A DNA stretch of 64,000 nucleotides, taken from contig JAJYNJ010000097.1 in NCBI GenBank assembly GCA_021786385.1, forward strand, positions 18,409-82,408, read 5' to 3'. Below the pieces are notes generated by a model that saw only the letters and a program-made list of their open reading frames with translations, was not told where the DNA came from and did not search any database. The position numbers and the translations under genes were made by a program. The DNA is from Chloroflexota bacterium. Its GTDB lineage: Bacteria > Chloroflexota > Limnocylindria > Limnocylindrales > CSP1-4. Positions 1 to 64,000 of this stretch are shown here, piece after piece; the stretch's first letter is position 1; each line of letters begins with the position of its first letter.

Positions 1-1
1 G

Positions 2-937
2 AACGAAGGGTCGCACCGGCTGGGCGCCTACCACGGGTTCCGCCTGCTGCGGCCCTGGCGGAGCTACCAGCCGCCCCGCGAGCCGGTCGAAGACGTGGCC
101 GAGGACGCCGTCGATGCCGAGGCCGTGGCGACCAGCGAAGACGAGCTCGCGGATCTCGCGGAAGATGCTCCCGGCGAGGTGCCGTTCGACGTGGCCGCGC
201 GCGTGGCCGGCGCGCCGATGGAGGTGGCGTCCAGCGCGCCCGAACTGCCCGCCCAAGCACCCGCGGAGGTCAGCGGGCCGGGCCGGCGCCAGCTGCGACG
301 CGCCGGTCTGCTGCTCGACCCGCACGCGTCGTCCGAGGCGTTGGCGCGGTGGTGGGCGCGGGTCGACGCGGACGAGACGTTCGCGCTCGGCGACCGGCTC
401 TACGAGTTCCGCAGCTGGGCGTTCCAGGAGCTGACGATCGAGCGGTTCACGGCGCACGTCCGGTCCGGCGAGGTCCTCGTGCGTGAGGCTGCTGCGGAGG
501 CCCCCGCTGGCATGGAGAGGGTCGCCGCCGTCGAGGCCGGCCGTCCTGCGGGACCGGCCACGCGGCGCGGGGGGCGTCACGCCTCCCGCCCTGTGTGGGG
601 GCTCGCGATCATGCCGCTGGGGCGGGACCTCGCGCCCGGCGAGCGGCCGTGGGCGGCGCTCGTCGCCGGCGACGGGGACGCCGTGCTGCGCCTGGCCGTC
701 GCGGCCCGCCAGGCGCTCGGGCACCCGATCCGCCTGCGCGTGCCCGACGGCGCGCCCCTGGTGGCCGATCGGCTCGAGGCGTTCGTCGCGGCCGGGTTCC
801 CGCCCGCCGACGGGACGCTCCACATCCTCGCGCGACGTCTCGGCCCCGACGACCCGATCGATATGGGGCCGCCCGGGGCTGTGCTCTTGGCGGACCCGCC
901 GCGGCGCGTGGCCGCCCCGCCGATGATGGCTCGCTGA
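2..937 (+). CDS. Hypothetical protein, 5'-truncated by the window edge
   Basis: The frame of ORF 95..937 stays open back to position 2 (NEGSHRLGAYHGFRLLRPWRSY...). It has an acidic Ala/Glu-rich stretch and no family I recognise. Confidence 0.55.
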   Translation, partial: NEGSHRLGAYHGFRLLRPWRSYQPPREPVEDVAEDAVDAEAVATSEDELADLAEDAPGEVPFDVAARVAGAPMEVASSAPELPAQAPAEVSGPGRRQLRRAGLLLDPHASSEALARWWARVDADETFALGDRLYEFRSWAFQELTIERFTAHVRSGEVLVREAAAEAPAGMERVAAVEAGRPAGPATRRGGRHASRPVWGLAIMPLGRDLAPGERPWAALVAGDGDAVLRLAVAARQALGHPIRLRVPDGAPLVADRLEAFVAAGFPPADGTLHILARRLGPDDPIDMGPPGAVLLADPPRRVAAPPMMAR

Positions 938-1058
938 CGGCGGTTGGCGGACCGCAGATCACTGGCGGCAGATTGCGGAGGGCGCGTGGCCCGGATCGCA
1001 CGGCGGCTCATCGTGCGGCGGACGCCGCCCAGACACGCCATCCGGTAAAGTGGCAGCG

Positions 1059-2399
1059 ATGCCGTCGCCTCTCCCCCCTGCCTTGCGCGACGCCGTCGAG
1101 CGCGTCGGACGCGCCGACATCATGGTGGGCATCCCGAGCTTTCGGAACGCGGCCACCATCGGGCACGTGGCGCGCGCCGCCCAGGCCGGCCTCGTACAGT
1201 ACTTCCCCGACCTGCGGCCGGTCCTCGCCAACGCCGACGCCGGCTCGCCCGACGGCACCCAGCGCGTTGTCGTCGAGACCGAGCCGCCCGACTACGTCGA
1301 GCGGATCCTGCTCGTCCGGCCGCGCAACCGGCTCCAGCGCATCAGCCTGACGTACCCCGAAGTCGACGGCGTCGGCGGCAAGGGCGCCGCGCTGCGCACC
1401 CTCTTCGAGATCGCCCGCGCCCTCCAGGTCCAGGCGCTCGTCGTGGTCGACTCGGACCTGCGCTCGATCCTGCCCGAGTGGATCGAGCTGCTCGCCGGCC
1501 CCATCCTGAAGGGCGGCTTCGACTTCGTGGCGCCGCTCTATGCCCGGCACAAGAACGACGGCACGATCACGAATACCGTCACCTACCCGCTGACGCGCGC
1601 GCTCTACGGCCTGCGCATCCGCCAGCCGATCGGCGGCGACTTCGGCGTGAGCGGCGATCTCGTGGACCACTACCTGCAGCAGGACGACTGGACCCCCGAG
1701 GTCAGCCGCTTCGGCGTCGACATCTGGATGACCACCACCGCGATCGCCGGCGGTTTCGCCGTCTGCCAGGCCCGGCTCGGCGCGAAGGTCCACGACCCCA
1801 AGGACCCCGGAGCCGATCTCGGCCCGATGTTCAGCCAGGTCCTCGCCACGATCCTGCGCCTCACCGAGCGCCATGCCGACCGCTGGCTCGGGGTGCGCGG
1901 CTCCCACGACGTCCCCGCCTACGGCTTCGAGCGGATCGTGGAGCCGCCGCCACTCGAGGTCGACCTGTTGCGCCTGCTCGAGGCGTTCCAGCACGGCCGC
2001 CTCGCCCAGGGCGAGCTCTGGGATCGGATGCTCGCACCGGCGACCGCGGCGCTCGTTCGCGAGCTCGCGAGCGACGCCGGTGCCGCGGCCGACCGGGCCG
2101 CCCGTGCCGATGCTCCGCGCCCGCCGGAACCCGGCGCGTTCAGCTTCCCCGACGAGGCCTGGGCCCGTGTCATCTACGACGTCTGCGTCGCCGCGCACCG
2201 CCGCACACTGCCGGTGGAGCGACTCGTGGCAGCGCTCGTCCCGCTCTACTTCGGCCGCGTGGCGAGCCTGCTGCTCGAGGTCCGCGAACTGAACAGCGAG
2301 CAGGCAGAGGCGGCCGTCAAGCGTCAGGCCCGCGCGTTCGAGCTCGTCAAGCCGTACCTGGTCGCGGGCTGGGAGGAAGCAGGGGCCGCGCCGGCATGA
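1059..2399 (+). CDS. Glucosylglycerate synthase (Ggs)-family glycosyltransferase
   Basis: Motifs ADIMVGIPSFRNAATIGHV, VVVDSDLRS, RHKNDGTITN, RQPIGGDFG and FGVDIWMTT match my recollection of Ggs-type enzymes. ATG 1059 chosen because TAAAGT lies 7 nt upstream; the stop overlaps the next ATG (ATGA). Confidence 0.75.
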   Translation: MPSPLPPALRDAVERVGRADIMVGIPSFRNAATIGHVARAAQAGLVQYFPDLRPVLANADAGSPDGTQRVVVETEPPDYVERILLVRPRNRLQRISLTYPEVDGVGGKGAALRTLFEIARALQVQALVVVDSDLRSILPEWIELLAGPILKGGFDFVAPLYARHKNDGTITNTVTYPLTRALYGLRIRQPIGGDFGVSGDLVDHYLQQDDWTPEVSRFGVDIWMTTTAIAGGFAVCQARLGAKVHDPKDPGADLGPMFSQVLATILRLTERHADRWLGVRGSHDVPAYGFERIVEPPPLEVDLLRLLEAFQHGRLAQGELWDRMLAPATAALVRELASDAGAAADRAARADAPRPPEPGAFSFPDEAWARVIYDVCVAAHRRTLPVERLVAALVPLYFGRVASLLLEVRELNSEQAEAAVKRQARAFELVKPYLVAGWEEAGAAPA

Positions 2400-4330
2400 G
2401 CGCCCGACTCCCCGAACGGATCCTGATCCCGCTGGCGAACCCGCGCACGGCTGCGGACCTGGTCCGCATCGGGGCCTCCGTCATGGATCGCAGCGGCTGT
2501 CTCGTGGCGCTCGGCATCGTGGAGATCCCCGAGGGCGTGCCGCTCTCGGAGGGCGCCACCCGGGCGCGGCACGCCCGCCGCCTCCTTCAGCAGGTGCTCG
2601 ACTTCGTGCCGGAGGGCGTGGAACTGCGCACGCTCGTCCGGATCGGCCGGCGCGCCGCCGAGGGGATCCTGGAGACCGCGGCCGAGGAGGACGCGGACCT
2701 GATCGTGTTCGGGTGGAGCGGGACACCCGGCGGCCGCCGGGGTGGCGAGGCCATCTTCACGCCGACCATCGACGCCGTCGTGCGCGACGCCCCCTGCGAC
2801 ATCGCGGTCGTCAAGCAGCGCGGCGTCGAAACGGTGCGGCGGATCCTGGTGCCCGTCCGCGGCGGGCCGCACGCGGAGCTGGCCTTGCGCTTCGCCGATG
2901 CCTTGGGCCGGCGCATGGACGCCGAGGTGGCCGTGCTCCACGTGTTGCCTCCGGACGTCGGGGAGGGCGTCCACGTGGAGGCCGAGCGCGCGCTGCAGGC
3001 CTTCATCCGCCAGCACGCCCGGGGACGCTCGGTGCCGCTCGTGCGCGAGGCGCTCAACGTGCGCAACGCGATCCTGCGCGAGGCGGAGTCGGCCGATCTG
3101 CTCGTGATGGGGGCAGCGGTGCCAGCCGCCGCGACACCACCCGGCGCAGGGGTGGCCGCTGCCGCGCCGGGCACGCGGGGCGGTGGCCTCTTCGGCGCGC
3201 TCCCCGAGCACATCGCCCAAAAGGCCCGCACCACGGTCATCGTGGTCAAGACCCGGGAGGCGCCGAGCCGCGCCGCCTTCGAACGGGCGGCCCAGCAGGC
3301 GGAGACGCTCGAGGCCGTCGACCGCGCGGCCGAGGCGAAGCGCAGCGTCGCCGCGCGTGTCGATCGCTGGTTCGCCGAATCGAACTACCACCACAGCGAG
3401 TTCGCCGACCTGCGCCGCCTGGTCGCGCTGAAGGAGCAGCAGAACGTCACGATCAGCCTGATCCTGCCCACGCTCAACGAGGCCGCCACGGTGGGGCCCA
3501 TCGTGCGCCGCGCGCGCGTCGAGCTGATGGAACAGGTCCCGCTCGTCGACGAGCTGCTCGTGGTCGACTCGGCCTCGACCGACGAGACGCGCACGATCGC
3601 GGCTGCCGAGGGGGCCCGCGTGGTGCAGCACCCCGCCGTACTCCCGGCGTACGGGTCGTACCGCGGCAAGGGCGAGGCACTCTGGAAGAGCCTCTTCGAG
3701 ACCAGCGGCGACCTCATCGTCTGGTGCGACACCGACGTGCAGGACTGGGAGCCGCGCCTAGCCTACGGCACCCTCGGACCGCTGCTGACCGAACCGCGCA
3801 TCGCCTACGTGAAGGGCTACTACCAGCGCCCGATCGTGGAGGGCGGCGTGCTGCGCGAGGGCGGCGGAGGCCGCGTCACCGAACTCGTCGCCCGGCCCTT
3901 GATCAACCTCTTCTTCCCGGAGCTCTCCGGCATGATCCAGCCCCTGGCCGGGGAGTATGCCGGCCGCCGCACGTTACTCGAGACCATTCCGTTCTTCACC
4001 GGCTATGCGGTGGAGATCGGGCACCTCATCGACATCATCGAGCGGGTCGGCCTGGAGGGGCTCGGGCAGGTCGACCTCGAACGGCGGGTCCATCGCAACC
4101 AGGAGCTCGAGGGGCTCTCGCGGATGAGCTTCGTGATCCTGCAGGCTGTCATGAAGCGACTGGAAGAGCGGCATCGGGCGCACCTCTTCGCGGAGCTCGG
4201 CTCGACGATGAAGCTCCCCCGCTCGGGCCGCGATCGGCTCTCGCTCGAGGTGATCGAGCTGGCCGACCAGGAGCGTCCGCCGATGATCCGCATCCCGGAG
4301 TACCTGGAGCGGCGCAGAGGGACAGGGTGA
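2396..4330 (+). CDS. Tandem universal stress protein domains fused to glucosyl-3-phosphoglycerate synthase (GpgS-like)
   Basis: N-terminal USP motifs (RILIPLAN, DLIVFGW, VVRDAPCDIAVV, RRILVPVRGGPHA, DLLVMG). C-terminal GpgS motifs (ILPTLNE, VVDSASTD, GKGEALWKS, DTD, GGRVTELVARP, QPLAGEYAGRR, GYAVE). The start at 2396 overlaps the upstream stop. Confidence 0.85.
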   Translation: MSARLPERILIPLANPRTAADLVRIGASVMDRSGCLVALGIVEIPEGVPLSEGATRARHARRLLQQVLDFVPEGVELRTLVRIGRRAAEGILETAAEEDADLIVFGWSGTPGGRRGGEAIFTPTIDAVVRDAPCDIAVVKQRGVETVRRILVPVRGGPHAELALRFADALGRRMDAEVAVLHVLPPDVGEGVHVEAERALQAFIRQHARGRSVPLVREALNVRNAILREAESADLLVMGAAVPAAATPPGAGVAAAAPGTRGGGLFGALPEHIAQKARTTVIVVKTREAPSRAAFERAAQQAETLEAVDRAAEAKRSVAARVDRWFAESNYHHSEFADLRRLVALKEQQNVTISLILPTLNEAATVGPIVRRARVELMEQVPLVDELLVVDSASTDETRTIAAAEGARVVQHPAVLPAYGSYRGKGEALWKSLFETSGDLIVWCDTDVQDWEPRLAYGTLGPLLTEPRIAYVKGYYQRPIVEGGVLREGGGGRVTELVARPLINLFFPELSGMIQPLAGEYAGRRTLLETIPFFTGYAVEIGHLIDIIERVGLEGLGQVDLERRVHRNQELEGLSRMSFVILQAVMKRLEERHRAHLFAELGSTMKLPRSGRDRLSLEVIELADQERPPMIRIPEYLERRRGTG

Positions 4331-4349
4331 GTCGCGTGGAGGGCGCCGG

Positions 4350-5510
4350 TTGGTGACGTCGCGGGTGCTGGTAGCGCCCGATTCGTTCAAGGGTTCGCTG
4401 ACGAGCCTGCAGGTGACCGACGCGATCGCGACGGGGTGGGCGCGCGTCCGGCCCGCCGACCAGATCGACCGTTGTCCGATCTCCGACGGGGGCGCCGGTC
4501 TGCTCGACGCGCTGCGGGCCGCCGATTCGTCCTGGCAGCCGCTCCCGGTGGCCTCGCGAGACCCGCTCGGACGCCCGATCGGCGCGCGCTTCCTGCGGTC
4601 CGGCGAACGGGCGGTGGTCGAACTGGCGGATGCCTCGGGGCTCGGGCGTGTGGGCCGGGACGAGCGCGACGCGGGCACGGCGAGCACCTTCGGGACGGGG
4701 CTCACGCTCGCCGCCGCGATCGGGCTCGGTGTGCGCGAGGTGATCCTCGGGGTGGGCGGCAGCGCGACCACCGACGGGGGCAGCGGCCTGCTCGCGGCGC
4801 TGGGCGCCCGCTTCCTCGACGCGCAGGGCAACGAGCTGCCGCCGGGAGGCGCGGCGCTCGCCCGGCTCGCCCGCGTCGACCTGGGCGGACTTTCGTCTGT
4901 CCTCGCCGAGGTGCGGCTCACGGTGGCGTCCGACGTCACGAATCCACTGCTCGGGCCGAGCGGCGCGGCCGCCGTCTACGGACCACAGAAGGGCGCATCG
5001 CCGGGGCAGGTGGCGGCGCTGGACGCTGCGCTGGCGCGCTACGCCGACGTGCTCGAGGCGGCCGCGGGGCGCAGCATTCGCGACGTGCCGGGCGCGGGCG
5101 CCGCGGGCGGCACGGTGGCCGGTCTCCTCGCCATCGCGGACCGCTTTGCCGCGTTCGCCGTGCGGTCCGGCGTCGAGGAAGTGATGGGGCTCGTCCGCTT
5201 CGCCGAGCGCCTCGCCGGGTCCACGCTGGTCATCACCGGCGAGGGCCGCGTGGACGCGCAGACGGCGTTCGGCAAGACGGCGTACGGCGTCGCACGGCGG
5301 GCCGCGGAGGCCGGCGTCCCTTGCCTCGCACTGGGCGGCAGCGTCACGCCTGAGGGCGAGGCGGCGCTCGCGGCGCTGGGCGCCATCACGGTCTCCGCCA
5401 GCGAGGGCCCTGGCACGCTGGAGGACGCGATGGCCGCGGGCGCGGCCCCTCTCGAGCGCACGGCGGGGCGCATCGCGCGCCTCGTGACGCTGGGGAGCCG
5501 CCTCGCCTGA
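4350..5510 (+). CDS. glxK: Glycerate kinase (GlxK/GarK family)
   Basis: APDSFKGSL, PISDGGAG, GVGGSATTDGGSG, DVTNPLLG, YGPQKGA, PGAGAAGG, ITGEGRVDAQT motifs. Confidence 0.93.
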   Translation: MVTSRVLVAPDSFKGSLTSLQVTDAIATGWARVRPADQIDRCPISDGGAGLLDALRAADSSWQPLPVASRDPLGRPIGARFLRSGERAVVELADASGLGRVGRDERDAGTASTFGTGLTLAAAIGLGVREVILGVGGSATTDGGSGLLAALGARFLDAQGNELPPGGAALARLARVDLGGLSSVLAEVRLTVASDVTNPLLGPSGAAAVYGPQKGASPGQVAALDAALARYADVLEAAAGRSIRDVPGAGAAGGTVAGLLAIADRFAAFAVRSGVEEVMGLVRFAERLAGSTLVITGEGRVDAQTAFGKTAYGVARRAAEAGVPCLALGGSVTPEGEAALAALGAITVSASEGPGTLEDAMAAGAAPLERTAGRIARLVTLGSRLA

Positions 5511-5524
5511 GCGCACGATCGGCG

Positions 5525-5579
5525 CCGACCCGGAGCGCGGCCGCCACAGCCTGCGGCCGCCGGCTGTGGCGCGGGTCGG
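5525..5579. terminator. GC-rich stem-loop between convergent genes (candidate bidirectional terminator)
   Basis: GCCACAGCC (5543-5551) pairs with GGCTGTGGC (5562-5570); outer CCGACCCG/CGGGTCGG arms. No U-tract. Confidence 0.4.
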
Positions 5580-5646
5580 TCGGGAATCCAGAGGTGCGCC
5601 GGTCTGGGAGGTGCGCCGGTCCGGGGCGCACCGCCCGCCGTGCCCT

Positions 5647-8403
5647 CTACAACCGGAGCTCCGCGCGCACCAGCCCGGCCTCCGGGATCGGCACCAGGCT
5701 GAAGCCGACCTTCTCGGCCACCCGCTGCATCCCGACGTTGTCCGCCTGCATCTCCGCGCAGATCCACTCGAGCTTCTCGGCCCGCGCCACCTGCACGAGG
5801 CGGCGCAGCAGCTCGGTGCCGATGCCGAGACGTTGGCAGTGATCGGCGACCAGGATGGCGAACTCGGCTTGTCCCGCGGCATGGCGCTTGCTGAGCCGCC
5901 CGACCGCCACGATCTGGCGCTCCGCCCCCGGCGGCTGGCACTCTCCTACCAGCGCGATCTCCCGGTCGTAGTCGTTGAAGCAGATCCGCACCAGCCGTTC
6001 GTGCGTGGTGCGTTCGCTCAAGCCCAGGGGCGCGAAGTAGCGCGCATAGACGGTCTGCTCGGAGAGCGTCGCGTGGAACTGCACCATCAGCGGCTCATCT
6101 TCCGGGCGAATCGGACGGATGATCAGCGGCGTGCCATCCTTCGCTGTCCAGTTCGCGACGTACCGGCGCGGGTACGGCCGGATCGCCAGCCGCGGCAGGT
6201 CCGCCTCAGGCGTCGCGGGGTCGTGGAGCACCACGCGCGCGTCGAGGGCGATGAGCCGCTCAGGCGAGGCGAGCAGCGGGTTGATGTCGATCTCCTTGAT
6301 CCAGCGCTGCTCGACCACCAGCTGGCTGAAGCGGACGAGGAGCTGCTCCAGCGCCGCCAGGTCGATCGCCCGGCGCCCGCGCACCCCGCGGAGCGCCGTG
6401 TAGATCTTGGTGCGCTCCATCATCCGTCGGGCGAGCGTGGTGTTGAGCGGGGGGAGGCCGAGCGCCCGGTCCTGGAAGACCTCGACGAGCTGGCCGCCCA
6501 TCCCAAAGAGCAGGACCGGACCGAACTGTGGGTCGATGCTGCTCCCCACGATCAACTCGTACCCGCTGTAGTTGATCATCGGCTGGACCGTGACGCCCTC
6601 GAAGTGTTCTGCGCCGCGCCGCGCCGCAACGGCCTCCTGGATCGCGCCGTACGCCCGCCGAACCGCGTCCGCATCGGCCAGATTCAGTTGCACACCACCG
6701 ACGTCTGTCTTGTGGGTGATCGTGTGCGAGTAGAGCTTGACGACGACCGGGTAGCCAATCTCCCCGGCCGCGGCCACTGCCTCTTCCACACTGCGCGCGA
6801 TGCGCGTCTCGGTGATGGGGATCGCGTACGCGGAGAGAACCTGCTTCGACTCGAACTCGGTGAGGATCGTGCGGCCTTCAGCTCGCGCGGCGTCGATGAC
6901 CCCACTCGCAAGCGTGCGGTCGAGGTCGTGTTCATCGTCGCCCGGCAGCACGGGCGTCTCGTAGAGGGCGCGCAGGTTGTCGCTGTAGCGCCACATGTAG
7001 TTGAACATCTCGACGGCGGTGTCGGGGTACGGGAAGGTGGGGATGCCCGCCTCGCGGAGGATCGCCGCGCCCGGTTCCACGCCCGCCCCTCCCATCCAGC
7101 TCGCCAGCACTGGTTTCCCCTCGGTCTGGGCGAAGGGCCGCAGCTGTTCGGCCGTGCGGGTCGGGTCGGTCATCGCCTGGGGCGTCAGGATCACCAGAAG
7201 CCCGTCGCCTCCGGGATCGGCCGCGGCGATCTTCAGCGCCTCGGCATAGCGCTCGGGGGGGGCGTCGCCGATGATGTCGACGGGGTTGTTGTGGCTCCAG
7301 GGAGCTGGGAGGATCGCGTTGAACGCTTCCATCGTTGCCGGTGAGATCTCGGCCAGCTCCCCGCCCCCGGTGATCAGCGCATCGGTGGCCAGAACGCCCG
7401 GACCGCCCGCATTGGTCACGATCAGGAGCCGACGCCCCTTCGGACGAGGCTGCTTGGCGAGCACCTCCGAGACGTAGAAGAGGTCCTCGATGGCATCCAC
7501 GCGCAGGACGCCCACGCGTCGGAAGGCGGCGGCGAGGACTTCGTCGCTGCCGGTCAACGAGCCCGTGTGCGACGCGGCGGCCTTCGCCGCCTGCGCCGTG
7601 CGGCCGGGCTTGATGACGATGATCGGCTTGGTGAGGGCTACCTCCCGGGCCGCCGAGAGGAAGGCGCGCGCGTCGCCGATCGTCTCCATATAGATGACGA
7701 TGCTCTTGGTGTTGGGGTCGTCGCCCATGTGGTAGATGACGTCGCCCCAGCCCACGTCGAGCATCGAGCCGAGCGAGACAACGCTGCTGAAGCCAACCTT
7801 CTCGCGGATGCTCCAGTCGAGGATTGCGGTGAGCAGCGCGCCGCTCTGGCTGATCAGGCCGACCGAGCCGGGACGCGCTTGCTCCACCGCGAAGGTCGCG
7901 TTCAGGCCGCCGATCGGGTTCATCACGCCCAGGCAGTTGGGACCAACGACCCGGATACCGCCCTTGCGTGCCTCGGCGAGGACCTGCCGTTCGAGCTCCT
8001 CACCGGCGGGCCCCGTCTCCTTGAAGCCGGCGGAGATCACGATCGCACCGCGCACCCCAGCAGCGACGCATTCCGCCATCACGCCGGGGACCGTCTGCGG
8101 GGGCGTGACGATGACCGCAAGGTCGACCGGATCGGGGACGTCGGCCAGGCTCGGGTACGCCTTCAGTCCGAGGATGCTCTTGCGCTTCGGGTTGACCGGG
8201 AAGACCACGCCGCCGAACGGGCTGCTGATCAGGTTCCAGAGCAACGTGCGCCCGACGCTGCCCTCCTTCTCGGTCGCGCCGATCACGGCAACCGAGCGGG
8301 GCGTGAAGATGACGTCAAGTGGGTGGCGCCTGTAGCCCAGGACGTCGGTGGCCCGGTCGGGGATCGCCCCCGCTCGGGGTTCGCTGGTCGTCGCCTCAAC
8401 CAT
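5647..8403 (-). CDS. ADP-forming acyl-CoA synthetase-like / GNAT acetyltransferase fusion (Pat/PatZ-type)
   Basis: CoA-binding domain (VAVIGAT, VGPNCLG, SQSG), SHTGSL, TNAGGPG, NNPVDI, ATP-grasp HKTDVGGV and EIDINPL, and a C-terminal GNAT ([24 protein letters not shown]). AAGGAG lies upstream of ATG 8403. Confidence 0.9.
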
Positions 8404-8576
8404 GACTCGCTCCTTGGACGGACGCAGCATCAATGGAGGACGCGCTGCACCTGCCTGTAGTCAAGGCGTGATGCGGCCACCGCGAAAGGGCCACACGTCC
8501 GCGAAAGAGCGACGAACCGCCCGGTCCCGATGGTGCCACGAGGCGAGAAACGTGTCTCGTGGCCGTCTCGGCCGCC

Positions 8577-8710
8577 GGCGTGGGGCCGCATCTCCTGCGT
8601 GGGGCCGCACCTCAGCCCCCAGGTCGCACCCCCTGCGTGGGGCCGCACCCGCCGGTGTGGGGCTGCACCCCGGGCATCGGGCCGCATCTCCGGGCCCCAG
8701 ACCGCACCCC
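8577..8710. repeat. Imperfect tandem repeat, about 7 units of 19-20 bp (consensus TGCGTGGGGCCGCACCCC-like)
   Basis: The CGCA/TGCA core recurs at 8587, 8606, 8625, 8644, 8664, 8683 and 8703. Confidence 0.75.
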
Positions 8711-8887
8711 GCACAATCGCACGTGAAGTACACAGTCGGGGTGCCGCGTGCACGGTGCACCGTCCAGACAGGCGGGCGCGCCCGGCCGGGCCGCGCGTAG
8801 GTCGCGCTCGACGCTCGGCGTCATGCGGCATCGACTGGCCGCCTGGACCCCGCGAGGACACGGTCACGCGTCACCAGCTCCCCAGCC

Positions 8888-8919
8888 GAGCCGGACGAGC
8901 CGGACGAGCCGGACGAGCC
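8888..8919. repeat. 9-bp tandem repeat (GAGCCGGAC)x3.5
   Basis: Exact copies start at 8888, 8897 and 8906, with a partial copy at 8915. Confidence 0.85.
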
Positions 8920-8962
8920 CCGCAAACCTGCACGAAGACCGCGGCACGTTGACATGACGTGC

Positions 8963-9088
8963 GAAATCCGCTCCGACGCACTCCGTCCAGTTCAGGCGCG
9001 GCCCGCCGGGGTCGCGGGGGCTCATGGCGAGCGGCTTTGAAATCCGCTCCGACGCACCCCCGTCCAGTTCAGGCGCGGCCCGCCGGGG
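8963..9088. repeat. 49/50-bp direct repeat, two copies, 27-bp spacer
   Basis: GAAATCCGCTCCGACGCAC(TCC/CCCC)GTCCAGTTCAGGCGCGGCCCGCCGGGG at 8963-9011 and 9039-9088. Confidence 0.9.
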
Positions 9089-9545
9089 GCACGAGCAACC
9101 CGCCGCGGCAGGAAACCAATGGTCGAGCGGCCACCGCGCCGCGACTGTCCGTCCCGCCGGCCAAACCACGCTCCCCACCAGGCCGCACGCTGGTGAGCCC
9201 CGCGGCCGGCCACTCTCAGGTAGCCTTCGCTCGATGCGCGATCACGACGACGCTGCGCTCGTTCGGTCTACCGGCGACCAGCCCGACCCTTCGGGAAGCT
9301 CCCCGGGCGCGCCGGATCCGGCGCCGTTTCCACGGCCACGTCAAGCCCCGACCCGGCCACCTGTGGCGTCACCTGCGTTCACTCGGCCGACCGACACGCT
9401 TGTGACCCGGCCATCCACGGATATGCGTTCACCCACTCCGCCTGCCGCCGGGCGCCAGCATCGTGGGCCTGCCGCCGCGCTGCGGGGCACTCCGCCTGCG
9501 GTTGCGCTGCCGGCCTCGTCAGCTCGGACCCCTGCTCGACCCGTC

Positions 9546-10247
9546 GTGAGCCGTGCGGCCCAGCCGCAAACGAAGCTCGTGGGCGATCGACCGGGCCTCG
9601 TCGACTTCGTCCTCGACCGTTTGGCCCAGCTATATGGCGTGCCCGCCTGGCAGCCGCGCCGCCCCCCGACCGACGAGCTGGTCCTCACGATCCTTTCGCA
9701 GCACACCAGCGACCGCAACGCCGAGCGCGCCTTCGACCAGCTCGTGCAACGCGTCGGCGACTGGGACACGGTCGCCCACGCGCCGCTCGACGAGGTGGCC
9801 ACGGCGATCGCCAGCGGCGGACTCGCCCAACAGAAAGCGCCACGCATCCAGGCCGCCCTGCGGCAGATCCGTGAAGAACGCGGCGACTACGCGCTCGATT
9901 TCCTCGGTGGGATGGCGCCCCGCGACGCACGCGACTGGCTGGTCCGTCTTCCCGGCGTCGGTCCGAAAACCGCGTCCGTGGTCCTCCTCTTCTGTTTCGA
10001 CCTCCCGTTGATGCCGATCGACACGCACGTCCACCGCGTCACCCTGCGGATCGGGCTCATCCCAACGGGCACGCCCGCCGATCGCGCCCACGACCTCGCG
10101 CTCGAGATCTTCCCGCCCGACCGGATGTACGAGGCGCACGTCAACCTGATCACGCACGGGCGCCGTACGTGCACCGCGCTCAGGCCCGCCTGCTCGCGCT
10201 GCCCGGTCGCCCCGCGCTGTCGTTACCTCGATCCCCGGGCACCGTGA
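9546..10247 (+). CDS. nth: Endonuclease III-family HhH-GPD DNA glycosylase (start uncertain; the frame is open from 9024)
   Basis: LVLTILSQHTSD, HhH LPGVGPKTA, PIDTHVHRV, HVNLITHGR and the 4Fe-4S motif CTALRPACSRCPVAPRC. Confidence 0.85.
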   Translation: MSRAAQPQTKLVGDRPGLVDFVLDRLAQLYGVPAWQPRRPPTDELVLTILSQHTSDRNAERAFDQLVQRVGDWDTVAHAPLDEVATAIASGGLAQQKAPRIQAALRQIREERGDYALDFLGGMAPRDARDWLVRLPGVGPKTASVVLLFCFDLPLMPIDTHVHRVTLRIGLIPTGTPADRAHDLALEIFPPDRMYEAHVNLITHGRRTCTALRPACSRCPVAPRCRYLDPRAP

Positions 10248-10281
10248 AACCCGGGACGCCGCACTGCTGGAGGCCTGCTCC

Positions 10282-11937
10282 ATGACGTTCCAGTCACTCG
10301 TCGACGACTTCCTCGAGCACGAGTTCGCGCTGTCCCCGATCCGGGCGAGCCAGCTCGGTCTCACGCAGTACGACGAGCGCTTCGACGAGCTCTCGGCGGC
10401 GTCGTTCGAGGCGCGCGACGCCGAAGCGGCCGAGTGGCTGCAGCGCTTCGACGCGGTCGCGGAGGGCGAACTCACGCCGGCCGAGCAGATCGATCGGGAG
10501 CTGATCCGTGCGGTCCTGCGGGGCCGGCTGATCCTCGCCGACTGGCAAGACTGGCGACGCGACCCAGCGACGTACACCAACCCGGCCCTCGACGGCATCT
10601 TCACGCTCTTCCTGCATCGCCTGCGGCCGGAGGCCGATCTGATCGCGGCGGCGATCGCGCGGATGCGGGAGATCCCTCGCGCTCTCCAGGAGGGGAGGGC
10701 GAACCTCGATCCCGCGCTGGCCCATCCGTTGATCCTGCGACGCGGTGCGGGCGCGGCCCGCGGCGGGGCGCGCTACCTGCGCGAGCTGCTGCCGGCCGAC
10801 GTGGCCCCCGGCGAGGGACGCGATCGGCTGGCCGCGGCCGGCGCCGACGCTGGGCGCGCCATGGAGGAGTGGGCCGCCCACCTCGAGCGTCTCGCCGAGG
10901 TGGCAACCGGCACGTGGCAGCTCGGCGAAGCGCGCTACACGCGGCTGCTGCGCGACAGGGAGCTGCTCGAGATCGACACGCGCGGGCTGCGCGAGCGGGG
11001 CCGCGCGGAGTACGACCGCCTGGCCGCCGAGATGGCGGAGGTGGCGCGCCGCGCCCGCGGGACCGACGACTGGGCCACCGTCCTCGAGGAGGCGGGCCAC
11101 GACCATCCGCCGACGGAGGAGGCGATGCGCCAGGGCTACGCGGACTGGACGGCCCGGGCCCGCGCGTTTCTCGCCCGGACCGGACTCGTGACATTGCCGC
11201 CCGGCGAGCGCTGCGTAGTGGAGCCCTCGCCCGTCTTCCAGCGACCCGTCCTCGGCGTCGCCTCCTACAACGCGCCGCCGTCCTTCTCCGATTCCTGGAC
11301 CGGGCACTTCTTCGTGCCGTTCGCGCCTGACGGCACGCCGGCGGAGGAGGTCCAGCAGCGGCTCGAGGCGAACAGCTGGGGCGACATCCCGACCACCTCG
11401 GTGCACGAGGCGTACCCTGGTCACCACTGGCACCTGGTGATGCGCAAGCGCAACCCGAGCCGCGTCCGGCGCGTCTTCGGGACACCGTACTTCACAGAGG
11501 GCTGGGCGCTCTATGCGGAGCGCGTCATGCGCGAGCGCGGCTTCTTCACGGATCCCATCCAGGAACTCTGCCACCTGAACGCCACGCTCTTCCGCGCGGC
11601 CCGCATCATCGTGGACACGAGCCTCCACATGGGCGAGATGACCTACGACGAGGCAGTGGAGTTCATGCGGACGAAGGCGGGGCTGCCCGAGCCGACGGCG
11701 AAGGCCGAGGTGGGCCGCTACTGCTCCTGGCCGACCCAGGCCTCGGCGTACCTGACGGGCTGCCTCGAGATCCTGCGGATCCGTCGCGATTGGCTCGCCG
11801 CGCGCGGCCTGCGCGGCGTCGCACCGGCGGACGCACCGGTCGCCGCGCTGCGCGAGTTCCACGACACGATCACCGAGAGCGGTGCGCTGCCGCTGGGCCT
11901 CGCCGAGCGCGTGATGATCCGGCAGCGGCCGGCGTGA
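10282..11937 (+). CDS. DUF885 family protein (putative metallopeptidase-like)
   Basis: HEAYPGHHWH, FTEGWALYAE, RAARIIVDTSLH and RYCSWPTQASAYLTG are typical DUF885 motifs. Confidence 0.85.
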   Translation: MTFQSLVDDFLEHEFALSPIRASQLGLTQYDERFDELSAASFEARDAEAAEWLQRFDAVAEGELTPAEQIDRELIRAVLRGRLILADWQDWRRDPATYTNPALDGIFTLFLHRLRPEADLIAAAIARMREIPRALQEGRANLDPALAHPLILRRGAGAARGGARYLRELLPADVAPGEGRDRLAAAGADAGRAMEEWAAHLERLAEVATGTWQLGEARYTRLLRDRELLEIDTRGLRERGRAEYDRLAAEMAEVARRARGTDDWATVLEEAGHDHPPTEEAMRQGYADWTARARAFLARTGLVTLPPGERCVVEPSPVFQRPVLGVASYNAPPSFSDSWTGHFFVPFAPDGTPAEEVQQRLEANSWGDIPTTSVHEAYPGHHWHLVMRKRNPSRVRRVFGTPYFTEGWALYAERVMRERGFFTDPIQELCHLNATLFRAARIIVDTSLHMGEMTYDEAVEFMRTKAGLPEPTAKAEVGRYCSWPTQASAYLTGCLEILRIRRDWLAARGLRGVAPADAPVAALREFHDTITESGALPLGLAERVMIRQRPA

Positions 11938-12034
11938 CGCGCTGCCGACCCGTTTCCGGGCGGCCCGCGTGAGAACAGGTCAGCGGTCGACGTCTTGCGC
12001 GACCCCAGTGCGGCGACCGGCAGATCCACGGTGC

Positions 12035-12106
12035 ATCCGCGCCTGAGTGGCAATCCGCGCAAGAGCTGCAGTCCGCGCCGGAGTTGCAACCCGCGCCCGA
12101 GTTGCA
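12035..12106. repeat. Imperfect 18-bp tandem repeat x4
   Basis: ATCCGCGCCTGAGTGGCA, ATCCGCGCAAGAGCTGCA, GTCCGCGCCGGAGTTGCA, ACCCGCGCCCGAGTTGCA. Confidence 0.85.
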
Positions 12107-12329
12107 ATGGCAGATGCAAGGCTCCACCGGATACCGTAAGGACGGCTGGGCGCGGTTGCGCCCGGTGGTCGCCGGCCCAACGCGCGCGTCGGTGGCTACC
12201 TCGGGTCGGCCGGTTGTCGGCGTCGGCGCCTGCCCGGGTCGGCCACGTATAGGACGATCGGTGTATTGCGTGGCATGCGGCCACTGGTACGATCCCGTGA
12301 CCCCGAGGGTGGAGCGTCGTAGCCGGCAG

Positions 12330-13097
12330 ATGACACACACGCACGTTCAGCGGCGCGCCTCCGGCCGGCACCTGGCGTGGCTCGCCGTGATCGCACTCGC
12401 GGTCGCGGCTTGCTCGTCCACGGCGCCGGGATCCACGACGCCCTCTGCAGGGCTCCCCGACGGGATCCCGGTGCCGGCCGAGGCCGTGGTCGTGGTCGGC
12501 CAGGATGGCGGCTACGATGCCGGCGCCACGCTCTACGGCTTCAGCTCGGACCTGGCTCCGGCAGATGCGGCGCGGGCGTACGCGGCACAGCTGCTTGCGG
12601 CGGGCTTCACGCACGCCGGCCGCAACGGAACGTGGTCCCTGTACCGCAACGGTGCGCTGCTCGTCGCGGTCCGTGTCGGGGCGAGCGGCCCGCCCAGCGA
12701 CCTGCTCGTGCGCGTGACCAGGCTGTCGGCCCATCCCGCGCCATCCGCAACAGGCAGCGGAGGCAAGGGCAACGGAAATCTCGGCACCAACGGCAAGCCC
12801 AGTGGGAACGGCAACCCTACTCTTGGGGGCAACGGGAAACCCGACGGCAACCCTGCCGCCGTCGGCGGCAACGGCAACCCCGCTCGCGGCAGCAGCGGCC
12901 ATCCGGGCGCCAACGCCAACGCCAACCCGAACGCCAACCCCGCCAACGCCGGTGCTACCGGGAACCCCGATCCCGGCGTGAGCGGCGCTGCGGCCACCCC
13001 GGCTCCGCAGCCACCTCCGCCGCACGGCCAGCCCTTGGTCCCACCCGGACAGGCCAAGCCCGCCTCCTCCGGCGGCGCCACGCACCCCCACCCGTGA
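12330..13097 (+). CDS. Putative lipoprotein with a Gly/Asn/Pro-rich C-terminal tail
   Basis: Signal peptide with lipobox (LAVIALAVAAC), a small globular region, then GNGKP/NANANP low-complexity repeats. It ends 7 nt before the response regulator. Confidence 0.65.
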   Translation: MTHTHVQRRASGRHLAWLAVIALAVAACSSTAPGSTTPSAGLPDGIPVPAEAVVVVGQDGGYDAGATLYGFSSDLAPADAARAYAAQLLAAGFTHAGRNGTWSLYRNGALLVAVRVGASGPPSDLLVRVTRLSAHPAPSATGSGGKGNGNLGTNGKPSGNGNPTLGGNGKPDGNPAAVGGNGNPARGSSGHPGANANANPNANPANAGATGNPDPGVSGAAATPAPQPPPPHGQPLVPPGQAKPASSGGATHPHP

Positions 13098-13104
13098 CCC
13101 GGCC

Positions 13105-13806
13105 GTGGTGACTGACCAGGTCCGCCGCGTCATGCTCGTCGACGACGACGTACGCCTGCTCGCGCAATTGAGCGAGCGCCTCGAGCGTGACGGATTCGAC
13201 GTCCAGCCGGTTAGATCCGGTCCGGAGGCCATCTCACGCTTCACCGCCTTTGCGCCCGACATCGTGGTCCTCGACCTGATGATGCCCGGCATGGACGGCG
13301 AGGAGACCGCCGAACGGCTGCTGCGCATCGCCGATGTCCCCATCATCGTCCTCTCCGCGGTCACCGCCGGTGAGAGCAAGGTCAAGCTGATCGAGCGCTA
13401 CGCCGAGGACTACGTGACGAAACCGTTCGACTACGCGGAGCTCCGCGCCCGCATCAAGCGTGTGGCGCACCGCCTGGGCGAGCGGGTCCGCGAGCGCGAG
13501 CTGCGCCTCGGCCCGGATCTGACGCTCGTCCTGCAGCGGCGCGAGGCGTGGGTCTTGGGCCGGCGCATCCCACTCAGCCCCATCGAGGTCCGGCTCCTCG
13601 CTGCCTTGGCGCGCGACCTGGGCCGAGTGGTTCGGACCGACCAGCTGGTCGCACGCGGGTGGAGTGAAGTGGACGGCGCAGACGAATCGTTCGTCTGGGT
13701 GTCCATTCGTCGCCTGCGCCAGAAGATCGAACCCGATCCCGACCACCCACGCTACCTCGTCACCGAGCGGGGGGTCGGCTACCGGCTGATCCCGGCCGCT
13801 GCCTAG
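13105..13806 (+). CDS. OmpR-family response regulator (RR1)
   Basis: Receiver (LVDDD, VLDLMMPGMDG, DYVTKPF) and wHTH (SIRRLRQKIEPDPDHPRYLVTERGVGYR). Confidence 0.93.
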   Translation: MVTDQVRRVMLVDDDVRLLAQLSERLERDGFDVQPVRSGPEAISRFTAFAPDIVVLDLMMPGMDGEETAERLLRIADVPIIVLSAVTAGESKVKLIERYAEDYVTKPFDYAELRARIKRVAHRLGERVRERELRLGPDLTLVLQRREAWVLGRRIPLSPIEVRLLAALARDLGRVVRTDQLVARGWSEVDGADESFVWVSIRRLRQKIEPDPDHPRYLVTERGVGYRLIPAAA

Positions 13807-13812
13807 TCGCCG

Positions 13813-15931
13813 ATGGTGCCGCGCCGGGGGCTCAGCTACCGGCAGCAACAGACCTTGTCGCTCCTGGCGTTGGCGATCCTGCCGATCGTGCTCGTCGCGG
13901 CCCTCGTGCTGGGACAGGTGGACGCGGCGGTGCGCGCCGAGGCGGACGGGCGAGCCGTCGATGCCGCGCGCCGTCGAGAGCATCCTCGGATCTGACGCCG
14001 CCGCGCTCGACCGGCTGGCGGAGAGCTACACCACTTGGAACGTGCTGCAGGACGAGGTGGCTGGACTGCACGACCAGGCGATCGCCTCGTCGGTCGTTGA
14101 TTTCCAGGTCGATCAGGGCGGCGTCGACGCCGCGGTCGTCGTCGCTGGTGACCATGCCGTGGCTGGCGGGCCGAGCGACATCGTCGGCACACTCGAACGG
14201 CTCGTTCGCGCCGCGCTGGACACCCCGGGCGCGATGCCCAGCGCGGGCCTCTATGCCGACCTGGCGGGCGGCGTCTACCACGTCGCGTTTCAGCCGATCG
14301 ACCTCTCGGGCCGCTCCGGGCCGGGTGTGGAAGCCGCCGGAGGCCGGGCTGGACTGGCGTTCGCGGAGCGGCTTGGCTCGGACTTCGTCGTCGCCGCGAA
14401 GCGGCTGACCGGGTTCGACGTCGCCGTGTACGACGTCTCGGGCGCGCTCACGGCGGCCTCCGATCAGACGATCGCCGAGCAGTCGGCACCGGCGGACCGG
14501 GTAGCGTCGGCCACGGCCGACGTGCTCGTCGCACAGCGGCGGCCCAACGACATCGTCGCCGTCGCATTCCCGGTCGGGGGCGGCGCCTCCGGGGCAGCCG
14601 GCACGGTTGTCGTCGCCACGCAGCTCGGGCTCGCGGCCGCCATCGGGGCCAGCCTCTTGCCGTACCTCGCGGTCCTGCTCGCCCTCGTGCTCGTCTTCGC
14701 GGCATCGCTGGCGGTCTACCTCGCCGATCTCCTACGTCGGCGGCTTGGCGCCCTCGAAGCGGGGATCGCCGCAGTGGCTGCGGGCGACCTCACGGCACCG
14801 TTGCCGGGAGGCGACCGGGACCCGCTCGACCGCCTGGGGGCGTCGCACAACCGGCTGGCCGCGGCGCTCGAACGGCGTGAGCGCATTGTGTGGCGCTCGC
14901 TCGAGGCGCTGGAGGCGCTGCGGCCCGACCGCGGCCCCACGGCCCTGGTCGGCGCCGTGCTCGATGCCGGTCGCTCGATCTTCGAACTCGATGCCTGCTG
15001 GCTCCGCGACGCAAACGACGCGGTCATGACCATTGCACCGCCAGGGAAGATCGCCGTCGCCCCTGCGCCGGTGTCGGCCAACTTGGGGGCCATCCCGGGC
15101 CACCGCTTGGAAGGCGCGGGCCCGTCCGTCGGCGCATGGACCGTGGCTGACCGCGCCCTCTTCGGCCTCTTCGCCCGCGAGGCCGGCGTGGCGCTGCGCA
15201 ACGCGGGACTTCACGAGGAGACGGCGCGTCGAACCGAGCAGCTCGGTCGGGCCCATGCGCTGCAGCGGGAGTTCGTGCGGGGCCTAGGGCACAACCTGCA
15301 GGCGCCGCTTGCGCGCATCCTGATGGCCTCTGAGGGTCTGGCCGTCGCGTCTGGACTGGACAAGGCAGGCCGGCGCCGCGCGGACGAGATCAATGCCGAT
15401 GCCGACCGACTCGCCCGGGTCGTTCGCGAGCTACTGACAGCGACGCGCCTCGACGCCGGCGTCTTCGTCCCGGCGAGCGAGCCGTTTGCGCTCGCACCCG
15501 CGGTCCGACGGGCCTGGCACGCCTTGGGGACCGACCGCCGGCTCGACCTGGTCGATCGGAGCACCGGCTGGCTCGCCGTGGCCGATCGAGAGGCGGCCGA
15601 ACAGGTGCTCTGGATCCTGCTCGACAACGCGATCCGCTACGCACCGGCCGGCCCAGTGCACGTGTCGATCTCGTCGGACGAGCCCGGCGAGCCGACGGTG
15701 CGCGTGCGTGACGAGGGCCCCGGCGTGCCACGTGCCGAGCGTGCCCGCATCTTCCGCCGCTTCCAGCGCGGGTCGACCGCCGGCGGACACGAGGGGACCG
15801 GGCTCGGCCTCGACGTCGCCCGGCGGCTGTTGCGCACGATGGGCGGGCGCATCCGCTACGAGGAGGGTCGCGAGGGCGGCGCGACGTTTGCCTTCACGCT
15901 GCCGGCGGAACGCGTTGCCGGCCCCGAATGA
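13813..15931 (+). pseudogene. HAMP-GAF-HisKA-HATPase sensor kinase (HK1), frameshifted near 13965
   Basis: The first TM segment is in ORF 13813..13995 and the rest is in ORF 13961..15931. The frame change falls in the run CCGCGCGCC. H-box GLGHNLQAPL, N-box LLDNAIRY, DEGPG, GTGLGL. Confidence 0.75.
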
Positions 15932-15988
15932 GTGGGGTGCGCGGCCCGGAGTGAGCCCGGGGATCCGTGCCGGGATGAGCCCCGGCGC

Positions 15989-15997
15989 TGCTATGCT
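15989..15997 (+). promoter_or_regulatory. Extended -10 element (TGcTATGCT), probably a leaderless start for RR2
   Basis: TATGCT at 15992-15997, 6 nt before ATG 16004; no SD sequence. Confidence 0.45.
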
Positions 15998-16003
15998 GAC
16001 CCC

Positions 16004-16747
16004 ATGACCACGGCTCCGCGGCCCGTGCGGATCCTCCTCGTCGACGACGACCCGAACTTGCTCGTGGTGCTCGTCGACCAGCTCCGTGACGACGGGTTCG
16101 AGGTCGCGACCGCGCGCGACGGGTTCGAAGCCATCCGGCGCCTGGAGCAGGGCTGGCCAGACCTGCTGATCGTCGATCTCATGATGCCCCGCATGGACGG
16201 TCTCACCCTCGCGCGCCAGATCAAGGAACGGGCCGACCTGCCCGTGATCGTGCTCTCCGCGGTCGACAGTGGCGACTCCAAGGCAAGCACGCTCGAGGCT
16301 GTCGCCGAGGACTACGTCACCAAACCGTTCCATTACCCGGAGCTGCGGGCGCGCATCCACCGCGTCCTGCGACGCGTCGGCGACGCCGTGCCGTCCGGCG
16401 CGCTGCCCCTCGGCCCCGCGCTGATCCTCGACCTGCAGAAACGCCGCGCCATCGTCGACGGCCGCGTGGTGGCGCTGACTCCCGCCGAGTCGCGGCTGCT
16501 CTACGCGCTGGCCGCCAATCTGGGCCGCGTCGTCTCGACCGAGACGCTGCTGGCGCGTGGCTGGTCGGACGCCGAGGTGCCTGATCCGTCCTACGTCTGG
16601 GTCACGATGCGCCGGCTGCGCCAGAAGCTGGAGGCCGACCCAGATCACCCGGTCTACCTGGAGACGATCCGGGGCGCCGGTTACCGGCTGCGGCGGGCCG
16701 AGATGGGCGACTCGGAGGCCAGCGGCGCGGATCGCGCGTCGCGCTGA
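16004..16747 (+). CDS. OmpR-family response regulator (RR2), paralog of RR1
   Basis: LVDDD, IVDLMMPRMDG, EDYVTKPF, SYVWVTMRRLRQKLEADPDHP, RGAGYR. Confidence 0.92.
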   Translation: MTTAPRPVRILLVDDDPNLLVVLVDQLRDDGFEVATARDGFEAIRRLEQGWPDLLIVDLMMPRMDGLTLARQIKERADLPVIVLSAVDSGDSKASTLEAVAEDYVTKPFHYPELRARIHRVLRRVGDAVPSGALPLGPALILDLQKRRAIVDGRVVALTPAESRLLYALAANLGRVVSTETLLARGWSDAEVPDPSYVWVTMRRLRQKLEADPDHPVYLETIRGAGYRLRRAEMGDSEASGADRASR

Positions 16748-16862
16748 TCCCGAGCGGCCGACCGGCCCGCACCCAGTGCCCGGGCACCCATCTCGCCTGC
16801 CCGGTGCCTCTAGGCACCGCTGCTATTCGACCTGCAAGGCGCGATGGTGACACTGGCTTGGT

Positions 16863-17723
16863 ATGCCGCGTCCAGCTACTCTGCTCGCCCGCCTCCGCCC
16901 GCCCTCCCGCGGCCAGGCGCTGGTGGAGCTCGCGCTGGTCCTGCCGATCTTCCTTCTGGTCCTCGCCACCGCCGCGGACTTCGCTCGGGTCTTCTACGGC
17001 TACGTGACAATCCAAAGCGCCGCAAAAGAAGGCGCCCTGTATGGTGCCGTGAACCCTGGGTGCCCGACCGCCGGGGCACAGCCCGCGCCTACGTGCAGCG
17101 ATCCCAACAACGTAGCCTGGCACGTGGCCCAAGAGACGACGAACCTCAGCGGGGTCACCAGCACAGCAAGATGCCTCCACGCGGGTACGTCCGTTCCGGT
17201 CACACAATGCCAACCGGGCGACACCTACGACGTCACGGTCGCGTACAGCTTGAACCTGCTTACACCGCTCCTGCAGCCGCTCTTCCCCTCTGGCGTCGCC
17301 CTCAGCTCCGACGCCAAGGCGGTCGTCTACAACCCGGGCAGCGTCCCCGCAGGGACGCCGGTTCCCGGCCCAACCCCGACGCCAACGCCCACGCCATCCC
17401 CGTCTTCGAGCGCCACCACCACGCCCACGGCGTTTCCCACGGCGACGCCCACACCAACCACGGCACCAACACCCGCCCCGAGTCCATGTGGCCTGGCCCC
17501 GAACTTCAGCTGGAGCGAATCGGGGAAGAGCGGACGGCTCTCGTTCAGCGGCGCGTCCACAGGGACGCCAACGAGCTGGGCGTGGGCGTTCGGCGACGGA
17601 TCGACGGGCGCTGGCCAATCGGTAACGCACGACTACGCAACACCTGGCAGTTACACCGTAACACTCACCGTCAGCAGCGGCACGTGCCAGGTTTCGACCA
17701 ACAAGTCGATCACGGTGCCATAG
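16863..17723 (+). CDS. TadE-like pseudopilin with Pro/Thr linker and C-terminal PKD domain
   Basis: Prepilin site RG|QALVELALVLP, AAKEGALYG, a PTPT linker, and PKD motifs WAWAFGDG and HDYATPGSYTVTLTV. Confidence 0.85.
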   Translation: MPRPATLLARLRPPSRGQALVELALVLPIFLLVLATAADFARVFYGYVTIQSAAKEGALYGAVNPGCPTAGAQPAPTCSDPNNVAWHVAQETTNLSGVTSTARCLHAGTSVPVTQCQPGDTYDVTVAYSLNLLTPLLQPLFPSGVALSSDAKAVVYNPGSVPAGTPVPGPTPTPTPTPSPSSSATTTPTAFPTATPTPTTAPTPAPSPCGLAPNFSWSESGKSGRLSFSGASTGTPTSWAWAFGDGSTGAGQSVTHDYATPGSYTVTLTVSSGTCQVSTNKSITVP

Positions 17724-17725
17724 CG

Positions 17726-18160
17726 ATGCGCCGCCGCAGCTCCAGTCCGGCGTCGAGCGGGCAAGCACTCGTCGAGTTCTCCCTCGCGATCACCATCTTC
17801 GTCTGGCTGATGCTCGGCGTCTTCGACCTCGGACGCCTCGTCTACGTGAACACCGCCACGGCCCAAGCCGCGCGCGAAGCGGCCCGCTGGGGCTCCGTGC
17901 AGTTCAGATCCGCCTCGGACACCAGCCGCCAAACGATCGCGGCATATGCCGTCAACACCATGACGGCGGTCCCATCGCCAAGCGCCAGCGCGACGTGCAT
18001 GGAGAATGGCGCACCGATCGCCGACCCAAGCACCTGCCACGCCGGAGATCTTCTCGTCGTCCACGTGACGAGCGTCGTAGCGCCGATCACGCCGGTGATT
18101 GGGCAGCTCGTCGGCAACGTGACGGTATCCAGTTCCGCAGAGGTGACGGTTCAGCAATGA
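17726..18160 (+). CDS. TadE-like pseudopilin
   Basis: SG|QALVEFSLAIT, GVFDLGRLVY, AAREAARWG. Confidence 0.85.
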   Translation: MRRRSSSPASSGQALVEFSLAITIFVWLMLGVFDLGRLVYVNTATAQAAREAARWGSVQFRSASDTSRQTIAAYAVNTMTAVPSPSASATCMENGAPIADPSTCHAGDLLVVHVTSVVAPITPVIGQLVGNVTVSSSAEVTVQQ

Positions 18161-19200
18161 CGCGTCGGGTTTCGGGACCGTTCCGCGCCGAACACGCGCG
18201 GACCCAAGCGGGCCAGGCGATGCCCCTCTTCGCCATCGTGCTGGTCGGCCTGCTCTTGTTCGCCGGGCTTGCCGTGGACACCGGCTATGCCTTCGTCAAC
18301 CGGCGAGACGCCCAGAATGCGGCCGACCTGGCGGCGCTGGCAGGGACCAAGGTCATCGCGGACTTCTACGTCTCGAACCCAGGGCTGACCGGGGCCGACG
18401 TGTACAACCAGATCGCGACGTCCGTGCAGGAAAACTGCACAGCAACCGGCAACGCGTGCACGGGCTGGTCCGCAGCGTACGTGGACAACACGCTTGCTCC
18501 CATCGCGCCGGTCACCAACAGCGGTGGCATCCCCGGCGGCGCGCAAGGCGTCCAGGTCACGACGGCCAAGCAACCCCCGACGTTCTTCCTGAACCTTCCG
18601 CCAGTCAATCAGACGCACTGGTCGATCGGGGCTACTGCCACGGCGCTGACCGCCAGCGTGCAGGGATTGCCGCCCGGCCAAGTCCTCCCCATTGCCGCAA
18701 ATCCGCCGCACAACTACACGCCCGGGCAGCTAGTGAACCTGACGGACGGCAGCATGAACGGCCCTGGAAATTTCGGTTGGCTCTCCTGGTCTGGCCCGCC
18801 CAGCGAGCCAAACCTCGCAACGAGCCTCTGCACCCCCAACAACCCCTATCTCGCCTTCCCGGCTCTCGTCACCGGTGACCCGGGGCAGAAGAACGGAAAA
18901 GCCGTACGCGCGTGCCTCCAACAGTGGGTCACGAGCGGGACGGTCGTCTACATCCCGCTCTGGGCAAAGGGGCCGCTGTCCGCGCCAAATCAGAACTGTG
19001 TGACCGCGCCACAGGGGAGCTGGGGCCAGTACTGCATCACCGCGCTCGCGGCGTTCGTGCTGACCGGTTTCGACCAGCCCGCTGTCGACCAGATCACGGG
19101 GCGGTTCGTCGCGTTCTACACACTCCCGAGTGTGCCAGCGGGATACGGGGGCCCGCCAACACCCGGGTCAACCTCGTATTTCCTGGGTCTCGTGAAGTAG
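18157..19200 (+). CDS. TadG-like minor pilin (Tad N-terminal domain)
   Basis: AG|QAMPLFAIVL, GLAVDTG, AQNAADLAALAG, GPGNFGWLSW; ATGA overlap with the previous gene. Confidence 0.82.
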   Translation: MTRRVSGPFRAEHARTQAGQAMPLFAIVLVGLLLFAGLAVDTGYAFVNRRDAQNAADLAALAGTKVIADFYVSNPGLTGADVYNQIATSVQENCTATGNACTGWSAAYVDNTLAPIAPVTNSGGIPGGAQGVQVTTAKQPPTFFLNLPPVNQTHWSIGATATALTASVQGLPPGQVLPIAANPPHNYTPGQLVNLTDGSMNGPGNFGWLSWSGPPSEPNLATSLCTPNNPYLAFPALVTGDPGQKNGKAVRACLQQWVTSGTVVYIPLWAKGPLSAPNQNCVTAPQGSWGQYCITALAAFVLTGFDQPAVDQITGRFVAFYTLPSVPAGYGGPPTPGSTSYFLGLVK

Positions 19201-19430
19201 CCACCGCGGTCCGCGAAAGAGCCGCCCACCGTTCCAGAGAGGCAGCGCGTCAGGGAGCTCGGCTCGGCGACTGGCCGGCCGGCGTCCCGCATTCCGGCCA
19301 GCCAGCGCGACGACGGCCGTCTCGGTGGCCGGTCGAGCGCCGGAGGGGTACCAACGTCCCACCGGGAACTAGACCATCGTGCCATATGAGCGCAAGGTGT
19401 TCCGTAAGGTCGACGCCGCATCGTGAGTGC

Positions 19431-20195
19431 ATGCGCACGCGATCGGGCGTCATCAACCTCAGCGCTCGGAACGGCGACCTCGGCCAAAGTCTTGCTGAGT
19501 TCGCGTTGATGCTCCCCTTCCTCTTGCTCACACTCGTGCTCGCGCTGGACTTCGGCCGTGTCTTTCTCGGCTGGGTGCAGCTCAACAACATGGCGCGCAT
19601 CGCGGCCAACTACGCGGCACAGCACCCCGACGCGTGGGCGTCCGGGAACACGTCACAACAGGCCGCCTACCAGTCGCTCGTGCAGGACGACGCGGGAGCG
19701 ATCGACTGCACCCTCCCGAGCCCGCTCCCCACCCCGACCTTCCCCGCCGGTGACACACTGGGAGCGCCCGCCAGGGTCCAGCTGAGCTGCTCCTTCCAGC
19801 TGATCACGCCACTCGCCGGCGGCATCGTGGGCAACCCACTGACCGTGTCGGCCTCGGCCGTCTTCCCGATCCGCACCGGGATGGTCGCCGGCGTCCCGGC
19901 CGCCTCGAGTATCCCGTCCCCGACCCCATCTCCCACCCCCGCACCCACCGCGACCCCAACCCCGACGCCGAGCACGAGCCCGAGTCCCACGCCCACGCCC
20001 ATGTGCACGGTGCCGAAGTTCACCGGTACGAACACCGTCAATGCCCAGGCAACGTGGACCGCGGCCGGCTTCACCACGACCGTCATCTTCAGCCCCGTGC
20101 GACCTCCCGAGTACGTCATCAATGGCCAGTCGATCGCCGCTGGGTCGAGCGTGGCCTGCAACTCCGGGATGACCGTCTATGACAAGCACCAGTGA
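19431..20195 (+). CDS. TadE-like pseudopilin with Pro/Thr linker and C-terminal PASTA-like domain
   Basis: LG|QSLAEFALMLP, LALDFGRVF, ARIAANYA, a PTPS linker, then CTVPKFTG...AQATWTAAGF, which resembles a PASTA repeat. Confidence 0.78.
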   Translation: MRTRSGVINLSARNGDLGQSLAEFALMLPFLLLTLVLALDFGRVFLGWVQLNNMARIAANYAAQHPDAWASGNTSQQAAYQSLVQDDAGAIDCTLPSPLPTPTFPAGDTLGAPARVQLSCSFQLITPLAGGIVGNPLTVSASAVFPIRTGMVAGVPAASSIPSPTPSPTPAPTATPTPTPSTSPSPTPTPMCTVPKFTGTNTVNAQATWTAAGFTTTVIFSPVRPPEYVINGQSIAAGSSVACNSGMTVYDKHQ

Positions 20196-20697
20196 GGCAG
20201 GACCCTTGACACCGCTGCCTCCGGGTCGGTTCATCCGGACGCCCCGCGCGGCGCGCTCGGCGGGTCGATCCGCCGGCCAAGCGTTGGTCGAATTCGCGCT
20301 GGTCTTCCCCGTGGTCGTCTACCTCTTGCTTGGCCTCTTCGACTTGGGGCGTGCGGTGTACGCCTACAACACGATCGCGAACGCGGCTCGCACCGGCGCC
20401 CGCGTCGCCATTGTCAACCAAACCATCACGAGCCCTAACGACTGCCCGGTCACGCAATCGATCCAACGGTGCGCCGCCGACCAAGCGGTCTCGCTCGGGA
20501 TCGACCCGGCCACGATCCAGGTCCGCTTCGTCACCCCCGACCAATCGGCGACCTGCGCCCCAGTGAGCATCGGGTGTCTGGCCGAAGTGACGGTCTCGTA
20601 CACCTTCACCCCGTTGACACCGGGCGTGGCGAGCTTGCTCGGCCCGATCCAGATGAGCTCGACGAGCGTCGAGCCGATCGAGTCGACCTACCCATGA
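20179..20697 (+). CDS. TadE-like pseudopilin (start uncertain)
   Basis: AG|QALVEFALVFP, GLFDLGRAVY, NAARTGARVAIV. Confidence 0.85.
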   Translation: MTSTSEAGPLTPLPPGRFIRTPRAARSAGRSAGQALVEFALVFPVVVYLLLGLFDLGRAVYAYNTIANAARTGARVAIVNQTITSPNDCPVTQSIQRCAADQAVSLGIDPATIQVRFVTPDQSATCAPVSIGCLAEVTVSYTFTPLTPGVASLLGPIQMSSTSVEPIESTYP

Positions 20698-21977
20698 GCA
20701 TCGAGCGGGGAGGTTCGGGAATGTCGACGTTCCGGAGATCCAACGCGCGCCATGGCAGACAAGGCGGCCAGGCGTTGCCGCTGCTGGTCGGCGGCATCGC
20801 AGCAGTGTTGGCGCTGACCGCCCTGGTGGTCGATGGCGGGAACGCCTGGGCCCAACAGCGCATCGTGCAAAACGCCACCGACGCCGTCGCGGAGGCCGGC
20901 GCCGTCACGCTCGCCCAGATGTGGGCGGGCCAAACCGCGCCGGCTGCCGGCTGGGATGCCGCGACGGCCACCGCCATGGCCCAGATGGCCGCCCAGAACG
21001 GGATCCCCACACCGCCCGGTTACTACACGGATGTCTGCGGCACCCTGCTCACCCCAACCGGCGCGGCCGCCGCAGATACCAGCACGGCCGCGCAGGTCGG
21101 CAGTGGCCAGATGCCCCCGACCAACGCCAACTGGCCCACCGCCTGCCCTTCGGCCACCCCGGGCCCGCCGAGCGGCGTCCTCGTCAACGGCGCCCGCCAA
21201 TTTCACACCTACCTCGCGGCTGCGGTCGGGATTTCGACGATGTCCGCGTCTGCGACCGCCACGGCGGTGTCGGGCTTCCTCCAGGCAGAGTGCGATGCCA
21301 TATCCGGCTGCGCGCTGCTCCCGATGATGCTGCCAGTCTTCCTCCTCCAGTGCAGCTCGAACAACCAGGTCATCTGGCCGCCGACCGGTCAGCCGTGGCC
21401 GCTGAACACGGTCCTCACCGTGCCGCTCTGCCAAAACGGCCCCGGCAACGTTGGGTGGGTGGACTGGACCCCGCCGGCCGGCGGAACCCAGGAGCTGGTC
21501 CAATCGATCGAGACACCCAACAACCCTCCCATCCCCGTCCCGTCATGGCAGTACATCTCGCAAACCGGGAACATCAACAGCGGAGACGTCGAGACGGCGC
21601 TGCGCGCGTACGACGGGCAGATCGTGCTGATCCCGATGTTCGACAACACCTGCGATGCACAGCCGACCGGGAACGGTCTGAACGACTGCCCGAGCGGCCA
21701 CCTGAGCGGCAATGGGCAACAGCAGTGGTATCACGTTGCCCAATTCGCGGCGTTCCAGCTCTGCGGCGGTGCCAATGACTTCTGCGGGGCCACCTATCAG
21801 TACGGGGCCTACATCCAGGGGAACAACCAAGCGATCTGCGCGAACGGTGGAAACGGCGGCACCTCCTGTCTCGCAGGGCGGTTCGTCAAGTACGTGACCG
21901 GGACCACCGTGGTGCGCCCGCCATCTGGCGGTGGCTCCACAGTGACGAGCATCGTGGGGGTCCAGCTCATCCACTGA
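20694..21977 (+). CDS. TadG-like minor pilin, second copy
   Basis: GG|QALPLLVGG, ALVVDGGNAW, VQNATDAVAEAG, GPGNVGWVDW; Cys-rich C-terminal domain; ATGA overlap. Confidence 0.82.
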   Translation: MSIERGGSGMSTFRRSNARHGRQGGQALPLLVGGIAAVLALTALVVDGGNAWAQQRIVQNATDAVAEAGAVTLAQMWAGQTAPAAGWDAATATAMAQMAAQNGIPTPPGYYTDVCGTLLTPTGAAAADTSTAAQVGSGQMPPTNANWPTACPSATPGPPSGVLVNGARQFHTYLAAAVGISTMSASATATAVSGFLQAECDAISGCALLPMMLPVFLLQCSSNNQVIWPPTGQPWPLNTVLTVPLCQNGPGNVGWVDWTPPAGGTQELVQSIETPNNPPIPVPSWQYISQTGNINSGDVETALRAYDGQIVLIPMFDNTCDAQPTGNGLNDCPSGHLSGNGQQQWYHVAQFAAFQLCGGANDFCGATYQYGAYIQGNNQAICANGGNGGTSCLAGRFVKYVTGTTVVRPPSGGGSTVTSIVGVQLIH

Positions 21978-22433
21978 GCGTGTCGCGCGGGAGGGGGCGC
22001 CCACCCGCACCAGCGACAGCGCATTCGGTGGAGAGGGGCGGCGCTTTGGGCCCTGCGTGAGGGTGCGCCGTCTCGATCATCGTGGGATCGGTTACGTGCG
22101 TCCCGCGGCTCGTGCCCGCGACCATCGTGCGCGTGCAACCGGAATGGCCGTCGACCTAGCCGTGTAACGCCGGGAGCGGAGCCATCTGACGCACCCTCCG
22201 CGGGATCGCCGGTAGCTGCGGCCGGCCTGTTCGCCGACGCGCACCACCCGGTGGAAGGCAAGAGCGGCCCACAGGGGAGCAGCCCGGGGTGACGCACGTG
22301 GAGGGCAGCGATGTGCGCTGCATGCCGATCACCGCGTCTCAGCGCGTCGGCAATGCGGCCTTCCATCAGCTGCCCCCACGAGCCGAGCCGCCACGCGCTC
22401 CCCGTGTTCGCCAGCTGATATGCTCGCCACACC

Positions 22434-24245
22434 GTGAGCCGGTTACCCCTCCGGTCCCGACTCTTCCTCGCGCTCGCGACGGTCGCGCTGCTCCCCGTCC
22501 TCGTCTTCGGCGTGGTGGCCGTCCAGCTCGCCACCTCCGGCGCGGCCCAACAGCAACAGTCGGCCACGCTCCGCCTGGCGCAGCTCGCGGCCGCCGGGCT
22601 GCCGCGTCAGCAGCTCCCCGACGCGTCCGCGGCCGGACGCCTCGCGGCGCTCACCGGTGGGAGCGTCACGATCTTCGACCTGGACGGCGTCGCGCGATCC
22701 CAGTCCGGGGACGCCGCGATCGCCACCCTGCCGCCATTCCCCTCGTCGGCGAGCGACGGGGTCGCCATGCAGACCGGCAGCCGCATCGTCGCGGTCGTAC
22801 CGTTGCAGGGCGCTGCCGGCCAGCCGATCGGCTACCTCGCCCTGGCCCAGCCGCTCGCGGGCTCGCCCGATGTGGGCGTGGTCCTGGCGGTCGCCCTGAC
22901 GATGACCGTGCTCTGGGGCGTCTTCCTCAGCTTCGCCCTGGCTCGTGTGCTGATCCATCCGATGCGCGAACTGACGGTCACACTCGACCGACTGCAGGCA
23001 GGCGATCTGTCGGCCCGCATCGTGGCGCCGGCGGACGACGAGCTCGGGCGCCTGGCCGAGAGCCACAATCGGCTCGCGGCGGCGCTCGCGGCCCGGAACG
23101 AGTCGCTGCACCAGGTGCTGGAGGCGCTGGCCGCCTTGTCACCGCGCGACGGGATCGCACCGCTCCTTGCGACGGCCGAAGGTGCCGCGACCACCGCCTT
23201 CGGGTTCCGCTCGGTCGAGATCGTGCTGGCTGGCGAGGGGCGCCGGAACGCGCCGGAACCGGGCGAACGGGTCCCCGGCGAGGCGTGGATCGTGGTCGCG
23301 CCGCTGCGCCTCGGCGACGACGAGGTGGGCTGGCTGCGCGCGGTCGTGCCCCCGACACGCGACTGGGGCCCCGCGGACACCGACCTGCTCGCCTTGTTCG
23401 GCAACCAGCTCGCGGCCGCGGTGCGGAACGCCGAGCTCTACGCGGCGGCGAACTCGCTCTCGGAGCTGAAGAGCGAGTTCCTGCGCGGTGTGAGCCACAA
23501 TCTGCAGACACCGCTGACCAGCATCCGCGCCTTCGCCGAGCGACTGGCGACACACAACCACGATCCGGGGCTGCGCATCATCATCGAGCAGGCGGATCGG
23601 CTCTCGCGGCTGGTCGCGCAACTGCTGACGGTGTCGCGTCTGGAGGCCGGCACGCTGCGACCGCAGGAAGAGGTCGTGGCGCTGGCCCCGTTGGTCCGTC
23701 GGGCGTGGGAAAGCCTCGGGCACGATGAGGTGCCGTTCACGCTCCGGGACGATGCGGCGGGATGGCTGGCGGTGGCCGACCGTGACTGGCTCGACCAGAT
23801 CGTCTGGGCGCTGCTCGACAACGCGGTCAAGCACGGGGGTGGCGCACCGGTCGAGGTCGCGATCCGCGAGGAGCGGGCGACCGAACCGGGCGCCGGGGTC
23901 GGCGGTGGCGACGACCGCGGCGCTGGGGCCGACGACCGCGGCGCTGGGGCCGGTGGCGAACCGATCGCGTCGAGCGTGGACGGCACCCCGCACGATCGCG
24001 TGCGGCCCACCGGAGCTCGCCTCGTGGTCACCGTCCGCGACCACGGGCCCGGCATCTCGGAAGCCATACGCAATCGGATCTTCGAGCGCTTCACCACGGG
24101 CGGTCCGACCGGCGGCACGGGTCTCGGACTGAGCGTGGCCCGCGGCCTCGTCCATGCGATGGGGGGCTCGATCTGGGTCGAGCATCCCGGCGACGGGGCG
24201 GCGTTCGTCTTCGCGCTTCCTGCCGAACCACCGGGCGACGCGTGA
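22434..24245 (+). CDS. HAMP-GAF-HisKA-HATPase sensor kinase (HK2), paralog of HK1
   Basis: Two TM segments, HAMP, H-box GVSHNLQTPL, LLDNAVKH, DHGPG, GTGLGL. TGaTATGCT lies 9 nt upstream of the GTG. Confidence 0.9.
   Translation: MSRLPLRSRLFLALATVALLPVLVFGVVAVQLATSGAAQQQQSATLRLAQLAAAGLPRQQLPDASAAGRLAALTGGSVTIFDLDGVARSQSGDAAIATLPPFPSSASDGVAMQTGSRIVAVVPLQGAAGQPIGYLALAQPLAGSPDVGVVLAVALTMTVLWGVFLSFALARVLIHPMRELTVTLDRLQAGDLSARIVAPADDELGRLAESHNRLAAALAARNESLHQVLEALAALSPRDGIAPLLATAEGAATTAFGFRSVEIVLAGEGRRNAPEPGERVPGEAWIVVAPLRLGDDEVGWLRAVVPPTRDWGPADTDLLALFGNQLAAAVRNAELYAAANSLSELKSEFLRGVSHNLQTPLTSIRAFAERLATHNHDPGLRIIIEQADRLSRLVAQLLTVSRLEAGTLRPQEEVVALAPLVRRAWESLGHDEVPFTLRDDAAGWLAVADRDWLDQIVWALLDNAVKHGGGAPVEVAIREERATEPGAGVGGGDDRGAGADDRGAGAGGEPIASSVDGTPHDRVRPTGARLVVTVRDHGPGISEAIRNRIFERFTTGGPTGGTGLGLSVARGLVHAMGGSIWVEHPGDGAAFVFALPAEPPGDA
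23910..23951 (+). repeat. In-frame 21-bp duplication (DDRGAGA x2) within HK2
   Basis: GACGACCGCGGCGCTGGGGCC at 23910 and 23931. Confidence 0.85.
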
Positions 24246-24285
24246 GCGCGATCGGCGCGGGCGAGTGGCGGGGCAGGCGACGGCG

Positions 24286-25329
24286 ATGACGGGGACGAGC
24301 TGCGAGCCCGAGCGGTCGATGCCGTACGGCGGTCCGCACGATCCAGGCCCGGCCGAAGCCGCACGGCGGGCCCGCGCCCTCGAAGACGCCGCCGCACGTC
24401 CGATCGCGGCCCCGTCGGGAGGGGAGATCCGGATCGGGACCGCCTCGTGGACCGACCCCACCATGACCGCCCCCGGCGTCTTCTACCCACCCGACGCCGA
24501 GACCGCCGAAGCGCGCCTCATCTACTACGCCCGCAGCTTCCCGTTGGTGGAAGTCGACGCCACCTACTACGCGCTGCCGGTACCGGCGACGGCGAGGCTC
24601 TGGGTGCGCCGGACGCCGCCCGACTTCACCTTCGACGTGAAGGCGCACGCACTGATGACCGGCCAGCCCAGCGAGACGCGGCGCCTGCCACGCCAGATCC
24701 GCGACGCCCTGCCCGCCGAGCTCGCCGCCAAACCGCGCCTCTACGCGAGCGACCTGCCGCCGGAGCTGCGCGACGAGATCTGGCGCCTCTTCATCGCCGG
24801 GATCGAACCGTTGCAAGCGTCTGGCAGGCTCGGATCCGTGCTGCTGCAGTACCCGCGTTGGGTGGTGCCGTCGGCGCGGGATCGCGACGCGATCGTCGAG
24901 GCCCGCGAGCGGCTGGCCGGGCTCACCTGTGCCGTCGAGTTCCGCAACGCGGCCTGGCTCGACGAGCGGAACGCCGAGCGGACGTTGCAGTTCCTGGCCG
25001 ACCACGGCATGCCATTCGTGATGGTCGATGAGCCGCAGGGGCTGCGCAGCAGCATGCCACCGGTCGTCGCCACCACCTCGCCGCAGCTCGCGATCGTGCG
25101 GTTTCACGGCCGACGAGCCGAGACGTGGGAGGCGACGGGGATCCCAACCGCGGAGCGCTACCGCTATCTCTACGACCGCGCAGAACTCGGCGAGTGGGTG
25201 CCGCGCATCATCGAGGCGGCGACGGCCGCCCGCGAGATGCACGTGCTGATGAACAACTGCTTTGCGAACTACGGCGCGACGAACGCGCGGGAGATCGCCG
25301 CGCTGCTGCAGGGGGTCCGGCTCGAGTGA
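24286..25329 (+). CDS. DUF72 family protein (start uncertain)
   Basis: IRIGTASWTD, FPLVEVDATYY, FTFDVKA, LLQYP, AVEFRN, VRFHGR, MNN. Confidence 0.88.
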   Translation: MTGTSCEPERSMPYGGPHDPGPAEAARRARALEDAAARPIAAPSGGEIRIGTASWTDPTMTAPGVFYPPDAETAEARLIYYARSFPLVEVDATYYALPVPATARLWVRRTPPDFTFDVKAHALMTGQPSETRRLPRQIRDALPAELAAKPRLYASDLPPELRDEIWRLFIAGIEPLQASGRLGSVLLQYPRWVVPSARDRDAIVEARERLAGLTCAVEFRNAAWLDERNAERTLQFLADHGMPFVMVDEPQGLRSSMPPVVATTSPQLAIVRFHGRRAETWEATGIPTAERYRYLYDRAELGEWVPRIIEAATAAREMHVLMNNCFANYGATNAREIAALLQGVRLE

Positions 25330-25350
25330 TCGGTCGTGGCCTGGCGGGCC

Positions 25351-26673
25351 TCAGTCGCCTGTGCGGCGACCGAGCGTCGGCACCGGCGGCGCACCCGGCA
25401 GCGTGACCCGGAACGTCGACCCCATCCCCTCGACGCTCTCCACCGCGACTTGGCCGCCGTGGTCCTCCGCGATGTGCCGGACGATCGCGAGCCCAAGCCC
25501 CGTGCCGCCGCCCCCGCGCACGCGTGCCTTGTCGACCTTGTAGAAACGCTCGAAGACGCGCGGCAGGTCTGCCTCCGGGATCCCCACGCCGTGATCCTCG
25601 ACCTCCAAGACGACGAACGCAGATCTCGTCGATGCGGACGCCGCCGGCGCAGGCTGCGGTCGCGCCCGGACGATCACGTCGCCGCCAGACGGCGAGAACT
25701 TGATCGCGTTGTGCACCAGGTTGATCAGCAACTGCCCTAGCCGTTCCGCGTCACCCAGCACCGGCGGCGTGGCCGGATCGATTTCGGCCCGCAGGCGCAC
25801 GCCCTGCCGCTCGGCGAAGAGCGCGAGCCGGTCCAGCACACTGGTCACGATCGGCGCCAGATCGACGTCGTCGATGTAGAGCTGCGGCTTGCCGGCCTGC
25901 TCGATCTTCGCGAGGTCGAGCAGCTCGGTGGCCATCTGGACCAGGTGCCCCGTCTCGACGTCGATCTTCTGCACGATCTCGACCACCCGCTCCGGCACCT
26001 CTATCTCCTCGAGGTCTCGCGCGAGGGTCTCGGTCAGCAGCCGCACCGTGGTGAGCGGCGTGCGGAGTTCGTGCGAGAGGTTGTCGATGAACTCCGTCCG
26101 GATCCGCTGCAGGCGTCGCAGTTCGGAGAGATCCTCGAGTACGACCCAGACTCCCTCGCTGGGGGAGCGACGGGCGCGGATCGAGAGCGTGCGCCCCTCC
26201 GGACCGCCCACGGCGATCTCGTCGGCCGCGCTGCCGTTCCGCCAGGCCGTGCGCGTCACCGCATCGAGGCGCACGTCCCCGAGCCCAAGGGCGGCTTCCT
26301 CTGATACATCGTCTGGTCGCACGCCGGGCCGGTCCGCCACCTGCCGGCCGAGCAGCGCTCCCGGCGCCACGTCCAGGTACAGGTGCGCCGCCCGGTTGGC
26401 GGCCGTCACCCGCAGGTCGTCGTCGAGGCGGATGATGCCCGTCCCGACCAACTCGGTGAGGTGCGCCAGATCCTGGCTCTCGAGCCTCGCGCGCCATTCT
26501 GCCTGACTGCTCCGTTCGAGCAGGTCCCGCACGGCCGATTCGAGCGGTTCACCAGGCCCGCCACCGACGATCTGGCGGACTCGCTCGACGGTGACCTCCC
26601 GACTGATGGCAAAGCCGGCGGCAAGGCCGAGCAGGATGCCGGCGACCCCGAGCGCGACCAGCTCGGCGCTCAT
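25351..26673 (-). CDS. phoR: PhoR-like sensor histidine kinase (PAS-HisKA-HATPase)
   Basis: FIDNLSHELRTPLT, NLVHNAIKFS, DHGVGIP, RVFERFYKVDKAR, GGTGLGL; sits next to the pst operon. Confidence 0.8.
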   Translation of the reverse strand: MSAELVALGVAGILLGLAAGFAISREVTVERVRQIVGGGPGEPLESAVRDLLERSSQAEWRARLESQDLAHLTELVGTGIIRLDDDLRVTAANRAAHLYLDVAPGALLGRQVADRPGVRPDDVSEEAALGLGDVRLDAVTRTAWRNGSAADEIAVGGPEGRTLSIRARRSPSEGVWVVLEDLSELRRLQRIRTEFIDNLSHELRTPLTTVRLLTETLARDLEEIEVPERVVEIVQKIDVETGHLVQMATELLDLAKIEQAGKPQLYIDDVDLAPIVTSVLDRLALFAERQGVRLRAEIDPATPPVLGDAERLGQLLINLVHNAIKFSPSGGDVIVRARPQPAPAASASTRSAFVVLEVEDHGVGIPEADLPRVFERFYKVDKARVRGGGGTGLGLAIVRHIAEDHGGQVAVESVEGMGSTFRVTLPGAPPVPTLGRRTGD

Positions 26674-26721
26674 CGACAGTCGAGGTTCATCGGCGCGGTG
26701 CCCCGCGCGCCCGTGGCGGCC

Positions 26722-27537
26722 TCATTGGTTCGGTCGGCGGAACACGTAGCCGACGCCACGCACCGTGTGCAGGAAGCGCGGCTCCGACGAGTCCGCCTCG
26801 ATCAGGCTGCGCAGCTGGTGGATGTGCACGTCGACGGTCCGCGTCTCCCCCGCGTACTCGTACCCCCAGACGCGGTCGAGGAGCTGTTCCCGCGTGAACA
26901 CCTGTCCGGGGTGACGCATCAGAAAGGCCAGCAGGTCGAACGCCTTCGCCGTGACGGGCAGTTCGACGCCCTCGCGCAGGACGCGGTGCCCGGCCATGTC
27001 GACCACGACGTCGTCGAGCTCCTGTTGGCCGGTCGAGAGCTCGGACACCGGCGGTGCCTCGGACGACGTGTCGGCGCGCGCAGCGGCCACCTCCGCTGCC
27101 GACCGCCCGCTCGACGGGAGTGCCGCCTGCGCGGCTGGCCCCGACCCTTCTGCCTGGTCCGCGGCATGGCGAGCCTCGGTCCGGCGCAGGAGCGCGCGGA
27201 TGCGGGCGAGCAACTCGCGGAGGCTGAACGGCTTGGTCAGATAGTCGTCCGCGCCGAGCTCCAGCCCCACCACCTTGTCGATCTCCGAATCCTTCGCGGT
27301 GAGCATCAGGATCGGCACGTCCGACTCGCGGCGGATGGCGCGGCACACGTCGAGCCCGGAGATCTCAGGGAGCATGATGTCGAGCACGACCAGGTCGGGG
27401 CGTTCGGCGGCGAAGCGAGCCAGGGCCTCGCGGCCATCGGCCGCCGTGACCACACGGTACCCGTCCCGGACGAGGTTGTACTCGAGGGTCTCACGCAGGA
27501 TCGCTTCGTCGTCGACGACGAGCAGGGTGCGGGCCAT
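26722..27537 (-). CDS. PhoB/PhoP-like OmpR response regulator with a long Ala/Ser linker
   Basis: MARTLLVVDDE, VLDIMLPEISG, GLELGADDYLTKPF, RTVDVHIHQLR, TVRGVGY. Confidence 0.88.
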   Translation of the reverse strand: MARTLLVVDDEAILRETLEYNLVRDGYRVVTAADGREALARFAAERPDLVVLDIMLPEISGLDVCRAIRRESDVPILMLTAKDSEIDKVVGLELGADDYLTKPFSLRELLARIRALLRRTEARHAADQAEGSGPAAQAALPSSGRSAAEVAAARADTSSEAPPVSELSTGQQELDDVVVDMAGHRVLREGVELPVTAKAFDLLAFLMRHPGQVFTREQLLDRVWGYEYAGETRTVDVHIHQLRSLIEADSSEPRFLHTVRGVGYVFRRPNQ

Positions 27538-27613
27538 GGTGACCCGATGGTAGCGCGCCGCACGGCGCACAGATCCGGAGCGACGGTTGGACGGGGCACC
27601 CGGCAGGGTCGTC

Positions 27614-28615
27614 TCAGCCGCCGGCGACCAGCCCCGGCAGCCGCTCGCGCCACGCATCGCCGGCTCGTGCGACCGCCAGGATCGTCCCCTCGCGGATGCT
27701 CGCCTGTGAGACCGCCGCGGACGAGAGCCCGTACCGCTCGAGAAACGCCTCGACGAGCGCCGCGCCCCCCGCCAGGATGCGGGCCCGCTGCGGCCGGAGC
27801 GCGCACCGCTGTGCCAGCGCGGCGGCCGACTCCCGCTCCAGCGCACCGACCGCGAGCGCCAGCCGGCGGCGGCTCAGCGTCCGAAATGCGCGCCCATCGG
27901 CCACCACGCGCAGCAGGTTCGTGGCCGTTCCGCCGACCAGGATCGCCCGCCGAGGGTGCATCTCGGCGGCCGCGGCGAGTCGACGGCGCGCCTCGGCCCG
28001 CAGCGCGTCGAACTCGTCGCGAGTCGGCGGATCGTGGTGGACGGCGGCCTCCGTCAGCCGCGCCGCACCGGTGCGCACGACGTGGATCGCCGGCGGTCCC
28101 TCTCGACGCGCCAGGACGTACTCGGACGAGCCGCCGCCGATGTCCACCACGAGCGTGTCGACCGCCGGCAGGCGGCCGCGCAGCACCCCGTAGAGTGAGA
28201 GGAGCGCCTCCTCCTCGTGCGTGAGCAGGTGCAGCGGCCGACCGGTCGCCGCGCGAACGGCTGCGGCCACCGCGTGCCCATTCGCCGCCCGGCGCAGCGG
28301 CTCGGTCCCCACGAACGTGACGTCGCCGACCCCCAGCTCGGCGGCCAGGGTCGCGAAACGCTGCAGCGTCGCGATCAGCTCGGCGACCGTCGGCGCGGGA
28401 ATGTCGCCGTGGACGTCCATCGCCGACCCGAGCTCGAGCAGGACGCTCTCGTCGGCCACGCGCCGTAGCCCGCGGGCGGTGACCGCGGCAGCGGTGAAGT
28501 GGACACTGGTGCTGCCGACTGCGACGGCCGCTCCGGCGCTCCTGATCCGTCCTACGCCCCTGGTCCGCCGTTCCGTGCGCCCCATCTCGACGGCCTGTGT
28601 ATGCGGCATCCCCAC
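27614..28615 (-). CDS. ppx: Ppx/GppA-family exopolyphosphatase (start uncertain)
   Basis: AVAVGSTSVH, GTEPLRRAAN, LTHEEEALLS, VVDIGGGSSE, GGTAT, SIREG. Confidence 0.82.
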   Translation of the reverse strand: MGMPHTQAVEMGRTERRTRGVGRIRSAGAAVAVGSTSVHFTAAAVTARGLRRVADESVLLELGSAMDVHGDIPAPTVAELIATLQRFATLAAELGVGDVTFVGTEPLRRAANGHAVAAAVRAATGRPLHLLTHEEEALLSLYGVLRGRLPAVDTLVVDIGGGSSEYVLARREGPPAIHVVRTGAARLTEAAVHHDPPTRDEFDALRAEARRRLAAAAEMHPRRAILVGGTATNLLRVVADGRAFRTLSRRRLALAVGALERESAAALAQRCALRPQRARILAGGAALVEAFLERYGLSSAAVSQASIREGTILAVARAGDAWRERLPGLVAGG

Positions 28616-28710
28616 CTCCCGCCGCGGATGGTCGCAGATCAGGAGGCGGGGCGCGGTGCGGGGGAGCCATCGGCCATCGATGGCCCAGGCCCGCGTGGCT
28701 CGAACCGCGA

Positions 28711-28754
28711 ATTTACCGTCGCCTTACACCGGCCGCACGGGCGATTCACCGATC
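28711..28754. promoter_or_regulatory. Candidate PHO box: four 11-bp-phased direct repeat units
   Basis: ATTTACCGTCG / CCTTACACCGG / CCGCACGGGCG / ATTCACCGATC, in exact 11-nt register, lying between the divergent ppx and pstS genes. Confidence 0.5.
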
Positions 28755-28874
28755 CGCGCGACAGTGCCTGCGTATCGATCAGGACCACCGGTCGGCTCAC
28801 GCTACCGGTTCGGGTGTCGGCGCGCAGCGCCACGTGACCCGGCCAGGGCGAGAGCGGCCTCGAGGAGGAACGGA

Positions 28875-30080
28875 GTGTCGACACAGATCCGCGCCCGCTG
28901 GGGCGCTCTGGCACTGGTGGCCGCGCTCGGCTTCGGTGCATGTTCCGCCGCCGCTACCCAGGCGCCCGCGGCTGGGGCCTCGGGCGGCGCAGGGGCCACC
29001 GCCGGCGGTGCGGCTGGCGCTGGCAGCAGTGCGGCGACCACCACCGACTACAGCAACGTCTCGCCGTCCACCACGATCGGCAAGGACGACAAGGCCCAGG
29101 TGACCGGCGCCGGCTCCACCGCGATCTACCCGTGGCTCAGCGCCGTGGCGGAGATCTACCAGCAGCAGGTTGCGCCCGGCGTCGCGGTGAACTACCAGGC
29201 GATCGGGTCGGGTGGCGGGATCGCCCAGTTCCAGGCAAAGACCGTGGACTTCGGCGCCTCCGACATCTACCTGAGCGACCAACAAGAACAGCAGATCGGC
29301 GTGCCGGTGCTCAACATCCCGATGATCCACTGGGCGGCCGCCATGACCTACAACCTGCCCGGCTTCACCGGGGAGGTGCGCTTCAGCCCGGACACCATCG
29401 CCGGCATCTACCTCGGCAAGATCACGAAGTGGAACGATCCGGCCCTCGCGGCTGACAACTCCGGCGTGACGCTGCCCGACCTCCCCATCACCGTGGTGCA
29501 CCGCAGCGACGGTTCGGGCACGACCATGAACTTCACGAGCTTTCTGGCCGACACGAGCGCGGCCTGGAAGAGCCAGGTGGGGGCCGGACTGTCGGTCAAC
29601 TGGCCAGTCGGCGCGGGCGGCAAGGGCAGTGCCGGTGTGACGGCGCTGGTCCAGCAGACACCCGGCGCGATCGGGTACGTCGAGCTCTCGTACGCGCTGC
29701 AGAACAAGCTGCCCGTGGGGCTCGTGAAGAACGCCGCCGGAACCTTCGTGAAGCCCACCCTCGCCTCCACCACCGACGCGGTTGCGGCGGCCGTCGCCAA
29801 CGCCCCAGCCGACCTGCGCTTCCTGGTGGTGAACCCGCCCGCCTCGCACCCCAACGCCTACCCGATCGGGGCCAGCACGTGGGTGCTCCTCTACAAGGAC
29901 TACCCCGCGAGCAAGGCCACTGAGGTGAAGGCGATGGTCGACTTCCTCTGGTGGGCGATCCACAACGGACAGACCTACGCTGCGCAGGTCGACTACTCGG
30001 CGATGGCCCCTGACCTGGTGACCAAAGTCGAGGCTGCACTCAAGAGCGTCACGGTGGGCGGACAGCCGGTCCTGCCGTGA
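28875..30080 (+). CDS. pstS: Phosphate ABC transporter substrate-binding lipoprotein
   Basis: SD GAGGAGG, lipobox LGFGAC, GAGSTA, IGSGGG, VDFGASD, HRSDGSGTT, GYVELSYA, YPI. Confidence 0.95.
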   Translation: MSTQIRARWGALALVAALGFGACSAAATQAPAAGASGGAGATAGGAAGAGSSAATTTDYSNVSPSTTIGKDDKAQVTGAGSTAIYPWLSAVAEIYQQQVAPGVAVNYQAIGSGGGIAQFQAKTVDFGASDIYLSDQQEQQIGVPVLNIPMIHWAAAMTYNLPGFTGEVRFSPDTIAGIYLGKITKWNDPALAADNSGVTLPDLPITVVHRSDGSGTTMNFTSFLADTSAAWKSQVGAGLSVNWPVGAGGKGSAGVTALVQQTPGAIGYVELSYALQNKLPVGLVKNAAGTFVKPTLASTTDAVAAAVANAPADLRFLVVNPPASHPNAYPIGASTWVLLYKDYPASKATEVKAMVDFLWWAIHNGQTYAAQVDYSAMAPDLVTKVEAALKSVTVGGQPVLP

Positions 30081-30125
30081 GGCCAGCCGCTGTGCCATCA
30101 TCCGTCACTGCATGAACGTTCGCCC

Positions 30126-31121
30126 GTGGCAGGACCTCACGTGACGGCCTTGCCCGCCGAGGCTCGCCGTGTCCGGACGCTGCTCGCCGAGCATCGCCCG
30201 CGACACGGCGAGAGCCTCTTCCGAGGCCTGGTCGTCCTGGCCTCGCTGACGGTGCTCGCGGTGATCGCCGGCCTCGTGCTGGTGATCGCGAAGGAGTCGC
30301 TCCTCGGGATCGCCCACAACGGCGTGGCCTTCCTGTGGGGCACCACCTGGGACCCGGTGCACAGCGTCTTCGGGGCGCTGCCCTTCATCTACGGGACGAT
30401 CCTGACCGCGACCAGCGCCCTGGTGCTGGCCACGCTGATCGGCGTCGGTGTGGCGCTCTTCCTCGTAGAGCTCGCGCCCGGCTGGCTGGCTCGCCCGATC
30501 GGGTTCATGGTCGAGATGCTGGCGGCGATCCCGAGCGTGGTCTACGGCCTGTGGGGCATCTTCGTGCTCGCGCCCTGGCTCCGCGCGTACGTGGAGGCGC
30601 CACTCCACGACCGACTCGGCGCGCTCCCCTTCTTCAGCGGCAACCCGATCGGGATCGGCAACATGGCCGCCATCGTGGTGTTGACCATCATGGTCCTGCC
30701 CACGGTCGCGGCGGTCTCCCGCGACGTGATCGCCGCGGTGCCGGACTCCCAGCGCGAGGCGGCGCTGGCCATCGGGGCCACCCGCTGGGAGATGATCCGC
30801 GTCGGCGTGCTGCCCTACGCCCGCAGTGGGATCCTCGGCGCGGGGATCCTCGGCCTGGCGCGCGGCGTAGGTGAGACGATGGCGGTGACAATGGTGATCG
30901 GCAACGCCCCCACGATCTCGCCATCGCTGTTTGCCCAGGGCTACACGATGGCGAGCGTCATCGCCAACGAGTTCACCGAGGCGACCACCGATCTATACCG
31001 CAGCTCGTTGATCGAGATCGGGCTGCTCCTGCTGATCATCACGCTCTTCATCAACGCGGTCGCGCGGCTGCTCGTCTGGCGGGTCGCGTACAGCGCGACC
31101 TCGCGCAGCCTCCTCGCATGA
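30126..31121 (+). CDS. pstC: Phosphate ABC permease PstC
   Basis: WDPV, FGALPFIYGT, AAIPSVVYGLWG, REAALAIGATRWE, RGVGETMAV. Confidence 0.93.
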   Translation: MAGPHVTALPAEARRVRTLLAEHRPRHGESLFRGLVVLASLTVLAVIAGLVLVIAKESLLGIAHNGVAFLWGTTWDPVHSVFGALPFIYGTILTATSALVLATLIGVGVALFLVELAPGWLARPIGFMVEMLAAIPSVVYGLWGIFVLAPWLRAYVEAPLHDRLGALPFFSGNPIGIGNMAAIVVLTIMVLPTVAAVSRDVIAAVPDSQREAALAIGATRWEMIRVGVLPYARSGILGAGILGLARGVGETMAVTMVIGNAPTISPSLFAQGYTMASVIANEFTEATTDLYRSSLIEIGLLLLIITLFINAVARLLVWRVAYSATSRSLLA

Positions 31122-31179
31122 GCAGCCAGCCTGCCGGGACGCGCGGGATGAGCCCTGCTGGCGTGTGCGGGAAGCGCCG

Positions 31180-32058
31180 ATGAGCGCGACCGTCGACCCG
31201 CTGCGGATCCCCGGCCGGAACATTCGGCGGCGCCGGGCGACCGACCGGGTGATGGGCGCGCTGCTCGCCGTGGCCGCCGTCGTGGCGGTGGTCCCGCTCG
31301 TCCTGGTCTTCGCCTACGTGCTGATCCAGGGCCTGCCGGCGCTGAACGTGCCGCTGCTCACCCAGTCGCCCATGCCCGCCGGCTTTCCTGGGGGCGGCGT
31401 GGCGCCCGCCGTGGGCGGGACACTCGTCATGGTCGGCCTCGGAACGCTGCTCGGCACACCCGTGGCAGTCCTGGCCGGCATCTACATCCGCGAGTACGCC
31501 GGTTCACGCGGCGCGACGGCGATCCGCTTCCTGGTGGACGTGCTCGCGGGGGTGCCTACCATCGCCGTGGGGCTCTTCGCCTACGGCCTCGTCGTCGTCC
31601 CCATGGGCACCTTCAGCGCCATCGCAGGCGCCATCGCGCTGGCGGTCATCATCCTGCCGATCGTCGCCCGGGTGACCGACGAGATGCTGGGGTTGGTCCC
31701 AGGGTCCGTCCGCGAAGCGGCCTACGCGCTCGGCATCCCGCCCTGGAAGACGATCGTGCGCGTCGTCCTCCCGGCCGCGGCGAGTGGGATCGTCACCGGG
31801 ATCCTGCTCGGCGTGGCGCGGATCGCCGGTGAGACGGCGCCGCTCATCTTCACGGCGCTCGGCAACCAGCGCGTCAGCACGTCGTTGACCGAGCCGATGG
31901 ACGCGCTGCCGCTGCGCATCTGGGTCTACGCGACCGGCCCCTACGACTCCTGGCACCAGCAGGCCTGGGCCGCCTCGCTCCTCTTGGTCGGCCTCGTGCT
32001 GATCTTCTCGCTGCTGACCCGTTTCGTACTCCGCCGGCGCGGCCCCGCCGGCCGCTGA
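31180..32058 (+). CDS. pstA: Phosphate ABC permease PstA
   Basis: [36 protein letters not shown]. Confidence 0.93.
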
Positions 32059-32066
32059 CCCCGCAG

Positions 32067-33062
32067 GTGGTGCGTACACTGATGACGCTGATGACCGAAC
32101 AGACGAGCAACGCGCTGCCGGCCGCCGATCCGCCGGCCGGAGGCCCTCCGACGGCGAGCGTACCTACCGCGGACCCGCCGGCCACCGCGGCCCCGGCCGC
32201 TCCACAGGCCGCGCCCATCGCGCAAGCCGGCTCGTCGCACGCCCGCACCATCGCCGTCGCCGAGCACGCCGCAGTGACCATCGAGCACGTCGCCGTCGGG
32301 GTCGAGATCGAGCACCTCAACGCGTACTACGGTCAGCACCTCGTGCTGCGCGACATCACCCTCTCGGTGCGACCCAATTCCGTCACCGCGATCATCGGCC
32401 CCTCCGGCTGCGGCAAGTCGACCCTGATCCGCTGCCTCAACCGGATGCACGAGGTGACCCCGGGGGCTCGGGTGGAGGGGCAGGTGCGCCTCGACGGGGA
32501 CCCGATCTACGCTCCCGGCGTCGACCCGGTCGTCGTCCGCCAGCGGATCGGCATGGTCTTCCAGCGCCCCAACCCCTTCCCCACCATGTCGATCTTCGAC
32601 AACGTCGTGGCGGGCCTCAAGCTGGCCGGGATCCGCGACCGGGCCCTCCTCGAGCAGGTCGCAGAACGGAGCTTGCGCCGCGCCGCGCTCTGGGACGAGG
32701 TGCACGACAAACTGCACGCGCCCGGTGGGGCCCTCTCGGGCGGACAGCAGCAGCGCCTCTGTATCGCGCGGGCGATCGCCGTCGAACCAGAGGTGATCCT
32801 GATGGACGAGCCGGCGTCGGCGCTCGACCCGATGTCGACGCTCCGGATCGAGGAGTTGATCGACGCGCTCCGCACGAGCTACACGATCGTGATCGTGACG
32901 CACAACATGCAGCAGGCGGCCCGGGTCAGCGATCGGACGGCGTTCCTGACCGTGGGCGAGGACCGTGCGGGGTACCTCGTCGAGGAAGGGCCGACCGCGC
33001 AGATCTTCACCAACCCGCGGCGGCGGCTTACCGAGGACTACATCTCGGGCCGCTTCGGATGA
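32067..33062 (+). CDS. pstB: Phosphate ABC ATPase PstB (Pro/Ala-rich N-terminus, start uncertain)
   Basis: [50 protein letters not shown]. Confidence 0.95.
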
Positions 33063-33075
33063 GGGAGGCGCAGCG

Positions 33076-33765
33076 GTGACCGAACCGATCCGGACGCACC
33101 CGATCCTGCACGGGCATCGGGAAGCCTACGACCGGGAGTTGAGCGAGATCCAGGCCGGGATCGTCCAGATCGGCACCTACGTCGAGGAGGCGATCCGCAC
33201 CGCGACCCAGGCGATGCAGGTGCACGACGGCGAGCTCGCCGCCCGGGTCATCGCCGACGACCAGCGGATCAACCAGCTCCAGGAGCAGGTCTCCGAGCTG
33301 ATCACGACGACGATCGCCACCCAGCAGCCGGTCGCCCGCGACCTGCGCTACCTGCTTGCGCTCGATCGTGTGGCGCACGAGCTCGAGCGGATGGGCGACC
33401 ACGCCGGCAGCGTCGCCAAGCAGGTCCGCAAGCTCGCCCAGCAGCCACCCTTGCGTCGCTACGTCTTCCTGCCACGCATGGGAGAGCTCGTGGCTGGCAT
33501 GGTCCACGACGTCCTCATCGCGCTCGTCGAGGTGGACGAGGCGCGGGCGCGTGCGGTGGCCGCCCGCGATGACGAGGTGGACCGCCTCTACCACGCGAGC
33601 TTCGACGTGGTGCTCGACCTGATGCGCGCCGATCCCGAGAACGTGGACCGCGGCACGCGCATCCTGTTCGCCGCGCACTACCTGGAGCGGATCGGCGACC
33701 GCGTGACGAACATCGCGGAGGATGTGCTCTTCCTCGCGGGGGGCGTGGTCGAGGACTTGAACTAG
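33076..33765 (+). CDS. phoU: Phosphate signalling protein PhoU
   Basis: QQPVARDLR, ELERMGDHA, DDEVD, YLERIGDRVTNIAE. Confidence 0.95.
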   Translation: MTEPIRTHPILHGHREAYDRELSEIQAGIVQIGTYVEEAIRTATQAMQVHDGELAARVIADDQRINQLQEQVSELITTTIATQQPVARDLRYLLALDRVAHELERMGDHAGSVAKQVRKLAQQPPLRRYVFLPRMGELVAGMVHDVLIALVEVDEARARAVAARDDEVDRLYHASFDVVLDLMRADPENVDRGTRILFAAHYLERIGDRVTNIAEDVLFLAGGVVEDLN

Positions 33766-33849
33766 GCTGCCCCTCGCCCCGTGCGGCCCCGGAGTGGGCG
33801 TCGAGCCCGCAGCCCTGTGCGTTTTCCCTCGTTCGCGCGTCTGTAGGCT

Positions 33850-34218
33850 GTGACCAACATGGAGGACCTTGCGCCACGGGATCGGGCGCTCGCGGCCGAG
33901 CCCGGGGCGCACGCGGCAGCCGTGCTTGATGTCCAGGAGCGCTGCGGGCAGGCGTTGTTCGGGCTGGCCTGCCGGCTCGGGCGAGCCCGGCGTGATCGGC
34001 CGTCCGACCCGCAGGTGGCCGCCGACGAGCTGGCGGTCTGGTCGGCCGTCGACCGGCTGCCGGTGCGCCAGCGCGTCGTGTTGTACCTGCGCTACCGGGG
34101 AGATCTGCCGTACGAGCAAATCGGCTCCATCCTGGGCATCAGCGCCGGTGCTGCGCGGACCCACGTGGCCACTGGACTGGCCACGTGGCGGCGGCAGTTG
34201 GCCGAAGACGAGGGATGA
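33850..34218 (+). CDS. ECF sigma factor-like protein retaining region 4 but lacking most of region 2 (possible pseudogene)
   Basis: Only 122 aa. VDRLPVRQRVVLYLRY...YEQIGSILGISAGAARTH is sigma4; QALFGLACRL resembles the start of sigma2, but the DxxQE core is absent. Confidence 0.65.
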   Translation: MTNMEDLAPRDRALAAEPGAHAAAVLDVQERCGQALFGLACRLGRARRDRPSDPQVAADELAVWSAVDRLPVRQRVVLYLRYRGDLPYEQIGSILGISAGAARTHVATGLATWRRQLAEDEG

Positions 34219-35486
34219 TGATGAACCTCGACGAGATCGAGCGGATCCTGCGGCGGAGAGCCCCCGACGAGCCCCGCTATTCGCCACGCCCACTGCCGCG
34301 GCCCGACACGAGAGGCGGCATCGAGCCTGGAGTGCTGCGCCGCGCGACGACGTCTTCGCGCCGACGGGTCGGCTGGCCCGGGCTCGTCGCGGCAGGCGCA
34401 GTCGCGGTCGGGGCGTTGCTGCTGGTCGGGTCGGCACTGCACCTCCGGCCCGACCTTACGATCGGGGGCGCCGGGCTTGCCAGCTCGGGGGGCGTCGGGT
34501 CGACGGTCGCCGGCTCCGGTGGATCGACGGCCGCCGCCCCCGGGACATGGGGCACCGCCTCGCCCGGTGTCTCGATCGGGCCAGCGCAGGTCGTACCCTG
34601 GACCGACGCAACCCCCACCCCGGAGCCACCGAGCCCGACGCCAATCCCGGTCCCATCGGGCACACCGGCGTGCGCAGCCGATCAGGTAGATGGCAGCGCC
34701 ATCTGGCAGGGCGCGACCGGTAACATGGTCGGCCCCCTGACCGTCACCAACGTGGGGACAGTCCCGTGCCGGCTCGAGGGCCCGCCCGCACTCGTGCAGA
34801 TCCTGTCGTCCGGCCAGGGGATCCTCCCCATCGACTATGTCGCCCACGGGTCGTCGGACGCGGGCCTCACCGCACCGGCCGGCCCCGTTTTGCTGCGCCC
34901 CGGCGACCGGGCCGCGGCGTTCCTGGCCTGGTCCGAATGGTGCGGCGCGCCGGTCAGTGGCCACCTGGAGCTCCTCGTCACGCTTTCCGGCGCCGCCGGT
35001 CACGTCACGGCCCCGGTCGCGTACGCCCTGGTGCCCCGTTGCGACACGCCTGGGCTTCGCTCGACGCTCGCGGGCTTTGCGTTCGTCGCGGTCCCGCCGC
35101 AGCCGGCCCCCGCCCCCGAGCCAGTGACGGCATCCACGACGCTGCTCCTTCCGCCGACAGCGGTCATCGGGCAGACGCTGCACTTCCAGGTTCGACTGAC
35201 CAACACCGGCGGCCACGCCGCGTCGCTCGACCCGTGCCCAGCCTACGGTGAACACCTCGTGGTCGGCGGCGCTGCACTGAAGGTCGAGTCATCGTACTTG
35301 CTCAACTGCGCTGCGATCGGCCAGCAGATCGACCCAGGCCAAACGGTCGTGCTTGACATGGCCTATGACGTGCCCGCGGGCCTGGCTCCGGGACCGGCGC
35401 AGCTCGTCTGGGACCTAGAACCCGGTGGGCCGTTCGACGCCCTCTCGGGACTCGCCCGTGCCCCGATCACGCTCGTCGCACCGTAA
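34215..35486 (+). CDS. Single-pass membrane protein, putative anti-sigma factor, with a DUF4232-like extracellular domain
   Basis: ATGA-coupled to the sigma gene; short cytoplasmic N-terminus, one TM, a Pro/Thr linker, then CAADQV...LTVTNVGTVPCRLEG. Confidence 0.6.
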   Translation: MMMNLDEIERILRRRAPDEPRYSPRPLPRPDTRGGIEPGVLRRATTSSRRRVGWPGLVAAGAVAVGALLLVGSALHLRPDLTIGGAGLASSGGVGSTVAGSGGSTAAAPGTWGTASPGVSIGPAQVVPWTDATPTPEPPSPTPIPVPSGTPACAADQVDGSAIWQGATGNMVGPLTVTNVGTVPCRLEGPPALVQILSSGQGILPIDYVAHGSSDAGLTAPAGPVLLRPGDRAAAFLAWSEWCGAPVSGHLELLVTLSGAAGHVTAPVAYALVPRCDTPGLRSTLAGFAFVAVPPQPAPAPEPVTASTTLLLPPTAVIGQTLHFQVRLTNTGGHAASLDPCPAYGEHLVVGGAALKVESSYLLNCAAIGQQIDPGQTVVLDMAYDVPAGLAPGPAQLVWDLEPGGPFDALSGLARAPITLVAP

Positions 35487-35533
35487 GCTTCGTGGGAGCG
35501 CAACCCTCGTCGTACACCATCGAGCCGCCCGCC

Positions 35534-35938
35534 ATGAAGACCACCGAGATCACCGTCCGGACCGGCCGCCGCCGCGGCCTCTTCGACCTGACCGACCAGT
35601 GCGCGCGGTTCGTGGCGGGCGAAGGCGACGGCCTGCTCACCGTCTTCGTGCCGCACGCCACCGCCGCCATCGTGGTGATGGAACTGGGTGCAGGCTCCGA
35701 CGAGGACCTGATGGCGACGGTCGACCGCCTGCTGCCGCGCGACGACCGTTGGCATCACCGCCACGGGTCCCCCGGGCACGGCGCCGATCATGTGCTGCCC
35801 CTCCTCGCCCCGCCGTCGGTGAGCGTGCCGGTCGTTCGCGGGCAGCTCACGCTCGGCACCTGGCAGTCGATCGCGCTGCTGGACCCGAACGTCGACCACG
35901 AAGTCCGCACGGTCCGGCTGAGCTTCCTGCCCGGCTGA
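35534..35938 (+). CDS. yjbQ: YjbQ/UPF0047 family protein
   Basis: VFVPHATAA, HRHGSPGHGADH, LGTWQSI. Confidence 0.9.
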   Translation: MKTTEITVRTGRRRGLFDLTDQCARFVAGEGDGLLTVFVPHATAAIVVMELGAGSDEDLMATVDRLLPRDDRWHHRHGSPGHGADHVLPLLAPPSVSVPVVRGQLTLGTWQSIALLDPNVDHEVRTVRLSFLPG

Positions 35939-36013
35939 ACGGCGCAGCACGCCACGAGGCGGCCCGCCAGCGGGCCGGTCCGAGCGGGCGTCGCGGGGCC
36001 TTCGAGCCGCGCC

Positions 36014-37090
36014 TCATCTGATCGTGAAGGTGCCCGATGCGGTGGCGGATCGCCCGCCAGACGTGCAGGTGACGGAGACCCCGGCCGTGCCACGCCCCGT
36101 GTTCGAGGTGATCCTCCAGGTCCAGGCGACGGCGCCCGCGGCATCCGCCGTCTGCTGGTGCAGGAGGGCCTTCACCGTCGAGACGCGCCCAGAGGGGAGC
36201 ACCACCGCGATCGAGCAGATGGCGCCGGGCGTCGTGCGTGCGGCAACCGTGGCGCTGGATCCGGCCGGGACGGACGCGGGAACGGAGGAGAGGCGGACGG
36301 TCAGCGCCGAACCGGATGCCAGCGACGGGGGCGTCGCGGTCGTCGAGGGGACCGCGGTCAGCGCCGCGCCCGTCGTGCTGCCTGCGCCGCCAGCTGTGCC
36401 GCCGGTCGCGCCGCTGGCCCCCGCCGCGAGTGGAATGCCGAAGTACGCGTGCACCCAATGGATCCCGATCCGCGCCCGCGCCTCGGCCAGAGTCAGCGTC
36501 CCTGCGCACACCTCCCGATGCAGCGCATCCTCGTACGCATCCTTGACCCGGGCGCCCACCGGCGTCCCGTCCGGCAGGGTGATCGAGTACGGCTCCGGCC
36601 ACAGGTTGCGCGGGTCCGACGGCGCGCCGCCGAGCTCGAGCGGGATCAGGTGGTCCTCCTCGTACGCCGCGGGCGAGGTATAGGGATAGTGGTAGGCAGC
36701 GATCTGCTGCACCTTGAGCGGAGCGGTGTAGGACTCGGGCGGACGCACCGTTGCGGTCCAGCCCCGGCGGCAGATCGTCGAGCCGATCGTCGCGGGCGTC
36801 ACGGCGGGGTTGAAGGCACCGGGTGTCAGGTGCGGGTCGGGCTCGCCGGGCAGCCGACCGACGGGTGTCGGCGGTGCACCGGCTGCTTGCCCAGGGGCCG
36901 CGCTGGCGGCCGATCCGACCGAGCCGGCCGCGCTCGCCCCCGGCGGCGCCACCTGCTGATCGCCTGGCAGCGCCGTTGCCGGGACCACTCCGCTGCACCC
37001 GGCCAGGACGACTGCCGCGACCGCCACGAGACACGCAAGTCGATGCGGCGCTGGTCTCCCGCTACGTTCGAGCTGCGGCCGTCCGGCCAT
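36014..37090 (-). CDS. Secreted lipoprotein with an HNH-type nuclease-like domain and C-terminal Ig-like domain (start uncertain)
   Basis: Lipobox VVLAGC; YEEDHLIPLELGG...NLWPEP...KDAYED; Gly/Ala/Thr linker; beta-rich C-terminus. Confidence 0.6.
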   Translation of the reverse strand: MAGRPQLERSGRPAPHRLACLVAVAAVVLAGCSGVVPATALPGDQQVAPPGASAAGSVGSAASAAPGQAAGAPPTPVGRLPGEPDPHLTPGAFNPAVTPATIGSTICRRGWTATVRPPESYTAPLKVQQIAAYHYPYTSPAAYEEDHLIPLELGGAPSDPRNLWPEPYSITLPDGTPVGARVKDAYEDALHREVCAGTLTLAEARARIGIHWVHAYFGIPLAAGASGATGGTAGGAGSTTGAALTAVPSTTATPPSLASGSALTVRLSSVPASVPAGSSATVAARTTPGAICSIAVVLPSGRVSTVKALLHQQTADAAGAVAWTWRITSNTGRGTAGVSVTCTSGGRSATASGTFTIR

Positions 37091-38309
37091 AGGCCTCCTC
37101 CCAGGCCAGCGCCGCGCTCAGCACCGTGCGCTCATCGCGGCCAGCGATCTGCAGGTTGCCGATCGCGATGGTCGGCCAGCCGAGGAAATTGAACGGCCGC
37201 GTGTAGCGCGTCATCCCGGCCCGCACGTCGGGCTCCCAACAATCGACCGGCGGGGGCTCGATCGCGAGCGTCGGGCTGATCACCAGGTCCACCGCCGGCA
37301 CGGTTCGCGCCCGCCGCCGCAGTTCCCCGAGCGCGATCCGGCCTTGCGCCGCTTCGCGCTCGCTCACCAGCTGGGCCGCGTCGAGCTTGAATTGCACGTC
37401 CGGCCCGTACTGATCGCGCAGCCGAGGGAACCACGGCCGGTGCACTGCGGCGATCTCCGCCAAGAAGACGGCCATGGGGTCCCCGGCGTGCGGTCCCTCG
37501 GCCTGAGACTCCGGCAGCACGGCCTCCTCGAGCAGCGCCCCGAGGGCCGTCAACTCGTCCTCGTGCCCGGTCGGCTCGAGCACGCCGACTCGCACGCCGG
37601 CCAGCCGGGGCGGCGGCACCGCGCGACCCGCCAGTAGCGCGTAGACGAGCGCGCAGTCGCGCACCGAGCGTGCCATCGGCCCGACCGTGTCGAACGAGGG
37701 CGCCAGGGGAAACGTGCCGCTCGTCGAGACAGCCCCCAACGGCGGCTTGAAGCCGACGACGTCGCAGCAGGCCGCCGGGATGCGCACCGATCCGCCCGTG
37801 TCGGTGCCGAGCCCAATGGTGCAGAGCCGCTCGGCCAGGGCGGCCGCCGTCCCACCGCTCGAACCGCCGGCCACCCGGCCCGGCCGGACTGGGTTCGCCA
37901 CGGTGCCCCAGTGGGGGTTCTGGCTGGTGACGCCCCACGCGAACTCGTGCTGGTTGGCCTTGCCGACGACGATGGCCCCCGCGGCCTCCAGCTGCCGCAC
38001 CGCACTCGCGGTGCGGGTTGGCACGTGGTCCACGAAGATCGCGGAGCCGTAGGTGGTGCGGAGGCCAGCCGTGTCGAACATGTCCTTGACCGCCAACGGC
38101 ACGCCCGCCAGGGGGCCGCTCGGCCGCCGCGCCGCCCGCTCCAGCGCCCGTTCGGGACAGGTCGTGATGAACGCGTGGCCGCCAGCGTGCTCGTCGATCC
38201 GGCGGAGGAAGGTCTCGGTGATCTCTACCGCCGAAACCTCGCCACGGCGCACAGCCGCGGCCAGGGCCTCGGCGGGGAGGCTCAAGAGTTCGTCCGTTCC
38301 AGCGGTCAC
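37062..38309 (-). CDS. Amidase signature family protein
   Basis: LAVKD, GKANQHEFA, GGSSGG, GTDTGGSVRIPAACC (Ser-cisSer-Lys triad motifs). Confidence 0.92.
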   Translation of the reverse strand: MTAGTDELLSLPAEALAAAVRRGEVSAVEITETFLRRIDEHAGGHAFITTCPERALERAARRPSGPLAGVPLAVKDMFDTAGLRTTYGSAIFVDHVPTRTASAVRQLEAAGAIVVGKANQHEFAWGVTSQNPHWGTVANPVRPGRVAGGSSGGTAAALAERLCTIGLGTDTGGSVRIPAACCDVVGFKPPLGAVSTSGTFPLAPSFDTVGPMARSVRDCALVYALLAGRAVPPPRLAGVRVGVLEPTGHEDELTALGALLEEAVLPESQAEGPHAGDPMAVFLAEIAAVHRPWFPRLRDQYGPDVQFKLDAAQLVSEREAAQGRIALGELRRRARTVPAVDLVISPTLAIEPPPVDCWEPDVRAGMTRYTRPFNFLGWPTIAIGNLQIAGRDERTVLSAALAWEEAYGRTAAART

Positions 38310-38352
38310 CGAGCGCCTCTGCGTTGGCGGATGTGGCGGTCTCGCCCGGTGC

Positions 38353-38832
38353 CTACCCGACCAGCCCCTCGAGCAGCGGCTCAGCTTGGAAGAGGTTGAT
38401 CCCGCTGTCGATCAGGTCGAGCAGGGCGCGCATCGTGCGTTCCTCTTCGACCTGCTCGTCGATGAACCACTGCAGGAACTGGAAGCTGCGGTGGTCGCCA
38501 TCGGTGAGAGCCGTCTTGGCCATGGTGTCGAACTGGCCGGTGACGCGCAGCTCGCTCTCCAGGGCCGCCTGTACGGCGTCCCGAGCCGTGGCATAGCGCG
38601 TCGGCGCGGCCGCGATCGCGGGCAGCTCGAACTCGACCTCGTTGTCGATCAGGAAGGTCCAGATCTTGGCGGCGTGCTGGGCTTCTTCGAGGGCCTGGTC
38701 GTGGAAGAGCTTGGCCCACCCCTTCAGGCTCTGGCGCTCGAAGGAGAGTGCGATCCCGATGTAAGCCTGGTGGGCGCTGAGTTCGTGTCCGACCTGTTCG
38801 ACGAGGAGCCGGCTGAGTCGCTCGCTGATCAT
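38353..38832 (-). CDS. ftnA: Non-heme ferritin
   Basis: QVGHELSA, EEAQHA, ESELRVT, LQWFIDEQVEEE ferroxidase-centre motifs; SD GGAGG. Confidence 0.9.
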   Translation of the reverse strand: MISERLSRLLVEQVGHELSAHQAYIGIALSFERQSLKGWAKLFHDQALEEAQHAAKIWTFLIDNEVEFELPAIAAAPTRYATARDAVQAALESELRVTGQFDTMAKTALTDGDHRSFQFLQWFIDEQVEEERTMRALLDLIDSGINLFQAEPLLEGLVG

Positions 38833-39490
38833 CTCGATCCCCTCCCGTGGCTCGCTGCTGTCTTGGCGACAGGATACGGCCGAGGGTGCCCCGGGGGACG
38901 TGCCATTCGTCGGGGGTCCGACACCCGACGAGGTGCGAGGGGCGCACGGAGCGCTGCGGCGGCTTGGGCGCGCGCGCGCCCCGCGACCTGATCGGGCGAG
39001 TGTCGGGCGCCGTCCGCGGCCGAGTGAACCGGGCCTCGTCCGCGGCGCACTGCATGCTCAAGGCCCGGCGCGCAGCATGCGCCGCCTACCGAGCACCTCG
39101 TCGACCAGGCACGAGGGCCTGGTCGCTGTGACCGCGCGCAATGGTGGTGATCGGTCGCGGCGGGACGCAGAACCTTCGTGGCCCACAGCAAGCGAGCTAC
39201 TCAAACCTACCGCAGCCGAGCTCATGCATCCACCGGCAGAGCCGATGCCGACCGATCCTCGGGTGTGAGCCGGATCCCAGCCAGGCAGTCCGCAACACGG
39301 CGCGGCACGTCAGCGCCGCTCCCGTCCCGATGCAACAGGCGGGGCCCGCGAGCAGCCAATGCAGGTCGCTCGCGGGCCCCGCCGGATCGGACGGTGACGT
39401 CGCACGTCGGTCACCGCAGCGAGACCGTAACCACGGGATACGAACCTCAGCGTCAGCCCTCCTTCCGGACAGCCGGCGCGGAGATCTCGA

Positions 39491-40540
39491 CTACTTGGTC
39501 ATGTACTGCGTCACGTTGGCCTTCGTGATCTCGATGAGCGGAGCGGCTGTGAATCCGCCCTGAACAGTGCCGCCGCTCGCGATTGTCACGAGATCGTCGA
39601 TCGCGGCCTTGGCCATGTATGCGGGTTGCTGCGCAACGGTCTCCAGCAGCGTTCCAGCTTGGACAGCCGCCATTCCGTCAGCCGTACCATCGATGGAACT
39701 GACCAGAACCTTGCCGGCCTTGCTGGCACCCTTGAGTGCCTGGATCGCTCCCAGTGCCATCTCGTCGTTCTCAGCGAATACACCGACGATGTCAGGGTGG
39801 GCCTGGAGGATATTCTCTGTGACCGTAAGCGCAGTGGCACGGTCGAACTGTGCCGTCTGCTCAGCCACCACTTTGATACCCGGATACGCTGTCAACGCCT
39901 CCTGCAAGCCCTTGGTGCGGTCGTTTGTGGCAGACGCACCGGGAACGCCAGTCAGCACCGCAACGTTGCCCTTGCCACCCAGCGCCTTGAACAGCGCAGT
40001 GCTCGCCAACTTACCAGCTTGAACGTTGTCGGAGGCGATGAACGCAGCGGTCTGAGCTCCGGAGCCGACCGCACGGTCAACGGCGATCACCGGGATATTG
40101 GCCGCGTTCGCTTCCTTAATTGCCGGCACAATCCCATTCGAGTCAACAGGATTGACGATGATCCCATTGACCTTCTTTGAGATAAAGTCTTCGATTTCCG
40201 ACGTCTGCTTAGAGAGGTCATTCTGACCGTCCGCCACGATCAGATTGACGCCCTTGGCAGCGGCCTCTTGCTTGGCCGCGTTCTCCATCGTCACAAAGTA
40301 CGGGTTGTTCAGGGTTGACAAGGCAATGCCGATGGTGATCGAGGTCGTGGCGGGCGAGGATGCTGTGCTCGCAGCCGGTGCGGGACTGACCGGGGCCGCA
40401 CTCACGGGTGCGGCACTGGCCGGCGCCGCACTGGCGGTCGTGGCGAGGCTTGGGGCATTCGTGGCGCTCGAACCGCAGGCAGCAAGCAGCAAGGTCGAGC
40501 CCGCGATCGCGACAATCACTGTCTTTCCGGGTAGAAGCAT
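39491..40540 (-). CDS. rbsB: Ribose ABC transporter substrate-binding lipoprotein
   Basis: Lipobox LLAAC, STLNNPYF, IIVNPVDS, VIAVDR, ASDN, NDEMALGA, IDGT. Confidence 0.85.
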   Translation of the reverse strand: MLLPGKTVIVAIAGSTLLLAACGSSATNAPSLATTASAAPASAAPVSAAPVSPAPAASTASSPATTSITIGIALSTLNNPYFVTMENAAKQEAAAKGVNLIVADGQNDLSKQTSEIEDFISKKVNGIIVNPVDSNGIVPAIKEANAANIPVIAVDRAVGSGAQTAAFIASDNVQAGKLASTALFKALGGKGNVAVLTGVPGASATNDRTKGLQEALTAYPGIKVVAEQTAQFDRATALTVTENILQAHPDIVGVFAENDEMALGAIQALKGASKAGKVLVSSIDGTADGMAAVQAGTLLETVAQQPAYMAKAAIDDLVTIASGGTVQGGFTAAPLIEITKANVTQYMTK

Positions 40541-40629
40541 GATGGTTCATCCTCCTCATAGTTGTGACGACAGGAAGGGAACATGGGGTTCGCCGGATCC
40601 ACCTCCTTCGGCCGAACAGGGGCCATCGC

Positions 40630-41622
40630 TCAGTCCGCACCAGATCGCGAGCGAAGCTCGTCGATGTGGCTGATTGCGACCGCGAGAACGATGACTACGC
40701 CTTCCGCGACCTGCTGATAGAAAGGAGAAACGTCAAGCAGGTTCATGCCATTGCTGAGAACCCCTAGGATGAGCGCTCCCAGGAGTGTGCGAGCCACCGA
40801 ACCCTCGCCGCCGAAGAGGCTCGTACCCCCCAGGACCACTGCGGCGATGGAATCGAGTTCGTATCCGACACCAGCCTGGGGATCAGCGGTCGCAAGTCGG
40901 CCTGCCAACACGACGCCGGCCAACCCGGCCAGCATGCCCGAGATCACATACACCGCAATCCTGACGCGGCGAACATCAATCGCAGAATATGCTGCTGCGC
41001 GTCGATTGCCACCCACGGCATAGACGTACCGACCAAACGCCGTGTACCGAAGCACAACATGGGACGCGGCAAACACGAGCAGCATGATGATAATCGGGAC
41101 CGGCACTGGCCCCACATAGCCGGCCCCGAGATACAGAAACGGCTGGGAAGCGACCCCGATCGGCTCGCCGCCCGAGTAGATAAGGTCGAGGCCCCTAGCC
41201 GCACTAAGCATCGCAAGAGTGACCACGAAATCAGGGATGCGAATCAGCATGATCGCCATGCCATCCACGAGGCCGGCCAGGGCCGCCACACCAAGGCCAG
41301 CCCCGATGCCGGCGACGAAACCAGCGTGAAGTGCGACACCCGCCGCGACAACCCCCGCCAGGCCGACCAGCGAGCCCACTGACAAGTCGATGCCCGCAGC
41401 CAAGATCACGAACGTCTGCCCAGCGGCGAGGATCGCGGTCACGGACACTTGGCGCCCGACGTTCAGTATGTTCTGCGACGTAAAGAAAGTTGGAGTTAGG
41501 ACGGTAAGGGCGGCGCACAGGGCGAGGAACGCAAGTACCAGTCCGTAATCCGCGACCGATATTGTCGTCGGGCGAGCGACGATCGAAGCTCGCGACTTCC
41601 TAGCACGAGTGCGCTCGGTCAC
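40630..41622 (-). CDS. rbsC: Ribose ABC permease
   Basis: GIDLSVGS, FGRYVYAVGGN, GYELDSIAAVVLGGTSLFGGEG. Confidence 0.88.
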   Translation of the reverse strand: MTERTRARKSRASIVARPTTISVADYGLVLAFLALCAALTVLTPTFFTSQNILNVGRQVSVTAILAAGQTFVILAAGIDLSVGSLVGLAGVVAAGVALHAGFVAGIGAGLGVAALAGLVDGMAIMLIRIPDFVVTLAMLSAARGLDLIYSGGEPIGVASQPFLYLGAGYVGPVPVPIIIMLLVFAASHVVLRYTAFGRYVYAVGGNRRAAAYSAIDVRRVRIAVYVISGMLAGLAGVVLAGRLATADPQAGVGYELDSIAAVVLGGTSLFGGEGSVARTLLGALILGVLSNGMNLLDVSPFYQQVAEGVVIVLAVAISHIDELRSRSGAD

Positions 41623-43109
41623 GCCGCCGCTCCCATGGTGACCATGTGAAGGACACGCTCCTGCGTGGCGTCCGGTCGATCCAGTGTCGTGACTACGCGC
41701 CCATCGCGCAGCACGACGACCCGATCAGCAAGCCCGAGCAGCTCGGGAAGGTCAGACGAAATCAGGATGATCCCGACGCCACCGCGAACAAGGTCGCCCA
41801 TGATCTGGTAGATCTCCGCCTTCGCACCGACGTCGACACCACGGGTGGGTTCGTCGAGGATCAATGCAGCCGGCCTGATCTCCAGCCACTTGGCGAGGAC
41901 CAGTTTCTGCTGATTTCCGCCAGACAGATGCAATGCCTGTGCGTCCAAGGACGGCGTCCTGATCCGCAGCTCTTGGACACGTCGCGTGACGATGTCACGC
42001 TCGCGCCCTCGGTCCACCCATCCGAAGCGCGATATGCGGGGCAGAATCACGTGCGTTTCGTTGTGGCGGACCGACAGGCTCAGAACAAGACCGAGGGTCT
42101 TGCGATCCTCAGGGAGATAACCGATGCCCACTCGCAGCGCGTCTCGCGGGGAGCGAATATGGACAGGACGCTGATCGACGGCCACTGTGCCGCGGTTGAT
42201 GGGCACCATCCCGAACAAAGCTTTGCCAATGCTCGTGCGACCGGAACCGATGACGCCGGCAATCCCCAAGATCTCCCCCCGGTGAAGACAGAACGTCACA
42301 TCCGTAAAGCGTCCCGCAGACGTCAGGCCGTGGACCGACAAGGTCTCTGGGCCGATCTGGACGTTTGCTTTCGGATACAGATCATCAAGCTGTCGGCCCA
42401 CCATCATGCGAATGACCTCGCCACGATCGTGTGTAGACGTCTCCCCCACCAAGCGCCCGTCTCGCAACACCGTCACTCGATCCGAAAGCTCCAGGACCTC
42501 TTCCATCCGGTGAGACACGAAGACGACCCCTACGCCGTGGTCCCGCAGGCTGCGCACTACGGCAAACAAGGCCTCGATCTCGCGCTCGGTGAGCGCCGAT
42601 GTGGGTTCGTCCATGATCAACACGCGCGCCTCGGCCGAGAGGGCTCGCGCAATCTCGACGAGCTGCTGGTCCGCCACGTTGAGCTGTCGCACCGGCGTGT
42701 CGAGCGGAAGTTGAACACCCAGCTTCCCAATGGCCTCACGTGCCTGTGCTCGAACAGATCTGCCATCGAGCAAACCCACGCGCGTGGGAAGATGGTCAAG
42801 GCAGATGTTCTCTGCGACCGTCAGCGCCGGGAACAGGTTGAACTCCTGATGAATGGACCGGATCCCGAGCGCCTGCGCCTCACGGGGAGAGGCGAGTGCC
42901 ACCCGCCGGCCCTGCAACTCAATTACGCCTGTGTCTGCCCGCTCAGCTCCGCCGATGATCTTGAGCAGAGTGGTCTTCCCCGCACCGTTTTCTCCGACGA
43001 GGCCGTGCACCTCACCCGCCTGCAGGTCGAAATCGATGCCGCTGAGCGCCACCACGCCAGGGTATGTTTTGGAGATGCCACGCAGCGAGAGGAGCGGAGT
43101 TGCGTTCAA
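41619..43109 (-). CDS. rbsA: Ribose ABC ATPase (two ABC domains)
   Basis: GENGAGKTT, MDEPTSAL, YLPEDRK, LSGGNQQK, LDEPTRGVDVGAK. Confidence 0.9.
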   Translation of the reverse strand: MNATPLLSLRGISKTYPGVVALSGIDFDLQAGEVHGLVGENGAGKTTLLKIIGGAERADTGVIELQGRRVALASPREAQALGIRSIHQEFNLFPALTVAENICLDHLPTRVGLLDGRSVRAQAREAIGKLGVQLPLDTPVRQLNVADQQLVEIARALSAEARVLIMDEPTSALTEREIEALFAVVRSLRDHGVGVVFVSHRMEEVLELSDRVTVLRDGRLVGETSTHDRGEVIRMMVGRQLDDLYPKANVQIGPETLSVHGLTSAGRFTDVTFCLHRGEILGIAGVIGSGRTSIGKALFGMVPINRGTVAVDQRPVHIRSPRDALRVGIGYLPEDRKTLGLVLSLSVRHNETHVILPRISRFGWVDRGRERDIVTRRVQELRIRTPSLDAQALHLSGGNQQKLVLAKWLEIRPAALILDEPTRGVDVGAKAEIYQIMGDLVRGGVGIILISSDLPELLGLADRVVVLRDGRVVTTLDRPDATQERVLHMVTMGAAA

Positions 43110-43504
43110 AAGGCCACCCCCGCCCGCAGTACGACGTTGGCGTACGGCGTGAACTCTCCGGTTCTGATCACCGCCACGGCCTCCGATGTCATCTGCTTGA
43201 GGTCATCGTGCGGGACACGCATGACGGCGATGGAAGGCTCCAGCACCTGAGCGACGGCGCCCGCCAGCGACGGGTTACCTGAGCCTAGTTCGGTGGCGAT
43301 CGTCGCAGCCTCGAAGACCCCCTCCTCGACTACGGCCTGAAGCACCGGGAGAAACCCCGGAAGACCCGGCTGGACGGCTAAGTCAATGCGCCGGACAGAG
43401 GGCGGGATGGGCAGGCCCGCGTCCGCCACTACCAGCAACTGGCCATGCCCCAGTCCTGCAATGACACCGGCCAATTCCGCGTGAAGCAGTCCCCTGGACC
43501 TCAT
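43106..43504 (-). CDS. rbsD: D-ribose pyranase
   Basis: LGHGQLLVVADAGLP, RRIDLAV, HDDLK, IRTGEFTPYANVVL. Confidence 0.93.
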   Translation of the reverse strand: MRSRGLLHAELAGVIAGLGHGQLLVVADAGLPIPPSVRRIDLAVQPGLPGFLPVLQAVVEEGVFEAATIATELGSGNPSLAGAVAQVLEPSIAVMRVPHDDLKQMTSEAVAVIRTGEFTPYANVVLRAGVAF

Positions 43505-44421
43505 GTCAGCCGCGCCTCCAACACAAACCCATCGACCTCCTCGCGACACGGCAGACTGGCCTGCGCCCCTCTTCTCGTGACAGAGATCGCAGCCGCCCGG
43601 TTGGCGAATACGACCGCGGACGCCAGCGGCCGGCCCTCCGCAAGGGTCACGGCCAAGGCGCCGGCGAACGCGTCGCCGGCTGCCGTCGTGTCCACGGACT
43701 CCAGTGGGAGCGCCGGCACGTGCGTCACGTAACTGCCTTCCACGAGCATCGCGCCCTCAGCGTCGAGTTTGAGCACCACCGCATGAGGCCCGTGGCTAGC
43801 GAGACGTGCCGCGACCAATCGCGCCGCCTGCGCGTCCACGGCCGGCATCCCCGTCAGGACTTCCGCTTCTGTGCGATTCGGCGTCAGAATGTCGACGCTC
43901 TGCCACAGTTCCTCGGGTAGCGGACGGACCGGAGCAGGATCAAGGACAACCACGGCGCCGGCCGCACGCCCCGCCCTGGCCGCTGCCAGGACGGTGTCAA
44001 TCGGGATCTCCAGTTGCAGAAGCACCACGCGCGTGCCTTGCCACCGCAGTGTGCTGAGATCGCGCGGGGCGAGCATCGCGTTGGCTCCGGGGATCACCAC
44101 AGTACGGTTGGCACCGCCGTGCTCGACTCCTACGATGGCCATGCCTGTCGGCAGCTGGGAGTCAGTGACGACGTGCCCGACATCCACACCGAGTGCGCCA
44201 AGACTGCGGCGTAGATACCGGCCGGACTCGTCGTCTCCCACCCGGCCGACCATCGCAACATCACCGCCAAGCAGAGCGGCGGCAGCAGCCTGATTGGCAC
44301 CCTTTCCTCCGGGGAAACGCGCCACGCTGTCGCCCGTGAGCGTTTCCCCGCGTTCCGGCCAGCGGGAGACGCTCACCACGATGTCGAGGTTGAGGCTGCC
44401 AACGACCACAATCGGGCCCAT
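43501..44421 (-). CDS. rbsK: Ribokinase
   Basis: VVGSLNLD, PGGKGANQA, LLQLEIP, TPNRTEA, DTTAAGDAF. Confidence 0.93.
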   Translation of the reverse strand: MGPIVVVGSLNLDIVVSVSRWPERGETLTGDSVARFPGGKGANQAAAAALLGGDVAMVGRVGDDESGRYLRRSLGALGVDVGHVVTDSQLPTGMAIVGVEHGGANRTVVIPGANAMLAPRDLSTLRWQGTRVVLLQLEIPIDTVLAAARAGRAAGAVVVLDPAPVRPLPEELWQSVDILTPNRTEAEVLTGMPAVDAQAARLVAARLASHGPHAVVLKLDAEGAMLVEGSYVTHVPALPLESVDTTAAGDAFAGALAVTLAEGRPLASAVVFANRAAAISVTRRGAQASLPCREEVDGFVLEARLT

Positions 44422-44424
44422 GGC

Positions 44425-45408
44425 TCAGGTTGACTCCCTGATCACCAAGTGGGGTTCGACAACCACATCAGAAGTCGGTGCACCTGGGTCGGCCATATGA
44501 CGCGCCAACAACTCCCAAGCCTGGACGCCGATCTGGTACGCCGGTTGCAGCACGGTGGTTAGGCGAGGCCGCACGAGGCGCGCCAGCAGCGTGTCGTCAA
44601 ATCCAACGAGCGCAAGGCGCTGAGGGATGGCCCAACCGCGGTCTTGGCACGCCTGAAGAGCTCCGATCGCGATCAAGTCATCCGCGGCGAACACGGCGGA
44701 AATCTCCAGCCCGGAGTCGATCCAGTGGAGCATCCGTTCGTAACCGCTCTCGTAGCTGAAGGGTCCGCGCGCGATCCACTCCGCCCGCGGGTCGATGCCT
44801 GCTTCGAGGAGCGCCTCGCGGTATCCGCCGAGCCGATCCTCTGCCGAGGCAACGTGCTCCGGGCCACCGAGATGCGCGATGCGTTGATGACCACGCGCCA
44901 CAAGATGCTGGACCGCCAGACGGGCGCCCAAGCGGTGATCCGTGCTCACGTAGCTCACGCGCCATCCCGGCACTCGTCGGTCGAGCAGGACCACCGGCAC
45001 GTCTCCGACCAATTCGGCAAGGGCGGCGGGCGCACCTGTCGAGGCGATGATCATGCCGTCGACCAATCGGTCGCGGAGCAGGCCCACGTATTCAGCCTCG
45101 CGCTCGGGCACGTTATCCGCGTTGCCGAAGATCACCGCATAGCCATCCGCGTGAGCTGCGTCCTCGACCCCGCGAGCTAGGGAGGGAAAGAAGGGGTTGG
45201 AAACGTCGGGCAAGATGAGGCCGGCGGTCCGGAACTTGCCAGTCGCCAGCGCCTTCGCGACGCCGTTGGCACGATAGTTGAGCACGCGGGCAGCTTGGAG
45301 AACCCGGTCACGGGTCGCGGGTCGTACACCTGCGTATCCGTTCAAGACTCGCGAGACCGTGGCGGTGCCGACCCCCGCGCTGGCTGCAACGTCTCGGATC
45401 GTGGCCAC
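44425..45408 (-). CDS. rbsR: LacI-family regulator (RbsR-like)
   Basis: TIRDVAASAGVGTATVSRVLN HTH, NPFF, DDLIAIGA, VGFDD, LTTV. Confidence 0.88.
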   Translation of the reverse strand: MATIRDVAASAGVGTATVSRVLNGYAGVRPATRDRVLQAARVLNYRANGVAKALATGKFRTAGLILPDVSNPFFPSLARGVEDAAHADGYAVIFGNADNVPEREAEYVGLLRDRLVDGMIIASTGAPAALAELVGDVPVVLLDRRVPGWRVSYVSTDHRLGARLAVQHLVARGHQRIAHLGGPEHVASAEDRLGGYREALLEAGIDPRAEWIARGPFSYESGYERMLHWIDSGLEISAVFAADDLIAIGALQACQDRGWAIPQRLALVGFDDTLLARLVRPRLTTVLQPAYQIGVQAWELLARHMADPGAPTSDVVVEPHLVIREST

Positions 45409-45442
45409 TCCGGAGAACCTCTCGCTGCCGGTCCACCGTTGA

Positions 45443-45477
45443 CGAAACCGCTTCCATCATCGATGAAAGCGGTTTCA
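45443..45477. promoter_or_regulatory. Two tandem LacI-type operators upstream of rbsR
   Basis: GAAACCGCTTCC (45444-45455) and TGAAAGCGGTTTCA (45464-45477). Their central CG dinucleotides are 21 bp apart, and both fit the GAAANCGNTTTC pattern. Confidence 0.75.
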
Positions 45478-46923
45478 TACTACCGCCTCAGTCAACCTGT
45501 TCTGTCTCAGGGCCAGCTCTGCCAGTGTCGTCGCAAACTCCCGGGCCCCAAACGGCTCCTCTCACGCCGAACCACCACGACGTGGCTGCGGCTCCGGTGG
45601 CCCGACCTAACGTCATCGTGTGTGGGAACGGGGCCGCGCTGAAGACAACTGACCTGACCGGGAAAGAGCAGGCCGTACCCTTCCGACTGAGTCTGACTTC
45701 ACGGAGGGAAGGTCCGCTGCGACGGTACGCTATCCGCGCTCAGGAGCCGGTGCGGAGGACCGGTGCAGTCATCGCGAGCACGTTCGAAGGGGTCGCCGCC
45801 GAGGACCACCGGCGGATTCTTGCGCGGGTCCTCTGGGGCGGCGCCTGATTCGGGCGTGAGCGCGATCAGCCCGCTGGCGCTGAGACCGGCTGCCGGGACG
45901 CCCGTGGCCGACCCGGCCAGATCGGGGTCAGGACCTGGTCGATCGAGGTGCGTCTGCCGCCGTGTCCGATCTCCCGCCGCGAACCGAGCCCTGCCGCTCG
46001 GCGCTCCGCCCGAAGCGGCGTGACCGCAGCCCGGAGACCTGAGCGCCCCTTTGCCAGGCCGTACCTAGAGGGCTTGAGCTCGGCCGACTGCGAGCCAGTC
46101 TTCCGCCAGATCCGGGGGGCGAAGGCGCCGCTGAGCAGTTCAACGATCACCTGGCTCAAGGCGGCCTAGGAGGTCGATTACCGGACTTGGCGTCCCCACT
46201 GGCGGATCCGCCCGATGGACGGCCGCTGCGCGCACACGGGCGGTGACGAGCTGTGCCTCGGCGTCGGGCTCGAGGACGAGTACTCCCGCCTGCTCCTCAT
46301 CGCGGGCGCCCGAGCCAACGGAGCGAACGAGCTGCTCGCTACGCGGCTTGGCCGCTGCCTGCGCGCCGACTCCTGAACCCGCATCCCCCATGACCTCCGT
46401 GATCGGGGCCTGGGCGCACCGCTCGTTGCCGTCGCCGACGGCTCCTCGCAGTCGGGTCGCCGCCGACCTGGGCGGCTCACACTGCGAGACACGGCCCTCC
46501 GCCCTGCCACCAAGGAGTGCAGCCCCGGGGCGGCCGAGAAGCCGCGGGCAGGATCACTGGCGCCGAACCGATGATCACGGCCACGATGGATGCGCTGCGC
46601 ACCTACCTCGCCGATCCGATCGAAGTCGTCGAGCGATCCGCGGCAACCGTCCTCCCGCCGAACGGTGCCGACGAAGTCCACTGGATCGAGGGAGGCGACG
46701 ATCCGGTCGTGGATATCGAGACGCGGCTCGCGGCGTCCCGCGGTTGCCAAGACGTCGACCTCCCCCTCCAGGAACGTTGGAGCCCGCGCCAGACGCGATC
46801 GATGAGTTCCTGCGCCTGTCGAGCGTCTGGCTCGCGAACGCGAAGCCGGGCCGCTCCCCGCACTTCGCTGCCTGAGGTGGCGGGGCCGCGAAGCGGAGGA
46901 CGGGCTGGTACACTCAGCCCCGC

Positions 46924-46998
46924 GCCGACATAGCTCAGCGGTAGAGCAGCTGTTTCGTAAACAGCAGGTCCTCGGTTCAAATCCGAGTGTCGGCTCCA
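46924..46998 (+). tRNA. tRNA-Thr (anticodon CGT), CCA encoded
   Basis: Acceptor stem GCCGACA/TGTCGGC, D-arm TAGCTCAGCGGTAGAGC, anticodon stem GCTGT-TTCGTAA-ACAGC, T-loop GGTTCAAATCC, 3' TCCA. TGGTACACT lies upstream. Confidence 0.97.
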
Positions 46999-47011
46999 GC
47001 GACTCGAACGT

Positions 47012-47049
47012 GAAACCGCCGCCCTAGGACAACCCAGGGCGGCGGTTTC
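47012..47049 (+). terminator. Stem-loop downstream of the tRNA
   Basis: Perfect 14-bp stem GAAACCGCCGCCCT / AGGGCGGCGGTTTC with a 10-nt loop. Confidence 0.75.
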
Positions 47050-47379
47050 GGCATCGGCTGGGCACGAGCGGGGCGGTCGTGCCGCCAGACGTGCTGCCAC
47101 GCGACCCGCATGGGCACGCCCAGCAGGCGTCGTCGGCGTCGAATCCCCGCGCTGGGAAGGTACTGCACCAGCCAGACCGAACCGCCACCGAGGCTGCCGC
47201 CGCTCCGGCCTGCGCGTCCGCCCGGTCGGACTCAGTCGGCCCCGCCATCCCGCACGCGTCGCCGCGGTTGTGCCGGCACCGACACGGCGCGGACGGGCAC
47301 GGGCGCGCGGTGCGGGCATATCCTGGTGGGGTCCGGCACCCGTCGCCCCGGCCGATGCAGATCGCAGGGAGACCCGCGG

Positions 47380-48411
47380 ATGGCTGTCACGTTTGGCTAC
47401 GCGCTGATCACATGCGAGCGCCACCCCGCGGTCGACCGCACGGCGGGCGAGCTCTACCGTGACGCGCTGGCACTCGCGCAGCGCGCCGAACAACTCGGCC
47501 TCGACTCGGTCTGGACCAGCGAACACCATTTCGTCGACACCGAGTACCTGCCGTCCCCGCTCCTGATGGCAGCCGCCATGGCCGCCGTCACGCGCCGCAT
47601 CCACGTGGGGACGGGGGTCATGCTCGGTCCGCTCTACCATCCCGTACACGTCGCCGAGGATGCCGCGACCGCCGACCTGATCGCGGATGGTCGCTTGATC
47701 CTAGGGCTTGGGCTCGGCTGGTCGGGGATCGAGTTCCGAGCCTTCGGCGTCGACCGCTCGCTGCGCGCCCGGGCGATGGAGGAGCTGCTCGACGTGCTCG
47801 AAGGTGCCGCCCGCGACGACCTCCTGCGCCACCACGGTCGGATCTGGGATCTCCCGGAGGTAGCGGTGCGACCGAAGCCGGCACGCGGGAAGCTGACCGT
47901 CTGGCTCGGAGGGACGGCGGAGCCTGCGCTGCGACGCGCGGCGCGTCGGGCGGACGGTGTCTTCTTGCACACGCCGATCGACCAGTTCCGCACGCAGATG
48001 GCGGCGATCCGCGACGAGCTGGCGCGGGTTGGGCGCGACCCGGCGACCTTCCAGGTGGCGGTCTACCTGACGATCGTGCCCACCCACGACGGCACGGACG
48101 GCTGGCATCAGTACGGTGATCTAGTGCGCCTCACGCAATGGAAGTATCGGGACTTGCGCGCGGCCGCCACGCGGGTCTCCCAGCCGCTACCCACAGGTGG
48201 GCCGCTGCCGCCCGAAGACGAGGCGCTGGTGCGCGGCTGCTACATCGGCGGGCCGCCGGAAGCCGTGGCGGACCAGCTGCAGGCGTACGTCGACGCGGCC
48301 GGTGGCAGCCTGCACATCGTGGCCCGGGACTACCTGCCGGGGCTCGACCCGGCACAGCAACGGGAGCTCTTGGAGCGCTTCGCGACCGAGGTGCCCCCGC
48401 TCTTCGCATGA
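47380..48411 (+). CDS. LLM-class (luciferase-like) flavin/F420-dependent oxidoreductase
   Basis: GLDSVWTSEHHF, HVGTGV, AEDAATADLIADGRLILGLGLG, VWLGG, RRAARRADG. Confidence 0.9.
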   Translation: MAVTFGYALITCERHPAVDRTAGELYRDALALAQRAEQLGLDSVWTSEHHFVDTEYLPSPLLMAAAMAAVTRRIHVGTGVMLGPLYHPVHVAEDAATADLIADGRLILGLGLGWSGIEFRAFGVDRSLRARAMEELLDVLEGAARDDLLRHHGRIWDLPEVAVRPKPARGKLTVWLGGTAEPALRRAARRADGVFLHTPIDQFRTQMAAIRDELARVGRDPATFQVAVYLTIVPTHDGTDGWHQYGDLVRLTQWKYRDLRAAATRVSQPLPTGGPLPPEDEALVRGCYIGGPPEAVADQLQAYVDAAGGSLHIVARDYLPGLDPAQQRELLERFATEVPPLFA

Positions 48412-48441
48412 GCCCGCTCCGCATCGCGTGAGGAACGAACG

Positions 48442-48695
48442 ATGATCGACCTCACAACCTCGCCCAGAACCCGCGCGCGGCGCTCCACCTACGGACCGAC
48501 GAGCACGCCAACGACGTGATCGTCCTCACCGGGCGCGCCGTCGTCGATCGGACCGCCCCACCTGCCGATGAAGTGCCGCAGTACCAGGAGAAGTACCGCC
48601 CGCTGATCGCCGCGTTGGGCATGACGCCGGACGAGTTCGCCGCCAGCTACGCCGTCGCCATCCGCTTCGTTGCGGACCGCATCTCGGGCTGCTGA
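48442..48695 (+). pseudogene. Internally deleted PPOX-class (TIGR03667-like, F420-dependent) gene
   Basis: SD GAGGAA and ATG-IDLT at 48442 join out of frame to HNLAQNPRAALHL...DVIVLTGRA...APPADEVPQYQEKY...GMTPDEFAASYAVAIR (frame from 48453, stop 48693-48695). Confidence 0.65.
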
Positions 48696-48768
48696 ACCCG
48701 CCATGTGCGTCCGCCACGAGGTCGTCTCGGTCGCCGGACGCCTCTTGAGCGATCTGCGCACTCCGGTC

Positions 48769-51700
48769 CTACGGCGCGATCCGAGCCAGCCGGTTGGCGG
48801 ATAGGGCGCCTTCCGCCACCCAGACGTTCCCTGACTGGTCGATCGCTGGCCACCAGGGGCCCCCGTCGCGCGTCGGCAGCCCGATCGCTGCGACGGCGCC
48901 GCTCGCAGGGTCGTAGCGCACGATCGCGCTGCCGAGCTGGCCCACCCAGACGCGCCCCGAGCCGTCCACCGCGACACCATACCCGGCCGCCTGGGTCCCC
49001 AGGTCGATCGCCGTGATGCGTCCCGTGGCCGGATCGAGCCGTCCCAGGCTCCCGCTGAGCGTCGCGAACCAGACCGTGCCGCCCCGGTCCACCGCGATCC
49101 CGACCGGCTCTCCCTGGGTCAGCGGCTCGCGGTACTCGCGCACGAGGGCCGTCGCCGGATCGAGCACCCCCACGGCCCGCCCGTCCATCTCGGTGAACCA
49201 GAGGCGCCCATCCGGTGCGGTCGCGATCCAGTACGGGACCGCATCGGGAGTGGGGATCGCGTACTCGCGCACCGTACCGTTCGCCGGATCGAGCGCCGCG
49301 ATCCGTCCGGCCGCCTGCTCGGTGACCCAGATGAGCCCGGAGGGCGCGACGGTGATCCCGACCGGACCGGCGTTCGGGGTTGGCAAGCGGAAGGCGTGCG
49401 TCTGGCCGGTGCGGGGGTCGAGCATGCCGACCTGGTCGGTGGCCTCCTCGGCCCACCAGACGCGACCGTCGGGCGCCACGGCCAACCCCATCACCGACCG
49501 GATCGGCGGCCCCAGCGGCAACTCGCGCACCTCGCCACTCGATGGATCGAGCGCCGCGATCTTGTTCCCATCCATCTCTCCGACCCAGACCTGGCCATTT
49601 GGCGCGACGGCGGGGATCATCAGGCCGCTCCCGGGCGTCGGCATCGCGTACTCGACGATACGACCAGCGCGGTCCGTGGCGGCACGGGAGACGACGCCCC
49701 AGCGGGCCGCGGCGAAGGGAGCCGGCGGCGGCCGGCTGCCGGCCAGCGCGATCGCGACCAGGAGCGCCGCAGCGCCCAGGCTCGCACCACCGACCGGCGG
49801 CGCAAGGTGCCAGGCGCGAGTACCTGGCCGCGTGCGCCCGACCGCAGCCAGCGCCATCCCGAGCGTCGCCACCACGATGGCGAGGAGCACCTCCGCTGGA
49901 ATGCCCGGGGCGGGCGAGTCGAACGGGCTGCCCGTGGTGGAGGCCGGCTGCGGCGCGAGGGCACCGAGGGGCAGCGGCACGGGCACGTCGACCTGGCGGG
50001 TACCAGACCGCAACGTGAGCCGCGCGCTCCACTGCCCCGGGAGAGACGCGAGCGACGCGAACCCGTCGTAGGCCTGTATGGGGCCGGCGGGCGATTCTTC
50101 CCGGTCGCCAGCGCTGAGCGCGATTGGTGGGCCGGCCAGGCCGGAAGGATCGACGAGCTGTACGCGCAGGGGCACCGGCCCGCCCGCGACGGCCGGCACG
50201 TCGATGTCGATCTGGTCGAGCCCGGGGGCGCCCGGGACGATGTTGACGTCGACGGCGACCCCGTCGACGTCAACGGTGGACGAGACGAGGTTCGACGGGT
50301 TGGAGTTGGACGCGATCGTCTGCTCGAGCGACCGGATCGCCAGCTCGCCGCGCGCCGGAGTGACCTGGCTGAGTGCTGCGGCGACCCCCATGGCGGCCGC
50401 TGCCAACAGGAGCTCGGCCGCCGTGGCCCAACGCAGTCGACGGTGGCGCCCGGCCGGCGACCCGCTCGCGCCGCCGTGGGCCCGATGGCGCTCGACGGGA
50501 GCCCGGAACCGGAACGCGTTGAGGCCCGCCGGCACGAGCAGCAACCCGACCAGGGCACCCTTGAGCAGCAACGTGCGCCCGTAGCCGGTCGAGACGAGCG
50601 CGTCGGGGCTCGGGATCTGGACCACCGCCGCGAGCAGGCCGCTGCCGAGGACGAGGGCAACGGATGGAGCGGCGAGCCGGGAGAAGCGCGACAGGAGCGG
50701 CGCCAGGGGCGGCCGTTCGCCGACATCCGCAAGCGCCACCCGCGCCAGGTGGAAGAGCGTCCCCGGCCAGACGAGCGCCGCACCGAGGTGCACCGTCATC
50801 GCCAGCGTGCCCCAGGCGCTCCCCGGCCCGGCGGCCAGGTGGCTCGTCGCGGCCAACCCCACGAGCGTCACGACGCCCGCACCCCAACCCGCGACTGCGC
50901 GCAACCCAGCCGGGCGCACCACCGCGCACGCGAGCACGACGACTGCACCTGCGACGACGAGCGCGGTCTGGCCGGCGAAGGTCCCGACCGCGACCTGCGG
51001 CGCCGTCCCCAGCCCAGCCGAGCCTGCCGCCTCCGACACGATGCCCTCGATCAGCGCGCCCCAGGCGACGCCGACGACCACGGCGACCGCCGCCCGACTC
51101 GGCGCCGCCCGCTCCGGCGCCACGAAGCCTCGGGCAAGGGCGGCGAAGGCGAGCGCGCCCAACAGATAGGCAAGGGCGAGGAGCAGCGCCCAACGGGCCA
51201 CCACATCGAGCCAGCCGGGGAGCGGCGCGACCGCGGAACGGATCTGGAGCGGCGGCGCCGGGGGCAGCCGACCGGCCGCGTCGAGGATCCCGAACCCGAA
51301 CGCGCCGGACCGCGTGTGCCCGTCGATCAGCGAGAGCGTATGCCACTCCACCGTATAGCGCCCGGGTGCCAAGACCGGGAGCTCGGCCGCCATGCCGCGT
51401 GGATCGCCGGGCGGGAACGTCACGTTTGCGCCCACGGCCCCTTGCGGACCGATCACCATCAGCCCGCTGAACGAGGGGTTGAGGGGCTCGGTGAACTCGA
51501 GCCGCACGATCCGCGGCGGCGCGGCGAGACGGGCGCCTGGCGCGGGAGTGGCCGAGCCGAGCAGCGCGTGGCCGAGCGCCGTGCTGGGCGTCGCTGCTGA
51601 GAACACGGCCAAGAGCGACAGCGCGACGAGCGAGGCCGCGATCGACCGGCGGAGGCGCGCGCCGGAACGCTCGTGCCCGAGCGGCGGCCCTAATCGCTGG

Positions 51701-51843
51701 CCCAGCCATGACCGACGCGGTGCGGTGCGCCCGCCGTCGGCCGGGGCCGCGACCTCAGGAGTTGGGTGCCGGGATGCGCTGGCCAAGCAGATGCCCCAGA
51801 TCGTCGAGCGCCTGCTGGACCGTCCACGCCGCCTGCGGCGCAT
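48769..51843 (-). CDS. CopC-CopD-Ig-like-TM-Vgb-type beta-propeller fusion protein (true start unclear, probably near 51650-51790)
   Basis: CopC HALLGSATP...YTVEWHTLSLIDGHTRSG; CopD-like TMs (ATSHLAA, TVHLGAALVW, YGRTLLLK); repeated G-x-xW-xx-E...LDPxxG-xx-E blades at the C-terminus. Confidence 0.8.
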   Translation of the reverse strand: MRRRRRGRSSRRSTIWGICLASASRHPTPEVAAPADGGRTAPRRSWLGQRLGPPLGHERSGARLRRSIAASLVALSLLAVFSAATPSTALGHALLGSATPAPGARLAAPPRIVRLEFTEPLNPSFSGLMVIGPQGAVGANVTFPPGDPRGMAAELPVLAPGRYTVEWHTLSLIDGHTRSGAFGFGILDAAGRLPPAPPLQIRSAVAPLPGWLDVVARWALLLALAYLLGALAFAALARGFVAPERAAPSRAAVAVVVGVAWGALIEGIVSEAAGSAGLGTAPQVAVGTFAGQTALVVAGAVVVLACAVVRPAGLRAVAGWGAGVVTLVGLAATSHLAAGPGSAWGTLAMTVHLGAALVWPGTLFHLARVALADVGERPPLAPLLSRFSRLAAPSVALVLGSGLLAAVVQIPSPDALVSTGYGRTLLLKGALVGLLLVPAGLNAFRFRAPVERHRAHGGASGSPAGRHRRLRWATAAELLLAAAAMGVAAALSQVTPARGELAIRSLEQTIASNSNPSNLVSSTVDVDGVAVDVNIVPGAPGLDQIDIDVPAVAGGPVPLRVQLVDPSGLAGPPIALSAGDREESPAGPIQAYDGFASLASLPGQWSARLTLRSGTRQVDVPVPLPLGALAPQPASTTGSPFDSPAPGIPAEVLLAIVVATLGMALAAVGRTRPGTRAWHLAPPVGGASLGAAALLVAIALAGSRPPPAPFAAARWGVVSRAATDRAGRIVEYAMPTPGSGLMIPAVAPNGQVWVGEMDGNKIAALDPSSGEVRELPLGPPIRSVMGLAVAPDGRVWWAEEATDQVGMLDPRTGQTHAFRLPTPNAGPVGITVAPSGLIWVTEQAAGRIAALDPANGTVREYAIPTPDAVPYWIATAPDGRLWFTEMDGRAVGVLDPATALVREYREPLTQGEPVGIAVDRGGTVWFATLSGSLGRLDPATGRITAIDLGTQAAGYGVAVDGSGRVWVGQLGSAIVRYDPASGAVAAIGLPTRDGGPWWPAIDQSGNVWVAEGALSANRLARIAP

Positions 51844-52516
51844 GCAGGTTCTGCAGCCCCTGCTGGTCGAGCAGCGACGTGAGCGTGGGGCTCAGCTTGC
51901 CCCCAACGTCGGCGACCCCCACGATGGCGATCCGCTCGTGCCCGGCCGGGTCGAGGAAGAAGACGCCGTCGCTGTGGCCCACGTCGTACGTCTCGGGTTG
52001 ATGCGTCCACCAGTCGATCGGAGCGGGCGAGCCGATCGGCTCGGTCTCGTAGGCGACGCCCAAGAAGTGCCACAGGCGGGCAAGCTGATCGGCCGAACCC
52101 GTGAACAGATGCCAGTCCGCGCCCGTCAGTTGCGCATAGGCACGCAGCCGGGCAGGGGTGTCGCGCTGGGGATCGACGGTCACCTCCACGAACGCCACGC
52201 GCTCGGCGAGGCCCGCCTTCGCCACCGCCGCCTGCATCTGGAGGAACGCGCCCGTCGTGATCGGGCAGACTTCGTGGCACAGGGTGAGGAAGGGCGCCAG
52301 CACGACGTAGCGGCCGTGGAGCGACGAGAGCGAGCTAGGCTGACCGGCCGCGTCGACGAGCGGCACGGCGGGGACGGGCTCGTCGAGCTGGACGCCCGTC
52401 ACCGGCGGCAGTAGCACGCCGGAGCGACTGACGACCGCGCCGACGATGAGCAGCAGCGGCAGCAGGGCGGCAACGGCGGCGGCCAGGAACCGCAGAGGAA
52501 CGTTTCGGGGACGCAT
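51755..52516 (-). CDS. SCO/SenC-family copper chaperone
   Basis: N-terminal TM, FLTLCHEVCP (CxxxC), VTVDPQRDTP, GHSDGVFFLDP. TAGGAT lies 6 nt before the ATG. Confidence 0.92.
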   Translation of the reverse strand: MRPRNVPLRFLAAAVAALLPLLLIVGAVVSRSGVLLPPVTGVQLDEPVPAVPLVDAAGQPSSLSSLHGRYVVLAPFLTLCHEVCPITTGAFLQMQAAVAKAGLAERVAFVEVTVDPQRDTPARLRAYAQLTGADWHLFTGSADQLARLWHFLGVAYETEPIGSPAPIDWWTHQPETYDVGHSDGVFFLDPAGHERIAIVGVADVGGKLSPTLTSLLDQQGLQNLHAPQAAWTVQQALDDLGHLLGQRIPAPNS

Positions 52517-52628
52517 GGCACCATCCTAGAGCCGGCACCCGAGGCGCGTCGACGAGGGCGGGTCGGAGCGGCCGGGCGCGGCGACGGGCGATTCGGTGGC
52601 GTTCGGGTGCGGTGCCGAGGTCGCGGGC

Positions 52629-52675
52629 GCCGCGCGGTTGGGGGTGGCCGCGCGGTTGGGGGTGGCCGCGCGGTT
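52629..52675. repeat. 18-bp tandem repeat (GCCGCGCGGTTGGGGGTG)x2.6
   Basis: Exact copies start at 52629 and 52647, with a partial copy at 52665. Confidence 0.85.
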
Positions 52676-52700
52676 CCCACGGCGGTCGCGATCGGGGTAG

Positions 52701-52730
52701 GATAGAACCGACTAGCGAGTCGGTTCTATC
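52701..52730. promoter_or_regulatory. Perfect palindrome, candidate TetR operator
   Basis: GATAGAACCGACT-AGCG-AGTCGGTTCTATC (13-bp arms), 20 nt upstream of the tetR start. Confidence 0.8.
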
Positions 52731-52750
52731 TGGATCGTAGGAGTGCGCGC

Positions 52751-53428
52751 GTGAGTCCCAGGCGGCCAGCCACCGAGCCAAGCGAGAAGAGCCGGACCCG
52801 CCGAGAGCAGATCCTCGACGCGGCCTTCCACACGTTCTCCCAGCACGGGTTCCGCGAGACCGCGATGGACGAGATCGCGGCCGCGGCGAACACCTCCAAG
52901 GGTGGCATCTACTTCCACTTCCCCACCAAGGAGGCCGTCTTCCGGGAAGTGATGCGCTCGACGGCGGATCGGCTGGCGGCCAAGGTGGAGCGGGCCGTGG
53001 CCTCCGAGACGGACCCGATCGCGCGGGCCGAGGCGGCCCTTCGGACGGTGCTGCTGACATTCAGCGGTCACCGAGCCACGGCCCGGCTCCTCTTCGTGGA
53101 CGCCGTGGGTGCCGGGCGGGTCTTCCTGGCCGAGACGGCTGCCCTCCACGCGCGCTTCGCCGGGATGATCCGGACCTACCTCGAGGAGGCGGTCGACAGC
53201 GGGGCGATCCCGCCGCTTGACGCCGAGTTGACGTCGCAGGCCTGGTTCGGGGCACTCAACGAAGTCGTCGCCCGATGGTTGCTGGCGGAGGAACCGGACC
53301 GGCTGGACGACAACTATCCAGCCCTGCGCGCCATCCTGCTGCGCAGCGTCGGGGTGCCGGAGGAGCGGATCGCAGCCGGCGATCCCGCCTGGCACGGCGC
53401 CCGCTCCGACGACCGCGCTCCACGATGA
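52751..53428 (+). CDS. TetR/AcrR-family regulator, first gene of the men operon
   Basis: REQILDAA, TAMDEIAAAANTSKGGIYFHFPTKE; its stop overlaps the menF ATG. Confidence 0.93.
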   Translation: MSPRRPATEPSEKSRTRREQILDAAFHTFSQHGFRETAMDEIAAAANTSKGGIYFHFPTKEAVFREVMRSTADRLAAKVERAVASETDPIARAEAALRTVLLTFSGHRATARLLFVDAVGAGRVFLAETAALHARFAGMIRTYLEEAVDSGAIPPLDAELTSQAWFGALNEVVARWLLAEEPDRLDDNYPALRAILLRSVGVPEERIAAGDPAWHGARSDDRAPR

Positions 53429-54894
53429 CCATCCTCGAACGGGTCGACCGTCGGGCCGCGCACCCGCCAGGCCCCTGGGACGAAGCACTGCCGATCGCGG
53501 TGGCGCTGCGGGAGCTCGCGGGTGGGGCCGTACCCGGCGCGACGGACAGGCTGCTGAGCGCCACGCTGGCCTTGGGCCCGTCTGCCGCGCCGGACCCGAC
53601 CGAGCTGTTCGGGGCGGCCCTGCGGGCGGGCCTCGAAGCGTCGCTCTGGCTCCAGCCACACGAAGGGTTCGCCCTGGTGGGCCTCGGGCGTGCCTGGTCG
53701 GTCGAGGCCGCCGGGCCGGGCCGGTTCGAGGCCATCGCCGAGGCTTGGCGGCGGCGGCTCGACGGGGCCCGACTCCGCAACGATGGCGGTCGGGTGCGGG
53801 GGACCGGACCGCTCCTGCTGGGCGGCCTAGGATTCACCGGCGATCGGCCGACGGACGCGCGATGGGTGCCGTTCGGCGCCGCATCCCTCGTCCTGCCGCA
53901 GCTATTGCTGGCGTGGGCACCTGGGGGAGCGTGGCTCACGGCGTCGCTCGTGGCCCCCGAGGGAGACGACCCGGCCGATCTCGAAACGCTCTGGCGCCGA
54001 CTGGCCCGCCGCTCGGCGGCGGCGTCGCGGGACCGCTCGGCGGCGGCGTCGCCCTCCGCCCGACTGACCGTCGTGGGGGAGCAGCCGGACCGCCCCACCT
54101 GGAACCGGCTGGTGGGCAGCTTCGCGGGCGCCGTCGGCCGGGGTCGGCTCGACAAGGTGGTCCTGGCGCGCCGCGTCGACCTGGGCGCCTGGGCCGACAT
54201 CGATGCGGTCGACGCGCTCAGGCGCCTCGCTGCCACAGCACCCGAAACGACGACCTATGCCGTCGCCCGCGGGGGCATCGTCTTCCTGGGCGCCACGCCG
54301 GAGCGCCTCGTTCGGACGGAGGGGGCCGCATTCCGCACCGTCGCGGTCGCCGGGTCCATCCGGCGCGGTGCGGATGCAGCAGAGGACGCGGCGCTCGCGG
54401 CCGAGCTCCTGGCCAGCGAGAAGGACCGCGAAGAGCACGAGATCGTGGTCCAGATGCTCCGCTCGACGCTCGCTCCGATCGCGGAGCGCCTGACCGTGGC
54501 CGCGGAGCCGACGGTCGTCGCGCACCGCACGGTTCACCACCTCGTGACGCCCGTCACGGGCCGGCTGCGCGACCGCACCAGCATCCTGGCCCTGGCCCGA
54601 CGCCTGCATCCCACGCCGGCCGTCGGCGGCGAGCCGCGTGACCTGGCCCTCGAGCTGATCGCCGAGCACGAAGGCTTCGACCGCGGGTGGTACGCCGCGC
54701 CCCTCGGCTGGGTGGGAACCGATGGCGACGGTGAGTTCGTGGTCGCCCTCCGCTGTGCCGTCGTCTCGGGGACGACCGCGTCGCTCTTTGCCGGCTGCGG
54801 GATCGTGGCCGACTCGGATCCGGCCCGCGAATGGGAGGAGTCCCGGATCAAGCTGGAGGTGGTCGCGGCGGCCCTCGGGGAGCTGCGCCCGTGA
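53425..54894 (+). CDS. menF: Isochorismate synthase
   Basis: DKVVLARR, FLGATPERL, VAGSIRRG, SEKDREEH, LHPTPAVGG, RGWYAAPLGW, FAGCGIVADSDP. Confidence 0.92.
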   Translation: MTILERVDRRAAHPPGPWDEALPIAVALRELAGGAVPGATDRLLSATLALGPSAAPDPTELFGAALRAGLEASLWLQPHEGFALVGLGRAWSVEAAGPGRFEAIAEAWRRRLDGARLRNDGGRVRGTGPLLLGGLGFTGDRPTDARWVPFGAASLVLPQLLLAWAPGGAWLTASLVAPEGDDPADLETLWRRLARRSAAASRDRSAAASPSARLTVVGEQPDRPTWNRLVGSFAGAVGRGRLDKVVLARRVDLGAWADIDAVDALRRLAATAPETTTYAVARGGIVFLGATPERLVRTEGAAFRTVAVAGSIRRGADAAEDAALAAELLASEKDREEHEIVVQMLRSTLAPIAERLTVAAEPTVVAHRTVHHLVTPVTGRLRDRTSILALARRLHPTPAVGGEPRDLALELIAEHEGFDRGWYAAPLGWVGTDGDGEFVVALRCAVVSGTTASLFAGCGIVADSDPAREWEESRIKLEVVAAALGELRP

Positions 54895-56717
54895 ACGCGC
54901 GTCCGCTGCGGGCCTTCGTCGACGAGCTCGCCCGCGGCGGGATCCGCGAGGCGGTGGTCTGCCCCGGCTCCCGCTCGACGCCCCTGGCCCTGGCCCTGCG
55001 TGCGCACCCGGCGATCCGCATCCGGGTCCTGCTCGACGAGCGCGCCGCCGGGTTCTTCGCGCTGGGGCTGGCGCGGGCGAGCCGCCGACCCGTGGCGCTC
55101 CTCGCCACCTCGGGGACGGCGGCGGTCAACTTCGCCCCGGCGGTCGTGGAGGCCTTCGCCGATCGGGTCCCGCTGGTGGTCCTGACCGCCGACCGTCCGC
55201 CGGAGCTCCGGGACCGTGGCGCACCCCAGACGATCGACCAGGTGCGCCTCTACGGGACACACGCGAAGTGGTGGGCGGAGCTGCCGGTCTTCGAGGACTC
55301 GCCTGAGCTGGTCGCCCACCTCCGCTCGGTTGCCGGACGGGCCGTTGCGACCGCGTCCGCGACGCCGGCGGGGCCGGTCCACCTCAACGTTCCGTTCCGG
55401 GAGCCGCTCATCCCAGAGGGAGAGCTCGGTGCGGAGGAAGACGATCCGGCCGACCGAACCGTCTTCCCCGGCGGCGGGGGCCCATTCACGGCCGTGCTCC
55501 GGGGGCCCCGGGCGCCGGCTGCAGCGGACGTGGCCGTCCTTGCGCAGCGCCTGGCCGCGACGGAGCGCGGCCTGATCGTGGCCGGGCCGCAGGATGAGCC
55601 AGGGGTGCCGGCGGCCATCGCCCGGCTGGCCGCGGCCACGGGCTATCCGATCCTGGCCGATCCGCTCTCGCAGCTCCGCCTGGGGCCCCACGACCGCTCG
55701 CACGTGGTGGCGCGGGCCGATCTGCTCGTCCGCCGCGGGACCTGGATCGACGCCCACCGGCCGGATCTCGTGGTCCGGTTCGGGGCGATGCCGACCTCCA
55801 AGCCGATCCTCCAGTTCCTCCAGACCACGCGACCAGCCCAGCTGGTCGTAGACAGCGGTGACGGCTGGCGGGAGGCAGCGCTGCTGCCATCGGTCTTCGT
55901 CCACGCCGACGCGGCCTTGCTGGCCGACGCCCTGGCCGAGGCCCTGACCCGTGCGGCCGCGGGATCGGCCGTCGCCCGACCTGCCCACTGGGCAGACGAC
56001 TGGCTGGCGGCCGACCGGACTGCTTCGGAGGCCCTGGACGGCTGGCTGGCCACGCTGGTGGCGCGGGACGAGCCCTTCGAACCGCTCCCGTTCGTCCATC
56101 TGGCCGACCTGCTGCCGGACGGCGGGATCCTGTGGGTCGGCAGCTCCATGCCAGTGCGTGACCTAGACGCCTTCCTGCCCACCGGGCCGCGCTCGGTCCG
56201 CTGCCTGGCCAATCGCGGCGCGAACGGGATCGATGGCGTCGTCTCGAGCGCGCTGGGGGCCGCAGCCGCGGACGAGGGCCCGGTCGTCCTCGTGGTGGGC
56301 GATCTCTCCTTCCTCAACGACCTCAACGCCCTGGTGATCGCCCGAGTGCACCGCCTATCGGCGACCATCGTGCTGGTGAACAACGACGGCGGCGGAATCT
56401 TCTCGTTCCTGCCGCAGGCCCGGGCGCAGGCGCCTGGCGTAGGGCTGCCGGAGGCGTACGAGGAGCTCTTCGGGACGCCGCACGGGATCGACGTCGGACC
56501 GGTCGTCGCGGCACTCGGCGGTGAGCACCGGGTCGTCGCGCCGGGACAGGTCCGAGCGGCGCTCGCCGCGTCCATCGGTACCCCCGGGATTCGCGTCCTG
56601 GAGCTGCGCTCCGAGCGGGCCCGCAACGTCGAGCTCCACCGCGAGGCCGCCGCCGCGGTTGCCGACGCCCTGGCCGCGCTGCCGTCTCCCAGCCGATCGC
56701 GGGGGGCTGGTCGGTGA
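54891..56717 (+). CDS. menD: SEPHCHC synthase
   Basis: CPGSRSTPL, DERAAGF, TSGTAA, TADRP, GPVHLN, NRGANGIDG, GDLS, NNDGGGIF. Confidence 0.95.
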   Translation: MNARPLRAFVDELARGGIREAVVCPGSRSTPLALALRAHPAIRIRVLLDERAAGFFALGLARASRRPVALLATSGTAAVNFAPAVVEAFADRVPLVVLTADRPPELRDRGAPQTIDQVRLYGTHAKWWAELPVFEDSPELVAHLRSVAGRAVATASATPAGPVHLNVPFREPLIPEGELGAEEDDPADRTVFPGGGGPFTAVLRGPRAPAAADVAVLAQRLAATERGLIVAGPQDEPGVPAAIARLAAATGYPILADPLSQLRLGPHDRSHVVARADLLVRRGTWIDAHRPDLVVRFGAMPTSKPILQFLQTTRPAQLVVDSGDGWREAALLPSVFVHADAALLADALAEALTRAAAGSAVARPAHWADDWLAADRTASEALDGWLATLVARDEPFEPLPFVHLADLLPDGGILWVGSSMPVRDLDAFLPTGPRSVRCLANRGANGIDGVVSSALGAAAADEGPVVLVVGDLSFLNDLNALVIARVHRLSATIVLVNNDGGGIFSFLPQARAQAPGVGLPEAYEELFGTPHGIDVGPVVAALGGEHRVVAPGQVRAALAASIGTPGIRVLELRSERARNVELHREAAAAVADALAALPSPSRSRGAGR

Positions 56718-57598
56718 GCCGCCTCCTCGTGGACGGCGTCCGCTACGAAGTCCGCGTCGCGGGATCCGGTCCGCCGCTCCTCTTGCTCCACGGGTTCACC
56801 GGCCGCGGGGCCACGTGGGCCGCGCACCTGCCCGCCCTGCGGCGCGTCGCCACGACGATCGTCGTCGACCTGCTCGGCCACGGTCGTTCGGACGCGCCGT
56901 CCGACCCGGCCCGCCACGCGGTGGAGCGCCAGGCCGCCGACCTCGCGGCGATCCTCGACCGCGTCGCGGGCGTCCCGGCGAACGTCCTGGGCTACTCGTT
57001 CGGGGCCCGCATCGCCCTCCATCTCGCACTCGACGCGCCAGGAGCCGTGCGGCGTCTCGTACTCGAGAGCCCCTCGGCGGGGATCGCCGATCTCGTCGCG
57101 CGAGCGGAACGGCAGGCGGCCGACAGGGCCCTCGCCGACGCCATCGAGCGCGACGGGATCCCCGCCTTCGTCGAACGGTGGGAGGCGTCGCCGCTCTTCG
57201 CGTCCCAGACGGTGCTGCCGGCCGCGCGCCGGGCCCGCCTCCACGCCGGGCGGCTCCGCAACCTGCCAGCCGGGCTCGCCGCCAGCCTCCGTGGAGCCGG
57301 CCAGGGCGCGATGACGCCGCTCCACGCGCGCCTGGGCGCGGTCGCCTGCCCGACGCTCGTCGTCGCTGGCGCGCTCGATCCGGCCCTCGATCGTGCCCTC
57401 GTCGTCGTCGCCGGCATCCCGGGCGCCCGGCTCGACCTCGTCGCGGATACCGGGCACGCGCCCCATCTGGAGGCGCCGGCGCGGTTCCGTCACCTCGTCC
57501 TGTCGTTCCTCGCCGCGCGCGAGTCGCTGCCCGGGGCACGCCGCTCGACGCCGAACGCCACCCCCGCCCCAACACCGATCCTCGAGGAGGTCACCTGA
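56714..57598 (+). CDS. menH: SHCHC synthase
   Basis: LLHGFTG, DLLGHG, GYSFGARIAL, LESPSAG, DRALAD, HAPHLE; lies between menD and menB. Confidence 0.9.
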   Translation: MSRLLVDGVRYEVRVAGSGPPLLLLHGFTGRGATWAAHLPALRRVATTIVVDLLGHGRSDAPSDPARHAVERQAADLAAILDRVAGVPANVLGYSFGARIALHLALDAPGAVRRLVLESPSAGIADLVARAERQAADRALADAIERDGIPAFVERWEASPLFASQTVLPAARRARLHAGRLRNLPAGLAASLRGAGQGAMTPLHARLGAVACPTLVVAGALDPALDRALVVVAGIPGARLDLVADTGHAPHLEAPARFRHLVLSFLAARESLPGARRSTPNATPAPTPILEEVT

Positions 57599-58423
57599 AT
57601 GCCCAGCGTCACCTGGACTCCTGCCCACGAGTACCGCGACATCCGCTACGAGCATTCCGGCACCGGGATCGCCAAGGTCACGATCGACCGACCACACGTC
57701 CGCAACGCCTTCCGCCCGGAGACGGTGGAGCAGCTGATCGACGCGTTCCGCCGCATCCGGGACGACGGCTCGATCGGCTGCGTCCTCCTGACCGGCGCCG
57801 GAGATCGGGCGTTCTGTGCCGGAGGTGACCAGAACGCCCGGGGTGTCGGCGGGTATGTCGGTGCGGACGGGATCGCCCGGCTCAACGTCCTCGACCTGCA
57901 GCGCCAGATCCGCTCGCTGCCGATCCCGGTCATCGCGCTCGTGAACGGCTACGCGATCGGTGGCGGCCACGTGCTCCACGTCGTCTGCGACCTGACGATC
58001 GCCAGCGAGAACGCGATCTTCGGCCAGGTAGGGCCGCGGGTGGGCAGTTTCGACGCGGGATTCGGGGTCGGACTGCTGGCGCGACTGGTCGGCGACAAGA
58101 AGGCCCGCGAGATGTGGTTCCTCTGCCGCCAGTACACGGCCGCCGAGGCGCTCGAGATGGGCCTGGTCAACAAGGTCGTGCCGCTCGCGGAGTTGGAAGC
58201 CGAAGGAGTCGCCTGGGCTAACGAGATCCTCGCGATGAGCCCGACGGCGATCCGCTTCCTGAAGGCCGCCTTCGTGGCGGCCACCGACGGGCTCGCGGGA
58301 CTGCAGGAGCTGGCCGGCAACGCGACCGGTCTCTACTACACGACCGAGGAGGCCCGCGAGGGCTCCCGCGCCTTCCTGGAGAAGCGGAAGCCGGACTTCT
58401 CGCGGGTTCCGCGCCGCCCGTGA
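57599..58423 (+). CDS. menB: 1,4-dihydroxy-2-naphthoyl-CoA synthase
   Basis: [39 protein letters not shown]...FLEKRKPDF. Confidence 0.96.
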
Positions 58424-59352
58424 ACCAGACCCCTCGGTCCGCCCTGCAAACCTGGCTGCTGGCGATCCGGCCCGCGACGCTGCCAGCCGCGGCAAGCGGG
58501 GTGGTCGTGGGTCTCGGTGCCGCACGGGCGACCGGCGCGGCCTTCCGCCTCGATACCGCTCTCGGGTGCCTGGCGGTCGCGTTGCTGCTCCAGATCGCGG
58601 CCAACCTGGCCAACGACCTGTCCGACTTCCGACGCGGAGCCGACACGCCGGACCGGCTGGGGCCAACCCGAGTAGCGGCCGCCGGGCTGGTCAGCCTCCG
58701 CCAACTGGAGGCCGCCGTCGCGCTCGTCCTCGTCGCGGCCGGGGGGATAGGTCTCTGGCTGGCGACCGTCGGCGGGCCGGTGCTGATCGCCCTCGGTGCA
58801 GCCGCGATGGTCGCGGCGCTCACCTACACTGGGGGGCCGTTCCCGTACGGGTACCACGGCCTGGGCGAGTTGTTCGTCTTCCTCTTCTTCGGGCTCCTGG
58901 CGGTCGTCGGCACGACCGAGCTGCAGGCCGGGCGAGTGGAACCGCTGCACGTGCTCGCCGCGCTGCCGGTCGGGGCGCTCAGCACGGCGATCCTGGTCGT
59001 CAACAACCTGCGCGACGTCGCGACCGACCGGGCCGCCGGCAAGCGGACCCTCGCGGTGCGCTTCGGCGAGGGCTTCGCCCGGGCCGAGTATGCCGCCTGC
59101 CTGGTGGTCGCCTGGGCCACCCCGATCGCGCTCTTGCCGATCGCGTGGGGGCAAGGCGCCGGAGCCGGGGTCGGGCCACTCGTCCTCCTGCCGTTCCTCG
59201 CGCTGCCGCTGGCCGCACCGCTCTGGCGTACGGTCCGCTCCGACGGCGATCCGCGCCGGCTCAACCCGGTCTTGCGCGGGACGGCCCGTCTGAGCCTCGT
59301 CTTCGGCCTGCTCTTTGCCGTCGGCCTCGCCGCGGGGCCGGCGCTCTCGTGA
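58420..59352 (+). CDS. menA: DHNA polyprenyltransferase
   Basis: [52 protein letters not shown]. Confidence 0.95.

Positions 59353-64000: not shown

What the first reader, a model, noticed from the sequence alone, without database searches (positions are those of the whole stretch)
16863..21977. Two tandem TadE-TadE-TadG pilus-tip cassettes with no pilus machinery
Seen: six consecutive prepilin-like genes arranged as [TadE+linker+domain, short TadE, TadG] twice, with a 230-nt gap between the triplets. Four have G|QxxxE and the two TadG lack E5. No flp, tadV, cpaF/tadA or tadB/C gene is in the window. The region looks richer in A/C-ending codons than its flanks (by eye). Established: minor pilins with a bulky E5-less subunit form the tip/initiation complex of type IV filaments. 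Inference: a stand-alone library of alternative tips, differentially expressed under the flanking TCSs, giving one Tad machine switchable adhesion specificity.
Basis: partly seen in the sequence, partly recalled or inferred. Interest (0 to 1): 0.72.

Follow-up and report, generated by a model that had tools for sequence, protein, structure and literature searches.

The report
Two regulated Tad pilus-tip gene modules
An uncultured soil and sediment bacterium (Chloroflexota, class Limnocylindria) carries two three-gene sets for the small proteins that start and cap Tad adhesion pili; each set has its own regulator-binding site and sits apart from the pilus motor genes, an arrangement already shown in Myxococcus and seen here in a new lineage with its own control circuit.

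Summary
Positions 16863-21977 encode six pilin-like genes in two TadE-TadE-TadG triplets, 230 nt apart. Four have the G|QxxxE motif and the two TadG-like proteins lack E5. The 64-kb window has no Tad core.

The organism is a Limnocylindria bacterium. In relatives, orthologous triplets lie directly after flp-cpaB-tadZABC plus a response regulator and kinase. In two metagenomes a tad-core contig has the same depth as the window contig, so a machine elsewhere is very likely.

Triplet 1 (family A) and triplet 2 (family B) are both widely conserved. Relatives hold 1-4 triplets per locus in changing combinations, and some triplets stand alone.

The first TadE of a triplet carries a swappable C-terminal domain: PKD, PASTA, or DUF7507/CARDB.

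The main new result is a direct repeat, GCAAGGT-N5-GCAAGGT, followed by a -10-like hexamer. It precedes nearly every triplet, including window 19392-19410 just before gene 4. The linked OmpR-type regulators share almost the same recognition helix. This points to separate promoters within one regulon, not to a demonstrated differential switch.

Interchangeable Tad tips were published for Myxococcus in 2025, so I class this as a new variant of a known kind.

The parts
13132..13806 (+). RR1, an OmpR-family response regulator. It is an extra paralogue of the triplet-linked regulator.
   Evidence: It has Response_reg and Trans_reg_C domains. It is 55-57% identical to RR2 and to the L004 regulator. 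Its recognition helix, DESFVWVSIRRLRQKIE, differs slightly from the others.
13961..15931 (+). HK1, a histidine kinase with weak CHASE4-like, HAMP, HisKA and HATPase domains. It pairs with RR1.
   Evidence: Domains come from the Pfam scan. It is 38-41% identical to the triplet-linked kinases of relatives, with lower scores than HK2 gets.
16004..16747 (+). RR2, the orthologue of the regulator that precedes the triplets in relatives.
   Evidence: It is 72-73% identical to the L004 and L007 regulators. Its recognition helix, DPSYVWVTMRRLRQKLE, is shared with the core-linked regulators of L006 and L009.
16802..16819 (+). A GC-rich hairpin (CGGTGCC-tcta-GGCACCG) between RR2 and g1. It may be a terminator; this is weak evidence.
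   Evidence: It was read from the sequence. The fold z-score of the spacer is only -1.97. The consensus terminator scan did not call it.
16834..16854 (+). The g1 promoter region. It has a single proximal half-site GCAAGGC (16834-16840), an 8-nt spacer, and a -10-like GACACT (16849-16854). The distal half-site is degenerate.
   Evidence: The spacing is the same as at the conserved operator of relatives. The ATG lies 8 nt after the hexamer, so the mRNA would be leaderless or nearly so; this is inferred.
16863..17723 (+). g1, the large TadE-like minor pilin of family A. It has a prepilin leader and G|QALVE, a pilin domain, a Pro/Thr linker and a C-terminal PKD domain.
   Evidence: Domains come from the Pfam scan. 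The N-terminal 160 aa are 45-50% identical to L004, L006 and L007 orthologues, whose C-terminal domains differ.
17726..18160 (+). g2, the small TadE-like minor pilin of family A.
   Evidence: TadE scores 44.7 bits. It is 46-55% identical to L004 and L006 orthologues.
18157..19200 (+). g3, the TadG-like large minor pilin of family A. It lacks E5.
   Evidence: PF13400 scores 53.8 bits. It has at least 194 homologues. The AF2 model has pLDDT 86, with an N-terminal helix at residues 21-72 and an alpha/beta globule. It has no PDB fold match.
19392..19424 (+). The operator and promoter of triplet 2: GCAAGGT-gttcc-GTAAGGT (19392-19410), an 8-nt spacer, and a -10-like CATCGT (19419-19424).
   Evidence: It is the only match with 1 mismatch or fewer in the 64-kb window. 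The same element precedes triplets in about 30 relatives.
19431..20195 (+). g4, the large TadE-like minor pilin of family B. It has G|QSLAE, a Pro/Thr linker and a C-terminal PASTA-like domain.
   Evidence: TadE scores 39.9 bits; PASTA scores 16.9 bits, below its cut-off. The C-terminus aligns with the PASTA repeats of the L006 protein, which score 33 bits. The ATG at 19431 is preferred over the gene caller's 19509, because 19509 would remove the leader and the start of the helix.
20179..20697 (+). g5, the small TadE-like minor pilin of family B. The start is ATG 20179 or the start codon at 20206 used by the ENA gene caller.
   Evidence: TadE scores 61.3 bits. It is 34-41% identical to the L009 small TadEs.
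20721..21977 (+). g6, the TadG-like large minor pilin of family B. It lacks E5.
   Evidence: It is 34-35% identical along its length to the core-linked TadGs of L009. It has 355 homologues at 46-56% identity. The AF2 model has pLDDT 82 and the same helix-plus-sheet layout as g3.
22434..24245 (+). HK2, a histidine kinase with HAMP, GAF, HisKA and HATPase domains. It is the orthologue of the kinase that follows the regulator in relatives. Here the six pilin genes separate it from RR2.
   Evidence: Domains come from the Pfam scan. Its best hits are the L004 and L007 kinases, at 42% identity over about 500 aa. Strains 5-10% divergent keep the same order.

Best explanation
The six genes are two paralogous Tad (type IVc) minor-pilin modules. 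Each encodes a large TadE-like subunit that carries a binding domain on a Pro/Thr linker (PKD in g1, PASTA-like in g4), a small TadE-like subunit, and an E5-less TadG-like subunit.

By analogy with other type IV filaments and with the Myxococcus Kil 'Tips', each trio would be cleaved by the prepilin peptidase. It would then assemble in the membrane into a complex that primes Flp polymerisation on a Tad machine encoded elsewhere in the genome, and it would end up at the pilus tip displaying its binding domain.

Each triplet is its own transcription unit. It is preceded by a direct repeat, GCAAGGT-N5-GCAAGGT, that overlaps the -35 position, followed by a -10-like hexamer. This is the layout of promoters activated by OmpR/PhoB-type regulators. 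The regulator-kinase pair encoded next to the triplets is the likely controller.

All triplet families share this operator, and the regulators share their recognition helix. The cell therefore probably switches on a repertoire of tips together. Any graded differences would come from site quality: gene 4 has a full site and gene 1 has a half site.

Shown here: gene identities, motifs, family structure, synteny, and the operator with its position. Inferred: tip location, complex formation, regulator binding, and what the tips bind.
For: - Pfam and motif evidence supports all six genes.
- Orthologous triplets lie directly downstream of flp-cpaB-tadZ-tadA-tadB-tadC-RR-HK in L006, L008, L009 and L034.
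- Family A is found in about 35 Limnocylindria genomes. Family B has 355 homologues.
- The exact 14-base operator occurs 18 times in the fetched loci. All are on the coding strand just upstream of a first-position TadE gene, against about 0.004 expected from base composition (my own arithmetic).
- With up to 2 mismatches there are 57 sites in 790 kb, about 48 of them upstream of such genes. The operator also precedes orphan triplets that have no kinase or regulator nearby.
- The window site at 19392-19410 is the only close match in 64 kb.
- The recognition helices of the linked regulators are nearly identical.
- In sample X10 the window-like contig has depth 45.9 and the tad-core-like contig 47.4. 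In sample X1 the figures are 15.3 and 14.2.
- The AF2 models of g3 and g6 are pilin-like.
- PMC12075869 gives published precedent.
Against: - No experiment or transcript data bear on this. Three metatranscriptomes from a study that holds the organism gave no signal.
- Heterotrimer formation could not be modelled.
- The Tad core was not shown on the same molecule, only by matching depth in two samples.
- Gene 1 has only half an operator.
- The 12-bp repeat period is slightly longer than the 10-11 bp typical of OmpR/PhoB sites (from general knowledge).
- No prepilin peptidase gene was seen in the loci inspected.
Confidence: 0.7

Rival explanations
1. The two triplets are alternative tips that are expressed differentially. 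Each would be under a different flanking two-component system, so that one machine switches adhesion specificity.
For: - The window holds two paralogous two-component systems, RR1/HK1 and RR2/HK2, whose kinases have different sensor regions.
- The two triplet promoters differ in quality: half a site at g1 and a full site at g4.
- The RR1 recognition helix differs from that of RR2 at five conservative positions.
Against: - The operator is the same for all triplet families, and no family-specific variant was seen.
- The regulators linked to different loci share their recognition helix.
- Relatives usually have a single regulator-kinase pair in front of several triplets of different families.
- In Myxococcus all four Tips must be expressed at sufficient levels, and tip efficiency did not follow expression level.
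Confidence: 0.2
2. The triplets are mainly assembly primers and signalling partners of the neighbouring kinase. Unassembled minor pilins in the membrane would feed back on the kinase and tune their own expression, as with FimS-AlgR and FimU-PilVWXY1 in Pseudomonas aeruginosa. Adhesion specificity would be secondary.
For: - A regulator-kinase pair is linked to triplets in most Limnocylindria loci, both at the tad core and at the separate locus.
- In the window the kinase gene lies directly after the pilin genes.
- PMC5979040 gives the precedent by its title and abstract.
Against: - The swappable PKD, PASTA and DUF7507/CARDB domains on an otherwise orthologous subunit make most sense as displayed binding domains.
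- Orphan triplets exist without a neighbouring kinase.
Confidence: 0.25
3. The Tad pilus of this lineage is a DNA-uptake (competence) pilus, and the triplets form DNA-capturing or cell-wall-spanning tips.
For: - A ComF-family gene (TIGR00201, 87 bits, E 1e-24, below the curated cut-off) and a DUF192 gene close the tad locus in L006, L008, L009, L023, L025, L034 and L044.
- Flp-pilus-dependent transformation is reported in another monoderm group (PMC4322843, title).
Against: - No ComEC or ComEA gene was seen in the loci inspected.
- PKD, CARDB and PASTA are not known DNA-binding domains (general knowledge).
- The ComF match is below the family threshold.
- The window locus has no competence gene nearby.
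Confidence: 0.12
4. The proteins are not part of a pilus. They would be membrane-anchored surface proteins that merely use a pilin-type signal sequence to display PKD or PASTA domains.
For: No core genes are in the window. Several triplets stand alone in relatives.
Against: - The fixed trio of two E5-bearing subunits and one E5-less large subunit is the composition of priming complexes in type IV filaments.
- Orthologous triplets are contiguous with tadZABC and flp in several relatives.
- The genes within a triplet abut or overlap, which fits fixed-ratio co-production (my inference).
Confidence: 0.05

Closest known systems
Interchangeable 'Tip' complexes KilL/KilM/KilN of the Myxococcus xanthus Kil Tad pilus (Herrou et al., Nat Commun 2025, PMC12075869)
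   Same: Both have several paralogous TadE/TadF/TadG-like triplets per genome, most of them encoded away from the machine genes. In both, one large subunit has no solved structural homologue. In both, variable domains are proposed to be exposed at the pilus end.
   Different: - The lineage here is Chloroflexota, and its tad core shows no secretin gene in the loci seen.
- Triplets are often arranged in tandem.
- The swappable domain sits on the first TadE-like subunit behind a Pro/Thr linker, not on the TadG/KilN-like subunit.
- A dedicated regulator-kinase pair and a shared operator accompany the triplets. A term search of that paper found no mention of a two-component system.
- The paper reports tip1-4 homologues as restricted to Myxococcota.
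- There is no link to predation or to a T3SS here.
Canonical tadE-tadF-tadG at the end of tad loci (Aggregatibacter, Pseudomonas aeruginosa and others)
   Same: The same three protein kinds occur in the same order. The TadE/TadF types carry a prepilin motif with E5, and TadG is large (Pfam; summary).
   Different: Canonical loci have one set per locus, contiguous with tadZABC. The window has two sets and no core. Relatives have 1-4 sets, with accessory Ig-like or PASTA domains.
FimS-AlgR control of the fimU-pilVWXY1E minor-pilin operon of Pseudomonas aeruginosa type IVa pili (PMC5979040)
   Same: A two-component system controls a minor-pilin operon. In Pseudomonas the minor pilins also feed back on that system.
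   Different: The pilus class differs (IVa against IVc), as does the regulator family (LytTR-type AlgR, from general knowledge, against OmpR-type). No feedback has been shown here.
Three minor-pilin/PilY1 gene clusters of the Myxococcus xanthus type IVa pilus (PMC7541494)
   Same: One machine is served by alternative priming and tip sets encoded at separate loci (title and abstract).
   Different: Those are type IVa sets of four minor pilins plus PilY1, not TadE/TadG trios.

Membership tests
TadE/TadF pseudopilins (Pfam PF07811) | N-terminal TadE domain above the gathering score | tested here: met
   g1 scores 46.7 bits, g2 44.7, g4 39.9 and g5 61.3, against a cut-off of 22.9.
TadE/TadF pseudopilins (Pfam PF07811) | Prepilin-peptidase site G|xxxxE followed by a hydrophobic helix | tested here: met
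   The sites are RG|QALVE, SG|QALVE, LG|QSLAE and AG|QALVE, each followed by a hydrophobic stretch. The Limnocylindria Flp has EG|QTLVEY.
TadE/TadF pseudopilins (Pfam PF07811) | Cleavage by a TadV/CpaA-type prepilin peptidase | not testable with these tools
   This needs biochemistry. No peptidase gene was seen in the window or in the core loci inspected.
TadE/TadF pseudopilins (Pfam PF07811) | Genetic linkage to flp and tadZABC | tested here: inconclusive
   The feature is absent from the 64-kb window. It is present for orthologues in L006, L008, L009 and L034. A tad-core contig matches the window contig in depth in two samples.
TadG-like large minor pilin (Pfam PF13400) | PF13400 domain above the gathering score | tested here: inconclusive
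   g3 meets it, at 53.8 bits against 22.3. g6 falls just short, at 20.8 bits. However, g6 aligns with g3 and with L009 TadGs that do carry PF13400, and many of its homologues carry the domain.
TadG-like large minor pilin (Pfam PF13400) | Pilin-like fold: a long N-terminal helix followed by a globular beta-rich domain | tested here: met
   The AF2 model of g3 has its helix at residues 21-72 (pLDDT 86). The model of g6 has its helix at residues 18-68 (pLDDT 82).
TadG-like large minor pilin (Pfam PF13400) | No Glu at mature position 5 (the capping-subunit trait of type IV filaments) | tested here: met
   g3 has Q-A-M-P-L and g6 has Q-A-L-P-L. Relatives have I, V or M at position 5.
Interchangeable Tad tips (KilLMN type, PMC12075869) | Several paralogous TadE/TadF/TadG-like triplets per genome, some away from the core | tested here: met
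   The window has two. Relatives have 1-4 per locus, plus orphan loci.
Interchangeable Tad tips (KilLMN type, PMC12075869) | The three proteins form a heterotrimer through their N-terminal helices | not testable with these tools
   Only single-chain prediction is available.
Interchangeable Tad tips (KilLMN type, PMC12075869) | The variable distal domain is carried by the TadG/KilN-like subunit | tested here: not met
   Here the recognisable swappable domains (PKD, PASTA, DUF7507/CARDB) sit on the first TadE-like subunit. The TadG families also differ from one another, but as whole proteins.
Interchangeable Tad tips (KilLMN type, PMC12075869) | Sequence membership in tip1-4 families | not tested
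   The paper reports these families as restricted to Myxococcota. No Kil sequences were compared here.
OmpR/PhoB-type activated promoter | A regulator with receiver and winged-helix domains encoded next to the targets | tested here: met
   RR1 and RR2 have both domains. The same pairing occurs in relatives.
OmpR/PhoB-type activated promoter | Direct repeats about one helical turn apart, overlapping the -35 position upstream of a -10 element | tested here: met
   The layout is GCAAGGT-N5-GCAAGGT, then 8-9 nt, then a (c/g/t)AtagT-like hexamer. The period is 12 bp.
OmpR/PhoB-type activated promoter | The regulator binds the repeats and activates transcription | not testable with these tools
   This needs EMSA, DAP-seq or reporter assays.

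The most novel reading that the evidence does not exclude
Limnocylindria, an abundant uncultured soil lineage, may run a regulon of interchangeable Tad pilus tips under two-component control. In it, binding specificity would be changed by swapping a domain (PKD, PASTA, DUF7507/CARDB) on an otherwise orthologous TadE-like subunit. The linked kinases would sense tip load or surface contact. PASTA-bearing tips would bind peptidoglycan on other cells, giving the pilus a role in cell-cell contact.
Probability: 0.2. Interest if true: 0.7.

Novelty: new variant of a known kind. Interest (0 to 1): 0.5.

Why it matters
Tad pili are widespread adhesion and surface-sensing organelles, and what sits at their tip was unknown until very recently. 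This locus shows that the multi-tip design described in Myxococcus also exists in a distant lineage, Chloroflexota, whose tad core shows no secretin gene in the loci seen. The lineage is common in soils and sediments.

The locus also adds two things that can be tested directly. The first is a sharply defined operator that marks every tip module, so all modules can be found in any genome of the lineage. The second is a natural series of domain swaps on one orthologous subunit, which points to where binding specificity lies.

Tried and rejected
- **Consensus promoter and terminator scan.** The sigma-70 and terminator scan of 16500-22600 found no promoter, and its one terminator-like site lies inside g4. 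It was not informative.
- **Spacer folding.** Folding the three spacers gave z-scores of -0.4, -1.5 and -2.0, so there is no convincing structured RNA.
- **RNA evidence.** Only three metatranscriptomes came from a study that holds the organism. They gave only spurious 20-40-nt matches.
- **Fold searches.** The g3 and g6 models found nothing in the PDB (best E 0.1 and 0.9).
- **NCBIfam.** It gave no family for five of the six proteins. g3 got a sub-threshold Rv3654c-type TadE hit.
- **Hypervariable cassettes.** I rejected this idea. Against a roughly 99% identical strain, the pilin genes carry 0.13-0.67% SNPs while HK1 and RR2 carry 0.75-0.81%. Against a roughly 10% divergent strain, the pilins differ by 9.9% and the flanks by 7.2-8.6%.
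- **Invariant operon.** I rejected this idea. The composition and order of triplets differ between relatives.
- I used L034 instead.
- **Source of the window.** I first took the ENA contig L001 to be the source. It is in fact a close strain with SNPs and indels.
- **Literature.** A search for Limnocylindria plus pili found no paper.

Full report
**What is there.** Positions 16863-21977 hold six same-strand genes.
- g1 (16863-17723) has a TadE domain, a Pro/Thr linker and a PKD domain.
- g2 (17726-18160) is a short TadE protein.
- g3 (18157-19200) has the TadG-type PF13400 domain.
- g4 (19431-20195) has a TadE domain, a Pro/Thr linker and a weak PASTA hit.
- g5 (20179 or 20206 to 20697) is a short TadE protein.
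- g6 (20721-21977) has sub-threshold PF13400 and Tad_C hits.

g6 is TadG-like on other grounds. It aligns with g3 (27% over 350 aa), and it is 34-35% identical to TadG proteins of a relative that do carry PF13400. It also has 355 homologues, some of which NCBI names 'TadG-related'.

The four TadE proteins carry G|Q-x-x-x-E. The two TadG-like proteins have G|Q but Leu at position 5. Genes within a triplet abut or overlap, and the triplets are 230 nt apart.

The codon remark is correct but small. A-ending codons are 9.3% against 5.2% in other window genes, and G-ending codons are 34% against 42%. This goes with a Thr/Pro/Ser/Asn/Gln-rich composition.

**Surroundings.**
- Upstream lie an OmpR-type regulator (RR1, 13132-13806), a kinase (HK1, 13961-15931) and a second regulator (RR2, 16004-16747).
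- Downstream lies a kinase (HK2, 22434-24245).
- Further downstream are DUF72, a SenX3/RegX3-like pair, ppx and pstCAB-phoU.
- The rest of the window is housekeeping: a glycerate kinase, an acyl-CoA synthetase/acetyltransferase, copper genes and menaquinone genes.
- Neither Pfam nor tblastn with lineage-specific Flp, CpaB, TadZ, TadA, TadB and TadC finds any Tad core gene in the 64 kb.

**Whose genome.** Homologues and genome records place the locus in Chloroflexota, class Limnocylindria. Near-identical sequence occurs in sediment, mine-drainage, rock and hot-spring metagenomes.

**The Tad system of the lineage.** Two long contigs of relatives show the core. Its order is a HisKA_3 kinase, a GerE regulator, flp (61 aa, EG|QTLVEY), cpaB/rcpC, tadZ, tadA, tadB, tadC, an OmpR-type regulator and a kinase. 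One or two TadE-TadE-TadG triplets follow, and then DUF192 and a ComF-family gene. No secretin gene is seen in these loci.

The triplets therefore belong to this Tad system. In L006 and L008 the orthologue of the window's first triplet lies in that same locus.

**Is there a core in this genome?** It cannot be shown on one molecule, but depth gives a clue.
- In sample X10 a strain about 5% divergent from the window sits on a 24-kb contig of depth 45.9. In the same sample a 19.4-kb contig colinear with tadZ-tadA-tadB-tadC of L034 has depth 47.4.
- In sample X1 the contig identical to the window has depth 15.3, and a 24-kb tad-core-like contig has depth 14.2.
- The other matching contigs listed for X10 are at depth 2-6.

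This is binning-grade evidence that the organism has the machine elsewhere.

**Families and variability.** All-against-all comparison defines triplet families.
- Family A comprises g1-g3 and their orthologues in L004, L006, L007 and L008 (TadG 41-55% identical).
- Family B comprises g4-g6 and the two core-linked triplets of L009 (TadG 34-35% identical; closer relatives at 46-56%).
- Family C is the core-linked set of L006 and L008.
- Three more families occur in L004.

A scan of one genome per species with the family A TadG returned about 35 Limnocylindria loci. I mapped them.
- The commonest context is glycerate kinase, HhH-GPD glycosylase, regulator and kinase, followed by triplets. This is the window's context.
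- Family A occurs alone or with one to three further triplets of families B, C, b, c or d. The order varies.
- In five genomes family A sits at the tad core.
- Family B also occurs as orphan triplets among unrelated genes.

The repertoire therefore varies between species. Each module, however, is a conserved family and not a fast-evolving cassette.
- Against a 99% identical strain, the pilin genes carry fewer SNPs than HK1 and RR2.
- Against a 10% divergent strain, the pilins differ by 9.9% and the flanks by 7.2-8.6%.
- Both of those strains keep the order RR2, six genes, HK2.

**Where specificity may lie.** The first TadE of a triplet has a conserved pilin part of about 160 aa and a changeable C-terminal part.
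- Across 55 such proteins Pfam finds PKD in 28, DUF7507 in 14, CARDB in 9 and PASTA in 3.
- Within family A alone, orthologues carry different domains. The window and L004 have PKD. L006 has two PASTA-like repeats (33 bits, above cut-off). L007 and many others are about 530 aa with DUF7507.
- The C-terminus of g4 aligns with the L006 PASTA repeats, sharing the C-x-V-P ... A-G-F-T pattern.

AF2 models of g3 and g6 are confident (pLDDT 86 and 82). Both show a 50-residue N-terminal helix followed by an alpha/beta globule, and neither has a PDB match. They share a conserved G-N-x-G-W-x-x-W motif.

**A shared operator.** The upstream regions of first-position TadE genes are strongly enriched for GCAAGGT: 32 of 54 regions contain it, against none of the coding controls.
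- The motif occurs as a direct repeat, GCAAGGT-N5-GCAAGGT, followed after 8-9 nt by a hexamer like TATAGT, CATAGT or GATAGT.
- The exact 14-base pattern occurs 18 times in the fetched loci. Every one is on the coding strand just upstream of a triplet. Base composition predicts about 0.004 (my arithmetic).
- With up to two mismatches there are 57 sites in 790 kb, and about 48 of them are in that position.
- No site was found upstream of flp, cpaB or tadZ.
- The element also precedes orphan triplets.

In the window the only close match is 19392-19410. It is followed by CATCGT (19419-19424) and then the ATG at 19431. This supports 19431 as the start of g4 and suggests a leaderless or nearly leaderless transcript.

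Upstream of g1 only the proximal half-site survives (GCAAGGC, 16834-16840). It keeps the same 8-nt spacing to GACACT (16849-16854).

The winged-helix recognition helix, DPSYVWVTMRRLRQK(L/V)E, is almost identical in RR2, in its orthologues, and in the core-linked regulators. It changes conservatively in RR1 and is unrelated in the RegX3-like regulator. RR2 and HK2 are the orthologues of the adjacent regulator-kinase pair of relatives (72% and 42% identity). Among the loci examined, they are split by the pilin genes only in the window and its near-identical strains (L001 and the X10 and X14 contigs).

**Mechanism proposed.** Each trio is made from its own promoter when an OmpR-type regulator is activated. 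The prepilin peptidase trims the subunits. The trio assembles in the membrane, primes Flp polymerisation on the Tad machine and stays at the tip, where it exposes the PKD or PASTA-like domain.
- Shown: the gene content, the families, the synteny and the operator.
- Inferred: the tip location, the trimer, regulator binding and the ligands.

Because the operator and the recognition helix are shared, the sequence favours co-regulation of a repertoire of tips over a switch between them. A graded difference between gene 1 (half site) and gene 4 (full site) remains possible.

**Comparison with what is known.** Herrou et al. 2025 (PMC12075869) showed that the Myxococcus Kil Tad pilus uses four paralogous TadE/TadF/TadG-like trios. 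Three of them are encoded away from the machine, and they act as interchangeable tips. The authors also proposed that canonical TadEFG form similar tips in other bacteria.

This locus differs in five respects:
- the lineage, and the lack of a secretin gene in the core loci seen;
- the tandem arrays;
- the position of the swappable domain, on the TadE-like rather than the TadG-like subunit;
- the linked two-component system;
- the operator.

The closest regulatory analogue is FimS-AlgR control of the Pseudomonas type IVa minor-pilin operon, with feedback from the minor pilins (PMC5979040). No paper on pili in Limnocylindria was found.

**Verdict.** The locus is a new variant of a known kind and of moderate interest. 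Its most useful product is the operator, which defines a testable regulon.

Noticed in passing
window 12050-12142, upstream of 12258-13097: A run of GCAA-type half-sites lies here: GCAATCC, GCAAGAG, GCAACCC, GCAATGG-N5-GCAAGGC and GTAAGGA. It precedes a lipoprotein-like gene (lipobox LAVAAC, Gly/Asn/Pro-rich tail, no family) that heads RR1-HK1-RR2. This may be autoregulation of the two-component operon. However, the best match has 3 mismatches, which is at chance level.
   Followed up: partly
window 39000-46000: This stretch has lower G+C (0.61-0.67 against 0.70-0.77 elsewhere). It holds a sugar-binding protein, a LacI regulator and two ORFs with no family in Pfam or NCBIfam (40768-41382 and 41604-43250). 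It may have been acquired horizontally.
   Followed up: no
window 16004-16747 and 22434-24245: The orthologous regulator and kinase are adjacent in every relative inspected. Here the six pilin genes split them, and an extra paralogous regulator-kinase pair sits upstream. Strains 5-10% divergent keep this order.
   Followed up: partly
L006 6971-8246; L008 17097-18143; L009 19855-20914: A DUF192 gene and a ComF-family gene close the tad locus in several Limnocylindria and in an Anaerolineae relative. The ComF match (TIGR00201) scores 87 bits with E 1e-24, which is below the curated cut-off. It hints at a link between this Tad pilus and DNA uptake.
   Followed up: partly
L007 11114-11132; L020 11116-11134; L092 1753-1771 (- strand): Operator-like repeats occur where no triplet follows. 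In L007 and L020 nothing recognisable lies downstream. In L092 the site precedes a 203-aa ORF with no family. These may be remnants or further members of the regulon.
   Followed up: no
window 19280-19333: The hot-spring strain (X10, X12) lacks 54 nt of the spacer between g3 and g4. The operator at 19392-19410 is untouched. The same strain has several small indels at 16842-16859, in the presumed g1 promoter.
   Followed up: no
L001, compared with window 8057-28900: The ENA contig that encodes the 99%-identical g3 is not the source of the window. It differs by about 0.5% SNPs and several indels, including 21 nt inside HK2. A Logan contig of run X1 is identical to the window over 14000-24500.
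   Followed up: yes
window 48769-51891 (- strand) and 60425-62794 (+ strand): Two unusual fusions occur here. One is a 1040-aa CopC-CopD protein with a C-terminal Vgb-lyase/NHL-type beta-propeller. The other is an AMP-binding (MenE-like) enzyme fused to an alpha/beta hydrolase.
   Followed up: no
L049, L056-L058 and other loci: The G-N-F-G-W-[LV]-x-W motif region of the family A TadG (about residues 190-320) also matches proteins in Verrucomicrobiota, Anaerolineae, Ardenticatenaceae and Acidobacteriota genomes. The C-terminal module therefore reaches far beyond Limnocylindria.
   Followed up: no
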